The notes beneath the pieces are model-generated. The model was not told the origin of the DNA and did no database searches. It worked only from the letters and a program-made list of their open reading frames with translations. This document shows, piece by piece, positions 1 through 64,000 of a DNA stretch of 64,000 nucleotides. The stretch spans positions 13,713-77,712 of the forward strand of contig JBPOHU010000001.1 in NCBI GenBank assembly GCA_052035195.1. The letters run 5' to 3'. Each line of letters begins with the position of its first letter. Within the stretch, counting starts at the first letter, position 1. This DNA is from Candidatus Nomurabacteria bacterium. Lineage in GTDB: Bacteria > Patescibacteriota > Minisyncoccia > Phycocordibacterales > UBA9973. Position numbers and translations under genes: made by a program.

Positions 1-414
1 GAACAAGTAAAGACAACTATTGGAAGCGCAGTAGAGACAGAATATTCTGAGCTTGAGGTGCGAGGTAGAGATCTTATCACAGGTCTCCCTAGAGCTCTTG
101 TTGTAACTGATGGTGATATTAGAGAAGCACTGGGTTATCCTGTATCACTTTTAGTTGCTGGTATTCGTGAAGTTCTTGAAACAGCTCCACCAGAGATGAT
201 TTCTGATATTTTATCTTCAGGAGTTATCCTAACTGGAGGAGGAGCGTTACTTAAAGGCCTTCCTGCTCTTTTGCAACAAGAGCTTAAGCTTCCTATTTAT
301 ATTGCCGAAGACCCACTATCTGCTGTTGTTCGCGGTACTGGTATTATTTTAGAATCTTTCGAAGAATATAAGAGTGTACTTCTTTCAATAGATGATCATG
401 TCACCGTATCGTAA
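1..414 (+). CDS. mreB: Rod shape-determining protein MreB, C-terminal portion (5' end lies outside window)
   Basis: Frame-1 ORF is open from position 1. Translation (..GLPRALVVTDGDIREALGYPV..ILTGGGALLKGL..IAEDPLSAVVRGTG) matches the C-terminal subdomains of actin-like MreB. mreC follows immediately. Confidence 0.85.
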   Translation, partial: EQVKTTIGSAVETEYSELEVRGRDLITGLPRALVVTDGDIREALGYPVSLLVAGIREVLETAPPEMISDILSSGVILTGGGALLKGLPALLQQELKLPIYIAEDPLSAVVRGTGIILESFEEYKSVLLSIDDHVTVS

Positions 415-1138
415 TACAAAAAAGAAATATTTTTATACTTTTATTCTAATAATTATTAGTTTAGTTATTTTGTGGCGTATAGCTTCTTGGGTTAGAAACT
501 TTCGAGGTGCTATTTTGCCTGTATATAGTGATTCTGCTTCTCTGGTTTTTAATTCTAAACAATCTTTAATAAAAAAGATTTTAGCTCTGCAGAGTGAGAT
601 AGATGCAAATAAAGCTTCTCTTATTTCTCTTGATGCTCTTGATAAAGAAAATCAAAAATTAAAAAGTGAATTAGGTAGAGATATTAGTGGACATAAAGGC
701 GTAATGGCTAGGGTTATTGTTCCACCAAATAGATCTTTGTATGACACTCTTATTTTAGATATGGGGCATGAAGAAGGTGTTTTTGTAGGTCAAAATGTAT
801 ACGCTTTTGATTCTATTGCTCTTGGTACTATATCTGATACTAAGGCTCATAGTTCTACTGTTCTTTTGTATAGTTCACCAAATAGAGAAACTGTTGGATC
901 TGTTTCCGGCAGTGATCTTACTGTTACCTTAATAGGTCGTGGAGCAGGAGAGTACGAAGTACGAATGCCTAGAGATATTGTTTTTGAACAAGGAGGAATA
1001 ATCACAGAGCAAACATTAAAACTTAATCCAATAGCAGTTATTCAAAAAATAGTTACAGATCCAAGAGATCCATTTCAAAGACTTCTTGCAAAAGTACCAG
1101 TAAACCTTCAAACACTTAAGTACGTGGTGGTGAAGTAG
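392..1138 (+). CDS. mreC: Rod shape-determining protein MreC
   Basis: Overlaps the mreB stop. N-terminal TM helix, coiled-coil segment (QSEIDANKASLISLDALDKENQKLKSEL), then a beta-rich domain (GVMARVIVPP..YDTLILDMGHEEGVFVGQNV) typical of MreC. Confidence 0.75.
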   Translation: MIMSPYRNTKKKYFYTFILIIISLVILWRIASWVRNFRGAILPVYSDSASLVFNSKQSLIKKILALQSEIDANKASLISLDALDKENQKLKSELGRDISGHKGVMARVIVPPNRSLYDTLILDMGHEEGVFVGQNVYAFDSIALGTISDTKAHSSTVLLYSSPNRETVGSVSGSDLTVTLIGRGAGEYEVRMPRDIVFEQGGIITEQTLKLNPIAVIQKIVTDPRDPFQRLLAKVPVNLQTLKYVVVK

Positions 1139-1160
1139 GAGAGGAAAATAAGTATTACTA

Positions 1161-1350
1161 AAAAGAATATTATATTTGTATCTGCGGGGGCAATCACTTA
1201 CGTTTTAGCGGTCCTCGATACAAATATAATATTCTTTTTAGTTAGAACAAAAGTTTTTGGAGAAAAGATAAATAAAAGAAGTACTCATTTTGTATCGAGG
1301 ACTGTTTGAGCGCATAGCGAGTTCCGCAGATAAAAATGAGTACTTCTTTT
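1161..1350. repeat. Two tandem, mutually related palindromic elements (22-bp and ~17-bp perfect inverted repeats with 34-41 nt GC-richer loops)
   Basis: 1161-1182 AAAAGAATATTATATTTGTATC is the exact reverse complement of 1217-1238. 1275-1291 AAAAGAAGTACTCATTT pairs with 1334-1350. The loop of the second element (GTATCGAGGAC..CCGCAG) is approximately the reverse complement of the first loop. Lies between the mreC stop and tgt. Confidence 0.5.
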
Positions 1351-1395
1351 ATGTCTTAGTTTCAAAAAAAGTATCAATGTAGTAAAGTATCAAAT

Positions 1396-2580
1396 ATGAA
1401 ATTCTCTATAGAGAAAAAACTAGAGGGAACCCTTGCTCGTGCGGGAACCATTGAGACTAAAAACGGAGTTATTCAAACTCCGGCTTTTGTGACTGTTGGT
1501 ACTAAGGCTACAGTTAAGGCTTTGACTGCAGAACAAATAAGAAGCCTAGGGGCTCAGGTTGTGCTTGCAAATACGTATCATTTGTACCTTCAGCCGGGAA
1601 CAGAGATAGTAGAAAAAGCTGGAGGCTTCGGTCCTTTTATGGATTGGCATGGGCCAACCATGACAGACTCTGGGGGCTTTCAAGCTTTCTCTCTAGGCGC
1701 TGCTTTCGGAAGCGCTGTATCAAAAGTAGCTTCTGCGGATGCACCAGTAGAAGATATTTCTCCAGTTGCTGGGCAACTTGCGAATGTCACAGATGAAGGC
1801 GTAACTTTCAAAAGTCATATAGATGGTTCTATGCACCTATTTACTCCAGAGAGTTCTATGGAGGCACAGTGGTCCCTCGGTGCTGATATGATTTTTGCAT
1901 TTGATGAGTGCACTAGTCCAACAGCTCCTTATGAATACCAAAAGAAATCTCTTGCTAGAACAGAGAGTTGGGCAAAACGTTGTCTTATTCGGCACAATGA
2001 ATTAGATAAAGAAAATAAACAAGCTCTATTTGGTGTTGTACAGGGCGGAAGACATCAAGATCTTCGTGAAGAAGCCGCAAGAACTATGGGGGCGCTTCCT
2101 TTTGATGGATATGGTATTGGTGGCTCTTTTACTAAGGATGATATTGCTACTGCTGTAGCTTGGGTAAATAAAATTCTTCCAGAAGATAAACCAAGACATC
2201 TTCTTGGAATAGGAGAGCCGAGAGATCTTTTTGATGCCGTAGAATCCGGTTGTGATTTATTTGATTGTATTGCTCCAACACGTATGGGTAGACACGGAAC
2301 ACTACACACTTCAAAGGGTAGGTTAAATATTCGCAACGCTATTTTTGTAAAAGATTTTTCACCTATAGAAGATGGTTGCTCTTGTTACACATGCCTTCAT
2401 CATAGTCGCGCATATTTAGCTCATTTATTTAGAGCAGATGAAATGACTGCTGCAACACTTGCTTCAATACATAATATTCATTTTATACTCCGCCTCGTTG
2501 AGAAAATGAGAGATTCTATATTAGATGGTTCTTTCTTGGAATATAAAAATAGCTTTTGTTCAAACTATTACAATAAGTAG
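1396..2580 (+). CDS. tgt: Queuine tRNA-ribosyltransferase (tRNA-guanine transglycosylase)
   Basis: N-terminal GTIETKNGVIQTPAFVTVGT, catalytic DEC motif (FAFDECT) and C-terminal zinc site CSCYTC..H are all characteristic of Tgt. Confidence 0.9.
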   Translation: MKFSIEKKLEGTLARAGTIETKNGVIQTPAFVTVGTKATVKALTAEQIRSLGAQVVLANTYHLYLQPGTEIVEKAGGFGPFMDWHGPTMTDSGGFQAFSLGAAFGSAVSKVASADAPVEDISPVAGQLANVTDEGVTFKSHIDGSMHLFTPESSMEAQWSLGADMIFAFDECTSPTAPYEYQKKSLARTESWAKRCLIRHNELDKENKQALFGVVQGGRHQDLREEAARTMGALPFDGYGIGGSFTKDDIATAVAWVNKILPEDKPRHLLGIGEPRDLFDAVESGCDLFDCIAPTRMGRHGTLHTSKGRLNIRNAIFVKDFSPIEDGCSCYTCLHHSRAYLAHLFRADEMTAATLASIHNIHFILRLVEKMRDSILDGSFLEYKNSFCSNYYNK

Positions 2581-2771
2581 ATTACTTTTTTAATAAGAGT
2601 ATAATATTGTTCATATGACACTTAGACGTTCACTTATGTACTTCCTTTTATTTACTGTTTTTGCATCTTTTTTTACTTACAGAATAATAGTTCGAGCCTA
2701 CGATACAGCCTATTCTTACGACTTAGATACTTTGGTAAATTAGTTTTCCAAGAGGCTACATTTTCTATATA

Positions 2772-4847
2772 ATGCCTTTTATGGATAGATTTGAGCTTGT
2801 TAGCGATTTTAAACCAGGAGGAGACCAACCAGAAGCCATCAAGGGGCTTATTTCTGGCCTTAAGGATGGTCTCCATATGCAAACCCTTCTTGGTGCCACA
2901 GGTACAGGTAAAACCTTTACTATGGCCAATATTATCGCTCATGAACAAAAACCTACTCTTATAATTGCTCATAATAAAACCTTGGCAGCTCAACTAGCGA
3001 GTGAGTTCAAAAGCTTTTTTCCAAACAATGCAGTGCATTATTTCGTCTCATATTATGACTATTACCAACCAGAAGCATATCTGCCAACAACTGATACATA
3101 TATTGAAAAAGACGCACAAATCAACAAAGAGATAGATAGACTTCGCCATGCTACAACACAAAGCCTTTTAACAAGAAAGGACGTAATAATAGTTGCCTCT
3201 GTTTCTTGTATATATGGATTGGGTTCACCTGTTGAATATGAAAAGGTAAATTTTAAAATAGAAAAAGGTATGTCTCTTAGTCGTACTGAAGCGATGCAAA
3301 GACTTGTAGCTATTCATTATGAGAGAACAAACGCTGATCTTTCACCGGCTCAATTTCGGGCTCTAGGTAATACCATAGAAGTAATGCCTGTTTCAGAGAC
3401 TATTCAATACAGAATACTTTTCTCTGGTAATAAAGTAGAAGAAATTTTAAAAGTCGATCCTGTATCTTCTAGAATATTGCAAGAAGAAAATAGTGTTTTT
3501 ATTTTCCCGGCTAAGCACTTCATAACAGCGCCAGAACAAAAAGATCGTGCCGTAAAAGCAATAGCAAGTGAGCTTAAAGATCAACTTGCGTATTTTGAAA
3601 AAGAAGGGAAGTTGCTTGAGGCTGAAAGAATAAAAAGGCGTACAACTTATGACATGGCAATGATAAAAGAAATGGGCTATTGCTCAGGCATAGAAAACTA
3701 TTCACGACTTCTCTCGGGCAAGGCGCCAGGAGAACCACCAGAGACTCTTCTTTCGTATTTTCCTCATGACAAAGATGGTAATCCAGAGTTTTTACTTTTC
3801 ATAGATGAATCTCATGTGACTTTGCCTCAACTTGGAGCTATGTATGCTGGTGATGCTTCTCGAAAAAGTACTCTTGTTGAGTTCGGTTTTCGTTTGCCGA
3901 GTGCAAAAGATAACAGACCTCTTAAGTTTGAAGAATTTAAAGAGCGAATTGGTCAGACTATTTTTGTTTCAGCGACACCAGGAAAACACGAAGCAGAATT
4001 GAGTGAAAAAACAGTACAACAAATCATCAGACCAACAGGCTTAGTTGATCCTGAAGTAATAGTTAGGCCTATTTTGGAAAAAAATAATTATCTTGGCCAA
4101 GTTCAAGACTTTATAGATGAATCTCTGTCAGAAATAAAAAAAGGCGGTCGGGTACTTGCAACAACGCTTACTAAAAAAATGGCAGAAGACTTGTCTGCTT
4201 ATTTAAAAGAAAAAGGCGTAAAGGCAGAATACATGCACAGTGATATCAAGACGATAGAGCGTATTCAAATAATTACTAAGTTTCGTAAGGGTGCCTTTGA
4301 TGTATTAGTTGGAGTTAACTTGCTTCGAGAAGGTCTCGATATGCCAGAGGTATCTCTTATAGGTATTTTGGATGCTGACAAAGAAGGCTTCTTGCGGAGT
4401 GAAGTCTCTCTTATTCAAACTATTGGCCGAGCAGCTCGAAATGCAAATGGACGTGTGATTTTGTACGCTGATCAGATTACTGGAAGCATGGAACGCGCTA
4501 TGAGCGAAACAAAGCGTCGTCGTGATGTACAGCTCGCTTATAATAAAAAGCACGGTATCACCCCAGTAACTATTTCTAAAGCTATTAATGATATTACTGA
4601 AGGTATGGAAAGTGATCATGCTAAGGCTGTGAACGCTGAGCTTGCTCTTGATATGGAACTCTTTGCTGCAGTAGAAGCAGCAAGCAAAGGTAAAAAGGGA
4701 AGAGGGAAGAAAAATCCTATTGAAAAACTAATTGCAATAAAAGAAGCTGAAATGAAAGAAGCGGTCAAAGTTCTCGACTTCGAAACTGCTGCAATACTCC
4801 GTGATGAGATAGGAGTTTTAAAAGAAAAGACTTATATAAATTCATAG
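2772..4847 (+). CDS. uvrB: Excinuclease ABC subunit B
   Basis: Walker A GATGTGKT, beta-hairpin region YFVSYYDYYQPEAY, helicase motifs and a C-terminal UvrB/UvrC interaction helix (LDFETAAILRDEI). Confidence 0.95.
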   Translation: MPFMDRFELVSDFKPGGDQPEAIKGLISGLKDGLHMQTLLGATGTGKTFTMANIIAHEQKPTLIIAHNKTLAAQLASEFKSFFPNNAVHYFVSYYDYYQPEAYLPTTDTYIEKDAQINKEIDRLRHATTQSLLTRKDVIIVASVSCIYGLGSPVEYEKVNFKIEKGMSLSRTEAMQRLVAIHYERTNADLSPAQFRALGNTIEVMPVSETIQYRILFSGNKVEEILKVDPVSSRILQEENSVFIFPAKHFITAPEQKDRAVKAIASELKDQLAYFEKEGKLLEAERIKRRTTYDMAMIKEMGYCSGIENYSRLLSGKAPGEPPETLLSYFPHDKDGNPEFLLFIDESHVTLPQLGAMYAGDASRKSTLVEFGFRLPSAKDNRPLKFEEFKERIGQTIFVSATPGKHEAELSEKTVQQIIRPTGLVDPEVIVRPILEKNNYLGQVQDFIDESLSEIKKGGRVLATTLTKKMAEDLSAYLKEKGVKAEYMHSDIKTIERIQIITKFRKGAFDVLVGVNLLREGLDMPEVSLIGILDADKEGFLRSEVSLIQTIGRAARNANGRVILYADQITGSMERAMSETKRRRDVQLAYNKKHGITPVTISKAINDITEGMESDHAKAVNAELALDMELFAAVEAASKGKKGRGKKNPIEKLIAIKEAEMKEAVKVLDFETAAILRDEIGVLKEKTYINS

Positions 4848-4849
4848 AT

Positions 4850-5311
4850 ATGTATTCTTTCTCATTATTTTCTTCGCCTATAACCTTCCCGTTTTGTTTT
4901 GCGGTGCACACTTGGGTCGTTTTAGAATCTCCAGAGCTGGGTGTCAAAAGATACGAGATACACAAATTTTTTAATAATAAGACAGGTAATTATTTATACG
5001 TAAACGCTCAGGCCCCAAATGAAGGGATGTCTATTTTTATGATTCCAAAAAAGTTTTATTCAAAAAATAGGTTTAAATCAAGATGTATTTTTAAATTAAC
5101 AGGATTGCAAGCAAAAAATGTTATTGAAAATATAGAGAATAACATCAGTAAATATCCGTATTTAAATAAATATAGTTTATACCCTGGCCCTAACTCAAAC
5201 ACCTTTACTAGGTGGGTATTAGATTTGAACATTACTACTAAAGATTTAAACTTACCTTTTAACGCTTTCGGAAGGTTTTTTAATCGTTCTTTGGATATTG
5301 AGGCGTTATAA
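4850..5311 (+). CDS. Hypothetical protein (153 aa) wedged between uvrB and uvrA
   Basis: ORF starts 3 nt after the uvrB stop. No recognizable motif beyond a hydrophobic N-terminus. Confidence 0.4.
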   Translation: MYSFSLFSSPITFPFCFAVHTWVVLESPELGVKRYEIHKFFNNKTGNYLYVNAQAPNEGMSIFMIPKKFYSKNRFKSRCIFKLTGLQAKNVIENIENNISKYPYLNKYSLYPGPNSNTFTRWVLDLNITTKDLNLPFNAFGRFFNRSLDIEAL

Positions 5312-5351
5312 AAACAGTTTAATTTAGTAATACAAATCGTATACCAATTTT

Positions 5352-8006
5352 GTGGTACAATCGCTTATATTTATGAAGAAAGACGGGCAAAAAAATGAAT
5401 TAAAAGAAGGGCTTATTGTCGTAAAGGGAGCCCGGACACACAATCTCAAGAATGTGTCTGTTGAGATGCCTCGTGGCAAAATGATAGCTATTACAGGGCT
5501 CTCTGGTAGCGGTAAGAGTTCTCTTGCTTTTGATACTATTTTTGCAGAAGGACAGCGTCGTTATGTTGAAAGTCTCTCTTCTTACGCTCGACAATTTTTG
5601 AACCAAATGCCCAAGCCGGATGTAGATGAAATCAGTGGTCTTTCTCCTGCTATTTCTATTGACCAAAAGTCTCGCTCAAATAATCCTCGTTCAACAGTCG
5701 CAACCATCACTGAGATGTATGATTACATGCGTGTACTCTATGCTCGTGTAGGTAAGGCTCACTGTCCGGTCTGTGATACCTTGATTCAAAAACTTTCTAT
5801 TGAAGAGATAAATGGTTTTATTTTGCAAAAGATTAAAGACCTCTCTAAAAAACAAAAAGACAAAACTGTTATGGGTGTATCTTGGAATGATACTCGTATA
5901 CAGATATACGCACCTTTGGTACGAGGAAGAAAAGGAGAGTACTATCAACTTCTTTATGATTTAATAGGTAAAGGTTTTAGTACAGCTCGTATAGATGGCA
6001 AAATTCATAAACTTCGCGATAAGTTAGAAATAAAAAAGAACGATAAGCACACTATAGAAGTGTTGGTAGATGAATTAGCTGTACACGAATTTAAAGATAA
6101 TCCTAGAGATGCTGAGCTTCGTCTTTTTGAAGCTGTTGAGCGAGCACTTCTTGAAGCAGATGGATTGGTACAAGTTGTTTTTGGTGTGTCAGAAGATTTT
6201 GATCTTCAAACAGAACCGATACAAGAGTTTTTGATGTCTTCAAAGTTTTCTTGTCCTAATGATGGGTATTCATTTCCTGAGATTGAGCCTAGGCTTTTCT
6301 CTTTTAACTCTCCTTATGGAGCATGTCCAGAGTGTAACGGTTTGGGTAGTAAGTTTTTTGGAGGAACAGAGGTGTGCGATGTTTGTGGAGGAAAAAGACT
6401 TCGACCTGAAGCATTAAATGTCTTTTTGGGAGAAGATAAAAAAAGAATAAATATAGTAGACCTCACAACCCTCTCTGTTGAACAAGCTTTTGATTTTTTT
6501 GGATCACTTAAACTCTCTGCAAAAGATAGGGAAGTTGCTAATGCTGTTCTAAAAGAAATAGAAGATAGATTAGTTTTTCTCTTAAATGTTGGACTTGAAT
6601 ATTTAAGTTTAAATCGAACAGCCAATACTCTCTCTGGTGGTGAGGCTCAGCGTATCCGTCTTGCTTCACAGCTTGGCTCTCGATTGGTAGGGGCTATGTA
6701 CGTACTTGATGAACCAACTATTGGACTTCACCAAAGAGACAATGAACGTCTCATTAAGACCTTGGAAGAGTTAAGAGATGCAGGAAATACTATTATTGTC
6801 GTGGAGCATGATGAAGATACTATTTATGCATCGGACTACCTTGTTGATATTGGACCAGGTGCAGGAATACACGGAGGGCAAGTTATTGTTTCTGGTTATT
6901 TAGACAAACTTCTTTCAGCTAAGAAAAATGAAAGCGGATCTAGGACACTTGCTTATTTGCGCAAAGAAGAAGAAATAGAAACACCAGATAAGCGTCGTGA
7001 TACAGATAAGGGCACTATAAAAATAATTGGTGCAAACTTGCACAATATTCATAATCAAAATATAGATGTTCCACTTGGAAAAATGGTTGCTATAACAGGC
7101 GTATCTGGAAGTGGTAAAAGTACTTTCTTGTACGACATTTTGTACAAAAATCTTCAAGCGCGTTTTGAAAGAAAGCTTCGTAGTGCCAAAGTTTATAACT
7201 GTGCTTCATTTACTGGTACAGAATACTTGGCACGAGCTATTATGATTGATCAGTCTCCGATAGGAAGAACTCCACGAAGTAATATTGCCACCTATACTGG
7301 TGCATTTACTCATATCAGAGAAATATTTGCTCAGACAGAAGAAGCAAGACTTCGAGGTTGGAAGGTTAATAGATTCTCTTTCAATGTTAAAGGTGGGCGA
7401 TGTGAAGCTTGTGAGGGTAATGGTGAAATAGCTGTAGAAATGCACTTCTTGCCAACAGTTTACGTCACCTGTGATGTTTGTAATGGAAAGCGTTTTGATA
7501 AAGAAACATTAACTGTAAAATATAAACGTAAAAGCATTTATGACGTACTTCAGATGTCTGTAGAAGAAGGTCTTGAATTCTTTTATGAAATACCAGCTAT
7601 TTATGACAGACTCAAAACTCTAAGTGAAGTTGGTCTTGGTTATGTAAAGCTCGGTCAGAGCGCCACAACACTCTCTGGTGGAGAAGCTCAAAGAGTAAAG
7701 ATAGCTTCAGAGCTTTATCGTCCATATTTAGAAAAGACAATGTATCTACTAGATGAGCCTACTGTCGGACTGCACTATGATGATGTTAAAAATCTTATCG
7801 GAGTCCTAAATAGATTGGTTGCCAAGGGTAACACTGTTGTAGTTATTGAACACAATCTTGATCTTATAAAGTGCGCTGATCATCTTATAGATTTTGGACC
7901 ACAAGGAGGTGTTGCCGGAGGAAAAATAATTGCGAAAGGTACACCAGAAGAAGTCGCAAATAATAAGCATAGTTTTACAGGGGAATACCTTAAAAAGATA
8001 CTTTGA
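5352..8006 (+). CDS. uvrA: Excinuclease ABC subunit A
   Basis: Two ABC ATPase modules (GLSGSGKSSLAFDTI and GVSGSGKSTFLYDIL Walker A; LSGGEAQR signatures twice) and zinc-finger Cys clusters (CPVCDT, CPECNG, CEACEG, CDVCNG). The start could be the downstream ATG at about 5373. Confidence 0.95.
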   Translation: MVQSLIFMKKDGQKNELKEGLIVVKGARTHNLKNVSVEMPRGKMIAITGLSGSGKSSLAFDTIFAEGQRRYVESLSSYARQFLNQMPKPDVDEISGLSPAISIDQKSRSNNPRSTVATITEMYDYMRVLYARVGKAHCPVCDTLIQKLSIEEINGFILQKIKDLSKKQKDKTVMGVSWNDTRIQIYAPLVRGRKGEYYQLLYDLIGKGFSTARIDGKIHKLRDKLEIKKNDKHTIEVLVDELAVHEFKDNPRDAELRLFEAVERALLEADGLVQVVFGVSEDFDLQTEPIQEFLMSSKFSCPNDGYSFPEIEPRLFSFNSPYGACPECNGLGSKFFGGTEVCDVCGGKRLRPEALNVFLGEDKKRINIVDLTTLSVEQAFDFFGSLKLSAKDREVANAVLKEIEDRLVFLLNVGLEYLSLNRTANTLSGGEAQRIRLASQLGSRLVGAMYVLDEPTIGLHQRDNERLIKTLEELRDAGNTIIVVEHDEDTIYASDYLVDIGPGAGIHGGQVIVSGYLDKLLSAKKNESGSRTLAYLRKEEEIETPDKRRDTDKGTIKIIGANLHNIHNQNIDVPLGKMVAITGVSGSGKSTFLYDILYKNLQARFERKLRSAKVYNCASFTGTEYLARAIMIDQSPIGRTPRSNIATYTGAFTHIREIFAQTEEARLRGWKVNRFSFNVKGGRCEACEGNGEIAVEMHFLPTVYVTCDVCNGKRFDKETLTVKYKRKSIYDVLQMSVEEGLEFFYEIPAIYDRLKTLSEVGLGYVKLGQSATTLSGGEAQRVKIASELYRPYLEKTMYLLDEPTVGLHYDDVKNLIGVLNRLVAKGNTVVVIEHNLDLIKCADHLIDFGPQGGVAGGKIIAKGTPEEVANNKHSFTGEYLKKIL

Positions 8007-8076
8007 CAGTAACGCTCTATTGTTTCAAAGATAGATAATAATTGCTCATACGCCTTAGCTTGCATATAATCAAGGC

Positions 8077-11000
8077 ATGAAAAAAAAGAATATTTTGTTT
8101 GGTGCTTCATTAGCCGTTTTTATTAGTGTTTTAGGTTTTGTGTTTTTTGAGCCTGTTTCAGCTAGTTCAAAGACTTTTTTAGTAGATTTTGGACGTCAAG
8201 ATTTATCAACATCTGTTTCTGGTTGGAATAATATAACTAATCCTTCCCTAGGAACAAATTCTAATCTCGTTGATTCGACAGGTGCATCATCAAGTTTGAA
8301 TTTACAAATTTCAAATGCATTTGTAACCAATGCGAGTTATCCAACATATTCTGCAAATAACGGAGGTACAACAGCTAGTACTGTCTATCCAGCAAGTGCA
8401 ACTCGGGATTCCTTTTATCTTACTCCTTACGGAACAACAGCTGATACTGCTGGTCAGATAACTATAAGTGGTCTTAATAATGACGCTTCTTACACATTTA
8501 AATTTTTTGCATCTAGAGTAGATTCATCGACAGCCGCACGAACAGCTCAATATACTATAGGAACAAAATCTAGCACTCTTAATGCTACAAACAATGTAAA
8601 TTCTATTGCTCAAATTCAAGATGTAGTTCCAACAAATGGTTCTATTGTAATTAATGTTTCTATTTTGTCTGGTTCAAGTTATGCCTATTTAGGAGCTCTT
8701 GAGATTGTCGAAAATTCTTCAACAACCCCAACAAATATTAATCCAGTTGCAAATGCTGGTTTAGATCAGTCTATTTTACTTCCTATAAATTCAGTGACAT
8801 TTTCAGGCTCAGGTACAGATACAGATGGCTCTATAGTTGGGTATAGTTGGTCTCGAATTTCTGGAACAGGGGCTATCACATCACCTTCTTCTGCTTCAAC
8901 TACAATTACAGGACTTTTACAGGGAACATCGGTATTTCAGTTAACTGTTATTGATAATCAAGGTGCTCTTGGGACAGACACGGTTTCAGTAGTTGTAAAC
9001 CCTGGTACCCCTTCAAACGTTTCTCCTTCTGTTAATGCTGGTACAGATCAAACCATCACCCTCCCAATATCTTCAGTTACCCTCACAGGTTCTGCTACTG
9101 ACACCGACGGAACTATCTCTTCATACTCATGGACTAAAATTTCAGGTACTGGAGGAACTATCACATCACCATCTTCTGCTTCAACTACAATTATAGGACT
9201 ATCTGCAGGTTCATACACCTTCCGTCTTAGTGTTACTGATGATGATGGGGCTGTATCTTCTGATACTTTAGTGGTGGTTGTTAATCCTCAAACCGTAGGA
9301 GTTTGTCCTGTTCCACAAAAGATCGTTATTCTTGGCTCTTCAACCGCAGCAGGAAATGCAGCATCTTCATATCAAAATTCTTGGGCAGGAAGGTTGGCCA
9401 CATATGGTCAATCACAGAATCCAGGAGGGCAAATTATTAATCTTGGCATGTCTACATATACGACTTATCATATTTTAGCTACTGGATCATCTACTCCTTT
9501 AGATAGACCTACTCCTGATACAGCAAGAAACATTACCCGAGCACTTAGTTATTCTCCAGATGCAATTATTATTAATATGCCAACAAATGATGCTGCCAAC
9601 GGATACTCTCTTGCTGAACAACAGGCAAACTTTATTTCTTTGGCTCAAATTGCTGCTGATGCAGGTGTTGATTTATGGATAACAACAACACAGCCCCGTA
9701 ACTTAAACTCTTCACAAAGAGCTCAGCTTATAACAATGAGAGATTGGATTAACCAACAGTTCGGTTTAAAAGCAGTTGATTTTTGGACAACAGTTGCAAA
9801 TGCTGACGGCACAATAAATTCAACATATAATTCAGGTGACGGAATTCACCTAAATGATGCTGGTCATTTAGTACTATTTAATAGTTTGCTTTCTGAAAAT
9901 ATATACGATGTACTTTGTACTGCTAATTCAAATGTTTCTCCTTCTGCTAACGCTGGCACAGATCAATCTATTACTCTTCCGATAAGTTATCTTACCCTCA
10001 CAGGCTCAGGTACAGACTCAGACGGAACTATCTCTTCATACTCATGGACTAAGGTATCAACACTAGCAGGAACTATCACATCTCCATCTTCTGCTTCTAC
10101 TACTATCACTGGTTTAGCACAAGGTACTCATACCTTCCGTCTTACTGTTACAGACAATGGAGGATTAACTGCGAGTGATGATGTGGTGGTTGTGGTGAAT
10201 GCTGATCCGCTTCTTCAAAGTGCAACTACTATTGCTGGATATAATGCGATTGTTCACCTTCCAGGAGATTATGGACAAACTGGAACAAAACAGTATCCAT
10301 TAATATTATTCTTCCCGGGATTGTCTGAAGCTGGTACTGGAAATGTATACGACCTATTGTCTTATGGACCATCAGCTTTTATTGCAGCAGGTAACCCTAT
10401 GGAGTTTAATGTTAACGGTGTAGTAGAAAAGCCAATTGTTATATCGGTTCAAACCGGTCAATGGCCACAACCTTCTATTATAAATACTATTCTTTCAAAT
10501 ATCACATCTCAGTATAGGGTGGATAGTGCTCGGATTTATTTAACAGGTCTTTCAATGGGTGGATGGACAGTTGACACCTATGTAAGTGAAAATGAGACAT
10601 ATGCAAATAAAATTGCCGCAGTAGTAGCAGTTCAGCCAGCTGGTATGGATAATCCAGTTTCTCAAATGAGCACATTTGCTTCTGCTGGTGGTAAATGGTG
10701 GGGGATAAGAGGTATAAATGATGTATGGGGAACAGAAGTACCAACTATTGTCACAAATATGAACAGTCTATCTCCAGGGTCAGCCCGAGGTACTACTGTT
10801 GCTTCTGGTCAGCCTGGATCTACTCATTGTTGCTGGAATACATTTTATGACCCTGTTACATGGGCAACTAATAGCTCAAATAGTTACAGCGAAAGTATTT
10901 ATGAATGGATGCTTAAGCAATCAAAGAATTTTAATCAAGCACCTACTATTTCTTTTGATCCTATTACAATAAATCTGTCTGCAAATGTTGTTGACACCGA

Positions 11001-11178
11001 CGGAACTATCTCTTCATACTTATGGACAAAAGTATCAGGCACGGGAGGAACTATCACTTCACCATCTTCTGCTTCTACTACAATTACAGGACTATCTGCA
11101 GGTTCATACACCTTCCGTCTTAGTGTTACTGATGATGATGGGGCTGTAGTAAGTAAGGATTTTCAATTTTCTTTTTAA
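8077..11178 (+). CDS. Secreted multidomain protein: N-terminal beta-sandwich domain, four PKD-like repeats, SGNH/GDSL hydrolase domain and alpha/beta-hydrolase (esterase) domain
   Basis: Signal peptide MKKKNILFGASLAVFISVLGFVFF. Repeats of the form NAGTDQxITLPISSVTLTGSxTDTDGTISSYSWTKISGTGGTITSPSSASTTITGL..FRLSVTDDDG are PKD-like and occur four times. SGNH motifs (ILGSSTAAG near the N-terminus of the domain, DGIHLNDAGH at its end). Alpha/beta-hydrolase nucleophile elbow GLSMGG. Confidence 0.6.
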   Translation: MKKKNILFGASLAVFISVLGFVFFEPVSASSKTFLVDFGRQDLSTSVSGWNNITNPSLGTNSNLVDSTGASSSLNLQISNAFVTNASYPTYSANNGGTTASTVYPASATRDSFYLTPYGTTADTAGQITISGLNNDASYTFKFFASRVDSSTAARTAQYTIGTKSSTLNATNNVNSIAQIQDVVPTNGSIVINVSILSGSSYAYLGALEIVENSSTTPTNINPVANAGLDQSILLPINSVTFSGSGTDTDGSIVGYSWSRISGTGAITSPSSASTTITGLLQGTSVFQLTVIDNQGALGTDTVSVVVNPGTPSNVSPSVNAGTDQTITLPISSVTLTGSATDTDGTISSYSWTKISGTGGTITSPSSASTTIIGLSAGSYTFRLSVTDDDGAVSSDTLVVVVNPQTVGVCPVPQKIVILGSSTAAGNAASSYQNSWAGRLATYGQSQNPGGQIINLGMSTYTTYHILATGSSTPLDRPTPDTARNITRALSYSPDAIIINMPTNDAANGYSLAEQQANFISLAQIAADAGVDLWITTTQPRNLNSSQRAQLITMRDWINQQFGLKAVDFWTTVANADGTINSTYNSGDGIHLNDAGHLVLFNSLLSENIYDVLCTANSNVSPSANAGTDQSITLPISYLTLTGSGTDSDGTISSYSWTKVSTLAGTITSPSSASTTITGLAQGTHTFRLTVTDNGGLTASDDVVVVVNADPLLQSATTIAGYNAIVHLPGDYGQTGTKQYPLILFFPGLSEAGTGNVYDLLSYGPSAFIAAGNPMEFNVNGVVEKPIVISVQTGQWPQPSIINTILSNITSQYRVDSARIYLTGLSMGGWTVDTYVSENETYANKIAAVVAVQPAGMDNPVSQMSTFASAGGKWWGIRGINDVWGTEVPTIVTNMNSLSPGSARGTTVASGQPGSTHCCWNTFYDPVTWATNSSNSYSESIYEWMLKQSKNFNQAPTISFDPITINLSANVVDTDGTISSYLWTKVSGTGGTITSPSSASTTITGLSAGSYTFRLSVTDDDGAVVSKDFQFSF

Positions 11179-11190
11179 GGCATATTTTAG

Positions 11191-12045
11191 ATGATCAATA
11201 AAGACCTTTTAAAACGTGCGAAATTAATAACACGTCAGTATGGTCGTGGTTTTTATCGATCCTCTTTTTTATTCCCCAAGAAAGTAAGAGAGGCGACTTG
11301 GATTTTTTATGCTTTTGTTCGGTTGCCTGATGAAATGGTTGATACTGAGAAAGATAAAAACAAAGCCTTAGTTGAGCTTAACAAATGGTCTAATGATTGG
11401 AAGAGTGTAATCGATAATAATCCAAACAAAGAAGTAGATCCTTTAATCTTTGCTACTAAAGAGATTTTTGATTTTTATAATATTCCTTATGAATATGTAA
11501 GTAACTTTCTTTTTGCTATGTATCAGGACTTGAATAAAACAAGGTATAACTCTTATAAAGAACTAGAAGAATACATGTATGGCTCAGCTGCTGTTATAGG
11601 TCTCGTTATGAGTCATATTATAGGTTTTCGTGAAGGCGCATTGCCACACGCCAAGGCTCTGGGAGAAGCATTTCAGCTTATAAACTTTATAAGGGATGCA
11701 AAAGAGGATTATGATGTTCGTGGTAGAGTTTATTTACCCAAAGAAGATATGGATAAATTTGGTATTACAGAAGATTATATTAGAAAGAGTGTTTTAGATG
11801 ATTCAATGAAAAAGTTTTTGGCTTTTGAATTAGGTAGAGCCAAAGTTTTATTAGAAGAGGGGCAGAAAGGAATAAAAATGCTTGGTAATGGCAGAAGTGC
11901 TGTTTTTGCTTCTTACTTAATATATAAAAAACTAATAGAAAAAATTGAATTTGAGAATTATGATGTTTTTTCAAAAAGAATAGTTATTAGCCCATTACAA
12001 AAAACAATGTTACTCTTTAAAGCAGTATGGAACAAAAATCAGTAA
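11191..12045 (+). CDS. Squalene/phytoene synthase family enzyme (phytoene or 4,4'-diapophytoene synthase, CrtB/CrtM-like)
   Basis: Isoprenoid head-to-head synthase motifs: FYAFVRLPDEMVD (first Asp-rich region), YMYGSAAVIGLVM, and the second motif NFIRDAKEDYDVRGRVYLP. 284 aa, similar in size to CrtM. Confidence 0.75.
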   Translation: MINKDLLKRAKLITRQYGRGFYRSSFLFPKKVREATWIFYAFVRLPDEMVDTEKDKNKALVELNKWSNDWKSVIDNNPNKEVDPLIFATKEIFDFYNIPYEYVSNFLFAMYQDLNKTRYNSYKELEEYMYGSAAVIGLVMSHIIGFREGALPHAKALGEAFQLINFIRDAKEDYDVRGRVYLPKEDMDKFGITEDYIRKSVLDDSMKKFLAFELGRAKVLLEEGQKGIKMLGNGRSAVFASYLIYKKLIEKIEFENYDVFSKRIVISPLQKTMLLFKAVWNKNQ

Positions 12046-13535
12046 TCATAATAGGCGCAGGATTAGGAGGGCTTGCTCTCTCTGGCATGCTTGGCAAAAA
12101 GGGCTATAAAGTAACCCTGCTTGAAAAAAATGATTCTGTAGGTGGTAGAGCTAGGCTTTGGCAAAAAGATGGTTTTACTTTTGACCTTGGTCCTAGTTGG
12201 TACATGATGCCTGATGTTTTTGAGCACTTTTTTTCTTTAATGGGTGAAGATATAAATGATTATATTTCTTTACAAAAACTTGGTCCTTCATATCGAGTTT
12301 TTCTCAAAAGTAATGGTGCTGAATATGATTTTTATGGTGATATAGAAAAAAATAAACAAACTTTTGAATCAATAGAAAAAGGTTCAGGAGAAGTTTTAGA
12401 AAAGTTTTTAGCTTCAACAAAATATCAATACGAAATAGCAAAACAAGAATTCATGTTTAAAAACTATGATTCTATTTTTGATTTTATGAATAAGAGAATG
12501 ATGACTCTTGGTGCAAAGCTGCCTCTTTTTAAAAAACAAAAAAACATCATCGATAAACTTTTCAAAAGTGAACTCCTTAGAAAGGTTATGCAATATCAAA
12601 CTGTTCTTTTAGGGACATCTCCAGGAGAGACTCCTGGTATATATAGCATGATGAATTATGTGGATTTTGGCCTTGGTGTTTGGTATCCAAAAGGAGGTAT
12701 TATCGCTGTTCCAAATGCTTTGAAATCTATAACTAAAAAATACGGGGTCTCAATACGTACCAATGCAGACGTAGAGAAAATAATAGTAGAAGCTAACAAG
12801 GCTAAAGGAGTTAGACTCAAAGATGGTACAGAGCTTTATGCTGATATTGTAGTTTCTAATGCTGATATTGTTCATACAGATAAGACCCTTCTAGGAGGAG
12901 AGCATCAACAAAAGTCTACAAAGTATTGGGAAAAGAGATCCCTAGCACCGAGCGCTTTCATTCTTTATCTTGGTGTTAAGGGTAAAATCCCAAAAGCAGA
13001 ACATCATAACCTTATTTTTTCAAAATCTTGGGATGGCTACGCAAAAGAAGTTTTCAGTAGTAGTGGTGTTTGGCCGAATGATCCATCTCTATATGTTTGT
13101 GTGCCATCAAAAACAGATATAAGTGTTGCACCAAGTGGGGATGAAAATGTTTTTGTTCTTGTGCCTATTGCTCCAGGACTTGAATATACAGATGAATTTA
13201 TAAAACAATATAAAGAAAAAATTATTTCAGAATTGGCTACTTCTTTTAATGTTCCAGACTTGAAAGACAGAATAGTTGTAGAGAGGACTTATTGTGTTAA
13301 GGATTTTATAGCTGATTACAACGCTTTCAAGGGGACAGCATTAGGCTTGGCTCATACACTTGGTCAAACTGCTATCTTCAGGCCAAACAACGTACACAAG
13401 AAAATCAAAAATCTTTTTTATGTAGGGGCGGGGACAAATCCTGGTATTGGTATGCCGATCTGTCTTATCAGTGCAGAGCTAGCCTATAAGCGTATAGAAA
13501 ACATAACTCACCCATTTCCTTTAGAAAAGATATAA
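12027..13535 (+). CDS. Phytoene/diapophytoene desaturase (CrtI/CrtN family FAD-dependent oxidoreductase)
   Basis: N-terminal dinucleotide-binding fold VIIIGAGLGGLA..LEKNDSVGGRA. 502 aa. Overlaps the upstream synthase gene by 19 nt, suggesting translational coupling. Confidence 0.75.
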   Translation: MEQKSVIIIGAGLGGLALSGMLGKKGYKVTLLEKNDSVGGRARLWQKDGFTFDLGPSWYMMPDVFEHFFSLMGEDINDYISLQKLGPSYRVFLKSNGAEYDFYGDIEKNKQTFESIEKGSGEVLEKFLASTKYQYEIAKQEFMFKNYDSIFDFMNKRMMTLGAKLPLFKKQKNIIDKLFKSELLRKVMQYQTVLLGTSPGETPGIYSMMNYVDFGLGVWYPKGGIIAVPNALKSITKKYGVSIRTNADVEKIIVEANKAKGVRLKDGTELYADIVVSNADIVHTDKTLLGGEHQQKSTKYWEKRSLAPSAFILYLGVKGKIPKAEHHNLIFSKSWDGYAKEVFSSSGVWPNDPSLYVCVPSKTDISVAPSGDENVFVLVPIAPGLEYTDEFIKQYKEKIISELATSFNVPDLKDRIVVERTYCVKDFIADYNAFKGTALGLAHTLGQTAIFRPNNVHKKIKNLFYVGAGTNPGIGMPICLISAELAYKRIENITHPFPLEKI

Positions 13536-13545
13536 AAATAAAAAA

Positions 13546-13566
13546 CCTCCGCCTAGGAGGTTTTTT
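13546..13566. terminator. Bidirectional intrinsic terminator between convergent crtI/N-like and UbiA genes
   Basis: CCTCC-GCCTA-GGAGG hairpin flanked by an A-run (AAAAATAAAAAA) on the left and a T-run (TTTTTTATT) on the right. Confidence 0.55.
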
Positions 13567-13580
13567 ATTAATTAGGGTTT

Positions 13581-14432
13581 TTACCAAATATTTTTTGCAA
13601 ATAGCTCCATTGAAACGATTGCTCCAATTAGAGTATTAATCATAGGGAAGTAGGTATAGAGCTTGAATAGAGCTTCTTCTGTTTTCGCTCTCTGGCTACG
13701 CCACATAAAATAAGAGAAAACTATAGCCCCAACAAAACTTGCTATAGGGACTATATCTTTTACCAAATAACCAGCAAATACATATAAGAACCAACAAAGA
13801 GCTATAGTTCTCTGTTTTCCAATCATGATAGCGATAGTGTGTAGTCCTGCTTCAAAGTCTGCTTTGATATCTGGGACTGCACTATAGGCATGCATTGCAA
13901 CAGCCCAAAGTAGTCCAGCTATTATTCCAACAGCAGGGAAGCTTTCTCCTCCTGCTAGATAGTATCCAAAGACCCCCGTAGCAGTGTAGTGACCAGCAGA
14001 AAACAAGGAATCAATGATAGGTTTAGCTTTGGCTCGTATTGGTTCTGCAGAATAAAAAGAAGCAAAAAATACAAAAGCTAAAAATGAAAGTATTATTGGT
14101 GCAGAAAGTGGAACAAAGAAAAAGAATGGAACATTTGTAAAAATTATCCATTTCCATAGAGATCGTTGTCTTTCTGGTGGAACTAGTGCCTCATAGGCAT
14201 TGTCACCCTTTTTAGGATTTAGTTTATCCGTTTCGTAATCAAAAATATCATTGATACCGTATATCAAGATATTAGCTGGTATTAAAAAGTAGAGTGCAAA
14301 TACCCAATACCGCCAATCTGAAAAAAAGCTTAATCCCTGTAATGCTCCTACGGTTCCCACAAGTCCAAAAGTCGCTGCTTCATATAACCAAAAACGAGGT
14401 CTAGATATTTTAAGTACTTCTTTTATAGTCAT
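13581..14432 (-). CDS. UbiA-family aromatic/isoprenoid prenyltransferase (integral membrane)
   Basis: NDIFDYETD matches the UbiA NDxxDxxxD motif. Multiple TM helices. Start taken at the internal ATG (MTIKEVLKISRPRFW) rather than the ORF-track start at 14591. Confidence 0.65.
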   Translation of the reverse strand: MTIKEVLKISRPRFWLYEAATFGLVGTVGALQGLSFFSDWRYWVFALYFLIPANILIYGINDIFDYETDKLNPKKGDNAYEALVPPERQRSLWKWIIFTNVPFFFFVPLSAPIILSFLAFVFFASFYSAEPIRAKAKPIIDSLFSAGHYTATGVFGYYLAGGESFPAVGIIAGLLWAVAMHAYSAVPDIKADFEAGLHTIAIMIGKQRTIALCWFLYVFAGYLVKDIVPIASFVGAIVFSYFMWRSQRAKTEEALFKLYTYFPMINTLIGAIVSMELFAKNIW

Positions 14433-14490
14433 ATTGCAATAGTAGCATAAACAAAATAAAAACCCTCCCAAAAATTTTGAGAGAGTGAGG

Positions 14491-14709
14491 TTAGTCTTTT
14501 TGGTCTGGCAGTTCAAATTTAATGTACGTTGCCCATATAAACCATCCAATAAGTGTAAATAAAAAAGAATAGAGCACGGACCACAATACACTTATCTTAA
14601 ACACAAAATATAGTATAAACAGAGTAAAGAGTAGTGATCCTAAGGTTATTAATCCCATATGAAACATCAGATGGAAACCAGAGTGTAAATATTTTTTAAA
14701 CTTTTTCAT
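14491..14709 (-). CDS. Small two-TM membrane protein (72 aa), hypothetical
   Basis: ORF lies directly upstream of the UbiA gene on the same strand. Two hydrophobic helices. Assumes the UbiA start at 14432. Confidence 0.3.
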   Translation of the reverse strand: MKKFKKYLHSGFHLMFHMGLITLGSLLFTLFILYFVFKISVLWSVLYSFLFTLIGWFIWATYIKFELPDQKD

Positions 14710-14742
14710 TATACAAATTTTATGTTATAATACACTAACTTT

Positions 14743-15987
14743 ATGATTCGTCAAGATTTCGACAAGTTAAAATTCCCAGAAACACCAGGGGTATATGCCT
14801 GGCGTGATGCAGAAGGCAAAATCCTATATATAGGCAAGGCTACATCACTTCGCGATCGTGTGAGAAGTTATTTTTCTCCTGATGTTATTAAGACTCGTGG
14901 TCCACATATTGTAGATATGGTATTTAAGTCTCACACAGTTACATACCAAGAAACAATGAATGCTCTCGAAGCCCTTATCCTTGAAGCCAACTTAATTAAA
15001 AAATATAAACCTTATTACAATACCAAGGAAAAAGATGATAAGAGCTTTAATTGTGTTGCTATAACAAAAGAAGACTTCCCAAAAGTTATTTTAGTTAGGC
15101 AAAAAGATATAGATATAAAAAATAAAACAGTTAGAGCTCTAAGACACCCTAAGCCTATGTCGTACGATGTTATTTTTGGTCCCTATCCAAAAGGTTCAGC
15201 TATCAAAGAAGCCTTAAAAATCCTTAGACCAATTTTCCCTTTTAGAGATTTAGCTTCTTCAAAGAAAGACAATACTGTTTTTTATAGACAAATAGGACTT
15301 TCTCCAGATGTCATAAATAAAGATGCACAAATAGAATACAAAAAAACAATAAAAAGATTAAAAATGGTTTTTCAAGGGAAGTTTCAGTCTCTTTTAAAAG
15401 AACTCAAAAAAGAAATGTTATCTTTAGCTAATAAACAAAAATTTGAATTAGCAAATGTTTTGAAACAAAAAGTCTTTGCCCTAGAACATATTCAAGATAT
15501 TTCTTTGATAAAAAGAGATTTAGAAAGCACTGTCATAGGAGAAGAATTTCGTATAGAAGCGTATGATGTAGCGCATATTAGCGGAGCGTCTATGGTTGGT
15601 GTTATGACAGTGGTTACAAATTCAAGTTCTGATAAGTCTGCATATCGCAAATTTATTATCAAAGGTTTTGATAAGGCCAATGACGCTGGAGCTTTGAGAG
15701 AAATACTCACACGACGTTTTGGTCATCCAGAATGGGGAACGCCAAATGCTATTGTGGTAGACGGTAACCTTATACAGGTAAATGTAGCCAAAGAAGCTCT
15801 AAAAAATCTATCTTTGGATATACCAATAATTGCCGTTACAAAGGACGAACGTCATAGACCCAAGGCTATTAGCGGACCAAAGGAGATAGTTGAGAAAAAT
15901 AAATACGCAATACTTTTGGCAAATAACGAAGCTCATCGTTACGCTATAACTTTCCACAAAACTCGACGTAAAAAATCATTCGTGTAA
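14743..15987 (+). CDS. uvrC: UvrC-like excinuclease, shortened (GIY-YIG domain plus RNase-H-like endonuclease domain; no UvrBC-interaction or HhH region apparent)
   Basis: GIY-YIG N-terminus (PGVYAWRDAEGKILYIGKATSLRDRVRSYF..EALILEANLIKKYKPYYN) and the UvrC C-half signature EAYDVAHISGASMVGVMTVV..DKSAYRKF. Only 414 aa, against about 600 for a canonical UvrC. Confidence 0.7.
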   Translation: MIRQDFDKLKFPETPGVYAWRDAEGKILYIGKATSLRDRVRSYFSPDVIKTRGPHIVDMVFKSHTVTYQETMNALEALILEANLIKKYKPYYNTKEKDDKSFNCVAITKEDFPKVILVRQKDIDIKNKTVRALRHPKPMSYDVIFGPYPKGSAIKEALKILRPIFPFRDLASSKKDNTVFYRQIGLSPDVINKDAQIEYKKTIKRLKMVFQGKFQSLLKELKKEMLSLANKQKFELANVLKQKVFALEHIQDISLIKRDLESTVIGEEFRIEAYDVAHISGASMVGVMTVVTNSSSDKSAYRKFIIKGFDKANDAGALREILTRRFGHPEWGTPNAIVVDGNLIQVNVAKEALKNLSLDIPIIAVTKDERHRPKAISGPKEIVEKNKYAILLANNEAHRYAITFHKTRRKKSFV

Positions 15988-15998
15988 TATATAAACCA

Positions 15999-16736
15999 AT
16001 GGCAACAGAAAAACTATATTTATATGGCAAACACGCCCTCTCGGAGGCTCTTTTGGCGCGCCCAGAGGTTGTTCAAAAGGTTTTCCTTTCAAAGGAAATT
16101 GAGTCAGATGTTGAACTAGTTAATCTGCTTAAAAAACATTCTATTGGTATTAGTAGTATGAAAGGAGATATTAAAAAAGATGTTGGTAGTGATGCTGTGC
16201 ACCAAGGCGTAATAGCTGTTATCTCTCAAGAAAAACTATATTCATCTATGGATGAAGCACTTAAAAATGCTTCCAAAAAACAAAATCCTTGCATTGTCCT
16301 TCTCGATGAACTTCATGACCCTCATAATGTCGGGGCTATTATTCGTAGTGCGGTAGCCTTTGGTGCTAGCGCAATACTTTTACCAAAGCATAATCAAGCT
16401 CCTATTACAGGGGTAGTCATCAAGACTTCTGTCGGTATGGTATTTCGTATTCCGGTTGTATTGATAGGTAATGTAAATCAAACAATTCGCGACCTTAAAG
16501 ATAAGGGTTACTGGTCTTATGGCCTTGTGATGAACGGAACAACCACTCTTTCAAAGGCTGTATTTGATACACCTACACTTTTCATCGTTGGAAATGAGTC
16601 AGTAGGAATTCGAGAAAAAACTCTTGAGCTTTGTGATGTACCTCTTTCTATTCCTATGAATCCAGATTGTGAATCACTTAATGCCTCAACAGCTGCTTCT
16701 ATTGTTCTATACGAATACAGTCGTACTAACTTATAG
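15999..16736 (+). CDS. TrmH/SpoU-family RNA 2'-O-methyltransferase (RlmB-like)
   Basis: SPOUT motifs HNVGAIIRSAVAFGA and FIVGNESVGI..PMNPDCESLNASTAASIVLYE. Confidence 0.75.
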   Translation: MATEKLYLYGKHALSEALLARPEVVQKVFLSKEIESDVELVNLLKKHSIGISSMKGDIKKDVGSDAVHQGVIAVISQEKLYSSMDEALKNASKKQNPCIVLLDELHDPHNVGAIIRSAVAFGASAILLPKHNQAPITGVVIKTSVGMVFRIPVVLIGNVNQTIRDLKDKGYWSYGLVMNGTTTLSKAVFDTPTLFIVGNESVGIREKTLELCDVPLSIPMNPDCESLNASTAASIVLYEYSRTNL

Positions 16737-16770
16737 CTATTGTTAATAAAAGTTCTGCTATAATATATTC

Positions 16771-18639
16771 ATGATACATCCTAGTGATGGAGAACGAGTA
16801 ACTTATTTCGGCGAAACAAACTTTCGCAACCAACAAACGCGTTTTGGTATAAAAAACCGCGATCGTACTCGTCATATGTATGTGGTAGGAAAGTCTGGGG
16901 TAGGAAAGTCTACACTACTTGAAAATATGGCTATTCAAGACATTCAAAACGGAGAAGGGGTGGCCGTTCTAGATCCGCACGGTAGTTTTGCTGAGAAAAT
17001 GCTTGATTATATTCCTGAAGACCGTATTAAGGATGTGGTTTATTTTGCTCCTTTTGATATAGAAAATCCTATTTCTTTTAATATGCTTGAAGATATCGGA
17101 GAAGACAAGCGTCACTTTGTAGCTTCAGGATTGATGAGTACCTTCAAAAAGATTTGGGTAGACGCATGGAGTGCTCGTATGGAGTATATTCTTAACAATA
17201 TCTTGCTCGCTCTTTTAGAGTACCCAGATGCTACTTTGTTAGGAGTAAACCGAATGCTCTCGGATAAAGCTTTTAGAAAAAAAGTTGTTGAAAATATCAA
17301 AGACCCTTCAGTAAAAGCTTTTTGGACAGATGAATTTGAAAAGTACGGTGAGCGTTATATGCAAGAAGCTGGAGCAGCTATTCAAAATAAAATCGGTCAG
17401 TTTACTGCTAACCCTCTAGTTCGCAATATTATTGGTCAGCCTAAGTCTAGTTTTGATGTACGAGATATTATGGACAATAAGAAAATTCTTATTGTTAACC
17501 TTTCAAAAGGTCGTATTGGTGAACAAAATACAAGTCTCTTAGGTAGTATGATTATTACAAAGATTTATATTGCTGCTATGAGTCGCGCTGATGTTTCTCA
17601 TACTCGTATGGCAGAGCTTCCAAGTTTTTATTTTTATGTTGACGAATTCCAGTCTTTTGCCAACGAGTCCTTTGCTAATATTTTATCTGAGGCTCGTAAA
17701 TATAAACTCGCGCTTATCATTGCGCACCAATATATTGCTCAAATGGAGGAGTCAGTGCGCGATGCTGTTTTTGGAAACGTAGGAACAAGTGTATCTTTTA
17801 GAGTTGGACCACTGGACTCGGAGATGTTAGAGAAGGTATATGCACCACAGTTTACGTCAAACGATCTTGTAAATCTTGGTTTTGCGCAGATATATTTATC
17901 TTTGATGATTAACGATATGGGTTCTCAGCCTTTTTCTGCAAAAACCTTAGCTCCTATACCAAGACCATCTATTTCTTATAGAAATGATGTTATTGAGTGG
18001 ACCAGAGCTCACTTTGCTTTACCTAAAGACATAGTAGAGAAAAATATTAGAGATTGGTTTGGTGCTGGTAGCGAAGAATCTGGACAAAATAATTCCTATG
18101 AAAAGAAGCCGTATTTACAGAATCAAAAATCTTTTAGTCCAGAACAAAAGCCTTATCAAAAACCAACTACCTCTTTCCCAAAAAAGGAATACAAACCAGA
18201 GCAGAAGTTTACTAGTAGTGAGCCAAAAGTTCACATGCCTTTCAAAAAGGTTTTTGAAAAACCAATAGTTAAAGAAGAAACAAACAATATAAAACCAAGC
18301 GAAGAACTGTCGAAGCTTTTAGATGCTATTGATAATAGTCCCACAAAGACTAATGAAGCTCCTGTTGTACAAAAGGTTCCGAGGCCTCCATTTGTTGATG
18401 AAAAGCCTTTAACTCAAACTATAGCACCTGTTAAGCTCGCAGAAAGAGGTCCTACAGAATCTAGTCGCAACCTTCTCAAAGAAGCCTTAATGAAAGCTAC
18501 ATCAGGAACAAATATAAAAAATGAAGAAATAAAAACTCAAAAGACAGAAGATCCTATTTTAGAAAAAAAAGAAGATACTTCTGTAAACAATAATCCAAAA
18601 GAAATATCTCACAGCGAATTAAAAAAGATTTTAGAATAA
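16771..18639 (+). CDS. TraD/TrwB/VirD4-family (type IV coupling protein-like) P-loop ATPase with long Lys/Glu/Pro-rich C-terminal tail
   Basis: Walker A VVGKSGVGKSTLL followed by VLDPHG (matches the DPxG motif after the P-loop in T4CPs). Walker B FYFYVDEFQSF. IIAHQY motif. No N-terminal TM helices. About 190 aa of low-complexity C-terminus. Confidence 0.5.
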   Translation: MIHPSDGERVTYFGETNFRNQQTRFGIKNRDRTRHMYVVGKSGVGKSTLLENMAIQDIQNGEGVAVLDPHGSFAEKMLDYIPEDRIKDVVYFAPFDIENPISFNMLEDIGEDKRHFVASGLMSTFKKIWVDAWSARMEYILNNILLALLEYPDATLLGVNRMLSDKAFRKKVVENIKDPSVKAFWTDEFEKYGERYMQEAGAAIQNKIGQFTANPLVRNIIGQPKSSFDVRDIMDNKKILIVNLSKGRIGEQNTSLLGSMIITKIYIAAMSRADVSHTRMAELPSFYFYVDEFQSFANESFANILSEARKYKLALIIAHQYIAQMEESVRDAVFGNVGTSVSFRVGPLDSEMLEKVYAPQFTSNDLVNLGFAQIYLSLMINDMGSQPFSAKTLAPIPRPSISYRNDVIEWTRAHFALPKDIVEKNIRDWFGAGSEESGQNNSYEKKPYLQNQKSFSPEQKPYQKPTTSFPKKEYKPEQKFTSSEPKVHMPFKKVFEKPIVKEETNNIKPSEELSKLLDAIDNSPTKTNEAPVVQKVPRPPFVDEKPLTQTIAPVKLAERGPTESSRNLLKEALMKATSGTNIKNEEIKTQKTEDPILEKKEDTSVNNNPKEISHSELKKILE

Positions 18640-18653
18640 TTTTTTAAACCATC

Positions 18654-19997
18654 ATGTTTCGTGCCATAGCGCTATCTATCGCTATAGTTCTTGTTTCAGT
18701 AAGCATTTCTTACGCTAGTGTTCGTATCACTGAAATAGCATGGATGGGTAATACAGAGACTTCTTTTGGTGAATGGTTTGAGCTTTATAATGAGGGAGAT
18801 GAGAGTGTAGATCTTTCAGGTTGGAAGCTTTATGAAGATGGGGGAGAGCAAGTTGTTTTTACTCTTACAAAGAGTATTGACCCAAAAGGGTATTTAGTTG
18901 TTGAAAGAACAACCTCTACCAGTACAGATCCTGTTCCAGGTATAAGTGATGAATCAGGTACTTTTGGTGGCAGTGGATTTTCAAATACTGGTGAAAATTT
19001 AATTCTCAAAGATAAAGATGGTGTTTCTGTGCAGTCTTTAAATTTTATTTCTGGTTGGCCAGCAGGAAGTAGTGAGACCAAAGAAACAATGCAGTGGGAT
19101 GGAGCGTCTTGGGTAACAGCTAAATCTACACCAAAAGCCGGGCTTACTACTGATGTTGTTACTCCTGAACAGGTTGTAGCTTCGGGTGGTTCTGAATGGA
19201 TTCCTAAAAAAATAGAGCCAAGAATAGAGCTCTATATACCAAAGATAATTTATACAAAAGTAGCTTCAGAATATAATGCTGTAACTTTCTTAGATTATGA
19301 CAAAGCTTATTCAGGTGTTTTTCTTTGGAATATGGGTGATGGTACTACATACAGAAATACTTACCCTACAGAAATAAAACATACTTATAAATATCCTGGC
19401 ACTTATACTATCTCTTTTGCTTATTATAAAAATCCTTATGATAAAAAACCTTTTCTTTTAAACTTTTCTGAGCGTACAGTAGTAGAGCCTGTTGTTTCTC
19501 TAAGGATTATCAGTGATAAGGGGTTTGAATTTACAAATAGTAGTTCAAATACAGTTGATATCTCCGGATGGTTTGTTTTGCTCGAAGGAGTTTCAAATCC
19601 AAAAGATTCAATATTGGAAATCCCACCTATTACTTTTATTGCTCCTAATAAATCTATTATTATGCCATTTAGTTCTTTTGGATTATCAGAAGTTCCTAGT
19701 GGTGCCACCCTTCAAACTCCTGAGCGAAATAGTGTTACCGAAGAAACATCTTCTGTGGTAAAAAATCAAAATATTGTTGCCCCAAAGCAAAAAGTTATAG
19801 AAAATCAGTATCAAGATGAAATTGTTACAAAAAATAATTTTACAGCTAGCGTCACAACAGAAGGATTAGAAAATAAAGAAATTAGTGATAACCAAAAACA
19901 AAACAACACCAAGATTTTTATTTTTGGTGCTGTTTTACTAGGTGTTATTATTTTATTTTTGTTTGTAAATAGGTTTATTGTGTCGCGGGAAGAGTAG
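18654..19997 (+). CDS. Membrane-anchored protein with two lamin-tail-domain (LTD)-like modules
   Basis: Signal peptide. VRITEIAWMGN..GEWFELYNEGDESVDLSGWKL matches the LTD signature. A second, weaker copy (TNSSSNTVDISGWFVLLEG). C-terminal TM anchor IFIFGAVLLGVIILFLF. Confidence 0.6.
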   Translation: MFRAIALSIAIVLVSVSISYASVRITEIAWMGNTETSFGEWFELYNEGDESVDLSGWKLYEDGGEQVVFTLTKSIDPKGYLVVERTTSTSTDPVPGISDESGTFGGSGFSNTGENLILKDKDGVSVQSLNFISGWPAGSSETKETMQWDGASWVTAKSTPKAGLTTDVVTPEQVVASGGSEWIPKKIEPRIELYIPKIIYTKVASEYNAVTFLDYDKAYSGVFLWNMGDGTTYRNTYPTEIKHTYKYPGTYTISFAYYKNPYDKKPFLLNFSERTVVEPVVSLRIISDKGFEFTNSSSNTVDISGWFVLLEGVSNPKDSILEIPPITFIAPNKSIIMPFSSFGLSEVPSGATLQTPERNSVTEETSSVVKNQNIVAPKQKVIENQYQDEIVTKNNFTASVTTEGLENKEISDNQKQNNTKIFIFGAVLLGVIILFLFVNRFIVSREE

Positions 19998-20742
19998 TAG
20001 GTGGTACCTCAGGAGTAGTTTCAGTTGTATCTTCTACTGTGATATCTGTTTCTGTTACTAAATTTAAATCAGAGGTTAGTTGTTCTATTTCTTTAGATAT
20101 AATCTTATTTTCTTCAGCAGAAACCTTCTCTATAGTAGCATCGACTGCTTTTAATGCGTCACTTTGATCTTCTGTACTACCATCAACTATGTACTTCTGG
20201 ATATCTTCTTTTTGATTTTTAAGACTTTGTTCAAGTGTAGCAGTTACTTTTAGGGCCTCACTCGGCTCTGCGTCAGATAGAGTACCAAGCTCTTTAGAAA
20301 AATCTTTTATATGAGTATCTAGAGCTCTTTGAGCAGTCTCTTGTTTTGCTTTAGTAAGAGTTTTTGAAGCCGCCAAAGTCTTTATTTCACTTAATCGATT
20401 ATCAATACGAGTACTTTGCCATGAGAGTTTTTCTTCAGGAGTTGTTAAGAAGGCACCTTTAACTTCTTCGTTAACATTTATTTTGAAAGAGTATAGAGGG
20501 TCTCCCGGAAGAGAATTATCAGCTACAACAGAAACACTTCCTCCAACAAAGACAACAAATAGGAAAGTAGATAGACCTATTCTTAAGCCATGTTGTATCC
20601 CTCTGTGGAATATTGAAACAACAGGAGTTGATCGAGATATTTGAATATTTCTAGCAATAGAAGCACGAAGAATAGCACGCTCATCATTAGAGAGGTGTAT
20701 GTCTTTAAACATCTTTAATTGTTCGATTTTTTTCTCAATCAT
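19975..20742 (-). CDS. Putative anti-sigma factor / membrane protein with periplasmic coiled-coil domain
   Basis: Overlaps the stop of the upstream ECF sigma gene by 8 nt. Single TM helix (LSTFLFVVFVGGSVSVV), then a helical ectodomain. Confidence 0.4.
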   Translation of the reverse strand: MIEKKIEQLKMFKDIHLSNDERAILRASIARNIQISRSTPVVSIFHRGIQHGLRIGLSTFLFVVFVGGSVSVVADNSLPGDPLYSFKINVNEEVKGAFLTTPEEKLSWQSTRIDNRLSEIKTLAASKTLTKAKQETAQRALDTHIKDFSKELGTLSDAEPSEALKVTATLEQSLKNQKEDIQKYIVDGSTEDQSDALKAVDATIEKVSAEENKIISKEIEQLTSDLNLVTETDITVEDTTETTPEVPPTTLPATQ

Positions 20743-21253
20743 AAATTGTTTCGTTATAGCGACCTTTAAGTTTTTGGATAATTCTATGAATACGAACAGT
20801 CATAGCATTGACGCTTTTGCCGTATAAGCTCGCAATTTCTTCGATAGGTTTTTCTTCTGTGTATCTAAGGAAAATAATTTGCTTACTTTCTTCATCTAGC
20901 TCTTCGAGTAGCCCTTGAACCATTTTGATATCATCATTTCTGAATATTTCATCAGTATGAGTATTTGTTTCTGGGTCAAAACCATTTTCAAGTAGGGAGT
21001 CTAGAGAGGAACTTTTGCTCTTTTTGTAATAATCAATAACAGCATTTTTTGCTATTCGATAGACGAATGCTTGTTCGTGTAGCACCTCTCCTCCTTTGGC
21101 TAAATAGCCCCAAAGCCTTACAAAAGTGTCTTGGGTGATATCTAGGGCAATATGGCGAGAGCCAACACGAAAGAAAACAAAGCGAAATATCGCATCTTGA
21201 TATTCTTCAAATAGCTTGGAAAATAAGGCTTGTTGTTCGTTTTCGCGATTCAT
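20735..21253 (-). CDS. ECF-type RNA polymerase sigma-70 factor
   Basis: Region 2 (QDTFVRLWGYLAKG..AFVYRIAKNAVIDYY) and region 4 HTH (EIASLYGKSVNAMTVRIHRIIQKLK). Start taken at the internal ATG (MNRENEQ). Confidence 0.75.
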   Translation of the reverse strand: MNRENEQQALFSKLFEEYQDAIFRFVFFRVGSRHIALDITQDTFVRLWGYLAKGGEVLHEQAFVYRIAKNAVIDYYKKSKSSSLDSLLENGFDPETNTHTDEIFRNDDIKMVQGLLEELDEESKQIIFLRYTEEKPIEEIASLYGKSVNAMTVRIHRIIQKLKGRYNETIYD

Positions 21254-21346
21254 AGAACGATTCAATCTTAGTGACGAAGTAAAGCCACAGATATTACATA
21301 TTATACACAACATTTTGTTTTAAAGCATATTTGCTATAATAGCCCA

Positions 21347-22549
21347 ATGAATAAGGACCAAAATCGTAAAAAAGTCGTGATTATTGGAGGCGGTTTTGGG
21401 GGTATAGCAGTAGCAAAAAGACTACAAAATGTTGCAGATTTTGATGTCGTTTTGATTACTAAAAACCCGTTCTTTGAATACTACCCAGCCTTGTATAAAC
21501 TTGTTACAGGGGCTCTTGCTATTGAGGTTTGTGTACCTTATGACAAGATTTTTAAGAAAAATAGCAATATTAGTGTTATTCAAGGATTTTATGAGTCTTA
21601 TGATAAAGATAAAAAGATAGTCAGCCTGCTCGATGGCCAAAGTTTCGAATATGATTATTTGGTTTTAGCTATGGGAAGCCAGACAAATTATTTTAATATT
21701 CCTGGTATTGAAAAGTTTGCATTTTCTTTCAAGTCAGCAACTGAGGCGTTGGCGCTCAAACAGCACTTTCTAGATGCTCTTGAGGGATCAAATAATATTA
21801 CTAAAGAAGAATTAATAAAAAAATTCCATGTTACTGTTGTTGGAGGTGGACCATCAGGAGTAGAACTAGCAGGAGACATCACTACTTATCTTAGAGAAAT
21901 GACAAAAAAGTATCATGTTGATCCTAGTTTTGTCACCGTAGATCTTATAGAGTCAAACCCTCGTGTTCTTGCCATGCTTCCTCCTTCTGTTTCCAAAAAA
22001 GCAGAAGCTAGACTTCGTCGCCTCAAGGTTAATATATATACAAACAGAGCTCTTCAAGCTCAAGACTTGGACAATGTAACAGCAAGTGGTATGACAATGA
22101 GATCAGGCACAGTTATTTGGACCGCCGGTACAAAAATAAGTGATTCTTTTACTGGACTTACTCTCGACTCAAAAAAACGAGTAACTGTTAATCCTGATTT
22201 TTCAATTCCAGATGATCAAAATGTTTTTATTGTTGGAGATGGAGCTAGTGCTCCAGGAACTGGTCTTGCTCAAGGAGCTATAACTCATGGTCAATATCTA
22301 GGAGATTTTCTTAAAGCAAAAATAAAAAATAAAAATATCAAACCTTTTAAATCAAAAGCTATGGGATACCTTGTGCCTATTGGAAACTCTTGGGCAGTAT
22401 TTAGTTATAAAAAAATAACAGTAACAGGTTTTATACCATGGCTGATGAGAAGTTTCGTAGACTTCCAGTATTTTACAAGCATCGTGCCACTCTCTTATGT
22501 ATTTAGCGTCTTTAAACAAGGTAAAAAATATAGAAAAGGAGAGTGTTAA
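21347..22549 (+). CDS. ndh: Type II NADH dehydrogenase (NDH-2) / FAD-dependent pyridine nucleotide-disulfide oxidoreductase
   Basis: Two Rossmann GxGxxG motifs (VVIIGGGFGGIAVA and VTVVGGGPSGVELAGD). About 400 aa. Confidence 0.75.
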   Translation: MNKDQNRKKVVIIGGGFGGIAVAKRLQNVADFDVVLITKNPFFEYYPALYKLVTGALAIEVCVPYDKIFKKNSNISVIQGFYESYDKDKKIVSLLDGQSFEYDYLVLAMGSQTNYFNIPGIEKFAFSFKSATEALALKQHFLDALEGSNNITKEELIKKFHVTVVGGGPSGVELAGDITTYLREMTKKYHVDPSFVTVDLIESNPRVLAMLPPSVSKKAEARLRRLKVNIYTNRALQAQDLDNVTASGMTMRSGTVIWTAGTKISDSFTGLTLDSKKRVTVNPDFSIPDDQNVFIVGDGASAPGTGLAQGAITHGQYLGDFLKAKIKNKNIKPFKSKAMGYLVPIGNSWAVFSYKKITVTGFIPWLMRSFVDFQYFTSIVPLSYVFSVFKQGKKYRKGEC

Positions 22550-22554
22550 ATAAA

Positions 22555-23307
22555 ATGAATTCAAAAGAAACAAAATGGGACAATGTGGCATCTTGGTACG
22601 ATAAATATCTCGGAGGAGAAGATACTTACCAGTCAAAAGTTATAGCTCCAAACCTACTTAGAATGCTTTCTATAAAAAAGGGAGACAATGTCTTAGATCT
22701 TGCTTGTGGACAAGGGTATTTTTCAAGACTGGTCAAAGACCAAGGCTCTAGTGTGATAGGGGTGGATCTTTCTGAAAAATTGATAAAAATAGCTAAAGAG
22801 AAAAATTCAGATATTGATTTTGTAGTAGCGAGCGCAGAAAATACAAAACTCAAAAAAGATTTTTTTGATAAAGTTTTCACTGTTTTAGCTTTTGAAAATA
22901 TTAAAAATATAGATGAAACAGTAGGAGAGATAAAGCGTGTTTTGAAAAATAACGGATCTTTTACACTAGTAATGCTTCATCCAGCTTTTAGGATTCCACA
23001 GTATTCAGACTGGAATTTTGATCAAAAAAAAGAAATTCAATACAGACGAGTAGACAAATATTTATCTGAAATAAAAATAAGCATAGAACTAAATCCTCAT
23101 AAAGGTAGAAGTGAAGCATCTTCTGTTACCTTCCACAGGCCTCTTCAGTGGTACACAAAAATATTTAAAAAACATGGTTTGGTTATCACAAGTATTGAGG
23201 AGTGGATATCTCATAAAAAAAGCCAAATAGGACCAAGACAAAAAGCAGAGGATACTGCTCGTAAAGAATTCCCAATGTTTATTGCTTTAGAGCTCAAAAA
23301 GAGCTAG
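22555..23307 (+). CDS. Class I SAM-dependent methyltransferase
   Basis: Motif I VLDLACGQGYF and motif post-I VIGVDLS. Start taken at the ATG (MNSKE). Confidence 0.7.
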   Translation: MNSKETKWDNVASWYDKYLGGEDTYQSKVIAPNLLRMLSIKKGDNVLDLACGQGYFSRLVKDQGSSVIGVDLSEKLIKIAKEKNSDIDFVVASAENTKLKKDFFDKVFTVLAFENIKNIDETVGEIKRVLKNNGSFTLVMLHPAFRIPQYSDWNFDQKKEIQYRRVDKYLSEIKISIELNPHKGRSEASSVTFHRPLQWYTKIFKKHGLVITSIEEWISHKKSQIGPRQKAEDTARKEFPMFIALELKKS

Positions 23308-23331
23308 ATTGTCAGCTATTTTTGTGATAGT

Positions 23332-23577
23332 ATGTCGGATATGTTTGGACTAAAAAAGATGCTCACAAATAAGCTGCTCGAAAGACAGCTCAAAAGTTTA
23401 CCAGAAGCTCAAAGAGAGGCTATTTTGAAAGCTGTTAATGAAAACCCTGATTTTTTTAATAAGTTAGCTAAGGAAATTGAGGCAGAAAAAAAGTCTGGTA
23501 AAAGTGAAATGGCTGCTTCTATGGAAGTCATGAGAAAGCATCAAGGAGAAATCCAAAAGATAATGATGGGTAAATAG
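23332..23577 (+). CDS. Small charged helical protein (81 aa), hypothetical
   Basis: ORF followed by a strong intrinsic terminator. Confidence 0.35.
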   Translation: MSDMFGLKKMLTNKLLERQLKSLPEAQREAILKAVNENPDFFNKLAKEIEAEKKSGKSEMAASMEVMRKHQGEIQKIMMGK

Positions 23578-23596
23578 TACTTTGTTTGTTCAAAAA

Positions 23597-23626
23597 AGCT
23601 ACATAAAAATTATGTAGCTTTTTTGT
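23597..23626 (+). terminator. Intrinsic terminator
   Basis: AGCTACATA-AAAAT-TATGTAGCT hairpin followed by TTTTTT. Confidence 0.55.
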
Positions 23627-23717
23627 TGCACTAATATTTGTATATAGTAAAATATAGTTGCAATATTTGCGTATGCTCAGCTCAAAATATACATTTACTT
23701 TTGTTTCTCGTAAAAAA

Positions 23718-24413
23718 ATGAAATCACTTAAACAAAAAAGTGATGTTTCTTCTACCAGGTCTCTTATTTCTGAGAAAAAGAATATTTCAGAAATCAAAAA
23801 TAGTGAATCAGATGTAGATGCAAATAGAAGAGCTTTTCTTAAAATAGCGGGATTAACAGGGCTTGGTGTTGCTGCAACTGCATTATTTCCAAAAAGTGCC
23901 AGTGCATATGTAACAGGTAGTACTCCAACCTCAAATGTTGTTGGTTCTAAAGACGCATCAAATAATCGTATAAATCCAGCGAAAGAAGATGGTAATCTTG
24001 CGACAATCGCAGGTAAAGACTTTGCAACCCAGACGACATTAGCAGCAATGAAGGCCAAGACAGACCTACTTACGTTTGATGGGAGTAACAACCTTCTAAC
24101 TGCTAGTAGTGGAGGTGCTTCAGTTGTTGGTATAAAAGATTCAAATGATGTTCGTATTAACCCTGCTCAAGACGACAGCGTTGTTTTACTTCGTCGCATG
24201 GTTAAGCTTATGGAGTCGCAAGCAGTTGTTGATAGTCAAATGCGACAAAGAGTTGTGGTTGATACTGGAGCAATTGTTGTATCTGGTTCTGTTACAGTGG
24301 CAACCATAACATCACTCAGTCAGCTTGCAGGTGTTGATTCTCGTTGGCAGATAATAGATTGGTCTAGACAAGCGTATAATAGTGGTATTCGTGGTAATTT
24401 GATTAATTCATAG
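23718..24413 (+). CDS. Predicted Tat-exported protein with internal 25-aa repeats
   Basis: Twin-arginine motif NRRAFLK, hydrophobic h-region IAGLTGLGVAATALF, and an AxA site (SASA-Y). The mature part is Gly/Ser/Thr/Val-rich with two repeats (VVGSKDASNNRINPAKEDG / VVGIKDSNDVRINPAQDD). Start chosen at ATG 23718. Confidence 0.6.
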   Translation: MKSLKQKSDVSSTRSLISEKKNISEIKNSESDVDANRRAFLKIAGLTGLGVAATALFPKSASAYVTGSTPTSNVVGSKDASNNRINPAKEDGNLATIAGKDFATQTTLAAMKAKTDLLTFDGSNNLLTASSGGASVVGIKDSNDVRINPAQDDSVVLLRRMVKLMESQAVVDSQMRQRVVVDTGAIVVSGSVTVATITSLSQLAGVDSRWQIIDWSRQAYNSGIRGNLINS

Positions 24414-24416
24414 TAT

Positions 24417-27296
24417 ATGGCAATTACAAATAATCTTAAAAAACAAGTTGATTTGCCTGTATGGGAATGGTGTAGATTTGCCCCAACAGCAACAACTGCT
24501 GTTTCTTCTATGACAACGGGTAATACTTTACAAAATCGATACTTGTATTATCAGGTTTCAAGTTTACTGTACAGGTATGATACACATGCAGATTCTTGGC
24601 ATCAACTTGCATCAGCTCCAGTTACGGCGCCGACTATCATGAATAACAATGTGATGACAAATTCTATTGGTCACTTTGGACAAGCAATATCTGGTGGTTT
24701 GAATACTATTCAAATGGCAGGACTTTCAGGTCAGGTGCTTGTGGGACAGAAGATTAGAATCATCGGCGGGACAGGAGCAGGTCAAGAAAAAACAATCACC
24801 GCTGTCTCCGCTCCTACATTTCATGAGCGTGGCATGGTAACAACAGCAAGTTCTACACAGGTTATCGATGCTTCAACAGGAGTCGGACTGAAATTATGGA
24901 AAAATAATCAATGGAAAAATTATCAGGTACGTATCGACTGGGGGACAGGAAGAACACAACTTCGAAACATTTTATACAATACACAGAACACACTCACATT
25001 TTCTGATGTAAACCATGTCACCATCAACCCGTGGGCAAACTGTCCACTCGCAGTTGCTACTGTTGCCAACTCTTCATTTTTTGTTATCGAAAGTCATCAG
25101 GTGACTGTAGATACTAACTGGTCAGTAATACCAGACGAGACCTCGAGCTTCATGATTTTATCTGGTGGTATTTGGAATGTGACTCAAGGTACCACGTCTG
25201 CACCATTCTTTTCATTCGCATATTACGACAGGCTTGCAGATGTTTGGTATCAAAAATCTACTCAGTCTGGTCTCAAAACTGCAGTGTTCCTAGCGGGTTC
25301 GGATTTGCAAATGGAGCGCATGACGGAAAATGGTGGTGCAATTTTTACTGAGACAGCATCAGGTGGAGGTGCACGGTATATTACCGCTACCGCAGTATTA
25401 ACCCCGATGGCGTTTGCAAACTTTGAAATTCGAATTGTGGCAGGGACTGGTGTGGGGCAATCGCTTTCAATCCTCAGTAATACAGCGACACGGATCAACG
25501 TGACTCAAGACTGGGATACAAATCCAGATGCTACTTCTGTGTATGAAATATGGAGAGACGTAGGAAAGATATGGCTTATTGGTGGAAACGACGCAGGTAT
25601 GCTTCAGTATTCACAAGACACAGATCAGTGGTCAACAGGTAAACAACTCGATAATGGTCAATGTAATCAGCTTGCTGCAAAAAAGAGTGGAGACAATCCT
25701 ATTGCAATAACTTCGATTACACGCTCACCCGCAGGTATTACAGTGTTAAATTCTACTCCTATTGCAGGAGGAAGTGCGTATAATATTAATGATATACTTA
25801 CGATTACTACCGGTGGTACCGGAGGAACTGCACGAGTTACAGCAGTTTCGAGTACTGGCGCTGTAACAGCGGTTAGCCTCGAAACAGTAGGTACCAACTA
25901 CACAACAGGCACAGGAAAAGCAACAACTGTAGTTCCAACAGGAGGTACTGGATGTACTCTCGATATTACCTCAATTGATTTTATTGAAACAGCGGTGACT
26001 CCGATTGCTCATAATTATAAAATAGGGGACACTGTCACTATCACTGGGGCGACGGGAACTGGGGCATCAAAATTTAATGGAACATACACAGTCACTGGTA
26101 TTCCAACTCCTACAACCAACCTTTCTTTCACATATTGTTCTGTAGGAGATCCTGGTGCTGCTACAGCAACTATTGGAGCATCACCGTCTACTACTCAACT
26201 TGTAGATTGTACTAAGAACTGGGTAGTTAATGAGCATGTAGGAAAGATCGTACAACTATCAACCAATGCAATCTTGTCAGTAGGACAGGCTAGAAGAATT
26301 GTTTCCAATACTGCTACAACACTTGTCTGGACGCTCGCTGCAACTGCACCTGTAAACGGTACAACAAAATACATAATAGAAGATATTAAACCATTTGGTA
26401 CCGATAGAATGTCTAAAGGAGAAACTACAGGGACAGAAGGTTTTGCCACATCAGGATCTACGACAACCATTGTCGATACATCAAAAAACTGGGAGACAAA
26501 TTACTGGTCACGAACAGTTAATAGAAAAGTCAGAATTGTAGAGGGAACAGGAGTTGGTGCTGAAATTGCAATTACTTCTAATACTTCAAACACGCTCACT
26601 TTTGCTGCTCAATCATTTACGGTAGATACTACAACTCGATATATAATAATGGATACTTTTGGCACAGCAACAAGTGGCACAACAACAACCCTAGTTGATT
26701 CTGGTCAGAACTGGGAAACTAACTATTGGGTAGGAAGTCGTGTTCGCTTCTTGTCTGGAACAGGGCAAGGTAATGAATACGCTATTACAGCTAATACCTC
26801 AACTACACTGACATTTGCCACAGGTACTGCCCCTGATACTTCAACTGCTTATGCAATTCTCGAAGCTACACCAAAAGCAAACGGTATACATCTTGACTGT
26901 ATTACAGGGTCAACTGATACTACTCTAAATAGTAACTACATGTATGCTTGGACAGGAACAGCAACTTCAGAACTTTCTCGCTATAATATTCATACTGAAC
27001 ACTGGGAAACTTTGTCATACTTTCCTCAGACGGAAACCATGACAACGGGTGCCATGTATGTGTACGACGGAGAAGATAGAATATATTATATTCAAGGTAT
27101 TACTACTCTTGCAAAATTAATGTACTATGATCTAGTGAAAAACATCGTTGTTCCAGCTTCTCAGCCACCATATGGTATGGGAGCTGCTGTGTCTGGGAAC
27201 CGTATTGAGATAGTTGAGACTGAAGATGGATTAAAATACCTGTACCTCATGAGACATTCTGGTACTGAGATATGGAGGACATTATTATATTGGTAG
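24417..27296 (+). CDS. Large (959 aa) Thr/Gly-rich protein with about six copies of a roughly 65-aa repeat; no signal peptide
   Basis: Starts 4 nt after the stop of the upstream Tat-signal gene. Repeat pattern TTLVDxxxNWETNYWxGxxVRxxxGTGxGxEYAITxNTSTTLTF. Kelch-like strands near the C-terminus (MYVYDGEDRIYYIQG). Confidence 0.5.
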   Translation: MAITNNLKKQVDLPVWEWCRFAPTATTAVSSMTTGNTLQNRYLYYQVSSLLYRYDTHADSWHQLASAPVTAPTIMNNNVMTNSIGHFGQAISGGLNTIQMAGLSGQVLVGQKIRIIGGTGAGQEKTITAVSAPTFHERGMVTTASSTQVIDASTGVGLKLWKNNQWKNYQVRIDWGTGRTQLRNILYNTQNTLTFSDVNHVTINPWANCPLAVATVANSSFFVIESHQVTVDTNWSVIPDETSSFMILSGGIWNVTQGTTSAPFFSFAYYDRLADVWYQKSTQSGLKTAVFLAGSDLQMERMTENGGAIFTETASGGGARYITATAVLTPMAFANFEIRIVAGTGVGQSLSILSNTATRINVTQDWDTNPDATSVYEIWRDVGKIWLIGGNDAGMLQYSQDTDQWSTGKQLDNGQCNQLAAKKSGDNPIAITSITRSPAGITVLNSTPIAGGSAYNINDILTITTGGTGGTARVTAVSSTGAVTAVSLETVGTNYTTGTGKATTVVPTGGTGCTLDITSIDFIETAVTPIAHNYKIGDTVTITGATGTGASKFNGTYTVTGIPTPTTNLSFTYCSVGDPGAATATIGASPSTTQLVDCTKNWVVNEHVGKIVQLSTNAILSVGQARRIVSNTATTLVWTLAATAPVNGTTKYIIEDIKPFGTDRMSKGETTGTEGFATSGSTTTIVDTSKNWETNYWSRTVNRKVRIVEGTGVGAEIAITSNTSNTLTFAAQSFTVDTTTRYIIMDTFGTATSGTTTTLVDSGQNWETNYWVGSRVRFLSGTGQGNEYAITANTSTTLTFATGTAPDTSTAYAILEATPKANGIHLDCITGSTDTTLNSNYMYAWTGTATSELSRYNIHTEHWETLSYFPQTETMTTGAMYVYDGEDRIYYIQGITTLAKLMYYDLVKNIVVPASQPPYGMGAAVSGNRIEIVETEDGLKYLYLMRHSGTEIWRTLLYW

Positions 27297-27302
27297 AATT
27301 AT

Positions 27303-28166
27303 ATGGACATAAATTATCTTATACAATTACTAGGGAATAGATTAAATGGATTAAATCTTGCAAAAGATCAAGCTTTTTCATCTGGAGATTTGGAGAGGAT
27401 AAACACAATAGATGCTGAAATTTTGGAAGTTAAAAATACTATTTCTAAACTAAATTTAGTAGCAAGTATTGAACAAACTGCCGCAGCTACACCTTTTACG
27501 GAGGCTCAGGTTGTACAAAATGGCATTGAAGCATCTTTTAATCCAACAGTTATTACAGATGCAACAAAATGTTTGCTTGAATATGATATTACTCCTTATG
27601 CTACAGATCCAATGCACGAATTAAAAATACAAAATATCCTTGAAAAGATGGGGTTAATGGATTCTCCAGATAAGGTAGATTTTTATATAAAGAAAACAAG
27701 TCCGGATAGTCCATTAGATGGTCTTATGGTATGGAATGCTTCAACTCAGTATTTAGTGGATGTTCGTCTTATGCTCGCACTGATGGAGCTTGATTCTCGT
27801 TTTGGAACTCTTGGCCTAGCAACAAGTACTTTTAATCCAGGTAACGTAGGTAATGATGGTGTAAATACAAAAACATATGATTCTTGGAATGATGGTGTAT
27901 TAGCAGTAGCAATGTGGTTAAATACACATAGAAAAAATAATTTAACTAATACCGACACTATTGATGTTATTCCTGCTCCACAACAAGAGCCTGTACAAAT
28001 TATAGAACCTGTGAATGTTGAAGTTCCAAAAGATACTAATCCTATAGTAGAAGCAGCCCCAGATGAACAAAAAGAAATAATACCTGAAATAGTCCCTGAT
28101 ATAGCCCCCACTCCTCCTGAAACTACTATATCAGAACCGAACACAGAGGTATTAGTAGGAGAGTAA
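27303..28166 (+). CDS. Hypothetical protein with weak lysozyme-like motif and Pro/Glu-rich tail
   Basis: Central segment LMLALMELDSRFGTLGLATSTFNPGNVGN loosely resembles the Glu-Ser..FNP catalytic region of SLT/lysozyme-like folds. C-terminus is low-complexity (PEIVPDIAPTPPETT). Confidence 0.3.
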   Translation: MDINYLIQLLGNRLNGLNLAKDQAFSSGDLERINTIDAEILEVKNTISKLNLVASIEQTAAATPFTEAQVVQNGIEASFNPTVITDATKCLLEYDITPYATDPMHELKIQNILEKMGLMDSPDKVDFYIKKTSPDSPLDGLMVWNASTQYLVDVRLMLALMELDSRFGTLGLATSTFNPGNVGNDGVNTKTYDSWNDGVLAVAMWLNTHRKNNLTNTDTIDVIPAPQQEPVQIIEPVNVEVPKDTNPIVEAAPDEQKEIIPEIVPDIAPTPPETTISEPNTEVLVGE

Positions 28167-28187
28167 AGTTCTTAGTTAGTTTATATC

Positions 28188-28916
28188 GTGAATACACTTC
28201 AAGAAGCAATCACAAAATACTCTCATTATTTTGAGGGTTTTCGTCGCAAGCTGGTTCTCCTGGTAAAGATTTTTGCTATTGTTTTTGTAATAGCATTTTT
28301 AAACGCTGGTCCTGTTATAAAAGTTTTGCTTAAGTACTTAACTATGAAAGGCGTTACTGTCGTTACTACTTCACCATTTCAACTAGTTGAGGTGGCTATG
28401 AGTATTGCTTTTTTCTTGGCTTGCGTAGTAATTATACCTATTTGTATTTATTATTTGTATTTATTTTTAAAACCAGCTCTTTTTAAAAAAGAACAGAGAC
28501 TTTTTTTGTTTTCATTGCCACTAGCTTTACTTTTATTCGCATTAGGTTTTTTATACAGTGTTATTATGCTTTATTACGCTGTTAGATTAATCGCTACGGT
28601 TAATGTAGCTTTGGGGGTTGCTAATTATTGGGATATAAGTACTTTTATTTATCAAATAGTCTTAACTTCAACACTTTTGGGCTTATTATTTATGTTTCCT
28701 TTGGTTATAACACTCTTAATAAAGATGGGGGCAACAACTGTTAGTTTTTTACGGTCTAAACGTAGGCATGCAATCGCTGTAATCTTTGTAATAGTCTCTT
28801 TACTTCCCCCAACCGATGGTTTATCATTAATATTAATGGCGGTGCCGTTGGTGTTAATTTATGAGATCACGGTCTTAATAAACAGAAAAAAACCGGGTCG
28901 TTTATTAGTAAACTAA
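28188..28916 (+). CDS. tatC: Sec-independent protein translocase TatC
   Basis: 242 aa with six predicted TM helices. N-terminal HYFEGFRRKLVLLV matches the TatC HLxELRxRLL start. Size and hydropathy are typical. Confidence 0.75.
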   Translation: MNTLQEAITKYSHYFEGFRRKLVLLVKIFAIVFVIAFLNAGPVIKVLLKYLTMKGVTVVTTSPFQLVEVAMSIAFFLACVVIIPICIYYLYLFLKPALFKKEQRLFLFSLPLALLLFALGFLYSVIMLYYAVRLIATVNVALGVANYWDISTFIYQIVLTSTLLGLLFMFPLVITLLIKMGATTVSFLRSKRRHAIAVIFVIVSLLPPTDGLSLILMAVPLVLIYEITVLINRKKPGRLLVN

Positions 28917-28931
28917 ATAGTGTATTCACCT

Positions 28932-29084
28932 ATGTTTGGATTAGGAACAAAAGAAATTATAATTATTGTTGTTGTCATTGTTTTACTTTTTGGATCAAAG
29001 AAGATTCCAGAACTTACAAAAAGTATCGCTGATGCAGTTCGCCACTTGTTTGGAGCTTTTAAAGACGCTGACACTAAAAAGTAG
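28932..29084 (+). CDS. tatA: Sec-independent translocase TatA/E (50 aa); not in ORF track
   Basis: MFGLGTKEIIIIVVVIVLLFGSKKIPELTKSIADAVRHLFGAFKDADTKK: N-terminal TM helix, FG-hinge and amphipathic helix typical of TatA. Confidence 0.7.
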   Translation: MFGLGTKEIIIIVVVIVLLFGSKKIPELTKSIADAVRHLFGAFKDADTKK

Positions 29085-29126
29085 TATCAAGCGTTTGTTT
29101 ATTATTTATATTTAGATAACATAATC

Positions 29127-29300
29127 ATGTTTGGATTAGGAACAAAAGAAATTATAATTATTGCGGTTGTCCTTATTTTGCTTTTTGGATCAAAGAAGAT
29201 TCCAGAACTCGCAAAGAATCTTGTTGAGGCTTTTAAAAATCTTACCGGTATTTTTAAGAGTTCAGAATCAAGTGCTTCTGAAAAAAATAATAAAAAATAG
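29127..29300 (+). CDS. tatA: Second TatA/E paralogue (57 aa); not in ORF track
   Basis: MFGLGTKEIIIIAVVLILLFGSKKIPELAKNLVEAFKNL.. has the same architecture. Tandem duplicate with a diverged C-terminus. Confidence 0.7.
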   Translation: MFGLGTKEIIIIAVVLILLFGSKKIPELAKNLVEAFKNLTGIFKSSESSASEKNNKK

Positions 29301-29361
29301 CCTTTTAGCTACTTTTTAGTAATTCTATGCTTAGCATAGTATTACTTTTTACAATATCTGT

Positions 29362-31794
29362 GTGAAAAGTAATCATTTTAAAAATACACCAATAATCAAG
29401 ACTGTTACCCTTAGCATTTTATTGTTCGGAGCTTTTTTTGCAACGAATGTCTTCGCAACTGACACTTATATCCCAGGTGAAAGTATAGTTATTGGCGAGT
29501 TTATCTACAATGATGACTATACCCCAACTACTGATGACTGTACGATATCAGTGTATTCACCAGCGGGCGTTTCTCTTGTTAGTGAGGTGACAATGACAGA
29601 TGATGCTACTGGTTGGCATAGTTATTCTTACGGCACTCCTTTAGTAGAAGGGAAATACCCTACATTTATTACATGTGGCTCGCTTATAGGAGGCGACCTT
29701 CTAAAACTAGACAAATCTTTCATACTTAAAGCTCCGGTTGTTACTGATGCCTCTATTGCCTCATCTGTTTGGAGTAGTGCCTCTAGAACTCTGACATCTT
29801 TCGGTTCTCTTGTTTCTGATATATGGAGCTATAGCACTAGAACACTCTCATCTTTTGGAACACTTGCTTCAGATATTTGGAATGATACCTTTGCTCCAAC
29901 TCGAACACTTACAAGTAAAAATATAGCCGGAGGAGGATCTTTCGCAACAGAGAGTTATATTGATGCCTCACAATCAACAATTGTTACAGAAATCCAAACA
30001 AATAGAACTCTTATAAATGCCCTTAATAACATATCAGCTGCAGACGTTTGGACTTATGGAACTCGATCAACAAACTCTGGTAGTGTAAGTATAAATAATG
30101 CTTCAGTTGATGCAATTTGGGACAAGGCTTCTTCTAGTCTTACAACAACAGGTAGTGTAGGTAAATTAATTGTCGACAACCTTGATGCTCAAGTTTCAAC
30201 AAGGGGAACAAGTACTCTTACAGCGGGAGATGTATGGGCATCTGCAACAAGAACTCTTTCTTCTAGCGGGGTAGACGCTGTTTCTGCGGGTGTATGGGCT
30301 AATGCTGGGCGAACTCTTACTAGTTATGGTAATGACATAACTGCCGCTGATGTATGGAATACATTATCTTCATCACTTACTACTGTAGGGTCTATAGGTG
30401 AACAATTAGCAACAAATTCTGATGCTAAAACATCAGATGTAATCACAGCTATTGGAGCACTAAATAATATATCAGCCACAGATGTTTGGACTGCTGGTAC
30501 TAGAACTCTTACCTCTGGTGTAGATATTTCAAATTCTTCAATTTCTGCTATTTGGGATAAAGCAACATCTTCTCTTTCTACTTCCGGTAGTATAGGTAAA
30601 CTTGTTGTCGACAATCTCGATGCTCAAGTTTCAAGTCGAGGAACAGGTAACAGTAGCCTAACTGCTGCTGACGTTTGGTCATCAGCAACCCGAACACTTT
30701 CTGATTATTCTACTTCTGCTGTTGCTACGGCTGTGTGGGCAAATGCCACAAGGACTCTAACAAGTTATGGTAATGATATTACTGCCGCTGATGTTTGGAA
30801 TGTACTTTCGTCAACATTAACTACAGTAGGATCTATCGGAGAACAGGTTAAAACAAATCTTGATGCACCGGTATCTGCTATTGGTGGCTCAACAAACTGG
30901 TCTGTAAAGATGAGTAATGTTGAAAGAGTACAAACAGGTTATACATATAGAACAAAGGTTTTTATTTTGGATTCTAGTGCATCTCCGACTGCTCCTTTTG
31001 CTACACCTACTGTGACTCTCTACGATGTAGATCGTAATGTAGTAGTTTCAAATGTGTCTATGAACCTAATAAGCACAGGTGTTTATGAGTATACATATTT
31101 AGTAAATAACTCTGCAGCACAAGGACTATGGGAAGCAGTTATTTCTTCACAAGTAGAAAGTGGTAAAACAATACAAACGAATGATTATTTTGAAATAGCT
31201 GGGTCTCCAGCTCAGGTGCTTATCAATTCGGTTAATGCAACTAGTCCGTCATCAATTAGTGCAAATGTAACGATAACAAATGAAGGCTTAACTGGTTATG
31301 AATACCAGTATGAGTGGTGTATTGTCTCAAATTTAAATAACGATTGTGGGGGTAACGATGATGCTTATTATGCTTCAGCAGCTAAGTATATAAATCCTGC
31401 TGAGGACTGGAATACAGTTCTCACTGGGTCAGTTACAAATGCTGGAACATATTATTTCAAACTCGTTGTATATTTCGGTACTGAGAGTTCAGGGTCTTCT
31501 AGAGTCTTCACTGTAAATGCCTCTAATACTGGAGGCGGGGGTGGTGGAGGAGGCGGTGGCGGAGGCGGAGGAGGTAACACTCCACCATCTCCTGTAACAG
31601 AAAACAAGTCTTGCAATGGTGCAGATTTTAATAAAAATGGAGTAGTAGACTCCACTGATTTCTCAATATTGTTATATTATTGGAAGACCTCACCGCCTTT
31701 TAAAAACCCTTGTGTTGACATAAACTTGGATAAAAAAGTTGATTCAATAGATTTTTCAATTATGCTCTTCCAGTGGGGTAAAAAACCATTATAA
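29362..31794 (+). CDS. Secreted repeat protein with C-terminal poly-Gly linker and dockerin domain
   Basis: Signal peptide. More than 15 copies of an (A/S)xDVW/IWxxxxRTLTSxG repeat. Gly15 tract. C-terminal pair of Ca-binding dockerin segments DFNKNGVVDSTDFSILL and DINLDKKVDSIDFSIML. Confidence 0.6.
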   Translation: MKSNHFKNTPIIKTVTLSILLFGAFFATNVFATDTYIPGESIVIGEFIYNDDYTPTTDDCTISVYSPAGVSLVSEVTMTDDATGWHSYSYGTPLVEGKYPTFITCGSLIGGDLLKLDKSFILKAPVVTDASIASSVWSSASRTLTSFGSLVSDIWSYSTRTLSSFGTLASDIWNDTFAPTRTLTSKNIAGGGSFATESYIDASQSTIVTEIQTNRTLINALNNISAADVWTYGTRSTNSGSVSINNASVDAIWDKASSSLTTTGSVGKLIVDNLDAQVSTRGTSTLTAGDVWASATRTLSSSGVDAVSAGVWANAGRTLTSYGNDITAADVWNTLSSSLTTVGSIGEQLATNSDAKTSDVITAIGALNNISATDVWTAGTRTLTSGVDISNSSISAIWDKATSSLSTSGSIGKLVVDNLDAQVSSRGTGNSSLTAADVWSSATRTLSDYSTSAVATAVWANATRTLTSYGNDITAADVWNVLSSTLTTVGSIGEQVKTNLDAPVSAIGGSTNWSVKMSNVERVQTGYTYRTKVFILDSSASPTAPFATPTVTLYDVDRNVVVSNVSMNLISTGVYEYTYLVNNSAAQGLWEAVISSQVESGKTIQTNDYFEIAGSPAQVLINSVNATSPSSISANVTITNEGLTGYEYQYEWCIVSNLNNDCGGNDDAYYASAAKYINPAEDWNTVLTGSVTNAGTYYFKLVVYFGTESSGSSRVFTVNASNTGGGGGGGGGGGGGGGNTPPSPVTENKSCNGADFNKNGVVDSTDFSILLYYWKTSPPFKNPCVDINLDKKVDSIDFSIMLFQWGKKPL
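31531..31575 (+). repeat. GGN codon repeat encoding a 15-residue poly-glycine linker
   Basis: ggaggcgggggtggtggaggaggcggtggcggaggcggaggaggt. Confidence 0.7.
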
Positions 31795-31805
31795 AATATA
31801 AAAAA

Positions 31806-32714
31806 ATGAAATACCAAAATTTTTTCCCAGCCTTTATTCTATTTTTAACAACTTTTTTGTTTGTTGTTATTTTATTACCTCAAAGTAGTTACGCCGCTTA
31901 CATTAATGCTTCTGCTGAAAGTAGTATTTCTGCTGGAGATATTAGTATTATAAATATCTATTTAAATACTGAAGGCCAAGAAATCAACTCTCTCGAAGGA
32001 ACGATATCACTTTCAGACAATCGTGATAGTAATTTTGAGGTTAAAGACATTTCTCTTGTTAATTCAGTATTTAGTATGTGGCCACGCAAACCTTCTTTAA
32101 CCACGGGGCATAATATTACGTTTATCGGCGGGGTACCTGGTGGTGTAAAAGGTGACAGACTTTTAATCTTCTCAGCTTTTGTAAAAATAAATAGTCCAGG
32201 TAGTTTTGTTATAAGTCCAAGAGTAATCACTGCTTATAAAAATGATGGTTTAGCAACGGCTATTTCAATCACCAAAGACATTTCAACTATTAATGTTAGT
32301 TCTGCGGGTTCTTCACAAAAGAACGCTTTAGAGGAAGTTATTTCAAACGATAACATAGCCCCAGACCCTTTTAATGTAAGCCTTATAAAAGACCCAAACC
32401 TTTATGACAATAAAAAGTTTATTAATTTTGAAACAAATGATGGGCAATCAGGAATAAGTCATTATGAAGTAAGAGAGGGGAGTTACCCAGCTGTTAGAAG
32501 TGGTACTTCTTATATTCTTGTTGATCAAAACAAAAAAGCTAATGTCGTTGTTACTGCATATGATAAGGCTGGAAATTTTCAAGTTGTTAGCTTCAAAGAA
32601 AAACAACCTATTCGCTGGTTAACTGTCTTTACTTCTGTCATAATTATATTAGTAATAAATAAAATAGTTAAAAATAAAATTAAAAGAAGAAGCAATGCAA
32701 AAATACTGCAATAG
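31806..32714 (+). CDS. Membrane-anchored cohesin-like domain protein (signal peptide, cohesin-like beta-sandwich, Ig-like domain, C-terminal TM)
   Basis: Cohesin-like pattern SAGDISIINIYLNTEGQEINSLEGTISLSDN..FEVKDISLVNSVF..GDRLLIFSAFVKINSPGSF. Ig-like domain ending VVVTAYDKAGNFQVV. C-terminal TM plus basic tail. Confidence 0.5.
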   Translation: MKYQNFFPAFILFLTTFLFVVILLPQSSYAAYINASAESSISAGDISIINIYLNTEGQEINSLEGTISLSDNRDSNFEVKDISLVNSVFSMWPRKPSLTTGHNITFIGGVPGGVKGDRLLIFSAFVKINSPGSFVISPRVITAYKNDGLATAISITKDISTINVSSAGSSQKNALEEVISNDNIAPDPFNVSLIKDPNLYDNKKFINFETNDGQSGISHYEVREGSYPAVRSGTSYILVDQNKKANVVVTAYDKAGNFQVVSFKEKQPIRWLTVFTSVIIILVINKIVKNKIKRRSNAKILQ

Positions 32715-34410
32715 TTTAAGTTTTCTAAAAAGAATATCTGTTCTGATATTTATTTTTTGTATTTTATTGCCTATAAATAAAGTTGAGGCTGCTACTCTTT
32801 CTTTTTCTCCGAGCTCTACAACTGTTTCTGAAGGAAATATTGTTTCAATAAAAGTTGTAACAAATACTCTCGGCAAGTCAGTTAATAATGCAGAAGCTAC
32901 AATACAGTTTCCAACTGATTTACTCGAGGTTGTATCTGTTAATAAGAGCAATTCAATTTTTTCTTTGTGGGTGGAAGAACCTAAATTTTCTAACGCAGCA
33001 GGTACAGTATCGTTTAATGGTGGAGTTTCAAACCCAGGGTATACAGGTAGTAACGGCACGCTTGCTACTATTACCTTTAAAGCAAAGAAATCAGGCGTAG
33101 CCACCGTACTTTTTGCTGATGCAGCTGTCAGAGAAAACGATGGGCTAGGTACTGACATTATCTCTGGTAGGGGTACAAGTGTGATTCAGATTGGTAATCC
33201 AAAAGAAACTGAAACTCCAACTCCTGCCACTCCTACAACTACTACAAAATCTGTTAAGCCTATTGTGACTTCTGATACACATCCAGACCAAAACACATGG
33301 TATTCAAATAGCACCGCGTCTTTCAATTGGAAAACTCCTTCTGGTGTTAATTCTGTTCAAGCTTTTACAAACAGAATTCCAGAATCAGTTCCGACCACTA
33401 CTTATGATAGCTCTGTTACCCAAAAAACACTGACAGAACTTCCTGACGGCACTTTTTATTTCCATATTAGATATTCCGGCTCAAATGGTTGGGGTCCTAT
33501 AACTCACTACAAAATAAAAGTTGATACCAAGGCCCCAGAGGCTTTCACACCAACAATTAAAACCGTTGGCAATCAAAGTATTATTGAATTAAAAGCTGAA
33601 GACTTAACTTCTGGTATAGATTATTACACTCTAAAAATAGATGAAGGTGATATTTTAAACATCAAAAAAGACGATTTAATAAATTCTGAGTACATTCTCC
33701 CTGTTCTAGCTCAAGGAGATCATGTTGTAACTGTTGTAGCTTATGATAAAGCAGGTAACCATACAGAAGCTACCACAAACTTTACTAGCTCTTTTATTAC
33801 CCCTCCTTCAATATCTCTAAGTTCTTCAGAAGTTAAAAAAGGAGATCCAGTAATTATTTTTGGTAAAAGTGATTATCCAAACAAACAAGTTGAAATAATT
33901 TTTGAACTATCTGGAATACAAATCAAAAAATACATAGGAACAACTTCTGATGACGGCTCTTTCTCAGTAACTGTCGAAAATGTTAGAAAAGTTGGACTTA
34001 TAAAAGTATCAGCAAAAAATATTTTATCTGATTCAGTAAAAAGCCAAGCTTCTGAAAGTCTAGATTTGAGAGTTCTCAAGAGTGATTTTGCCAAAGTCAC
34101 AGTGACATTATTCTGGGTAGTTTTGGCAGTCGCCTTATTAGTACTATTGTTGATAGTTTTGTACATTGGTTGGTACAAGTTCTTGTCACTCAAAAAGAAA
34201 AATAAATCAAAATTACAAAATGCAATAGAAGATGCCCATAGAGCAGTGGTTCTTTTGAAAGAGGAGCTAAATGATCAGCTTGCAGAACTCGAAAAGGTTC
34301 GTGTTGATAGAGAATTAAATAAAAATGAAGAAATGGTATTTAAAGAAATTCAAAAAAATGTAGATGACGTAGATAAGTTTATTGAAAAGAAACTCAAAAA
34401 GTTACTTTAG
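32695..34410 (+). CDS. Membrane-anchored cohesin-like domain protein, second paralogue, with Ig-like domains and cytoplasmic coiled-coil tail
   Basis: N-terminal signal/TM. Cohesin-like VSEGNIVSIKVVTNTLGKSVNNAEATIQFPTDLLEVVSV..GTLATITFKAKKSGVATVLF. Thr/Pro linker. Ig-like domain ending VVTVVAYDKAGNHTEA. TM helix LFWVVLAVALLVLLLIVLYIGWY and a charged coiled-coil C-terminus. Confidence 0.5.
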   Translation: MQKYCNSLSFLKRISVLIFIFCILLPINKVEAATLSFSPSSTTVSEGNIVSIKVVTNTLGKSVNNAEATIQFPTDLLEVVSVNKSNSIFSLWVEEPKFSNAAGTVSFNGGVSNPGYTGSNGTLATITFKAKKSGVATVLFADAAVRENDGLGTDIISGRGTSVIQIGNPKETETPTPATPTTTTKSVKPIVTSDTHPDQNTWYSNSTASFNWKTPSGVNSVQAFTNRIPESVPTTTYDSSVTQKTLTELPDGTFYFHIRYSGSNGWGPITHYKIKVDTKAPEAFTPTIKTVGNQSIIELKAEDLTSGIDYYTLKIDEGDILNIKKDDLINSEYILPVLAQGDHVVTVVAYDKAGNHTEATTNFTSSFITPPSISLSSSEVKKGDPVIIFGKSDYPNKQVEIIFELSGIQIKKYIGTTSDDGSFSVTVENVRKVGLIKVSAKNILSDSVKSQASESLDLRVLKSDFAKVTVTLFWVVLAVALLVLLLIVLYIGWYKFLSLKKKNKSKLQNAIEDAHRAVVLLKEELNDQLAELEKVRVDRELNKNEEMVFKEIQKNVDDVDKFIEKKLKKLL

Positions 34411-34442
34411 ATGACTTTTTAGGCTTATTTTGATATAGTGTT

Positions 34443-35450
34443 TTGACTATGGGACTATCTATCGGAATTGTTGGACTACCAAATGTAGGGAAATCAACCC
34501 TCTTTAATGCACTTACTAAAAAGGGTGTACCAGCTGAAAACTACCCTTTTTGTACTATTGATCCATCTGTCGGTATTGTGCCTGTGCCAGATGAAAGACT
34601 TTATAAGCTCGCTGATTTCTCAAAGACAGAGCGTACTATTCCTGCAGCTATAGAGTTTGTAGATATTGCAGGCCTTGTTGCTGGGGCTAGTAAGGGAGAA
34701 GGTTTGGGAAATAAATTCCTCGCAAATATCAGGGAGACTGACGCAATACTTCATATGGTGCGCGTTTTTGAAGACAAGGACGTTATACACGTAGCAAATA
34801 AGGTTGATCCACTATTTGATATCGGTGTTATCAATCTAGAGCTTATTTTGGCTGATTTAGAGACTGTTAATAAACGACTTGAAACAAATGCCAAAGATCA
34901 AAAGCGCGGAGTAAAAGAAGCCGTCATACTCCACGAGGCTTTGGAGAAAATAAAAACTGCGCTCGAAAATGAAGTTATGGCTCATACTGTATCACTCGAA
35001 GATATAGAGAAGCCTCTTGTTGCTCAGCTTAATCTACTGACCATGAAGCCTATGCTTTATGCACTCAACACTTCTTCTGCTAGTGAAAATAAAATACAAG
35101 ATGTTATAAAAGAATTACCTGGTCCATATGTAGAGATAGACCCTGTCTTTGAGACAGGTTTTGATGAAATGATAAAAGCTTGTTATAAGCTTTTGAACCT
35201 TGAGACGTATTTTACTACTGGGGTACAAGAGACTCGTGCTTGGACTATTAAGATAGGTAGTACTGCTCCTATTGCAGGTACCGCTATACATACTGATTTT
35301 AAAGATAAATTCATCCGTGCTGAGGTTGTATTTTGGAAAGACCTACTTGACGCTGGAAGCTATGCTGAAGCGCGTAATAAGGGCCTTGTAAGAACAGAAG
35401 GGAAGGAATACATAGTCAAAGACGGGGATGTGATAGAGTTCAGAATCTAG
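34443..35450 (+). CDS. ychF: Ribosome-binding ATPase YchF (Obg-family GTPase)
   Basis: G1 GIVGLPNVGKSTLFNAL, G2/G3 YPFCTIDP and DIAGLV, and a TGS-like C-terminus (YIVKDGDVIEFR). Confidence 0.9.
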   Translation: MTMGLSIGIVGLPNVGKSTLFNALTKKGVPAENYPFCTIDPSVGIVPVPDERLYKLADFSKTERTIPAAIEFVDIAGLVAGASKGEGLGNKFLANIRETDAILHMVRVFEDKDVIHVANKVDPLFDIGVINLELILADLETVNKRLETNAKDQKRGVKEAVILHEALEKIKTALENEVMAHTVSLEDIEKPLVAQLNLLTMKPMLYALNTSSASENKIQDVIKELPGPYVEIDPVFETGFDEMIKACYKLLNLETYFTTGVQETRAWTIKIGSTAPIAGTAIHTDFKDKFIRAEVVFWKDLLDAGSYAEARNKGLVRTEGKEYIVKDGDVIEFRI

Positions 35451-35584
35451 GAAAATAAAAAAATCCCCGAATCAGCCTAAGCTTCTTCAGGGACTCTTAT
35501 TATAGCATATTTGTATACAAAATAGCAGATTATCTATATTTGTCAAGTAGAAAAATGGAAGTGTTATTAAGTTTAGAATATAGC

Positions 35585-35613
35585 TTGACTTTGACATAAA
35601 AAGGTGCTATAAT
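35585..35613 (+). promoter_or_regulatory. Near-consensus sigma-70 promoter (TTGACT-17-TATAAT)
   Basis: TTGACT at 35585-35590 and TATAAT at 35608-35613. Drives a 48-aa small membrane ORF. Confidence 0.5.
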
Positions 35614-35639
35614 GTATTTAAATCAAATCCTTAATAGTT

Positions 35640-35786
35640 ATGAAGAATATTATTTTTAACCAAGAAGGCAAGCTTACAAAGTTTGCATTTTGGACTACGG
35701 TTTTAGTAATAGTTGCTGCTATTTATTTCCTTTTAGGAGGTGCCTTAGGCGCTCTTCAGGAAGGAGTACCTATCAGAGCAAAATAA
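35640..35786 (+). CDS. Small (48 aa) single-TM protein, hypothetical
   Basis: MKNIIFNQEGKLTKFAFWTTVLVIVAAIYFLLGGALGALQEGVPIRAK. Consensus promoter upstream, terminator downstream. Confidence 0.3.
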   Translation: MKNIIFNQEGKLTKFAFWTTVLVIVAAIYFLLGGALGALQEGVPIRAK

Positions 35787-35797
35787 AAAAATAAAAC

Positions 35798-35828
35798 ACC
35801 CCGGATTAATTCCGGGGTTATTTTTTTA
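35798..35828. terminator. Bidirectional intrinsic terminator
   Basis: CCCCGGA-TTAAT-TCCGGGG hairpin flanked by A-run and T-run. The stop codon of the minus-strand DUF1003 gene abuts the stem. Confidence 0.6.
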
Positions 35829-36321
35829 ATTGCTCTATTTCTTTTTGAAGCTGTGTCAGGATAGTTTGGATAGCAGATATAGCATTGGCTTCTTTGGCCT
35901 CTATTTTTTGGTCTTCGGTGCTGTCTTCTTCGATATCTTCAATGTCTTCTTGAATCTCATCCACATCTTTCTGAATCTCATCCACATCTTTTTCAATCTC
36001 TTCAACACCTTCCTCAATCTCCTCAATATCTTCTTGGATTTCTTCCACGTCTTCTTGAATGATTTCGATGTCTTTGGTGTTTTTGTTAACTGACATTTGT
36101 ATAAAGATAGCTAGATATATTGCTTCGAGAGATAGAAGGGTAGTTAGTACTAGTAACACTCTTTCAAGGCTAATACCAAAAAGAGGAAGACTAAAAGCTC
36201 CTAAAAATAAAATAGTGTGGACTATTAAGCTACGAGTAGAGCCTATCCAGCGCGTAGCTTTGTCAGCACTTTTTTCTAATAAGGCAATATTTTGATATAA
36301 TAAAATATATGGAAAAAACAC
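35818..36321 (-). CDS. DUF1003-like two-TM membrane protein with acidic heptad-repeat N-terminal region
   Basis: TM pair plus LEAIYLAIFIQMSVNKNTKD resembles DUF1003. Acidic repeats EDVEEIQEDIEEIEEGVEEIEKDVDEIQKDVDEIQEDIEDIEED. Confidence 0.5.
   Translation of the reverse strand: MFFPYILLYQNIALLEKSADKATRWIGSTRSLIVHTILFLGAFSLPLFGISLERVLLVLTTLLSLEAIYLAIFIQMSVNKNTKDIEIIQEDVEEIQEDIEEIEEGVEEIEKDVDEIQKDVDEIQEDIEDIEEDSTEDQKIEAKEANAISAIQTILTQLQKEIEQLKK
35926..36078. repeat. About eight tandem 21-nt repeats encoding the acidic heptads of the DUF1003 gene
   Basis: gaatctcatccacatctttct / gaatctcatccacatctttttc / aatctcttcaacaccttcctc and further related units. Confidence 0.6.
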
Positions 36322-37376
36322 CAGAAGGGATAAATGAATCTAGTCAGCAAGAAAACAGAATTGAAAAAATTGTTACCCATGAGGGTTTTTTTCATACTGA
36401 CGAGGTGTTTGCCACCGCAATTTTGAAAGATTTGTTTCCAGAGTCAATGGAATTAAAAGATGGTGGTAAGGCCGATTTTGTTAAATATTTGAGAACTAGA
36501 GATAAGGGGACTATATCTCGATACAAAGAATCACCTTCTACTTTACTAACTGATGTTGGAGGTGAATATGATTTTGAAAATTTTAATATGGATCATCATC
36601 AGATCGAAGGAGCTGGAGCAAGAGAAAATGGTATTAAATACGCTGCAGCAGGTTTGGTATGGAAGCATTTTGGTAAGGAGTGGATAAAGTATGTAGATGT
36701 TTATTCTCGTCGCTTAAATATGTCAGAAGAAGAAATAGACTTTGTTTGGGGGCAGGTTGACGAAACATATGTTCAATTTTTTGATAGTAGTGATACAGGG
36801 CAAATGGAGAGTATTACGTGTGAACTTAAGGACGGAACAGAGCTTAATGGCAAGCCGTTCTCTTTTAGTGAAATAATCAGGCTTTATAATATTGATGTTG
36901 GGGATGGTAGTAAACATCAAAAACGTTTTGACTTAGCTGTAGAAGTAATGAGAACCTCTATGCTTTCAATTGCCTATAAGTATATGCAGATGATTGAAGG
37001 TTTGAGAAAATTTAATCTTGAAAAGTGTGAATTTATTTCAAACGGAAGGGCTGTTATTATTAATCAGGATGTTGGATCAGAGGTGTCTTCATATGTACTA
37101 GATAAGCAAGAAGAATTTAAAAAAGTTGAGTATTACGCAGTACGAAACTTTAAAGATAATTACACTATTTTAGTTGCTCCTGTTGAGAGAGGTCAAAGAA
37201 AGTACCGTAATCCAAATGCAATTCCAGTCGAATTAAGACTCGCTGATAATGTAGAAGAAATTAATAAACTTATTGGAGTAGAAAAAGGTGTTATTTTTTC
37301 ACATACAGCAGGTTTTATGGCCTCATGTAAAGATTTAGAAACTGCTCGAAAATTTTTAGAGTATTGCACAAAATAA
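36309..37376 (+). CDS. MYG1/UPF0160-family metal-dependent hydrolase (RNA 3'-5' exonuclease family)
   Basis: IVTHEGFFHTDEVFATAIL matches the THxGxFHxDE motif. TDVGGEYDFENFNMDHHQ matches the DVGGxYD..DHHQ motif. Confidence 0.75.
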   Translation: MEKTPEGINESSQQENRIEKIVTHEGFFHTDEVFATAILKDLFPESMELKDGGKADFVKYLRTRDKGTISRYKESPSTLLTDVGGEYDFENFNMDHHQIEGAGARENGIKYAAAGLVWKHFGKEWIKYVDVYSRRLNMSEEEIDFVWGQVDETYVQFFDSSDTGQMESITCELKDGTELNGKPFSFSEIIRLYNIDVGDGSKHQKRFDLAVEVMRTSMLSIAYKYMQMIEGLRKFNLEKCEFISNGRAVIINQDVGSEVSSYVLDKQEEFKKVEYYAVRNFKDNYTILVAPVERGQRKYRNPNAIPVELRLADNVEEINKLIGVEKGVIFSHTAGFMASCKDLETARKFLEYCTK

Positions 37377-37428
37377 AATAACCCATAAAGAAATTGTCAT
37401 TAGACTTTTTCTTTATGGGTATGAATGT

Positions 37429-38019
37429 TTAAGCGGTTTTTTGTCCGTACCTTTTTTTGAATTTATCAATCTGTGAACTACCGTAAGGGCTGGTCACTTT
37501 TTGATTACCGGCTTCAACTTTGGGGTTTTTAGCCGGGGTAGGGGCTTGGTTGGAAGGATTAGGAGCAGGCTGGTTGTTTTTTTTATCCTTATTTTCATTT
37601 CGGATATTTTTCTTGAGCAAATTCAGCTTCTTACTGAGCTCAGGGTTTTCCTTCATTGTAGAGGTGCCCTTCCTGAGTGCCATTGCTTTCTGAAAGACCT
37701 TTTTCCTTTCGATCGGGTTTTGCAGTTTGAGACAAAGCGCAACAGCCATTTCGAACCTTTCAGGGTCATTTTTTTCATTCAGCTCCCTGGTTACCACTTC
37801 GGGATTACCTTTTTTCCACATTTTTTCTGCCCACAGGAACTCATCGTACCCTTCTTTGTGATCTTCAAGGGTGTGTTCGTTGTGGGTTTTTCCAATATGC
37901 AGATCGCCAGTCGGTGTCATGTAGAAATGCATGTCGCCTCTGTCATAGAATTCAATCCAGATGCGTGTATTACCTGATGTGCTGGGATAAAGCCCAACCA
38001 CTCTTTTAATTCTTGCCAT
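37429..38019 (-). CDS. Hypothetical protein (196 aa), noticeably GC-richer than neighbours, Lys/Asn/Pro-rich C-terminus
   Basis: ORF with a clear ATG at 38019. Composition by eye is richer in G/C than flanking genes. Confidence 0.4.
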   Translation of the reverse strand: MARIKRVVGLYPSTSGNTRIWIEFYDRGDMHFYMTPTGDLHIGKTHNEHTLEDHKEGYDEFLWAEKMWKKGNPEVVTRELNEKNDPERFEMAVALCLKLQNPIERKKVFQKAMALRKGTSTMKENPELSKKLNLLKKNIRNENKDKKNNQPAPNPSNQAPTPAKNPKVEAGNQKVTSPYGSSQIDKFKKRYGQKTA

Positions 38020-38025
38020 ATTATT

Positions 38026-38095
38026 GGGGGTTTTAATTGTTTACCAAAAACCTTAGGATGTTAGTCTAGAATCTTTGGTAAACAATTAAAACTCC
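38026..38095. promoter_or_regulatory. 19-bp perfect inverted repeat in the 5' leader/promoter of the 37429-38019 gene
   Basis: GGTTTTAATTGTTTACCAAA at 38025-38044, and its reverse complement TTTGGTAAACAATTAAAAC at 38076-38094, separated by about 30 nt. Confidence 0.4.
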
Positions 38096-38218
38096 TTTCA
38101 AAGAACCTTATATTAATATTGTAGCATAATAGAGTAACTATGTCAAGTAGTATTAATATACTTATAAAATAAGGCTAATTGTGTAAATACTTTATTATTA
38201 GTAAACTAAAAGAGACTT

Positions 38219-39598
38219 ATGAAATTTTCTAGTATATACATACCCACAAGGCCACAACCAGACACTATTGTAGCGATTTTCTTACTTAAGGCTTACGGGG
38301 TAACCATTTTTAATGGTATTGATACTGCTGATTATCAAGTTCTTTCTCATACTGATCAAAATAAAGATGAAAAAGAGTATTTGAAAGAAGGTAAAATATT
38401 ACTTGATGTTGGTGGAGGTATTTTTGATCACCACAATAAACTTGAAAAAACTACAGCTAGTGAACTTGTTGCCAAGGCTTTAGGTATACAAAATGAGCCT
38501 GCTATCCAAAAGCTTTTAGCTTACGCTAAGCGAGATGATTTTTATGGAAAGGGTACACAGTCTGATGATCCACTTGATAAAGCTTTTGGACTCTCTGGTT
38601 TAATAGCCGCTATGAATAAAACTCATTTGGACAATCCTACTGTTATTGTCGATACAATCCTTCCTCTTCTGCAGGCTCATCATAATCAAGAAAAACAAAG
38701 AACTATAGAATCGCCTAAAGAAATATCTTTGCTTCGAGAAAGAGGTCTTTTTTCTGAGATAGAAGTACTTCAGAAAAAAAATACACTCAAGGTTTGTTTT
38801 GTAGAATCTGATAACGTTGGTCTTCCAGGGTTTCTTCGAGCAACTGATGGTGGTCGTTATGATGTTGTAGTTCAGAAACGTAGTACTGGCCATGTAAATA
38901 TTTTGACTAAACCACTTAAAAGACCTGATTTGCGACCATTAGTCGGCTTGATCCGGGCAGAAGAGTATAGTATTCGCTCTGGTATTTTTTACCCAAATCC
39001 TGATTTGTTGAAATTACCCGGAAGAAATGACGATGTTCCGTTTTGGTATTTTGATCCAGCAACCAATTCTTTGCAAAATGGAGGTGTTAATCCTGAACAA
39101 ACAGAAGCAACTAAAATCCCCTGGGAAATAATAAAAAAACTCACGGAGAAAGGAATGGCTCTTTTTGAAGGAACAATTTTTAAACAGAAGGATCCGTCAC
39201 GTGTTTTATATACTGCTTTATTTGTAGATTCACCCGACCAACTTCTATCTAGATTTAAACCTAAGCACTCCCAGGTGTATGCGCACCATCTTACACTAAA
39301 TTATAAGCCTGAATCTATAAAAGATTTAGAAATAGGAAAGAAGATTGAACTTAAGATTATAGGGCGAGTTTCAGATGGCAATGGGGACGCCCTTCTTGTT
39401 GAAACTGATTTAAAAACAGAGGGTAGACATCCTCATATTACACTTTCTTGCGCAGAAGGTTTTCGTCCAAACTATTCAAACCAGATGGTTGAAAAGGCGG
39501 TGTTAGATGGCACTGTAGAGTATTTCGATGATGTTGAATATGTTGAAACTACCGAAGGATACGAAAATGGTGAAAATAAGGTTATTATCTCATTATAG
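38219..39598 (+). CDS. Fusion protein: divergent MYG1-like N-terminal domain plus C-terminal 2H-phosphoesterase (LigT/CPDase-like) domain
   Basis: LDVGGGIFDHHN resembles the MYG1 DVGGxYD..DHHQ motif. The C-terminal domain carries two HxT/Sx motifs (AHHLTL and HPHITLS) separated by about 70 aa, as in 2H phosphoesterases. Confidence 0.5.
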   Translation: MKFSSIYIPTRPQPDTIVAIFLLKAYGVTIFNGIDTADYQVLSHTDQNKDEKEYLKEGKILLDVGGGIFDHHNKLEKTTASELVAKALGIQNEPAIQKLLAYAKRDDFYGKGTQSDDPLDKAFGLSGLIAAMNKTHLDNPTVIVDTILPLLQAHHNQEKQRTIESPKEISLLRERGLFSEIEVLQKKNTLKVCFVESDNVGLPGFLRATDGGRYDVVVQKRSTGHVNILTKPLKRPDLRPLVGLIRAEEYSIRSGIFYPNPDLLKLPGRNDDVPFWYFDPATNSLQNGGVNPEQTEATKIPWEIIKKLTEKGMALFEGTIFKQKDPSRVLYTALFVDSPDQLLSRFKPKHSQVYAHHLTLNYKPESIKDLEIGKKIELKIIGRVSDGNGDALLVETDLKTEGRHPHITLSCAEGFRPNYSNQMVEKAVLDGTVEYFDDVEYVETTEGYENGENKVIISL

Positions 39599-39638
39599 CT
39601 TGCCTTAAAAGCACTTTTCTGCTATAGTTCCAGGACAT

Positions 39639-39797
39639 ATGCCACAGCAAAACCTAGTAAAATTAGTAAACAAAGAGACAGGGGAAACCTATTGGTCTAC
39701 AAAAAACCGCAAAAAGCTTGCAGGTATTAAGCTTGAATTCAAGAAATACTCTCGAAAACTTCGAAAGGTTGTATCTTTCAAGGAATCAAAGAAATAA
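39639..39797 (+). CDS. rpmG: 50S ribosomal protein L33 (Cys-less variant); below ORF-track size cutoff
   Basis: MPQQNLVKLVNKETGETYWSTKNRKKLAGIKLEFKKYSRKLRKVVSFKESKK aligns with the L33 pattern (Y.TTKNK....RLELKKY..R..KHV.HKE.K). Followed by a terminator. Confidence 0.65.
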   Translation: MPQQNLVKLVNKETGETYWSTKNRKKLAGIKLEFKKYSRKLRKVVSFKESKK

Positions 39798-39803
39798 TAA
39801 AAA

Positions 39804-39826
39804 CCCTCATTATGAGGGTTTTTATT
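39804..39826 (+). terminator. Intrinsic terminator after rpmG
   Basis: CCCTC-ATTAT-GAGGG followed by TTTTTATTATTT. Confidence 0.5.
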
Positions 39827-39837
39827 ATTTCTTTTTG

Positions 39838-39911
39838 TGGCGGGCGATGTAGGAATCGGACCCACACCAAAGGTTTTGGAGACCTTCGTTCTACCACTAA
39901 ACTAATCGCCC
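39838..39911 (-). tRNA. tRNA-Trp (anticodon CCA)
   Basis: Reverse complement GGGCGATTAGTTTAGTGGTAGAACGAAGGTCTCCAAAACCTTTGGTGTGGGTCCGATTCCTACATCGCCCGCCA. 7-bp acceptor stem, anticodon stem AAGGT/ACCTT with loop CTCCAAA, encoded CCA end. Confidence 0.8.
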
Positions 39912-39947
39912 AACAGTCCATACTATAACAAAAAAGATCAATTTGAG

Positions 39948-40784
39948 CTATTTTGCATATTTCTTAAACCAAGTACGTTGACGCTTGGCATAATGCCAGA
40001 TAGCCATTTCAAGCTCTTTAAGCATCTCTTCTTTGGATAGTTTGTCTTGTAAAAATAATGCCAGATATCGATATTCCAATCCGAAAGATTCAAGTCTTTT
40101 CCAAGAGACGCCTTCAGAGTGCAAACTCTCTACTTCTTTTACCATACCCGTTTTCATTCTTTTCAAAAGTCTTTTGTGTATTCTTTCTTTCAAGACTTCA
40201 TCAGGAAAGTCTAGATATATCCACTCTACATTGTACTTGTGGTGAGCTTGCCGAACCATTTCAGGTACAGAGCCGAGCGCTGTAGCTATTTCTATAGCAC
40301 GGATAAGCCTCACTTTATTTTTCTGATCAACCAATTCAAAACGCCTAGGGTCTAATTTTTGAAGTTTATTTTGAAGTTCTTCGAGAGATAGTTTTTCTAA
40401 AGTTTTTCGAAGTGTTTTATTTGGAGGAACAGCAGGGAAGGCAATATCACAAATAACAGCATCAATATAAAATCCAGTTCCGCCGCAAATAATAGGAGTC
40501 TTGCCACGACTTACGATATCTTTGATAGCTTTGTCGGCAAACTTTTTATAACTAGATACAGAAAATACTCTTTTTGGATTTGCTATATCTAGGCAGTAAT
40601 GAGGTATACCACGCATTTCTTTTTTGGTAATTTTGCCACTACCTATATCTAAACCACGATACACTTGTCGAGAATCAGCAGAGACGATTTCTCCTCGCAC
40701 CTTTTTAGCGAGTTCTACTGCATAGTCACTTTTACCTGTAGCAGTAGGACCACATACTACGATGATTTTTTGTAATGATTTCAT
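39948..40784 (-). CDS. miaA: tRNA dimethylallyltransferase
   Basis: P-loop IVVCGPTATGKS, and SADSRQVYRGLDIGSGK. Confidence 0.9.
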   Translation of the reverse strand: MKSLQKIIVVCGPTATGKSDYAVELAKKVRGEIVSADSRQVYRGLDIGSGKITKKEMRGIPHYCLDIANPKRVFSVSSYKKFADKAIKDIVSRGKTPIICGGTGFYIDAVICDIAFPAVPPNKTLRKTLEKLSLEELQNKLQKLDPRRFELVDQKNKVRLIRAIEIATALGSVPEMVRQAHHKYNVEWIYLDFPDEVLKERIHKRLLKRMKTGMVKEVESLHSEGVSWKRLESFGLEYRYLALFLQDKLSKEEMLKELEMAIWHYAKRQRTWFKKYAK

Positions 40785-40943
40785 ACTTTTACTTTTTTAT
40801 GGGTCACTAGTTACTAAGTATTTTTTCGCTAGTTGGCGAAAAAATACAAAGTACTATCGACCCCGACTCGATTGTCCTTCGGACATATCTCCGTCTCACA
40901 AAATGTCCACAAGCAAAGAAGTTTGCTTGTTTTTCACATTTTG

Positions 40944-41024
40944 TGCCCGAGGGGAGACTTGAACTCCCACCCCTTACGAGACTCGATTTTGAGTCGAGCG
41001 CGTCTACCATTCCGCCACTCGGGC
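40944..41024 (-). tRNA. tRNA-Leu (anticodon CAA)
   Basis: Reverse complement GCCCGAGTGGCGGAATGGTAGACGCGCTCGACTCAAAATCGAGTCTCGTAAGGGGTGGGAGTTCAAGTCTCCCCTCGGGCA. Long variable arm and T-arm GGAGTTCAAGTCTCC. Confidence 0.85.
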
Positions 41025-41114
41025 AACTCGCCCCGCGAAGCTTTATGCGAAGTGGGGTTACGTCCTCATTTTACATGGTTTTTGGGTTAAGTAAACATCA
41101 AATTAATATAATAC

Positions 41115-41142
41115 TTGACAAAGTCTGTCAAAGGTGTATAGT
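41115..41142 (+). promoter_or_regulatory. Near-consensus sigma-70 promoter (TTGACA-16-TATAGT) whose -35 box is embedded in a palindrome TTGACAaagtcTGTCAA
   Basis: TTGACA at 41115-41120, TATAGT at 41137-41142. Palindrome spans 41115-41131. Confidence 0.5.
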
Positions 41143-41148
41143 GTACTC

Positions 41149-41442
41149 AGAGTTCTTACCCGCACGGAATGTCTCCTTGCGGAAACACAAAAAAATAAAA
41201 AATGAAAAGGAAAGTTCCCCCGGGCTACAATGCCCGCAACACATCTTCTGTCGATCCCTTTTATGCCGTAAGTTTTTCCGATGTGATCAGCCTGGATACC
41301 GGCCCCTGCCGCCAGCATCTGAAAAGACTGGACTGACCGACCCCGCTGCCGGGCCCGCTTTAAAACAGTAGGAGCCCAGCTAAAAAAATCTACCCATGCC
41401 TTGTGGTAGTACCCCCGATTTTTTCGGGGGTTCTTTGTTTTT
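41149..41442 (+). ncRNA. Candidate structured ncRNA (~290 nt), GC-rich, class unresolved (some RNase P RNA P4-like strings: AGGAAAGUUCCCCCGGGCU and ACAGUAGGAGCCCAGCUAA)
   Basis: GC-rich block with no credible ORF. Consensus promoter upstream. Predicted ends can pair (5' GUACU with 3' AGUAC). Strong intrinsic terminator CCCCCGA-TTTTT-TCGGGGG plus T-run at 41412-41442. Class assignment is low-confidence. Confidence 0.45.
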
Positions 41443-41474
41443 AAGCTCAAAATTTTTTATGTTATTATGTAGTC

Positions 41475-42509
41475 ATGTCAAACCTGTATTCAAATTCAAT
41501 CTTTTTTATCGACACAGATAAAATTTTTCCAAATCCATACCAACCTCGCCGAGAATTTGAACAAGGGCCACTAAACGATTTAGCAGAATCTATCCGTCAG
41601 TATGGAGTGTTGCAGCCACTAACTGTCTCTCGGGTAGAAAAAGAAACTCCAGACGGGGGGTTAATCACTGAGTATGAACTTATCGCTGGAGAGCGTAGAC
41701 TACGTGCTGCCAAACTTGCTGGTATTCCTACAGTACCTGTGATTATCAGAGTAGGAGATGATCCTATGATGAAGCTAGAGCTCGCTATCATCGAAAATGT
41801 TCAGCGCGAAGATCTCAATCCGGTAGAACGTGCTCGAAGTTTTGCTCGTCTTGTAGAAGAATTCAAACTCACTCACGCTCAAATAGGGCAAAAGGTAGGT
41901 AAGAGTCGAGAATATGTTTCAAACTCCCTTAGACTTTTGTTGATGCCACAAGAATTTCTAGATGCTCTTTCAGAGGGCAAGATAAATGAAGGTCATACAA
42001 GACCACTTCTCATGCTTAGTACTCGCAAAGAAGAGCAGATGACTTTGTTCAAAGAAATAGTTTATCGCAAGATTTCTGTAAGAGAAGCAGAGCGTATTGC
42101 GCGTCGTATTGCTACAGATAAAGCTCGCAAAAAAGAGCTTCTTCCTACGCCAGAGCTCATGGAAATAGAAAAACATTTGCAAGAGAAGCTTGGTACCAGG
42201 GTTCATATTCAGCAAGGTGAAGTCGGTGGCAAAATTACGATAGATTATTTCTCAAATGATGATCTTGATGTGATAGTTGATGTATTAGGCAAAGCACAAG
42301 CTAGAGGCACAACAGAAGAGAATTTCAAGGCTTTTATAGCAACAAAAGAGGGTACTCCTGTATCAGAAAATATTAGTTCAGAGCAAGTCCTTGAAGAAAG
42401 AGCAGAAAAAGAAGAAGTAGCTTTACTTGATGATAGAAATAAAGAAGAAGTCAAAGAATCAGAAGAAGACGTAGATAGTCTATACAATATCAAAAACTTC
42501 TCTCTCTAG
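41475..42509 (+). CDS. parB: Chromosome partitioning protein ParB/Spo0J (no adjacent parA)
   Basis: ParB box (LIAGERRLRAAKLAGIPTVPVII) and HTH region. 344 aa with an acidic C-terminal tail. Confidence 0.85.
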   Translation: MSNLYSNSIFFIDTDKIFPNPYQPRREFEQGPLNDLAESIRQYGVLQPLTVSRVEKETPDGGLITEYELIAGERRLRAAKLAGIPTVPVIIRVGDDPMMKLELAIIENVQREDLNPVERARSFARLVEEFKLTHAQIGQKVGKSREYVSNSLRLLLMPQEFLDALSEGKINEGHTRPLLMLSTRKEEQMTLFKEIVYRKISVREAERIARRIATDKARKKELLPTPELMEIEKHLQEKLGTRVHIQQGEVGGKITIDYFSNDDLDVIVDVLGKAQARGTTEENFKAFIATKEGTPVSENISSEQVLEERAEKEEVALLDDRNKEEVKESEEDVDSLYNIKNFSL

Positions 42510-43990
42510 TCCTTCACTGAAAACCTTTCAGCCAAGCCACCTTTTTCTTCTACATACATTCTGATTTTCTTACGAGCAAAACTTGTTTTGGCGTATTCAA
42601 GCCATTTACTACTCGGATGAGCATTTTTGGCTGTGATTATCTCCACTACGTCACCATTTTGCAGTATTGTATCTAGGCTCGCCATTTTTCTATTTATTTT
42701 TACGGCGCTTACACTGTTACCGATATCAGAGTGTATGGCATATGCGAAGTCTATAGCACTTGCGTCTTCTGGCAAATCTATCACGTCGCCCTTTGGTGTG
42801 AAGACAAAGATTCGATGGTTGAAAAAGTCTAACTTGAGCTCATTCATATCGTCCACGCTACTTACCAAACTAGATAGTTCTTTGAGTTGATCAAGCCAGG
42901 CTTGTTGTTGTTTTTCTGATACTTTTCCTCCTAGAGATTTTTCTTTGTAGACTAGGTGTGAAGCTATACCTAGCTCAGCATCACTATGCATTTCATTTGT
43001 GCGTATTTGGATCTCTACGACTCCTCCAGGGGTAACAACTGTTGTGTGCAATGATTTGTAGCCATTTGGTTTTGGTACGGCTATCCAGTCTTTTATACGG
43101 CCAGGAATAGGTTTCCAGGACATATGCATTAGTCCTAATACTTGATAACAATCAGCGACACTTGGCACCAAGACTCTCAGGGCTACTATGTCATGGATTT
43201 TTTCTCTTTCCATATTGTATTTCACAAGCTTTCTATAGAGGCTATAGACATGCTTAGCTCGAGCATCTACCTGGGCTTGTATATTAAAAGACTCAAGTAT
43301 TTCCTCAACTTCTTTTTTGATGGTATCAACGAGTTTTGTAGCTTCGGGTGTTAGTTCATCCATCAAAGCTTTTGTTTCTTTGTGTTCTTGGGGGTAAGCA
43401 AAAGGGAAGGCTTCATTTTCAAGAAGGCCTTTGAGTTTGCCCATACCGAGTCGTCCAGCAAGAGGGGCATAGACTTCTATTGTTTCTATTGCGATTCTTT
43501 TTTGTTTATCTTCTCTTACATGTTCTAGTGTCTGGATATTGTGAAGTCTATCAGCGAGCTTGATGATAAGTACACGTACATCCTCAGCCAAAGCAATAAA
43601 AAACTTCCTCATACTCTCTACGTGCCTTTCAACTCCTTGGTATTTTAATTTTCCAAGTTTTGTAACTCCTGATACCAAGAAAAGTATTTCTTCTCCAAAT
43701 TCTTTTTTAAATTCTTCTTCAGTAATATCAGTATCCTCTAGCGTGTCATGAAGTAGTGCTCCGGATATCGTGATAGCATCTGCTCCTAGGGAAGCGCAGT
43801 TTTTTGCCACTTCAAAAACATGTGTAAAATACGGCTCTCCACTATTTCGAAGTTGATTTGCGTGTGCCTTTTTTGAGAAAAAGTAAGCCTTCTCTATAAG
43901 AGCTTTTTCTTCTACTCCAAAAGATTTTCCGCTGTATTTATATAGTTCTTCTAAATGTTCTTCTGGACTTTTCATGATATTGTTATACAC
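42506..43990 (-). CDS. RelA/SpoT-family (p)ppGpp synthetase/hydrolase, short form (HD + synthetase + TGS; no ACT domain)
   Basis: HD motif (HDTLEDT), RelA_SpoT synthetase region, and TGS domain (RIFVFTPKGDVIDLPEDASAIDFAYAIHSDIG). 494 aa. Confidence 0.85.
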   Translation of the reverse strand: MYNNIMKSPEEHLEELYKYSGKSFGVEEKALIEKAYFFSKKAHANQLRNSGEPYFTHVFEVAKNCASLGADAITISGALLHDTLEDTDITEEEFKKEFGEEILFLVSGVTKLGKLKYQGVERHVESMRKFFIALAEDVRVLIIKLADRLHNIQTLEHVREDKQKRIAIETIEVYAPLAGRLGMGKLKGLLENEAFPFAYPQEHKETKALMDELTPEATKLVDTIKKEVEEILESFNIQAQVDARAKHVYSLYRKLVKYNMEREKIHDIVALRVLVPSVADCYQVLGLMHMSWKPIPGRIKDWIAVPKPNGYKSLHTTVVTPGGVVEIQIRTNEMHSDAELGIASHLVYKEKSLGGKVSEKQQQAWLDQLKELSSLVSSVDDMNELKLDFFNHRIFVFTPKGDVIDLPEDASAIDFAYAIHSDIGNSVSAVKINRKMASLDTILQNGDVVEIITAKNAHPSSKWLEYAKTSFARKKIRMYVEEKGGLAERFSVKD

Positions 43991-44149
43991 TGTTATTCAG
44001 AAAAAATACAGTATTTTTTGTTTCCATAGCAATCCTAAATAAAAACCCCTCTTTTCCAGGAGGGGTTTGTTTATTGTTGACTTTTTATAGATTTTGTTAT
44101 ATAATATAATTATATATAGTACAGTTCTTTCACTTTTAAAATCATTCAA

Positions 44150-44527
44150 ATGAAAAAGATATTAGTTTTTATTTTAGTAATTTTACTGAGCAACTCTCTT
44201 TATGCTCAGGAAAAAACCCCTGTTCGGGCAGTCGAACTCAAATCATCCGTCTCTTCTTTTGAAACCTTGTTTTCTAAAACCGGCCTCCGTCCTATTTCGG
44301 GGACACAAGAACTACGCACTATTTACAAAGATGTAATGGAAGTCCCTGAGCTTTTTGGGCTAAGCCCTAAGAGCTCCATTTTCTTTGTATATGAGGTTTC
44401 AGGAAAGCTCTGTTTAACAGAGGTTCGCTGGAAAGAGATTGATGCCAGAGGAACACTCATTGTTCAAAATATAAAATGGTTGAGTATAAACATCATCCCG
44501 AAGGGCTCAATCATTATGGGAAGATAA
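44150..44527 (+). CDS. Small secreted protein (125 aa), hypothetical
   Basis: Signal peptide MKKILVFILVILLSNSLYA. Confidence 0.4.
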   Translation: MKKILVFILVILLSNSLYAQEKTPVRAVELKSSVSSFETLFSKTGLRPISGTQELRTIYKDVMEVPELFGLSPKSSIFFVYEVSGKLCLTEVRWKEIDARGTLIVQNIKWLSINIIPKGSIIMGR

Positions 44528-44564
44528 AAAGCTTTTTTAAAAAATCCGACAAGTTCGGATTTTT

Positions 44565-46775
44565 TTATTTAGCTTTCTTTTGGAAACCGCGAGGTTTCTT
44601 TTCTTGAGCAAGAAGTTCTAGTGCTTGTTCCAAAGTGATAGTATAAACATCTAGTGGCACCTTGATTGATCGGAAGTTTCCATCATGGGCTACATAAGGA
44701 CCAAAGCGACCATTGTTAGCAGTGACTTCTTTTTTGCTTTCTGGGTGCTCTCCAAGAGTTCTAGGAAGTGACAAATACTTAAGAGCCATTTCCAAGGTCA
44801 CAGTACTTGGATCTATTGTTTTAGGAATAGAAGCCATTTTTGGTTTCAACTTTTTTTCTCCTTTTTTAGCTTTTCCTTTCTCTGGCATAAGTCCGAGTTG
44901 AACATAAGGACCAAATCTTCCTATTTTGGTAAATATCGGCAATTTTGTTTCTGGGTCAATTCCTATTGGTTCATCGTCTTTTATTTCTGTTCCGTCTATC
45001 ATAAGAGCGCCATCACAATCTGGATATCTATTGCAAGATAGGAATTTGCCTCCGCGACCTAGTTTTACAACCATACCACTACCACAAACTGGACATTTAA
45101 ATTTTTCATCAGCTTCTTCTAGGGTTGTTGCTTTATCAAGCTTTTCTTTTAGCTTAACTTCTTTTTTAAATGGTGTATAAAAATCTCGCAATGTCTTTTC
45201 ATATTCACGATCTCCGTTTGCAATATCGTCGAGCTTATCTTCGATACTAGCTGTAAAAGTGTCAGAGATATATTGCATAAAGTTTTGTTCCAAAAACGTA
45301 GAAACAACTTCGCCTGTGTCAGTCGGCTTGAGAGATCTATTTATTTTTTCTATATAGCCACGAATTTCAAGAGTACTAATAATAGAAGCATAAGTAGATG
45401 GGCGACCTATACCACGGGCTTCCAATTCTTTAACAAGACCTGCTTCAGAGTATCGGTTTGGTGGCTCTGTTTGTTTTTCTAGACTGACTAGTTCAATCAA
45501 ATTAAGTGCTTCGCCTTCTTTAACACTCGGTAGTTCTACATCTTCTCCTTTAGCTCCAACATCAACAGATAGCCATCCAGGGAAAAGTACCTGGCTTCCA
45601 GTAACAGTAAAGTCGGGGATAGAATCACCTTTTACATTTGCAGTAATTCTTGTTTTGAGAAGTTTGGCATCAGCCATTTGAGAAGAAACAGTTCTCTCCC
45701 AAATCAAAGCATAAAGACGCTTTTGTTCTTCATTGTTTCCAGTATTCATTTTCTCAACATGTGTTGGTCTGATTGCTTCGTGTGCTTCTTGAGCATTTTT
45801 TGATTTTGTTTTGTAGGTTCTAGTTTCTAGGTATTCTTTTCCATACTTTTTCTCTACTAGAGAGGCTATAGCACTGAGTGACTGTTTAGAAAGAGTTGTT
45901 GAATCAGTACGCATGTATGATATGTGTCCCGCTTCATAAAGCTTTTGAGCTACTTGCATTGTTCGGCTTGGAGAAAATCCTAGTCGGCTACTTGCAGTTT
46001 GTTGTAGGGTAGAAGTAGTAAAAGGCGCACGAGGAGATCGCTTTTGTTCACTTTCTTTTACTTCTTTTACATACCAAGGTTTACTGTTACCGTCTTTAAG
46101 TATTTTCTCCATCAAAGCTTTGTCTCTAGGCTCTTCTGTACAAGATAAAGTCAAAGATTCTTTCTTTTGAGTTTCGCAATGAGCAGTTAGAGCCCAGTAA
46201 GTCTCAGGTACGAAGGCTTTTATTTCTCGCTCTCTTTCAACCAATATTCTAAGAGCAGGAGATTGAACTCTTCCAGCAGAAAGTCCGTATCTTACTTTTT
46301 GCCAAATTATTCCAGAGAGATCATAACCAACTAGACGGTCGAGCACACGTCTTGCTTCTTGAGCTTTACGTAAATTTGTATCTATTGCTCTAGGGTGCTT
46401 GAGAGCTTCAACTACAGCTTCTTTGGTAATTTCATTAAAGGTTACTCTACTAATAGAAGCTTTAACCTTTTTATCAGCTTTTAGTATTTCTTCTATATGC
46501 CAAGAAATAGCCTCTCCTTCTCGGTCCGGGTCGGTTGCAAGTACAATAGTTTTAGCTTTTTCAGCTAGTGCTTGTAGTTCGTGTACTACTTTGTCTTTAC
46601 CTTTACTGATTTCATAGTGAGGAATAAAACCATTTTCTATATCGATAGCTTTTTTATTTGATTTTGGTAGATCACGCACATGTCCTACAGAAGCGCGAAC
46701 AATATATTCGCCATCTAAGTATTTCTCTATGGTTTTAGCCTTAGAGGGGGACTCAACTATCAAAAGTTTGCTCAT
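44565..46775 (-). CDS. topA: DNA topoisomerase I
   Basis: TOPRIM start LLIVESPSKAKTIEKYLG, active-site Tyr region, and C-terminal Zn-ribbon repeats (CPVCGSGM..CNRYPDC). Confidence 0.95.
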   Translation of the reverse strand: MSKLLIVESPSKAKTIEKYLDGEYIVRASVGHVRDLPKSNKKAIDIENGFIPHYEISKGKDKVVHELQALAEKAKTIVLATDPDREGEAISWHIEEILKADKKVKASISRVTFNEITKEAVVEALKHPRAIDTNLRKAQEARRVLDRLVGYDLSGIIWQKVRYGLSAGRVQSPALRILVEREREIKAFVPETYWALTAHCETQKKESLTLSCTEEPRDKALMEKILKDGNSKPWYVKEVKESEQKRSPRAPFTTSTLQQTASSRLGFSPSRTMQVAQKLYEAGHISYMRTDSTTLSKQSLSAIASLVEKKYGKEYLETRTYKTKSKNAQEAHEAIRPTHVEKMNTGNNEEQKRLYALIWERTVSSQMADAKLLKTRITANVKGDSIPDFTVTGSQVLFPGWLSVDVGAKGEDVELPSVKEGEALNLIELVSLEKQTEPPNRYSEAGLVKELEARGIGRPSTYASIISTLEIRGYIEKINRSLKPTDTGEVVSTFLEQNFMQYISDTFTASIEDKLDDIANGDREYEKTLRDFYTPFKKEVKLKEKLDKATTLEEADEKFKCPVCGSGMVVKLGRGGKFLSCNRYPDCDGALMIDGTEIKDDEPIGIDPETKLPIFTKIGRFGPYVQLGLMPEKGKAKKGEKKLKPKMASIPKTIDPSTVTLEMALKYLSLPRTLGEHPESKKEVTANNGRFGPYVAHDGNFRSIKVPLDVYTITLEQALELLAQEKKPRGFQKKAK

Positions 46776-46821
46776 ATGGTATGCAGTAGTACCATGCTAC
46801 AAAAAAAATGGCAAATTTTAC

Positions 46822-47694
46822 TCAAGCAATTCTTTCTATTATTCCGTAAGTTTCTTTTATAAGACCTTTGATTTCAAGGGTTGAAAGGATGACATTTATT
46901 TCAGAAGATTCCATTTCTAAACTATCTATTAACTGGTCTTTTGTCTTTGGTTCTTTGAGAGCATCAAGAACCAGGCCTTCTTTTTCATTTACCAACAACC
47001 CTGACAAAGGTACATCTTTTGCTTCAAGCCCAAGCTCTTTTAGAATATCTCCACTTGAAGTTATAGGAGTAGCGCCTAGTCGGAGCAACCAGTTTGTCCC
47101 TTGTGAGGAGTTGCTATAAATACTTCCTGGGACAGCACCTACTATTTTATTGTATTCAGTACCGAGTCTGGCTGTGATGAGCGCGCCAGACTTTTCTTGT
47201 GCCTCTATTATGATTATCATGTCGGCAATACCAGCTACTATTCTATTTCTTTGAGGAAAGGTCCAAATAGCCCCGCGAGTCTCTGGTGTATATTCAGAAA
47301 ACAAAGCACCACCTTTTTCTAAAATATCTTTCGCTAAGTCTCTATTTATTGCAGGATAGAGTGTTTTCCAAGAAAGCCCTGATCCGGGAAATGCTATTGT
47401 TGTCAGACCAGAGCTCAAAGCCGCTTTGTGAACTATAGAATCAATACCCATAGCCAAACCAGAGACTATAACTATATTGTATCCACGTAATCCTTCTATA
47501 AGGGTTTTACAAACATTTGCTCCATAGCTAGTACAAGCACGAGAACCAACAAAAGCGATAATTTTCTTATGCTTTACATTATCCATTGTGCCCCTCATAA
47601 AAAACCTTTTAGGTTTTTGGGGTATTTCTGCAAGACTAGGAAATGTCTCAATAGGGTCAACTTCTTGAATGGGAAATTTTTCATTATTTTCCAT
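46822..47694 (-). CDS. dprA: DNA processing protein DprA (Smf)
   Basis: Rossmann-like DprA core (VGSRACTSYGANVCKTLIEGL..IVSGLAMGIDSIVHKAAL) and C-terminal winged-helix-like region. Start taken at the internal ATG 47694 to avoid overlapping serS. Confidence 0.85.
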   Translation of the reverse strand: MENNEKFPIQEVDPIETFPSLAEIPQKPKRFFMRGTMDNVKHKKIIAFVGSRACTSYGANVCKTLIEGLRGYNIVIVSGLAMGIDSIVHKAALSSGLTTIAFPGSGLSWKTLYPAINRDLAKDILEKGGALFSEYTPETRGAIWTFPQRNRIVAGIADMIIIIEAQEKSGALITARLGTEYNKIVGAVPGSIYSNSSQGTNWLLRLGATPITSSGDILKELGLEAKDVPLSGLLVNEKEGLVLDALKEPKTKDQLIDSLEMESSEINVILSTLEIKGLIKETYGIIERIA

Positions 47695-47734
47695 GGTGTT
47701 GAATAATTGTATCACTTTAGGTACTATGTTATAT

Positions 47735-49003
47735 ATGCTCGACATTAAATTCATTCGCGAAAACCCAGATCTTATTAAAGAAGCTGTTAGAAAAAAACAC
47801 CTGTCGTTTGATGTCGACAAGCTATTATCGGCAGAAGAAAAGAGAAAAGAAGCCTTAACTGCTTTTGAGACTATCCGTGCAGAGCAGAACGAGCTCTCTG
47901 ACAAAGTAGCCAAAGCTACTCCAGAAGAGAGAGCAACTTTACTAGAAGCTCTCAAGCCTATCAAAGAGAAAGTTCAAGCTGCTGAAGAGGTTGTTAGAGC
48001 TGTTACAAAAGATTGGCAAGAGTTGATGTTGCAAGTTCCAAACGTTCCAGATGTTTCTGTGCCAGAAGGAGAAGATGATAGTGGTAACGTTGAGGTGCGA
48101 ACTTGGGGAGAGAAAACACAATTTTCTTTCACACCAAAAAACCATATTGAACTTATGGAAAGTTTAGGAATGGCTGACTTTGAAAAAGGCGCAGAGGTTT
48201 CTGGTTTTAGAGGTTACTTTTTGAAAGGAGATGGAGCTTTGCTTGAATTTGCTCTTTGGCAATTTGTTACTGAATTTTTTAGAACAAAAAAGCCGGATTA
48301 TGAATTTATGCTTGTCCCATCACTCGTTCGACGAGAGACTCTTTTGGGTACTGGTTATTTGCCACAAGGGGAAGATGATTTGTATAAAACACAAGATTCA
48401 GACTATCTCTCTGGTACAGCAGAAGTAGCTGTTATGAGTTATTTTTCTGATAAGGTTTTAAATGTTTCTGATTTTCCAATCAAGAAAATAGCATTCTCTA
48501 CTGCTTTCCGCCGAGAAGCAGGAAGTCATAGTAAGGATACAAAGGGTTTGTTTAGAGTTCATGAATTTCACAAGTTCGAACAAGTAATACTCTGTGAAGC
48601 AAATCACGAGACTTCTGTTGCTTTCCATGAAGAACTCCTAGCTAATGCAGAAGAGCTTTTGCAAGCCCTTGAAGTTCCATACCATGTTGTTGTTAACTGC
48701 GGAGGAGATCTAGGACTAGGACAAGTCAAAAAGTATGACATAGAAGCCTGGGTTCCTTCTCAAAATACATACCGAGAAACTCACTCTTGTTCTTATTTCC
48801 ATGATTTTCAATCAAGAAGATTGAACTTGAAATACAAGGATGCTGAAGGCAAAAGCCACTTTGCTCACTCTTTGAACAATACTGCTTTGGCAACTCCTAG
48901 AATCTTGCAACATATAGTAGAGAATTATCAACAAGAAGACGGAACTATCAGAGTGCCTGCTGTTCTACAGAAATATATAGGAAAGGAAATAATGGGTAAA
49001 TAA
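47735..49003 (+). CDS. serS: Seryl-tRNA synthetase
   Basis: N-terminal coiled-coil (MLDIKFIREN..) and class II aaRS motifs (FRREAGSHSKDTKGLFRVHEF, GLGQVKKYDIEAW). Confidence 0.9.
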   Translation: MLDIKFIRENPDLIKEAVRKKHLSFDVDKLLSAEEKRKEALTAFETIRAEQNELSDKVAKATPEERATLLEALKPIKEKVQAAEEVVRAVTKDWQELMLQVPNVPDVSVPEGEDDSGNVEVRTWGEKTQFSFTPKNHIELMESLGMADFEKGAEVSGFRGYFLKGDGALLEFALWQFVTEFFRTKKPDYEFMLVPSLVRRETLLGTGYLPQGEDDLYKTQDSDYLSGTAEVAVMSYFSDKVLNVSDFPIKKIAFSTAFRREAGSHSKDTKGLFRVHEFHKFEQVILCEANHETSVAFHEELLANAEELLQALEVPYHVVVNCGGDLGLGQVKKYDIEAWVPSQNTYRETHSCSYFHDFQSRRLNLKYKDAEGKSHFAHSLNNTALATPRILQHIVENYQQEDGTIRVPAVLQKYIGKEIMGK

Positions 49004-49012
49004 TACATTTTT

Positions 49013-49852
49013 ATGTATGAAAAGACGTATCACACCCGGGTACTAAAACAAGATGAACCAAAAAAGGCCCAAAAGGGTTTTTCTTGGAAAAAGGCATTAA
49101 TTATTTTTCTGATACTAGCTTTTGTTTCGGGTGCTATTTTTGCTATTAGACATCCTCGTTTACAGGTCACTAGTGTGAGTGTTTTAGGTACACAAGTTCT
49201 TGATGTAGAAGATGTTGTCTCTTTTACAAAAGAACAATTAGTTGGAAAAAAATTATGGATTTTGCCCAAGAGTAGTATTTTTCTAGTTGATGAATCTTAT
49301 TTAAAAAATACAATAAAACAAAAATTCTCTAGAATAGAAAATATTTCAGTTTCAAGAGATAACTTTCATGGTTTAACCATAGAAATAAAAGAATTTGATG
49401 CTTTGTATTTATGGTGCAATCAGTCTTCAGCAGAGGATTGTTATTTTATGGACAATCAAGGCATGGTCTATAGCAATGCTCCAGTATTCTCTGGTACAGC
49501 TTATCCAAAAATAATAACAAACAAAGAAGTCTCGCCTCTACCTTTTTCCGCTATGGAAGTGAGTGAAGTATCTAGAATTACTATGTTAAATGATAGGCTC
49601 TCTGTTATAGGTATTACCCCTGTTAGTTTCAAATATATCTCTAGTAGAGAAATGATTGTTGAATTTTTGCATAATAAAGATATTTCAACTATAAAAGTAG
49701 ATCCAAATACAGCAACAGAAACAACTTTGGAATATATTTTTTCAGCTATTAGAACAGAGCCATTTTCTTCTTTGTTTCAAAATTCAGAAAAAAAGCTTTT
49801 GTACATAGATGTTCGTTTCCCAAGTAAAGTAGTTTATAAATTTGAAGAATAA
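49013..49852 (+). CDS. FtsQ/DivIB-like cell-division protein (TM + POTRA)
   Basis: Single TM (ALIIFLILAFVSGAIFAI), then a POTRA-like region (LQVTSVSVLGTQVLDVEDVV..ISVSRDNFHGLTIEIKE). Confidence 0.5.
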   Translation: MYEKTYHTRVLKQDEPKKAQKGFSWKKALIIFLILAFVSGAIFAIRHPRLQVTSVSVLGTQVLDVEDVVSFTKEQLVGKKLWILPKSSIFLVDESYLKNTIKQKFSRIENISVSRDNFHGLTIEIKEFDALYLWCNQSSAEDCYFMDNQGMVYSNAPVFSGTAYPKIITNKEVSPLPFSAMEVSEVSRITMLNDRLSVIGITPVSFKYISSREMIVEFLHNKDISTIKVDPNTATETTLEYIFSAIRTEPFSSLFQNSEKKLLYIDVRFPSKVVYKFEE

Positions 49853-50954
49853 AATGAGTAACTTTTGGTTAGATTTAAAAAATAAAAAACAAGGACCATT
49901 TTTCGCTCTTGCTCCCATGGCGGATGTTACCGATCCTGCTTTTCGTTTACTCATCACAAAATACGGCAAGCCAGATGTTATGTGGACAGAGTTTGTATCT
50001 GCCAATGGTTTAAATAGTAAGGGCAGGGAAGTATTAAAGAGAGATTTAGAATACTCTGAAATAGAAAGACCTATTGTTGCTCAGCTTTTTTCTTCAGACC
50101 CTATTTCTATGAGAGAAGCTTCTAAGCTATGCGCAGAACTTGGTTTTGATGGGATAGACATCAATATGGGTTGTCCAGATAAAACCATAGAAAAACAAGG
50201 CTCTGGTGCTGGCATGATCAAAACTCCAGAAATAGCAAAGACGATAATACAAGCAGTAAAAGACGGGATAGCTTCTTCTGGTAAAGATATTCCTGTATCT
50301 GTAAAAACTCGTGTTGGGTATTACACTCCCGCAATAAAAGAGTGGATAGGTATGATACTAAATCAAGACATCTCTGCTTTGACTGTGCACGCTCGTACTA
50401 GAAAAGATTTGTCTAAAGTTCCAGCAAATTGGGATTATATAAAAGAAGTAGTAGAGCTGAAAAATAAAATATCTCCAAACACAGTTATCATTGGTAATGG
50501 TGATGTAGTGTCTATCTTAGATGGAAAACAAAAAGCCAAATACAGTGGCGCTGATGGAGTGATGGTAGGTAGAGCTCTTTTTGGGAACCCTTGGTTTTTT
50601 GATGAATCAAGAGAGATAGTTGCCACTCTTCCAAAGCGTGCTCCATGGATACTTCGCAAGCTACCATTTATAAAAAGATTTTTTGATACTAAAAGAAGTG
50701 CCGCTGTTTCTAATGTTAAGCCTATCTCTATTAAAGAAAGGCTTGAGACTATGGTAGAGCACTGTGAAATGTTTGAGGCCATGCTCTGTCCGCCAGCTGG
50801 CGGAAAGAACTTTTCTATTATGAAAAAGCATATCAAGGCATATGTTATTGGTTTTCCTGGAGCCAAAGAGCTTCGAGTAGATTTGATGGAAAATGCCAAC
50901 AATTCTAAAGACGTAAAAGCGATAGTTGAGAGGTTTTTGACTTCTAAGTCATAA
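49842..50954 (+). CDS. tRNA-dihydrouridine synthase
   Basis: Dus motifs FALAPMADVTD and DINMGCP. TIM-barrel FMN-binding pattern. Confidence 0.85.
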   Translation: MKNKMSNFWLDLKNKKQGPFFALAPMADVTDPAFRLLITKYGKPDVMWTEFVSANGLNSKGREVLKRDLEYSEIERPIVAQLFSSDPISMREASKLCAELGFDGIDINMGCPDKTIEKQGSGAGMIKTPEIAKTIIQAVKDGIASSGKDIPVSVKTRVGYYTPAIKEWIGMILNQDISALTVHARTRKDLSKVPANWDYIKEVVELKNKISPNTVIIGNGDVVSILDGKQKAKYSGADGVMVGRALFGNPWFFDESREIVATLPKRAPWILRKLPFIKRFFDTKRSAAVSNVKPISIKERLETMVEHCEMFEAMLCPPAGGKNFSIMKKHIKAYVIGFPGAKELRVDLMENANNSKDVKAIVERFLTSKS

Positions 50955-50984
50955 AAAAGCTATATTATTGGCAAACCTATTAAA

Positions 50985-51446
50985 ATGCCAATAGAAGAAC
51001 AAATAACCCCAGCCGTTGAGCCAAATATTTTTTTGCTCAGCACCTCTGAACTTTCTGTCTTGAAAAGTAAACTTGATAAAGCAAATCAGCAAAAACTGAA
51101 GTATGAAAAAGAGATAGACTCTTGGTTTTCGCAGCTAGAAAATAAACTTTTAAAAAAGATCCCAGAAGATCATAATATTTTAAAGATTATTAACTCTAAT
51201 ATTAGAGCCAAAGAAAACAGGACAATTTTAAAGTGTTTTTTGGATGGTACTTTTAATAAAGAAAAAGTGTCCCTGCGTAAGTCCGGCTTTACTGTAAAGA
51301 TATTCACTACCATGATGCCTGTAGTGATTAATCAACAAGACCTTTTGGCTCTTGTAAATGAGTTAAACGGCTTCTGGTTTTCTAACGTTAGCTTAGACGT
51401 TAAATTAGACCAACCTTATGTTTATTTTTCTTTCGCATGGCTATAG
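50985..51446 (+). CDS. Hypothetical protein (153 aa)
   Basis: ORF followed by a terminator hairpin (CCCGCT..AGCGGGG plus T-run at about 51455-51490). Confidence 0.35.
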   Translation: MPIEEQITPAVEPNIFLLSTSELSVLKSKLDKANQQKLKYEKEIDSWFSQLENKLLKKIPEDHNILKIINSNIRAKENRTILKCFLDGTFNKEKVSLRKSGFTVKIFTTMMPVVINQQDLLALVNELNGFWFSNVSLDVKLDQPYVYFSFAWL

Positions 51447-51505
51447 CATCCCATCCCGCTTCAAAAGAGCGGGGTTTTTATTTTTTTGGTACAATGTTTT
51501 CACAT

Positions 51506-52558
51506 ATGGCAAATGAAGAAAATAACCAGGTTCTTTATCGCAAATACAGACCCGCAGACTGGGATGCTGTTTTGGGGCAAGAGCATATAGTCTCTGTACT
51601 TACGCAGTCTATTGCTAATTCTTCATTTGCTCATGCGTATCTCTTTACTGGTAGTCGCGGTACCGGCAAGACTTCTGTGGCTCGTATTTTTGCCCGGGCG
51701 CTTGGCACAACACCAGAAGACGTCATAGAGATAGATGCCGCTTCAAATCGTGGTATAGACGATATTAGAGCCCTTAGGGAGGCTGTGAGGACCTTTCCTT
51801 TCTCTTCTCCTTACAAGGTCTATATTATTGATGAGGTACACATGCTTTCAAAGGATGCTTTCAATGCTCTCCTAAAGACACTAGAGGAGCCACCAAAGCA
51901 TGTGATATTTATCTTGGCGACAACAGAGTTGGACAAAGTACCTGAAACTATTCTTTCTCGTTGTCAGACATTTTCTTTTCGAAAACCAACAGAGAAAATA
52001 CTTACTCTCATGGTAGAAGATATAGCAAAGAGAGAGAAAGTAAATATCGATAATGAATCTGCTTCTTTGATAGGCTTTCTCGGAGATGGATCATTTCGTG
52101 ATACTTATGGTCTCTTGCAGAAAGTCCTCTCTGCAACAGCAGACCGCAAAATCACAAGAGAATTAGTAGAGAAAGTAACAGGAGCTCCATCACTCAAAGT
52201 CATTCATGAGCTCTATGATGCTTTGATAAACAAAGACATAGCGAGCGCTTATGAAGTCTTGGCAAAGAGCAACGAACATCACACTGATATGATGCTCCTG
52301 GCTGAGCTCTTGCTCGATACTATGCGCATGAGTTTGATGTATCGTTATGCTCCTAAGATGCGAGAGCAAATAGAAGCAGAGCACAATGAAAGTTATATAG
52401 AAATAATCAAGCGGGGAGCAGTAGAAGGAGCGGAGGTTATCACTTCAGGAAGTGTTTTAGCTCTCATCAAAGCCGTAGAGCGTATAGCCTATGCTTCTAT
52501 ACCCGTTTTGCCACTTGAACTCGCATTCCTAGAAATGGTTGGGGTTGAAACAAAATAA
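51506..52558 (+). CDS. dnaX: DNA polymerase III subunit gamma/tau, short form
   Basis: YRKYRPADWDAVLGQEHIV, Walker A GSRGTGKTS, and the DEVHML box. About 350 aa. Start taken after the upstream terminator, with a TACAAT -10 box 10 nt upstream. Confidence 0.75.
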   Translation: MANEENNQVLYRKYRPADWDAVLGQEHIVSVLTQSIANSSFAHAYLFTGSRGTGKTSVARIFARALGTTPEDVIEIDAASNRGIDDIRALREAVRTFPFSSPYKVYIIDEVHMLSKDAFNALLKTLEEPPKHVIFILATTELDKVPETILSRCQTFSFRKPTEKILTLMVEDIAKREKVNIDNESASLIGFLGDGSFRDTYGLLQKVLSATADRKITRELVEKVTGAPSLKVIHELYDALINKDIASAYEVLAKSNEHHTDMMLLAELLLDTMRMSLMYRYAPKMREQIEAEHNESYIEIIKRGAVEGAEVITSGSVLALIKAVERIAYASIPVLPLELAFLEMVGVETK

Positions 52559-52603
52559 CTATATAAAACTCTTTGTTCTTGGTATAATACTTGTATCCTA
52601 CCT

Positions 52604-53299
52604 ATGATAAAAAAAGAGTTTGAGAGAAAAAATGCTATCAAGTTAAGAAAGCAAGGTCTCACGTACCAAGAAATTTTAAATAAAATACCTGTTGCCAAGT
52701 CCACGCTCTCTCTGTGGCTTCGTGATGTTGGTTTGGCAAAGAGACAAAAACAAATTCTTTCACAAAAGAAAATTTTATCCGCCAAAAGGGGTGGTATCGC
52801 AAAGAAAAATCAAAGAATTGAAAAGCTTAATACTATTGTTAATAATGCCTCAAAGGATATTGGCACAATCTCTGATAAAGAATTGTTTTTGATAGGTACG
52901 ACGCTCTATTGGGCTGAAGGAGCAAAAGAAAAGCCTGATAGACCAGGCTCTGGATTCCAATTTGGCAACATGGATCCAAGGATGGTGCAGGTGGTTCTCG
53001 CTTGGTTAGAAAGGGTATGTAAAATTCAAAAAAGTATGGTAGTATACGAGCTGTACATTCATAAAAGCCATAAAAACAGGCTCTCAGAGATGGTAAAATA
53101 CTGGGAGAATACTCTTGGTTTGAACAGAGGCAGTATTACTAAAGTTTATTTAAAAAATAACCAATCTAGCAATACAAACCGTAAAAATACAGGATCAGAG
53201 TATCGAGGACTTATCCGCATACGAGTAAATCAAAGCTCTACTCTAGTTAGAGAGATTGCAGGATGGGTCAATGGCATATATAAAGAAATTTGTGAATAA
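52604..53299 (+). CDS. HTH-domain protein with a LAGLIDADG-like motif (possible homing-endonuclease-like DNA-binding protein)
   Basis: N-terminal HTH (LRKQGLTYQEILNKIPVAKSTLSLWLRDV). Central LFLIGTTLYWAEGAK resembles a LAGLIDADG helix. Ends 1 nt before tRNA-Gln. Confidence 0.35.
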   Translation: MIKKEFERKNAIKLRKQGLTYQEILNKIPVAKSTLSLWLRDVGLAKRQKQILSQKKILSAKRGGIAKKNQRIEKLNTIVNNASKDIGTISDKELFLIGTTLYWAEGAKEKPDRPGSGFQFGNMDPRMVQVVLAWLERVCKIQKSMVVYELYIHKSHKNRLSEMVKYWENTLGLNRGSITKVYLKNNQSSNTNRKNTGSEYRGLIRIRVNQSSTLVREIAGWVNGIYKEICE

Positions 53300-53300
53300 A

Positions 53301-53375
53301 GCTGGGGTATCGTCTAACGGCAGGACTACGGTTTTTGGTACCGTCTATCGAGGTTCGAATCCTTGTACCCCAGCT
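53301..53375 (+). tRNA. tRNA-Gln (anticodon UUG)
   Basis: GCTGGGGTATCGTCTAACGGCAGGACTACGGTTTTTGGTACCGTCTATCGAGGTTCGAATCCTTGTACCCCAGCT. Anticodon arm ACGGT-TTTTGGT-ACCGT, T-loop GGTTCGAATCC. No encoded CCA. Confidence 0.8.
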
Positions 53376-53576
53376 TTGCACATAAATTTCTTTTGACTGA
53401 AAAAGTTTTAGGCGACCGCGTGCCACCATAGCTTTCTTTGACCCAACGTAGCTTTAGCGAAGTAGGTAGCGGTGGAGCAAGGAGAGATTCCTTGTCGGGT
53501 AGCTAGAGGAGGGTAATTTGTTATACAGACAAATTATCTTTACATAAAGCAAAAACTTCTATGATAGAATATCTAA

Positions 53577-54191
53577 ATGGCAAAGGTTGCTTTTATTGAT
53601 GTTCAAAATACAGAAACTACAGTTCAGAAATGGTTAGGTTTTTCAATTGATTGGCAAAAATTTGTTTCTTTTCTGAAAACTGACTGGGGTTGTAATCATG
53701 TGTATTTTTATTTAGGTATTCAGCAAGGAGACACGACAAGAGCTCAAGAGTTTGATAGCTTAAAGAGCGCAGATGTTACTGTTCGACCTAAGTACTATTT
53801 TGTACATAAAGTCAGTGATAAAACAGTCAATACAACCTGTCCGGTATGTTCACAAAAAATAACTGTTAAGGTTGATATGGGATATACATGGAAATGTAAC
53901 TGTGATGTTGAGCTAACCGCAGACGTTCTCGACCATGCTCAACCAGACACTCAGATGTATCTTTTTAGTGGTGATGGGGACTTTGAGTTTCTTATCGATA
54001 AAGTCTTAGGAAAAGGAACAGATCTTGTTTCTATAGTTTCAACTTCCAAACCCCGAATAGTGGCTGGTCGTTCTGATTATAGACTCTCAAAAAAACTAAA
54101 GGCTATGACTAGAAATAAATTGGTTAAAATTTTAGAGATTGATAATATTAAAAAGAAAATAGAGAGTGGCGCGGTAATATCTACAGCTTAA
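53577..54191 (+). CDS. NYN/LabA-like (PIN-fold) domain protein with inserted zinc ribbon
   Basis: VAFIDVQN..YFYLG..DVELTADVLDH..YLFSGDGDFEFLI is the NYN pattern. A CPVC..CNC insert. Followed by a terminator hairpin (54197-54217). Confidence 0.6.
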   Translation: MAKVAFIDVQNTETTVQKWLGFSIDWQKFVSFLKTDWGCNHVYFYLGIQQGDTTRAQEFDSLKSADVTVRPKYYFVHKVSDKTVNTTCPVCSQKITVKVDMGYTWKCNCDVELTADVLDHAQPDTQMYLFSGDGDFEFLIDKVLGKGTDLVSIVSTSKPRIVAGRSDYRLSKKLKAMTRNKLVKILEIDNIKKKIESGAVISTA

Positions 54192-54325
54192 AACGCAAAA
54201 GAGCCGCGAAGCGCGACTCTCTTTAGCGATAGTAATACTATATACAAACACTGATTATTTGTCAAGTCAAGATGTGCATAACTCAACCAAACTTAGATAA
54301 ACAACCTTAATTTGCAATAAATACT

Positions 54326-54366
54326 GTTCTAATATCGCCCCAAACCTTCAGCAAATAAGCTATACT
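54326..54366 (+). repeat. Island intergenic motif copy 1 (full, promoter-type: ..GTTCTAATATCGCCCCAAACCTTCAGCAAATAAGCTATACT)
   Basis: Ends in a TATACT -10-like box 6 nt before ATG 54373. Confidence 0.6.
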
Positions 54367-54372
54367 TTAATT

Positions 54373-54837
54373 ATGGAACAATTACTTAATTCGAACGAGA
54401 AGCCAGAATCATCAAAAATAATTGATGAACAACTTGAGGCGCTTAAAAAAAATACTCAAGAAAATATAGAGGATAATGAATTCCTATTAAAACACCATTT
54501 TGAACTTTTAAAGAGATATATTGAAATACTCAAAGATAGTGAAGACTGGATCAAAGAAATGATTGCTTTTAGTAAGCAGAATGAAGAAATGGACAATTTC
54601 TTTAAAGAGCAAGGCAAAGAATCATCATTTTCTAGCAGATCGTATACGGTTGAGGATGTAGAAAGAGAGTTACAAAATATTGAAAAAATAAAATCTGAAA
54701 TAAAAGAAATTCATAGACTTATTACTGATATGCAACTTGATACAGTAAAAGAAAGAGAAGATTTAGATCTATTAAATGAATTGGAAAAAGAATTTAAGGA
54801 AACTGTAATGAGGATTGCCCCAGACCGACTGAATTAA
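54373..54837 (+). CDS. Hypothetical acidic coiled-coil protein (154 aa)
   Basis: ORF with a -10 box 6 nt upstream. No recognizable domain. Confidence 0.4.
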   Translation: MEQLLNSNEKPESSKIIDEQLEALKKNTQENIEDNEFLLKHHFELLKRYIEILKDSEDWIKEMIAFSKQNEEMDNFFKEQGKESSFSSRSYTVEDVERELQNIEKIKSEIKEIHRLITDMQLDTVKEREDLDLLNELEKEFKETVMRIAPDRLN

Positions 54838-54845
54838 TCAGTATA

Positions 54846-54894
54846 GTTCCAACATCGCCCCAAACTGCCAGCTACGACTTTTTTGAGTTATAAT
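54846..54894 (+). repeat. Island intergenic motif copy 2 (GTTCCAACATCGCCCCAAACTGCCAGC..TATAAT)
   Basis: TATAAT at 54889-54894, 6 nt before ATG 54901. Confidence 0.6.
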
Positions 54895-54900
54895 TAAATT

Positions 54901-55425
54901 ATGAAAGTTTTACTAACAGGTGTCGCAGGGACAGGAAAGTCTACAATAATAAATTCTCTAAATGAAAAAGGGTTAGTTGCTATTGATCTTCATGACATAC
55001 CTGGGTTATTTTTTTGGCAAGACAAAATAACTAAAGAGAAGGTTCCATATTCTCCTGTTCAATTAAGAGAGTGGTTTGATAACGTAGATAGACTTTGTGA
55101 TATTGATACATTAAAAGAAATATTAGACCAATATCAAGATGTTGTTATGGCTGGGACAACAAGCGGTAGTAATCAAAAAGAATTCTTATCACTTTTTGAT
55201 AAAGTGATACTTTTGCAAGCAAATCCCCAGACGCTAGTTGATCGTATGGAAACGAGAACAAATAAATCGGGGTACGGGAAGACAAAGGCAGAGCAAGAAG
55301 ATAATGTTGAATGGCAAAAAGAATTCGAACCGCTTTTGCTCTCTTATGGAGCTATTCCTGTAAGTACTGAAGAAGAACTTGATGATGTAGTAGATAGAGT
55401 TATTACAGTATTAAACATTAAGTAA
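54901..55425 (+). CDS. P-loop NTPase, small nucleotide/nucleoside-kinase-like (AAA_33/shikimate-kinase-like fold)
   Basis: Walker A LLTGVAGTGKST at the extreme N-terminus. 174 aa. Confidence 0.5.
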   Translation: MKVLLTGVAGTGKSTIINSLNEKGLVAIDLHDIPGLFFWQDKITKEKVPYSPVQLREWFDNVDRLCDIDTLKEILDQYQDVVMAGTTSGSNQKEFLSLFDKVILLQANPQTLVDRMETRTNKSGYGKTKAEQEDNVEWQKEFEPLLLSYGAIPVSTEEELDDVVDRVITVLNIK

Positions 55426-55477
55426 GGTTCCAACATAAACCTAAACCCTTAGCAAATATTTTGGAAATAAAAAAAAT
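55426..55477 (+). repeat. Island intergenic motif copy 3 (GGTTCCAACATAAACCTAAACCCTTAGCAAATATTTTGGAAATAAAAAAA) followed by terminator hairpin 55478-55499
   Basis: Starts immediately after the stop at 55425. The hairpin GGCTTCG..CGAAGCC plus the A-run act as a terminator for the minus-strand gene 55507-55986. Confidence 0.6.
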
Positions 55478-55506
55478 GGCTTCGCGTATTTACGAAGCCA
55501 TCAAAG

Positions 55507-55986
55507 CTACTTTTCATTTATACTGAAACCGTGGATAGAAACTTTAGCAGGGTCAATATTTTTTTCAAATACAAACACACTCAATTCTTTCAAAGTGACA
55601 ACATTCGTGTTGTTTTGTGCGTGTTGTTCTATCAGAATTTTTATTTTCCCTTTCAATCTGTTTTCTCGAAAATCATTTATGTTCTGAGTAACAACTTCCC
55701 AGTCCTCTATGGATAGGTGGAGAGACTTGTCTTTCGGGTATTTAAGATGATCAAGATATTTACCTATCAAGACCAACGGTTCTACACCCAAAACCTCACT
55801 TATTGCTAAAATGGCATCGAGAGTCGCACGGGATGTACCTAATTCATAAGAACTCCACTGTGCCTGTGATATTTTCAATAATACAGAACAGTTTGCTTGG
55901 GTGAGGTTTTTATACTTCCTCACCTCCTTTAGAGCGAGGCCAAAAGCGTTAGTGTTGTTTTCTTTCATTAATGAAGTTTTGTTCAT
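55507..55986 (-). CDS. XRE-family helix-turn-helix transcriptional regulator
   Basis: HTH_3-like segment LKEVRKYKNLTQANCSVLLKISQAQWSSYELGTSRATLDAILAISEVLGV. Confidence 0.6.
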   Translation of the reverse strand: MNKTSLMKENNTNAFGLALKEVRKYKNLTQANCSVLLKISQAQWSSYELGTSRATLDAILAISEVLGVEPLVLIGKYLDHLKYPKDKSLHLSIEDWEVVTQNINDFRENRLKGKIKILIEQHAQNNTNVVTLKELSVFVFEKNIDPAKVSIHGFSINEK

Positions 55987-56018
55987 CTTACAACTTATCC
56001 AACTTTTGTCAATAAACA

Positions 56019-56115
56019 GGTTCTAACATCTCTTCGGCAAGTTAACAGTGAGTCTGTCGAACTGCTCAGAATAAACTTTCCCATACGGCCAGCAAATATT
56101 TTGGAAATAAAAAAA
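56019..56115 (+). repeat. Island intergenic motif copy 4 (split: GGTTCTAACATC .. about 58-nt insert .. CCAGCAAATATTTTGGAAATAAAAAAA) followed by hairpin 56116-56133
   Basis: The two motif halves are separated by inserted sequence. The hairpin GCCACC..GGTGGC terminates the minus-strand gene 56144-56533. Confidence 0.5.
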
Positions 56116-56143
56116 GCCACCTTTTAGGGTGGCCTGAGGGATA

Positions 56144-56533
56144 TCAGAGCATTTTTTCTCTGAATTCCTTAAGTCCTTCAGCATGTGTTGTGTGTATGAA
56201 CTCTCCGGTATCAGGAGCTCGGAAGCATCCCAGTGTATACGGTCGTCCGTCCTTGGTCTCAATATAAAGAGAATCTCCAGGGCGAATTTCCCAGAAATCT
56301 TTTTTTACGAGAACAAATGTAGTCTCGATGGGTACACTCGCTTTTTTTGTTACGAGGGTTGCTCTTATTCTCATAAGCAAGGCAGGACAATTTTCGAATA
56401 CTTCTTTTTCTTTGCAACTGATTGTGGCCTTTTGAAATTCAAATTCAGTTGAATCAAGAAGAAATTCGATGAGTTTTTTGAGAATGTCTAAAGAGACAAT
56501 CTCGGAGGCGCTAAGTGATTTAAAGAACGTCAT
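56144..56533 (-). CDS. Hypothetical protein (129 aa)
   Basis: ORF with a motif/terminator unit at its 3' end. The palindrome TTGACTACAAGTCAA lies about 85 nt upstream. Confidence 0.35.
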   Translation of the reverse strand: MTFFKSLSASEIVSLDILKKLIEFLLDSTEFEFQKATISCKEKEVFENCPALLMRIRATLVTKKASVPIETTFVLVKKDFWEIRPGDSLYIETKDGRPYTLGCFRAPDTGEFIHTTHAEGLKEFREKML

Positions 56534-56616
56534 AATAATCCAATTTTAGGATTTATTGGCAGGGAATACCCGCTACCAAACTACAGTTTTAGTAGTATTT
56601 ATATTATACTATATTA

Positions 56617-56631
56617 TTGACTACAAGTCAA
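56617..56631. promoter_or_regulatory. Perfect palindrome TTGACT-ACA-AGTCAA
   Basis: Inverted-repeat arms TTGACT/AGTCAA with a 3-nt spacer, upstream of the minus-strand gene 56144-56533. Confidence 0.35.
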
Positions 56632-56663
56632 TGTACTAAAGCCGAACTCTGTACTTTGGTAAT

Positions 56664-56691
56664 CAGTAAATATTTTAGAAATAAAAAAAAA
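56664..56691 (+). repeat. Island motif copy 5 (3' half: CAGTAAATATTTTAGAAATAAAAAAAAA) plus hairpin 56691-56704
   Basis: The hairpin AGAGC-CGAA-GCTCT terminates the minus-strand gene 56715-56999. Confidence 0.5.
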
Positions 56692-56714
56692 GAGCCGAAG
56701 CTCTTTAATCTTTT

Positions 56715-56999
56715 TTAATCAGAAATAGGTTCGAGAAAAAATAAAGTATCAATAAGTCGAACACTGGAAAAAGGGAAGCTGTAAGGATTGTTTCTTATTT
56801 TTACTATCTTATTAACGACTTTATGTCGAGGGAAAATAATAGAAACTATTATAGAAGGTTTATTTTCCATCTCTAACACTTCTTCCTCATCATAAAAATT
56901 ACCGATGTAGGACCGAATTCCATATTGTATTTTCCCTTGACCTCTCATCTTAACCTTAGGGTATTCTAACCCTGCACTATTAGTACTATTATTGTTCAT
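56715..56999 (-). CDS. Hypothetical protein (94 aa)
   Basis: ORF bounded by a motif/terminator unit. Confidence 0.3.
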   Translation of the reverse strand: MNNNSTNSAGLEYPKVKMRGQGKIQYGIRSYIGNFYDEEEVLEMENKPSIIVSIIFPRHKVVNKIVKIRNNPYSFPFSSVRLIDTLFFLEPISD

Positions 57000-57080
57000 A
57001 CCTCTTTTTTAATTATAGTATCTCTTTTGAAATGAAAGTCAAAGTCCAAACTTTCTGTTTACACAGGTAGTCCATATAGT

Positions 57081-57105
57081 CAGCAAATATTTTGGAAATA
57101 AAAAA
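57081..57105 (+). repeat. Island motif copy 6 (3' half: CAGCAAATATTTTGGAAATAAAAAA) plus hairpin 57106-57122
   Basis: The hairpin GTTCCC-GATTT-GGGAAC terminates the minus-strand gene 57145-57747. Confidence 0.5.
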
Positions 57106-57144
57106 GTTCCCGATTTGGGAACTGTTAATCTTTACAAAGTAAAC

Positions 57145-57747
57145 TCAAACCTTTCTTTTTGTTAGGTACATGAACAATGAATTCATTACGAATAAATAAA
57201 GAGGAAAGAGTGCATACACCCATGCATACCCGATACAAATGATAAGAGTAAATGCCCAGGATAATACTCCGTACAACCATGCTGAAGATTTTTCAGATTC
57301 TGGTTTTGTATAAGCATTATGAATGGTTGGGATTGCAACAATAAAATCCGCAATAATTCCGAAGATGGTGGTTACGAGGGCATTTTTTGTAGATAGATAT
57401 ATACCTACACAAATCATGCCTAAAATAAGACACCACCAATCCATAGGTTTTATGCTGTAACTTTTAACTGCAAATGCGGTGACGGCAATGATGACACAGA
57501 AAATTACTGAAGTAAGGATTGTTATCTGGTTCCACTCAAACCCGTTTTTAATGACCTGAGAAGTAAGACTGATTCCCATCATGAGCGCCCAACCGATCCA
57601 TGAGAGGGGGCGTGGCTTTATTCTCTTTTCATGATTTTTGTTAACAATAGAAGCTATATAAGCGAGGCTTGCTGCAACTAGTAATAGCCCAGCAATGGCA
57701 CTTAATGATTGCTCCATAAAACTTGGAAGAAAGCTAATTAATTGCAT
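57145..57747 (-). CDS. Integral membrane protein (about 6 TM), hypothetical
   Basis: Hydrophobic segments throughout. 200 aa. Confidence 0.45.
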   Translation of the reverse strand: MQLISFLPSFMEQSLSAIAGLLLVAASLAYIASIVNKNHEKRIKPRPLSWIGWALMMGISLTSQVIKNGFEWNQITILTSVIFCVIIAVTAFAVKSYSIKPMDWWCLILGMICVGIYLSTKNALVTTIFGIIADFIVAIPTIHNAYTKPESEKSSAWLYGVLSWAFTLIICIGYAWVYALFPLYLFVMNSLFMYLTKRKV

Positions 57748-57815
57748 TTCGTATATTTTTTGTTGTGAAATTTAATTTTAAATTAACACTAAAATATAAT
57801 CTTGTCAAGTATCTT

Positions 57816-57857
57816 GGTTCCAACACTATCCCGCACTGCCAGCAAATAGGTTATAAT
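57816..57857 (+). repeat. Island motif copy 7 (full, promoter-type: GGTTCCAACACTATCCCGCACTGCCAGCAAATAGGTTATAAT)
   Basis: TATAAT at 57852-57857, 6 nt before ATG 57864. TTGTCAAGT lies 25 nt upstream. Confidence 0.6.
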
Positions 57858-57863
57858 CATTTT

Positions 57864-58244
57864 ATGAAAATTAAAGAATCAGATAGAGAGCTTTTCTTTG
57901 GTCTCGAAACAAGTCTCCACAAAAAAGATATCCGGAATTCTATAGAAAAAACCTCAGAACTTCTCGCGGATGATTTTATTGAATTTGGAAGTTCAGGAAT
58001 AAAATATGACAAAGCGTTTACTTTAGATTCTTTAAGTAAAGAACAGGTTGATTTAGAAATAACAGTTGAAGATTTTGAAGTAAAATACCTTTCTGAGGAT
58101 GTAGTGCTCGTAACTTACAAAACTTCAAAGCTAGATCCTAAAAATGGAGAAAAATTCTGTTCACTTAGAAGTTCGATATGGAGATTTAATGGAGATAAGT
58201 GGGCTATGGTATTTCATCAGGGGACTAAGGTATTAAACCAATAG
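57864..58244 (+). CDS. NTF2-like / SnoaL-like (DUF4440-type) small protein
   Basis: MKIKESDREL..; the C-terminal WRFNGDKWAMVFHQGT is typical of NTF2-like DUF4440. The ORF-track start at 57765 would read through the promoter motif. Confidence 0.5.
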   Translation: MKIKESDRELFFGLETSLHKKDIRNSIEKTSELLADDFIEFGSSGIKYDKAFTLDSLSKEQVDLEITVEDFEVKYLSEDVVLVTYKTSKLDPKNGEKFCSLRSSIWRFNGDKWAMVFHQGTKVLNQ

Positions 58245-58292
58245 CGGTCCCAGCTTCGTCCCAAACTCCCAGCAAATTTTTAGAAATAAAAA
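58245..58292 (+). repeat. Island motif copy 8 (GCGGTCCCAGCTTCGTCCCAAACTCCCAGCAAATTTTTAGAAATAAAAA) plus hairpin 58293-58313
   Basis: Starts right after the stop at 58244. The hairpin TTAGCCG..CGGCTAA terminates the minus-strand gene 58321-58614. Confidence 0.6.
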
Positions 58293-58320
58293 TTAGCCGA
58301 TTTAAACGGCTAATGAATAA

Positions 58321-58614
58321 TTATAGTTTTACATTTAACACAGTTAAAACATATCCTCCTATAGCAAATGCTCCGATGATAACTATCACTATTGATAAAG
58401 AAAAAACTAGTTCACCTAGTCGGTCTTCATTATCGAATGAATTTTTTGTTTCTAAGATACCAAAAAAACCAAACAATGTAGTATAGAGAGCAAAACTAAG
58501 CAGGGTAAATGTTGTCTTAAATTTGGGGTTAATAATTTGAATGAACATCAAGATCAAGAATAGGAGAAGCGATATAATCGCGAGTGTTAATAAAACACGT
58601 TTAAATATTTTCAT
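58321..58614 (-). CDS. Small membrane protein (97 aa, 3 TM), hypothetical
   Basis: Hydrophobic ORF. Confidence 0.35.
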   Translation of the reverse strand: MKIFKRVLLTLAIISLLLFLILMFIQIINPKFKTTFTLLSFALYTTLFGFFGILETKNSFDNEDRLGELVFSLSIVIVIIGAFAIGGYVLTVLNVKL

Positions 58615-58663
58615 TAGTTAGATTTTTTTGTATATTACACTATATTACTTGTTTGTCAATAAA

Positions 58664-58705
58664 GCGGTTCTAACATCGACCCAAATCCAACAAATAAGTT
58701 ATACT
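58664..58705 (+). repeat. Island motif copy 9 (full, promoter-type: GCGGTTCTAACATCGACCCAAATCCAACAAATAAGTTATACT)
   Basis: TATACT at 58700-58705, 8 nt before ATG 58714. TTTGTCAAT lies just upstream. Confidence 0.6.
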
Positions 58706-58713
58706 TAGTTTCT

Positions 58714-59214
58714 ATGGAAAATACTCCGTTAAATAATCCTGAACGCAAAGAAACTGTTATTCCTGAGTTGAAAATAATATCAGATAAAGAATTGGTTGAT
58801 CTTATATATCAGAAAAAAAGTTTTCCTCAAGATAACAGGTTTCTTCCTGTAGACCAAGGCGGTGTATTTAAATACTTTGATCTTGAAGATATTATCGGAG
58901 CAAATAGTTATTCAAAAACAAAAAAGTTATATCCTAATGTATCCTTAGAAAATGAAATAGTTGGTTTAGCTGAACTTGAAGAGGACCCTAATAATGAAAA
59001 AAACTATTGGATGAAATTTGTTTCTGTTGATCCAAAATATCAAGGAAGGGGATATGCATCATTATTAATAAATAAAATATTTGAATATGCAAAAGAAAAT
59101 AACTATTCTTTGCAACCATCGTTTTATTCAAATGAAGGAGAATTAAAATTGAAAAAAGTAATGGATAGAGCTATTGCTGAAAGCGGTGTGGTTATTATTG
59201 ATGGTCACAAATAA
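58714..59214 (+). CDS. GNAT-family N-acetyltransferase
   Basis: Motif A region FVSVDPKYQGRGYASLLINKIFEYAKENN (Q/R-x-x-G-x-G/A). Confidence 0.6.
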   Translation: MENTPLNNPERKETVIPELKIISDKELVDLIYQKKSFPQDNRFLPVDQGGVFKYFDLEDIIGANSYSKTKKLYPNVSLENEIVGLAELEEDPNNEKNYWMKFVSVDPKYQGRGYASLLINKIFEYAKENNYSLQPSFYSNEGELKLKKVMDRAIAESGVVIIDGHK

Positions 59215-59254
59215 TATCTCTAACACTCTCCTTGTGCAGGCAGGGCCATACAAT

Positions 59255-59280
59255 CAGTAAATATTTTAGAAATAAAAAAC
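59255..59280 (+). repeat. Island motif copy 10 (3' half: CAGTAAATATTTTAGAAATAAAAAAC)
   Basis: Sequence match to copies 5 and 6. No hairpin follows. Confidence 0.4.
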
Positions 59281-59317
59281 ATTATTCTTCTTGGATCTTC
59301 TGCGCTATTATAAATAT

Positions 59318-59701
59318 ATGCTTGAGTCATTTCCAGAACAAGAAAAATCACCAATACCCGAGAAGCCGTTGATTGAAAAACGACAGATTTTTGATATGTA
59401 TAAGATATCTGGAAAAGAAGATGCTCGTTTTAGAGAAATTTTAATAGCATATCTTGGACAAAGACAAGATCTTTTACATGATGATGAATTGGAGAGTATT
59501 AAGGAAGAAGGAAAAAGAAATGAACATGTTCGAGAGACTATTGAGTGGAATATAGAAAAAGCTGAGATGTTCATCGAAGTTGGTTTGTTGGACGAAGCCC
59601 AAGAAACAATAGAAGATATTATAGATGGCGTAAAAGATCCTTATTTTGGAAAAATGAGAGAGATACTCGATACCATAGAAAAGATGCGTAATTTAAAATA
59701 G
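59318..59701 (+). CDS. Hypothetical acidic protein (about 127 aa)
   Basis: ATG preceded directly by TATAAATAT. The ORF-track start at 59291 is a TTG. Confidence 0.35.
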   Translation: MLESFPEQEKSPIPEKPLIEKRQIFDMYKISGKEDARFREILIAYLGQRQDLLHDDELESIKEEGKRNEHVRETIEWNIEKAEMFIEVGLLDEAQETIEDIIDGVKDPYFGKMREILDTIEKMRNLK

Positions 59702-59781
59702 TTATTTATCAATAAACAGGGTTTCCCTCTGTTCAATAAACTCAGAATAGACTGAGTAAAAATAAAAAGAGCCTGTAATTT

Positions 59782-60540
59782 TTACAAGCTCTTTGGAAAA
59801 AATTTACGCCGAAACATACGACATACCCAATTGAAAAAGAACACCCCAGTAAGTAAAAATAATTTTGGCCTTCGAATACAATGCTTAAGAAAGGCTCCGC
59901 AGGTCTTCAGAGAACAGAAGAAATATACAAGAAGATTCCGAAAGGTAGGCTTAACACTTATTATGTTTGCTTTCCAGTCTCTTTTGAAATCTAACAAAGT
60001 ATCAATCACATCTCCTGCCTTAGAAAGGTCTTCAACAAATGCAGTAAAATCAGGTGTGCTTTTTTCAATAAAAAGAAGTACAAGTTCACTAGTGAGAAGG
60101 CCTTCTTCTTTCGTGAGTTGAAACAATTCTTTCGCAGAACTAGCTTTACGTATCCTTTCTGATTGAGTAAACACTGCTTGTACAGTACGAGATAAATCAA
60201 TACGATCCCTATTTGATCTGATATTTTTTAGCAGATAGGTCATCATTTCATCTATAGCCAAAGGGAAAGCATTGTTGGTCTGGGAATAAAGAATTCTTCG
60301 GATAACCTTATCTTGAAATTCTTTTCTATCTTCCTTACTGCTTGATGAATCAATCTTGTCATCAATAAACACCATGACAGCAAACAATACCTGTAGCACT
60401 TTTTGTTCTTGTTGTGAAGGATTTAATTTGAAAGCTTTTGCAGATTTAAATAAATAGTAGCTACTTTTCTGATACGCGTACCGTAAATGTGGTCGTAAAT
60501 CTTTTTTCCAGTCGGATGAACTAAGAATCAGACTTTCCAT
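59782..60540 (-). CDS. Isoprenoid (squalene/phytoene) synthase-like protein, divergent
   Basis: LFAVMVFIDDKID resembles the first Asp-rich motif (YaFcRxxDDxxD). AGDVIDTLLDFKRD resembles the second. Low similarity otherwise; the C-terminus is hydrophobic and unusual. Confidence 0.35.
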   Translation of the reverse strand: MESLILSSSDWKKDLRPHLRYAYQKSSYYLFKSAKAFKLNPSQQEQKVLQVLFAVMVFIDDKIDSSSSKEDRKEFQDKVIRRILYSQTNNAFPLAIDEMMTYLLKNIRSNRDRIDLSRTVQAVFTQSERIRKASSAKELFQLTKEEGLLTSELVLLFIEKSTPDFTAFVEDLSKAGDVIDTLLDFKRDWKANIISVKPTFRNLLVYFFCSLKTCGAFLKHCIRRPKLFLLTGVFFFNWVCRMFRRKFFPKSL

Positions 60541-60713
60541 TTAAATTAAAGTTTTTAGTTAAAGAACGGACATCTAACTATCTGCACAAATAGTTCGTCA
60601 GAGGTTAGATAACTTGAAACAAACATTATAATCTATTATTCATATTGTCAATATTAATCTTTTAGTTTTAACCTAAAAGATTAAATAACTTAAGATAGGT
60701 TATAATAGAGATT

Positions 60714-61103
60714 ATGAAAACCATTTTAGTTGACGCAATAGATTGTTTTGTTTCTGATAAAGGAGAGATTTTTCAAGAAATGCATGACCTTCTTGAGACA
60801 TATCCAAATAAGAAAATTATTGTAACCGGTGCAGACGATGAACAGTTTAAAACCTTCGGTCTAGATAAAATGCCATACGAAGTATTTACCTTAAAGCATG
60901 ACCCAGAAAAAACTAATCCAAAGTATTTTAAAATGCTTCTTGAACAATATAGATTAGATAAAGATGGCGTTGTTTATTTTGAACACAACCGTTATGCAGT
61001 TGAGAGTGCGCAGATAGCAGGGATCGTTAGTTATTTTTATGATAATTCTTCAAAAGACTTGAAAGCTCTCAAGGCTTTCTTGGATGAAAATCTTGAAAAA
61101 TAA
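60714..61103 (+). CDS. Small HAD-like hydrolase fold protein (129 aa), tentative
   Basis: N-terminal ILVDAIDCF resembles HAD motif I (hhhDxDx). TATAAT lies 7 nt upstream of the ATG. Confidence 0.35.
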   Translation: MKTILVDAIDCFVSDKGEIFQEMHDLLETYPNKKIIVTGADDEQFKTFGLDKMPYEVFTLKHDPEKTNPKYFKMLLEQYRLDKDGVVYFEHNRYAVESAQIAGIVSYFYDNSSKDLKALKAFLDENLEK

Positions 61104-61120
61104 AAAAACCTGAAACTTTT

Positions 61121-61378
61121 TTAAGTTTTCAGGTTTTGATTTATTTTACCGGGCTTTTTCTTCTGATGGATTAGATGTTCTTCCTTTGTTGTCGTATTTT
61201 CTCCATTTGATTCTTTTTCAATCAAAGCTTTTGCTTTTTCCTTGCAAACAGTACAAGTTATTTCATCTATATCTCTAAAGGAAACCCAGTCATGATTTTT
61301 TGGCCAGTCTTTTGCAAATTTTTTCGAGAAACCGCAAAGTGGATCACTCGTACAAAGAGCGTGCATTATCTTTGCCAT
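61121..61378 (-). CDS. Small Cys-containing protein (85 aa), hypothetical
   Basis: Four Cys residues (ALCTSDPLCGF..ITCTVCKEK). Consensus promoter TTGACA-16-TAATAT upstream on the minus strand. Confidence 0.3.
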   Translation of the reverse strand: MAKIMHALCTSDPLCGFSKKFAKDWPKNHDWVSFRDIDEITCTVCKEKAKALIEKESNGENTTTKEEHLIHQKKKPGKINQNLKT

Positions 61379-61403
61379 AAATGTACTTATTTAAATTTGT
61401 CTT

Positions 61404-61470
61404 TATATTACAAGCTAAATTCTCTTTGTCAAATAAAAAAGTCTTTTGTCACAATATGACAAAAGACTTT
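61404..61470 (-). promoter_or_regulatory. Terminator-promoter unit on minus strand (hairpin 61440-61468 plus T-run; TTGACA-16-TAATAT)
   Basis: Reverse complement of tgtcaa at 61427-61432 is the -35 box; reverse complement of atatta at 61405-61410 is the -10 box. The same unit design (conserved flank TGATATTACAAGCTAAA..TTTGTCAAATAAAAAA) recurs at 62307-62338, 62819-62858 and 63768-63838. Confidence 0.5.
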
Positions 61471-61473
61471 GAC

Positions 61474-62277
61474 TTAATCTATCTCTTTTTCGGGGGTAAA
61501 CAAACTGAATGTTTCCTCGTGTAATCCTAAGCGCAGTGCCTCTACCTCAAGAATTCTCTCCGGAGAAATGTTGCTTAGATTACAATTCGTACCGAGAAGT
61601 TGGATAAAGTAAACCTGTTGGAGTTTTTGTGGTGCTCCCCAGACGATTTGTTCCGGAAGTATTTGGGTGATTATTTCTTGCACCAGACCTTCACGTACCT
61701 CACCTGATCCACGGTATATACCCACATTTCCAGCATCTTTACTTTCTGCAAACACGTACTTTGAGCCACATTCGAGTTCTGAACGCATCAGTTCAATCCA
61801 TTTATATGGAGGAATAATGTATGCTGGGTCTTTCGATCCAACCTTGCTGTAAACAGTACCTATTCTTGCAAGCTTTTCGATATAGCTACATTTTTCTGAA
61901 GGATGGATAGTCACACATCCATCACTTACCATAAATGTGTCTATTTGGTTTTTTTCGCACAGTTCCATGTAGCCGTCGAACTTATCTCTTTTCAGAAATG
62001 CTTCGAAAACTATTCCCGACAAAAACGGGGTGATGTTTAGTTTCTTGCAGAGCGATACCCTTTTTTGTAAATCATTACTAATAAGGGCTTCGGGGCCGAT
62101 CTCCAGAACATCGATGTGTTTGTGGTACGATAGTGCGTTTTCGAGAGTTTTAAGAGGGATACCTCTATCTACGAGGACATTGATTCCTGATTGTCTCGGT
62201 TTTGCATTTCGTTCAGGGAGATCAAAATATGAAAACCCTTCTAAGATGGTGTTGTTTTCTTTATTCATTTTTAACAA
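61474..62277 (-). CDS. comA: (2R)-phospho-3-sulfolactate synthase (ComA family)
   Basis: FDLPERNAKPRQSGINVLVDRGIPL matches the ComA N-terminal LPxxxKPRxxGLTxVxDxGL pattern. 267 aa, a typical size. Confidence 0.55.
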   Translation of the reverse strand: MLKMNKENNTILEGFSYFDLPERNAKPRQSGINVLVDRGIPLKTLENALSYHKHIDVLEIGPEALISNDLQKRVSLCKKLNITPFLSGIVFEAFLKRDKFDGYMELCEKNQIDTFMVSDGCVTIHPSEKCSYIEKLARIGTVYSKVGSKDPAYIIPPYKWIELMRSELECGSKYVFAESKDAGNVGIYRGSGEVREGLVQEIITQILPEQIVWGAPQKLQQVYFIQLLGTNCNLSNISPERILEVEALRLGLHEETFSLFTPEKEID

Positions 62278-62355
62278 TTTTCTTTACATTACTATATAAA
62301 AATATGTTGTCAAATAAAAAAGCTGAAATTATTCAGCTTTTGTTTTAGAGGAGTA

Positions 62356-62802
62356 TTAGTTTGCATTTTCGTAGAGATGTGAAGAAAGCTCTATTTCTAT
62401 GAGAGTTTCTTTTGTGAGACTTTTTCTCTTGGCCTTAAAATCATACCTGTTGTCAGAAAGCCATACTGTGTAGGAGAGTAGGTTGTCGTATTCTTTAAAT
62501 TCTCCGTCAGGATGAAATGCTCCTGCGTGTGCAAAAAATAAAAAGTTTGAACCCGCCACCTTCATGATCTCGTTGAGGTGAGTAGTTCCATTTGAAGACT
62601 TCATGTCGTGGATACTATTGTAAATATTCAAGACATCTTTTTTTGAAAACCCATCACTTCCTTCTATGACAGTGATACAGGTCGATATCTTCAGTGCCTC
62701 CGGTTGTTCGAGAAGGAAGAACAGTATCTTTTTTGCCAATTCTGTGGCATCTTTTGAATGGATAATGAGGTACTTTACTGCCTCTGTTTGTGTGTTGTTC
62801 AT
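62356..62802 (-). CDS. Hypothetical protein (148 aa)
   Basis: ORF with a consensus promoter upstream and hairpin terminator (62321-62338) downstream. Confidence 0.35.
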   Translation of the reverse strand: MNNTQTEAVKYLIIHSKDATELAKKILFFLLEQPEALKISTCITVIEGSDGFSKKDVLNIYNSIHDMKSSNGTTHLNEIMKVAGSNFLFFAHAGAFHPDGEFKEYDNLLSYTVWLSDNRYDFKAKRKSLTKETLIEIELSSHLYENAN

Positions 62803-62899
62803 TACTTAAGGTTTTGTTTGATATTACAACCTAAACTCTTTTTGTCAAATAAAAAAAGTTGACTAGCACTTATGTTCTTATTTGAGTATTATTGTTTTA

Positions 62900-63463
62900 A
62901 TGGAAAGATTATTAAAGACATATAGAGCATGGAGATTTAAAAACACTTTTTTGTTGATAGGGATTCTTGTTTTTGTTTTTTATGCTACGGGTACTACAGC
63001 AGGGCAACAAGTTGTCTTGAGTATTTCCAAGCTAGGATACTTCGGGTCTTTTATTGCAGGAATGTTTTTTGTTTCTACTTTTACTGTGGCTCCTGCAGGA
63101 GTTGTACTTTTTAAATTTGCGCAAATATATAATCCGATACTTATAGCACTTTCAGCAGGAGTAGGAGCGGTGATAGGAGATTATATTATTTTTCGATTTT
63201 TGAAAGATAATGTTTTTGAAGAGATAAAACCTGTATTTATGAAATTAGGGGGGTCTCATATTACACACCTGCTCGGGACCCCATATTTTGGATGGTTGGC
63301 GCCAGTTTTAGGGGCTATAATTATCGCTTCACCTTTCCCAGATGAAATAGGGGTAGGACTTATGGGGATCTCAAAGCTTAAAAACTGGCAGTTTCTTTTG
63401 ATATCATTTTTACTCAATAGTGTAGGAATATTACTTATCGTTACTCTGGCAAAATCTATTTAG
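62900..63463 (+). CDS. DedA/SNARE-associated (VTT-domain) family membrane protein, tentative
   Basis: Multi-TM protein with Gly-rich re-entrant-like segments (GYFGSFIAGMFFVSTFTVAPAG; GVGAVIGDYIIF). Start taken at ATG 62900. Confidence 0.4.
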   Translation: MERLLKTYRAWRFKNTFLLIGILVFVFYATGTTAGQQVVLSISKLGYFGSFIAGMFFVSTFTVAPAGVVLFKFAQIYNPILIALSAGVGAVIGDYIIFRFLKDNVFEEIKPVFMKLGGSHITHLLGTPYFGWLAPVLGAIIIASPFPDEIGVGLMGISKLKNWQFLLISFLLNSVGILLIVTLAKSI

Positions 63464-63513
63464 TACTATAGATATTTATTAAAATAAAAAAAGAGCCGTA
63501 GCTCCTTTTAATT

Positions 63514-63753
63514 TTAATGATTTTTGAAATACACCTGGTCTTCGGCGGTTGGTTTGACTCTTGAGTGTCCACGTCCCATTGGAATAAGGGTGACATCGGC
63601 AATACCGTCACCATCTTCATCAATTATTTCTGACCAGCCGTTTGGTGTATTCCGGTCTACTATTTTGTTAGGAATGATCTTCTTAAGTACAGAAGGAGCA
63701 ATAATAGTACACATTAAGACTATTAAAGATGCCCAAATAAATACTTTTCTCAT
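63514..63753 (-). CDS. Small secreted protein (79 aa), hypothetical
   Basis: Signal peptide MRKVFIWASLIVLMCTIIAPS. Consensus TTGACA-16-TAATAT promoter upstream. Confidence 0.35.
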   Translation of the reverse strand: MRKVFIWASLIVLMCTIIAPSVLKKIIPNKIVDRNTPNGWSEIIDEDGDGIADVTLIPMGRGHSRVKPTAEDQVYFKNH

Positions 63754-63814
63754 GTTAACTTTTTTCTTGATATTACAAGTAAACTGCGTTTTGTCAATTT
63801 TTTTAAAACAAAAT

Positions 63815-63838
63815 AAAAAAACCCGTTTAAACGGGCCC
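63815..63838. terminator. Intrinsic terminator (GGGCCCGTTTAAACGGG hairpin with A/T runs)
   Basis: AAAAAAACCCGTTTAAACGGGCCC. Serves the partial minus-strand gene ending at 63859. Confidence 0.55.
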
Positions 63839-63858
63839 TATCTTTAATCACAGACAAC

Positions 63859-64000
63859 TTATTCTTTTCTAGGACCATAGAGTTGTTCAGTGTCATTTTC
63901 GACACAGTAAACGATCATTTGGCCATGAGAAAGGTAATTTCCTAAATTACAACTCTTTCTCAGTTCTTTTCCATACAAACGATCTGTTAGATAGTCTAAG
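63859..64000 (-). CDS. Partial CDS (C-terminal 46 aa), hypothetical; 5' end outside window
   Basis: Open frame ..LDYLTDRLYGKELRKSCNLGNYLSHGQMIVYCVENDTEQLYGPRKE ending at the TAA stop at 63859-63861. Confidence 0.3.
   Translation of the reverse strand, partial: LDYLTDRLYGKELRKSCNLGNYLSHGQMIVYCVENDTEQLYGPRKE

Follow-up and report, generated by a model that had tools for sequence, protein, structure and literature searches.

A tRNA-anchored array of genes bounded by a repeated motif

The DNA analysed here is a 64-kb stretch, hereafter the window, of a Nomurabacteria-like (CPR) genome. It contains a gene array next to and 3' of tRNA-Gln, whose gene content varies between strains and in which a conserved repeat of ~35–50 bases recurs in one constant orientation, that of the tRNA gene. 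Between 54.3 and 59.8 kb we count eleven copies (Table 1), of which six are full, one is split, three are 3' halves and one is degenerate; all are on the plus strand, and none was found outside the array in the window. The conserved core reads (TTGTCAATAAAnn)GGTTCYAACATCGnCCCAAACnnCCAGCAAATA. The motif frequently extends 5' into TTGTCAATAAAnn, which is the −35 element of the leftward gene where one exists; the extension also occurs, with no leftward gene, at 54309 and 59706. No hairpin was detected in the motif, and no Rfam family matched it.

Table 1 Features of the array and its anchor, in window coordinates.
Feature	Position	Strand	Evidence	Remarks
tRNA-Gln(UUG)	53303..53374	+	ARAGORN; Rfam tRNA 54 bits	anchor upstream of array
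Left edge of variable region (GTCAAGATGTGCATAAC)	54266..54282	+		relatives' sequence conserved as far as this edge, different past it
Copy 1, full, class B	54324..54366	+	R1 31.2 bits; 6/33 mismatches to consensus	degenerate 5' box; TTTGCAATAAATA 5' extension without leftward gene; ends TATACT, ATG 54373 6 nt on
Copy 2, full, class B	54845..54894	+	sequence, R1, consensus scan	between two plus-strand genes; 3' box variant CCAGCTACGA; TATAAT 6 nt ahead of ATG 54901
Copy 3, full, class A	55426..55502	+	sequence, tail count, R1	between convergent genes, immediately past TAA stop codon; tail TTTTGGAAATAAAAAA plus terminator hairpin of minus-strand HTH gene
Copy 4, split	56004..56135	+	sequence, R1	TTGTCAATAAACA 5' extension; 5' box 56019–56030, 48-nt insert, mid and 3' boxes 56079–56098; class A tail, hairpin; L010 counterpart (13642–13755) 90% identical, but with different neighbour genes
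Copy 5, 3' half (CAGTAAATATTTTAGAAATAAAAA)	56640..56706	+		weak 5' part; terminator hairpin
Copy 6, 3' half	57045..57123	+		weak 5' box GTCCAAAC, longer spacer; terminator hairpin
Copy 7, full, class B	57800..57857	+	sequence, R1, consensus scan	between divergent genes; −35 of leftward 200-aa gene abuts 5' box; TATAAT 6 nt ahead of ATG 57864
Copy 8, full, class A	58245..58314	+	R1, strain alignment	between convergent genes
Copy 9, full, class B	58650..58705	+	sequence, R1, strain alignment	3' box CAACAAATA; TATACT 8 nt ahead of ATG 58714; allelic L010 copy (15326–15393) 84% identical, then a different gene
Copy 10, 3' half	59215..59279	+	sequence, tail count	TCTAACAC 5' box; GC-rich palindrome relic; class A tail without hairpin; next gene on plus strand
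Copy 11, degenerate (ATCAATAAACAGGGTTTCC ... CTCAGAATAGAC ... AAAAATAAAAAG plus hairpin)	59702..59770	+	read from sequence	not picked up by R1; resembles split copy
XRE-family HTH gene	55507..55986	−	Pfam HTH_31/HTH_3

An earlier note on this DNA had described a recurring, same-orientation motif in at least ten copies, which our searches bear out. An ungapped scan of both strands of the 64 kb with a 33-nt consensus recovered five of the six full copies at ≤8 mismatches, with no minus-strand match and none elsewhere in the window, and 200 shuffles used as control gave no match at ≤10 mismatches. All six full copies (54325, 54845, 55425/6, 57815/6, 58245/6 and 58665, all on the plus strand) and both halves of the split copy (56018–56030 and 56079–56099) were detected by R1, a sequence-only model. 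Since R1 was built partly from window copies, its matches to those copies are circular; independent support comes from matches outside the training set, at six sites in L052, a different species (E 1e-8 to 9e-3), and at one site in L076. The tail TTTTRGAAATAAAAA occurs six times against 0.28 expected, always on the plus strand (55459, 56099, 56673, 57090, 58278 and 59264), and these occurrences cover the three 3'-half copies. Described earlier as 3' halves, these copies do keep weak 5' boxes (TCCAAAC at ~57045, TCTAACAC at 59219). GGTTCYAACA occurs exactly four times, every time within the island. The degenerate copy 11 is an addition to the earlier list.

Motif copies end in the signals of neighbouring genes

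Copies fall into two classes, class B ending in a TATAMT box and class A in an A-rich terminator-type tail. As previously reported, TATAMT precedes an ATG by 6–8 nt in four copies (54361–66/54373, 54889–94/54901, 57852–57/57864 and 58700–05/58714), and this box is the −10 element of the gene that follows. The claim that tail and hairpin belong to an oncoming minus-strand gene applies to five class A copies, whose hairpins are terminator-like on that strand, but not to the copy at 59255, which has a TTTTAGAAATAAAAAA ending and no hairpin and is followed by a plus-strand gene (59318–59701). Nor is AAATAAAAAA plus hairpin peculiar to the motif: this layout is a window-wide terminator type, present at 22 sites against 2.5 expected.

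Copies differ in their distance to the −10 box, which spans 8 to about 20 nt, and full copies lie between convergent genes at 55426, 58245 and, in the related contig L010, 14892. By position, the motif is thus not a promoter or operator, in agreement with the earlier argument against a simple gene-linked promoter. A more elaborate version, in which island genes are served by a special promoter, dependent on an alternative sigma factor or activator, with the motif as its upstream portion, would account for the four copies with TATAMT 2–19 nt past the 3' box and an ATG 6–8 nt further, and an ECF-type sigma gene, read from its translation, is present at 20735–21313. We consider this extremely improbable: seven of the eleven copies (six of the ten listed earlier) end in a terminator-type A-rich tail rather than a −10, six of these seven facing an oncoming gene's terminator and the hairpin-less 59255 copy being the exception, and the three convergent-gene copies, the variable −10 spacing and the 48-nt inserts of split copies all speak against it. 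The mid box CCCAAAC at the −35 position is also unlike TTGACA; other island promoters are near-perfect matches to consensus.

Gene-content differences between strains stop at motif copies

Near-identical strains, with flanks 98–99.5% identical, carry different genes in the array, and contigs with identical NYN and HTH proteins have at least three array versions. Homology blocks between strains stop in or at motif copies. Against L010, the window is 98.6% identical up to 56030, inside a 5' box, and identity resumes at 57085–58291, from a 3' box to the class A tail of copy 8. Unrelated hairpins and genes follow 58291, and identity returns at 60695, exactly at ATA|GGTTATAAT, where L010 has a full motif ahead of the same 129-aa gene. 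Against L011 and L013, 99.5% identity extends to 57106, the end of the motif tail of copy 6. After the DUF4440 gene, allelic motif copies align and homology ends at GAAATAAAA|, followed by unrelated hairpins and genes. Gene-content differences start and stop in or at motif copies, which agrees with the earlier suggestion of a recombination unit or of relics of cassette boundaries.

Breakpoint positions vary within the site, being found past the 5' box, inside the 3' box and at the tail end, and one (61431) lies at a terminator/promoter (−35) junction without the motif. This scatter is at least as compatible with homology-driven exchange as with a fixed crossover. Five SNPs, clustered in the 5' box, separate the allelic copies at 58245 and L010 14892 and suggest conversion patches, and a ComA segment that is only 83.7% identical between window and L010, amid 98% flanks, suggests import from a divergent donor. 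The order of shared cassettes is constant in all strains.

An alternative is shuffling by homology alone. The motif with its attached promoter and terminator pieces would be a portable intergenic module, and the intervening genes would be swapped by RecA-type recombination of its copies, possibly following natural transformation. No dedicated recombinase would take part, as for the PeSL cassettes of T4-type phages, which set a precedent (PMC2839356). The scattered breakpoints, including the one at a motif-less terminator/−35 composite, the constant cassette order, the diverged ComA segment, the lack of a recombinase nearby and a DprA encoded in the window are all consistent with this process. 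It leaves unexplained, however, the upkeep between 81%-identical species of a 33-nt core that is neither promoter nor terminator; moreover, PeSL polarity tracks transcription, whereas polarity here ignores gene strand and tracks the tRNA, and exact identities between copies, of at most about 25 nt, are marginal for RecA. On balance, homology as the sole driver seems somewhat unlikely.

Related motifs lie beside tRNA genes in other genomes

At least four further Paceibacteria assemblies contain related copies, which share the strand of an adjacent tRNA gene. They lie downstream of it in L002, L052 and L075, as in the window, while L076 has a single copy ~600 nt upstream of tRNA-Arg on the same strand. 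In L052, the 3' end of the corresponding tRNA-Gln runs straight into the array. Resemblance of the motif to tRNA is partial, was found post hoc and involves different tRNAs: the core is Trp-like (tRNA-Trp 3' end, TTCC.ACATCGCCC/GCCA/CAAA; p=0.0005), the L052 array start, ...GGGCAGC|AAATAGAAATAAAAAAC, a Gln trailer, matches motif CAGCAAATA...GAAATAAAAAA (p<0.0005), and the first copy in L075 is a partial tRNA-Ser 3' end (p=0.0055); the window's own tRNA-Gln gave no match (p=0.24).

The motif is more conserved than coding DNA. While core genes of the window and L052 are 81% identical, motif copies are 73% alike between the two, against 75% among the window lineage's own copies, and single copies match at 96–97% at non-orthologous places. 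At the tRNA-Gln locus of the window and again at the tRNA-Ser locus of L075, a DUF4440 gene has array-specific motif copies on either side; the motif appears to travel with cassettes.

Partial tRNA copies adjoin tRNAs in L002, L049, L052, L075 and L076, and in L047 and L048 the left edge of the variable region is directly followed by ICE-like DNA with large serine recombinases. The former, together with the degenerate and split copies in the window, would be expected if the motif copies were inert scars, that is, decaying partial-tRNA att remnants of larger elements eroded to single genes, a concept documented for tRNA-anchored islands (10.1101/2020.12.28.424599). Scars should drift, yet the consensus, which is not that of the host tRNA, is maintained both inside a species and across species; in addition, the Pfam scan revealed no integrase fragments among array ORFs, and a site for every gene is a much higher density than that of islands of integrase-carrying elements. 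Such an origin is very unlikely.

High conservation could also reflect protein binding, the motif serving as a binding-site array for a regulator or insulator, such as the XRE protein of the array, that silences or partitions horizontally acquired cassettes; breakpoints would then fall at the motif only because it is the sole repeated sequence. Only one array gene, that of the XRE protein, is common to three species (the window, L002 and L052), with about 79% amino-acid identity in L002 (tblastx) and 78% amino-acid (protein P0123) and 80% nucleotide identity in L052. Its −35 abuts a motif copy, and for leftward genes the spacing between −35 and 5' box is constant at 6 nt. Nevertheless, the 33-nt asymmetric site is unlike the usual operators of XRE proteins (HTH_3-family dimers), L075 and L076 have the motif but no XRE homologue within 8 kb, convergent-gene copies have nothing to regulate, and tRNA linkage and polarity are left unexplained. 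We regard binding sites as an unlikely explanation.

A model for the motif as a cassette junction

We tentatively favour the motif being an att-like junction site of a single-gene cassette array anchored 3' of a tRNA gene, a layout that is integron-like without integron parts. Every cassette brings its own expression signals: a rightward gene has a −10 box 6–8 nt ahead of the ATG, a leaderless layout, and a leftward gene is flanked by a terminator hairpin and, at its opposite end, a sigma-70-type promoter. Gene direction would thereby be free, and junction polarity set by the anchoring tRNA.

Cassettes would be inserted, lost and replaced through recombination at junction sites. We lean towards a conservative, site-specific reaction, in which a recombinase encoded elsewhere would recognise the site and cross over near the 3' box (CAGCAAATA|); ordinary homologous recombination between repeated copies would add deletions and swaps. 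The junction is possibly derived from a tRNA 3' end, with its trailer. No recombinase or integrase gene was found in the window (array ORFs by Pfam, ORFs of the other 53 kb by eye), nor any recombinase gene in 16–20 kb around the L052 and L075 arrays, and the motif has none of the symmetry or structure of known recombinase sites.

Comparison with known systems

Like MITEs and REP-type repeats, the motif is short, non-coding, multi-copy and intergenic. The MITE comparison proposed earlier fails, however, as terminal inverted repeats and target-site duplications are not evident in the copies read; the motif also has no palindrome and is restricted to one locus and one strand rather than dispersed.

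Integron arrays, sedentary chromosomal integrons and CALINs, which are clusters of attC sites without an integrase (PMC4889954), likewise line up units of miscellaneous function, most of them with a single ORF. They share with the present array a recombination-site-like repeat at each boundary in one orientation, content that varies between close strains, an array- or lineage-specific repeat consensus and, for CALINs, no integrase beside the array. The motif is nevertheless not a folded, palindromic site of the attC type, since single-strand folds were no better than those of shuffles, with zero consensus pairs, which counts against the attC model raised earlier. At about 35–50 nt it is also shorter than known attC sites (about 57–141 nt). 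IntI, attI and Pc are absent here, genes run either way and each has a promoter and terminator of its own, and a tRNA gene serves as anchor of the array.

In the PeSLs of T4-type phages (PMC2839356; PMC4122927), conserved short modules between genes, associated with strong sigma-70 promoters and stem-loop terminators, similarly border the small accessory ORFs of a hyperplastic region, and it is at these modules that near-identical genomes differ by insertions, deletions and replacements. A PeSL, however, is itself the promoter and terminator and follows transcription, unlike the core described here with its strand-independent polarity; our array resides in a bacterial chromosome and is linked to a tRNA, and mini-circles are a feature of the PeSL side.

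Finally, the tycheposon islands of Prochlorococcus (10.1101/2020.12.28.424599) also place a variable region directly 3' of a tRNA gene. Such tRNA-anchored islands grow by successive integrations, leaving partial tRNA copies scattered inside (10.1101/2020.12.28.424599). They resemble the array in their same-orientation repeats similar to a tRNA 3' end and in older insertions being pushed outwards by newer ones, and the locus in relatives has been hit by further mobile elements (serine-recombinase ICE-like DNA and GIY-YIG ORFs). In contrast, the units here are single genes of 0.3–0.8 kb that lack an integrase and a replication module, the repeats are distinct from the host tRNA while being conserved mutually and across species, and the same repeat family stands beside different tRNAs (Gln, Ser and Arg).

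Results

Motif copies in the array share one polarity

From 54.3 to 59.8 kb of the window, each intergenic gap contains one copy of a ~35-50-nt motif, and the copies lie on the plus strand without exception. Their alignment (A1) yields the conserved core GGTTCYAACATCGnCCCAAACnnCCAGCAAATA, which often has TTGTCAATAAAnn on its 5' side; split copies carry inserts of 27 to 160 nt. In an ungapped scan of both strands of the 64 kb, a 33-nt consensus found five copies at <=8 mismatches, with nothing on the minus strand and nothing in the remainder of the 64 kb, and shuffled sequence gave 0 matches even at 10 mismatches, setting the copies apart from the shuffled AT-rich sequence against which an earlier note on this DNA had proposed to judge them. 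The sequence-only motif model R1, partly trained on the window copies so that its matches to these are circular, recovers 6/6 full copies together with the two halves of the split one, while the tail TTTTRGAAATAAAAA occurs six times in the window against 0.28 expected. Together, these scans and counts bear out the coordinates, the two types of ending and the constant orientation that the earlier note had described.

Class A copies end in a terminator-type, A-rich tail, and AAATAAAAAA followed by a hairpin is a terminator layout seen throughout the window (22 sites, 2.5 expected). Class B copies end in a TATAMT box 6-8 nt 5' of an ATG, which is the -10 element of an apparently leaderless gene; other plus-strand genes in the variable region have the same -10/ATG layout without the motif. 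The proposed rule that the strand of the next gene sets the ending fails at 59255, where a terminator-type ending with no hairpin after it precedes a plus-strand gene (59318-59701). Several copies contain, inserted in their middle, a GC-rich palindrome (TGTCTGCGCATGCAGGGCAGGCAGG or similar; window 59231-59247, strain contig L011 ~14130, and three copies on L052, a contig of another species). The L052 tRNA-Gln pseudo-copy has such an insert too, and the palindrome may itself be a small mobile element.

Coordinates of motif copies, promoter stretches, homology block ends and partial tRNA duplicates (window positions unless another contig is named)
Feature	Position	Strand	Contig named or compared	Remark
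Full motif copies	54325, 54845, 55426, 57815/6, 58245, 58665	+		
Split motif copy	56004-56135	+		
3'-half motif copies	~56664, 57081, 59255	+		
Motif copy 11	59702-59770	+		degenerate
-10/ATG stretches of plus-strand array genes	54361-54375, 54889-54903, 57852-57866, 58700-58716, 59306-59320	+		
Homology block end	56030		vs L010	inside 5' box
Homology block end	57085		vs L010	inside 3' box
Homology block end	57106		vs L011	motif tail end
Homology block end	58291		vs L010	motif tail end
Homology block end	60695		vs L010	between ATA and GGTTATAAT; same gene preceded by full motif in L010
Partial tRNA duplicate	1361-1430		L002	
Partial tRNA duplicate	5230-5298		L049	
Partial tRNA duplicate	11160-11193		L076	

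The motif is neither a general promoter nor a folded site

A genome-wide promoter consensus was rejected because neither the remaining 58 kb of the window nor the sequence flanking related loci contains the motif, in line with the earlier view that it is no simple gene-associated promoter. Full copies between convergent genes (55426 and 58245, and 14892 in strain contig L010) directly follow a stop codon and precede the terminator of the oncoming gene, where no promoter is needed. In copies that precede plus-strand genes, CCAGC and the -10 box are between 8 and about 20 nt apart.

The suggested comparisons with integron attC sites and with MITEs both turned out negative. Single-strand DNA folds of four copies, on both strands, revealed no common hairpin and were no better than shuffles (z-scores -2.15 to +0.97), and an RNAalifold consensus of 22 copies from five arrays contained 0 pairs, and an attC or other hairpin site was rejected; the only complementarity is a 6-bp TTCCAA/TTGGAA, confined to class A copies. 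A MITE was rejected since the copies are confined to the array and to one strand rather than dispersed, and no terminal inverted repeats or target-site duplications were evident in the copies read by eye. Judged from sequence alone, the motif also lacks a CATAA-N6-TTATG-type core, speaking against an Xer/dif-like site, and its outer arms in class A copies have no more than 9/12 symmetry, speaking against serine-integrase att symmetry. A known RNA was rejected as well, as Rfam searches by gathering threshold and E-value matched tRNAs only; across 52.5-62.5 kb, only tRNA reached threshold, all others having E >= 0.06, below gathering.

Genes of the array and its surroundings

The window appears to come from a Patescibacteria (CPR) genome: homologues of the NYN protein neighbouring the array bear Nomurabacteria names, and a GTDB scan with the class A half of the motif gave a sole true match, contig L002 of a Candidatus Nomurabacteria MAG, the other match being a chance one in a dnaB-like coding region. 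The array is preceded, in order, by dnaX, a 231-aa ORF, tRNA-Gln (53303-53374, plus strand) and the NYN-domain gene, which was dismissed as a partner of the array because its homologues in other species are not beside such arrays.

The genes of the array are small and mutually unrelated, encoding among others a coiled-coil protein, an AAA_18 kinase-like protein, an XRE regulator, a DUF4440 protein, a GNAT protein, membrane proteins and ORFans, and they are divided equally between the strands (5/10 plus and 5/10 minus, 54373-59701). Each of the 10 has -10 or -35/-10 elements of its own and, in most cases, a terminator as well. The promoters of leftward genes come close to a perfect TTGACAAA-N12-TGTAATAT; within the window, perfect matches are limited to 55985-63797 on the minus strand, and perfect or near-perfect ones to the variable region. 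The XRE gene (55507-55986) is the sole array gene kept in the arrays of three species, with a motif copy always abutting the -35 of its promoter. A search for a defence island returned only weak single-domain PADLOC matches, and this reading of the cargo was abandoned. We also observed that all plus-strand array genes lack a Shine-Dalgarno sequence and have a -10 box only 6-8 nt upstream of the ATG, which implies leaderless mRNAs, and that leftward promoters often abut the preceding terminator (hairpin-TTTTTTATTTGACAA), a composite terminator-promoter junction recalling phage PeSLs.

No recombinase domain was found by Pfam in the ORFs at 52.6-63.5 kb, and none was noticed by eye among the housekeeping ORFs of the remaining window. 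The 231-aa ORF (52604-53299), which fills the gap between dnaX and tRNA-Gln, belongs to a family without assignment and has a weak N-terminal HTH; as a candidate nuclease or recombinase it was set aside, since Pfam, NCBIfam and PDB sequence searches gave nothing usable, and its single-sequence AlphaFold model has a pLDDT of 53. At the equivalent place of L052 (15361-15830), a small GIY-YIG ORF is flanked by a duplicated tRNA-Gln 5' half, and a GIY-YIG ORF also lies between tRNA-Ser and a partial tRNA-Ser copy in L075 (5832-6426), from another Paceibacteria assembly.

At 54237-54282, a near-consensus leftward promoter (TTGACA-17-TATAGT) without a gene to serve is followed by GTCAAGATGTGCATAAC, and both are kept downstream of the NYN gene in relatives. 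Directly past the position of 54282, contigs L047 and L048 continue into ICE-like DNA that encodes a large serine recombinase and a TrwB-type protein, indicating that this spot is a separate insertion hotspot; the serine recombinases are part of that different insertion.

Strain differences map to motif copies

Looking up exact copies of window proteins led to contigs of independent assemblies (NCBI, JGI, ENA, Logan), the flanks of which are 98-99.5% identical to the window while the array genes differ. Some contigs, including L012 and L014, are colinear with the window. In L011, L013 and L015, three other genes replace the window's eight genes after 57106, and in L010, L032 and L034 a SET-domain gene and a 150-aa gene replace the 129-aa and 94-aa genes, with one different gene after DUF4440 and further differences beyond. 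After DUF4440, the allelic motif copies align and homology ends at GAAATAAAA, directly before unrelated terminators and genes; the genes beyond it in the window and L010 are themselves unrelated (BLASTP E=0.26). That indels and replacements between close strains map to motif copies supports the idea, put forward in the earlier note, of a recombination unit or cassette boundary.

The scatter of breakpoints, and one boundary at 61431 that is a motif-less junction of a terminator and a -35 box, are in favour of homologous exchange between repeated junction modules. In the ComA (phosphosulfolactate synthase) region, 61202-62292, identity to L010 falls to 83.7% between flanks at 98%, as if DNA from more distant donors had been recombined in, which suggests allelic replacement from a divergent donor. 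Between the allelic copies at 58245-58258 and L010 14894-14907, 5 SNPs are crowded into the 5' box and the following 19 nt are identical, which looks like a short conversion patch.

The motif recurs in other species

In the Nomurabacteria MAG, L002 carries four copies at the contig end, some of them at junctions orthologous to those flanking the AAA_18 and XRE genes. Contigs L051-L053, from another species with 81% core-gene identity to the window, have a variable region between the same conserved flanks, dnaX and cyt-b5; it shares with the window array only the XRE gene and, by one nucleotide match, a 187-aa gene, and contains ~10 motif copies, six of which were detected by R1, untrained on them. 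L075 was reached via a 67% identical DUF4440 homologue, and its array, downstream of two tRNA-Ser genes and the GIY-YIG ORF, has five motif relatives (consensus GGTTCCRACATCCTGCCAYAACGCCTGCAAA), with copies on both sides of the DUF4440 gene as in the window. One further copy lies near tRNA-Arg in L076.

Copies of the window and L052 are 73% alike, compared with 75% within one array, and single copies are 96-97% identical between the two at non-orthologous places, compared with 81% for coding DNA, implying that the motif is under constraint or spreading and not merely decaying. No integrase gene was found in the arrays of the window, L010, L011, L052 and L075. Searches with the class A half gave chance matches only in JGI metagenomes (23S-like sequence, coding regions) and no match or chance matches in coding sequence in IMG/VR, and 54200-59800 had no blastn match among PLSDB plasmids and INPHARED phages.

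Arrays and neighbouring tRNA genes share one orientation

In each array compared, the copies follow the polarity of the tRNA: both are plus in the window (tRNA-Gln), in L002 and in L075 (two tRNA-Ser genes), and in L052 both tRNA-Gln and all R1-detected copies are minus. The L052 array starts at the tRNA-Gln 3' end, where ...GAGGTTCGAGTCCTTGTCGGGCAGC is followed by AAATAGAAATAAAAAAC and a hairpin. This positional link, of arrays beside tRNA genes with shared polarity, is firmer than a tRNA ancestry of the motif, which we consider likely from sequence resemblance. The motif 3' box and tail equal the L052 tRNA-Gln end and trailer (CAGCAAATA...GAAATAAAAAA; p<0.0005, post hoc). A likeness to the 3' end of tRNA-Trp is seen in the 5' and mid boxes (tRNA TTCCTACATCGCCC-GCCA-CAAA, motif TTCCAACATCGCCC[CAAACT]GCCAGCAAA), with a shuffle p=0.0005, post hoc, and a score equalling the best of 3000 random genomic 62-mers; the tRNA-Trp gene is 14 kb away on the opposite strand. 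Copy 1 of L075 is a partial tRNA-Ser 3' end (p=0.0055, post hoc). The likenesses point to more than one tRNA, and descent from the window's own tRNA-Gln found no support, the match to the consensus not being significant (p=0.24).

Just 3' of tRNA-Gln, at 53410-53498, the window has a GC-rich ~90-nt element; one motif copy of L010 encloses a version of it that is 95.5% identical (12998-13086), and motif copies of L052 enclose shorter versions. The element matches no Rfam family, its fold is not significant, and it ends in AAGGAGAGATTCCTTGTCGG followed by GYAGC, an end that resembles the T-arm and 3' acceptor strand of the L052-type tRNA-Gln allele. In several relatives, tRNA-Gln or tRNA-Arg is closely followed by a partial duplicate of the tRNA (its anticodon arm or 3' end), signs of repeated insertion at tRNA genes in the lineage.

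Discussion

We conclude that the motif is a real, specific junction repeat, probably a functional one. It would serve as the junction site of an array whose cassettes each come with a promoter and a terminator, leaving gene direction free. Junction polarity would stay constant since it is preserved when DNA integrates into directly repeated sites or is exchanged between them. For the movement itself, we lean slightly towards a recombinase, encoded elsewhere, that would act on the motif, as suggested by conservation above the coding level, the tRNA-type anchor and the ratio of one site to each gene. Homologous exchange among the repeated modules at the junctions, as in the PeSL cassettes of T4-type phages (PMC2839356), is slightly less favoured as the sole mechanism, though the lack of a recombinase nearby speaks for it, and it would add rearrangements to those made by the recombinase. 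The motif could also have a regulator or insulator role, for example bound by the conserved XRE protein, compatible with either mechanism.

A broader reading, which we offer tentatively and think rather unlikely, is that Paceibacteria (CPR) possess a cassette-capture system that is integron-like but made of other parts: an unstructured, tRNA-3'-end-like site of ~35-50 nt, self-expressing single-gene cassettes in either direction, arrays seeded at tRNA genes (Gln, Ser), and a putative recombinase elsewhere moving cassettes between arrays and species.

CPR/Patescibacteria genomes are tiny, and little is understood of the ways in which these bacteria gain and trade accessory genes. At this locus, strains of 98-99.5% identity differ gene by gene, and a single conserved junction sequence, which recurs in several species next to different tRNA genes, organises this turnover. 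Recognition of the site by a dedicated recombinase would make the locus a cassette platform whose mechanism differs from that of integrons; if homology alone drives the exchange, it would be a chromosomal counterpart of phage PeSL shuffling. Either way, the motif is a simple sequence handle for finding arrays in metagenomes and lets single-gene flux be followed in natural populations.

The array appears to be a variant, not previously described, of known cassette and island architectures; the searchable literature yielded no description of such arrays in CPR bacteria, which is weak negative evidence. Like integrons and CALINs (PMC4889954), it has single-ORF units, sites of one constant orientation and strain-variable content. 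Integron attC sites, however, are imperfect palindromes (R''-L''...L'-R') folding as single strands (PMC4889954), whereas the window motif, when tested, had no attC fold, and no IntI with attI and Pc lies beside the array. As CALINs also have no IntI, a missing integrase alone does not rule out an attC cluster. Integron cassettes are mostly promoterless, co-oriented and driven by Pc, unlike the five plus-strand and five minus-strand window genes with their own promoters. Islands built by serial integration have a tRNA anchor and partial-tRNA repeats (10.1101/2020.12.28.424599), and the window array is likewise found directly 3' of a tRNA gene whose orientation its repeats share. In such islands the repeats copy the 3' part of the anchoring tRNA and at least some units carry an integrase gene; the window array is without integrases and has single genes as units. 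For PeSL cassettes of T4-type phages, homologous exchange between repeated junction modules is documented (PMC2839356), and indels and replacements between close relatives map to conserved intergenic modules, as they do here. PeSL exchange between neighbouring motifs also gives rise to mini-circles. While the PeSL motif is a strong promoter and stem-loop terminator oriented with transcription, in the window motif the promoter and terminator pieces flank a conserved core, and its polarity is independent of gene strand.
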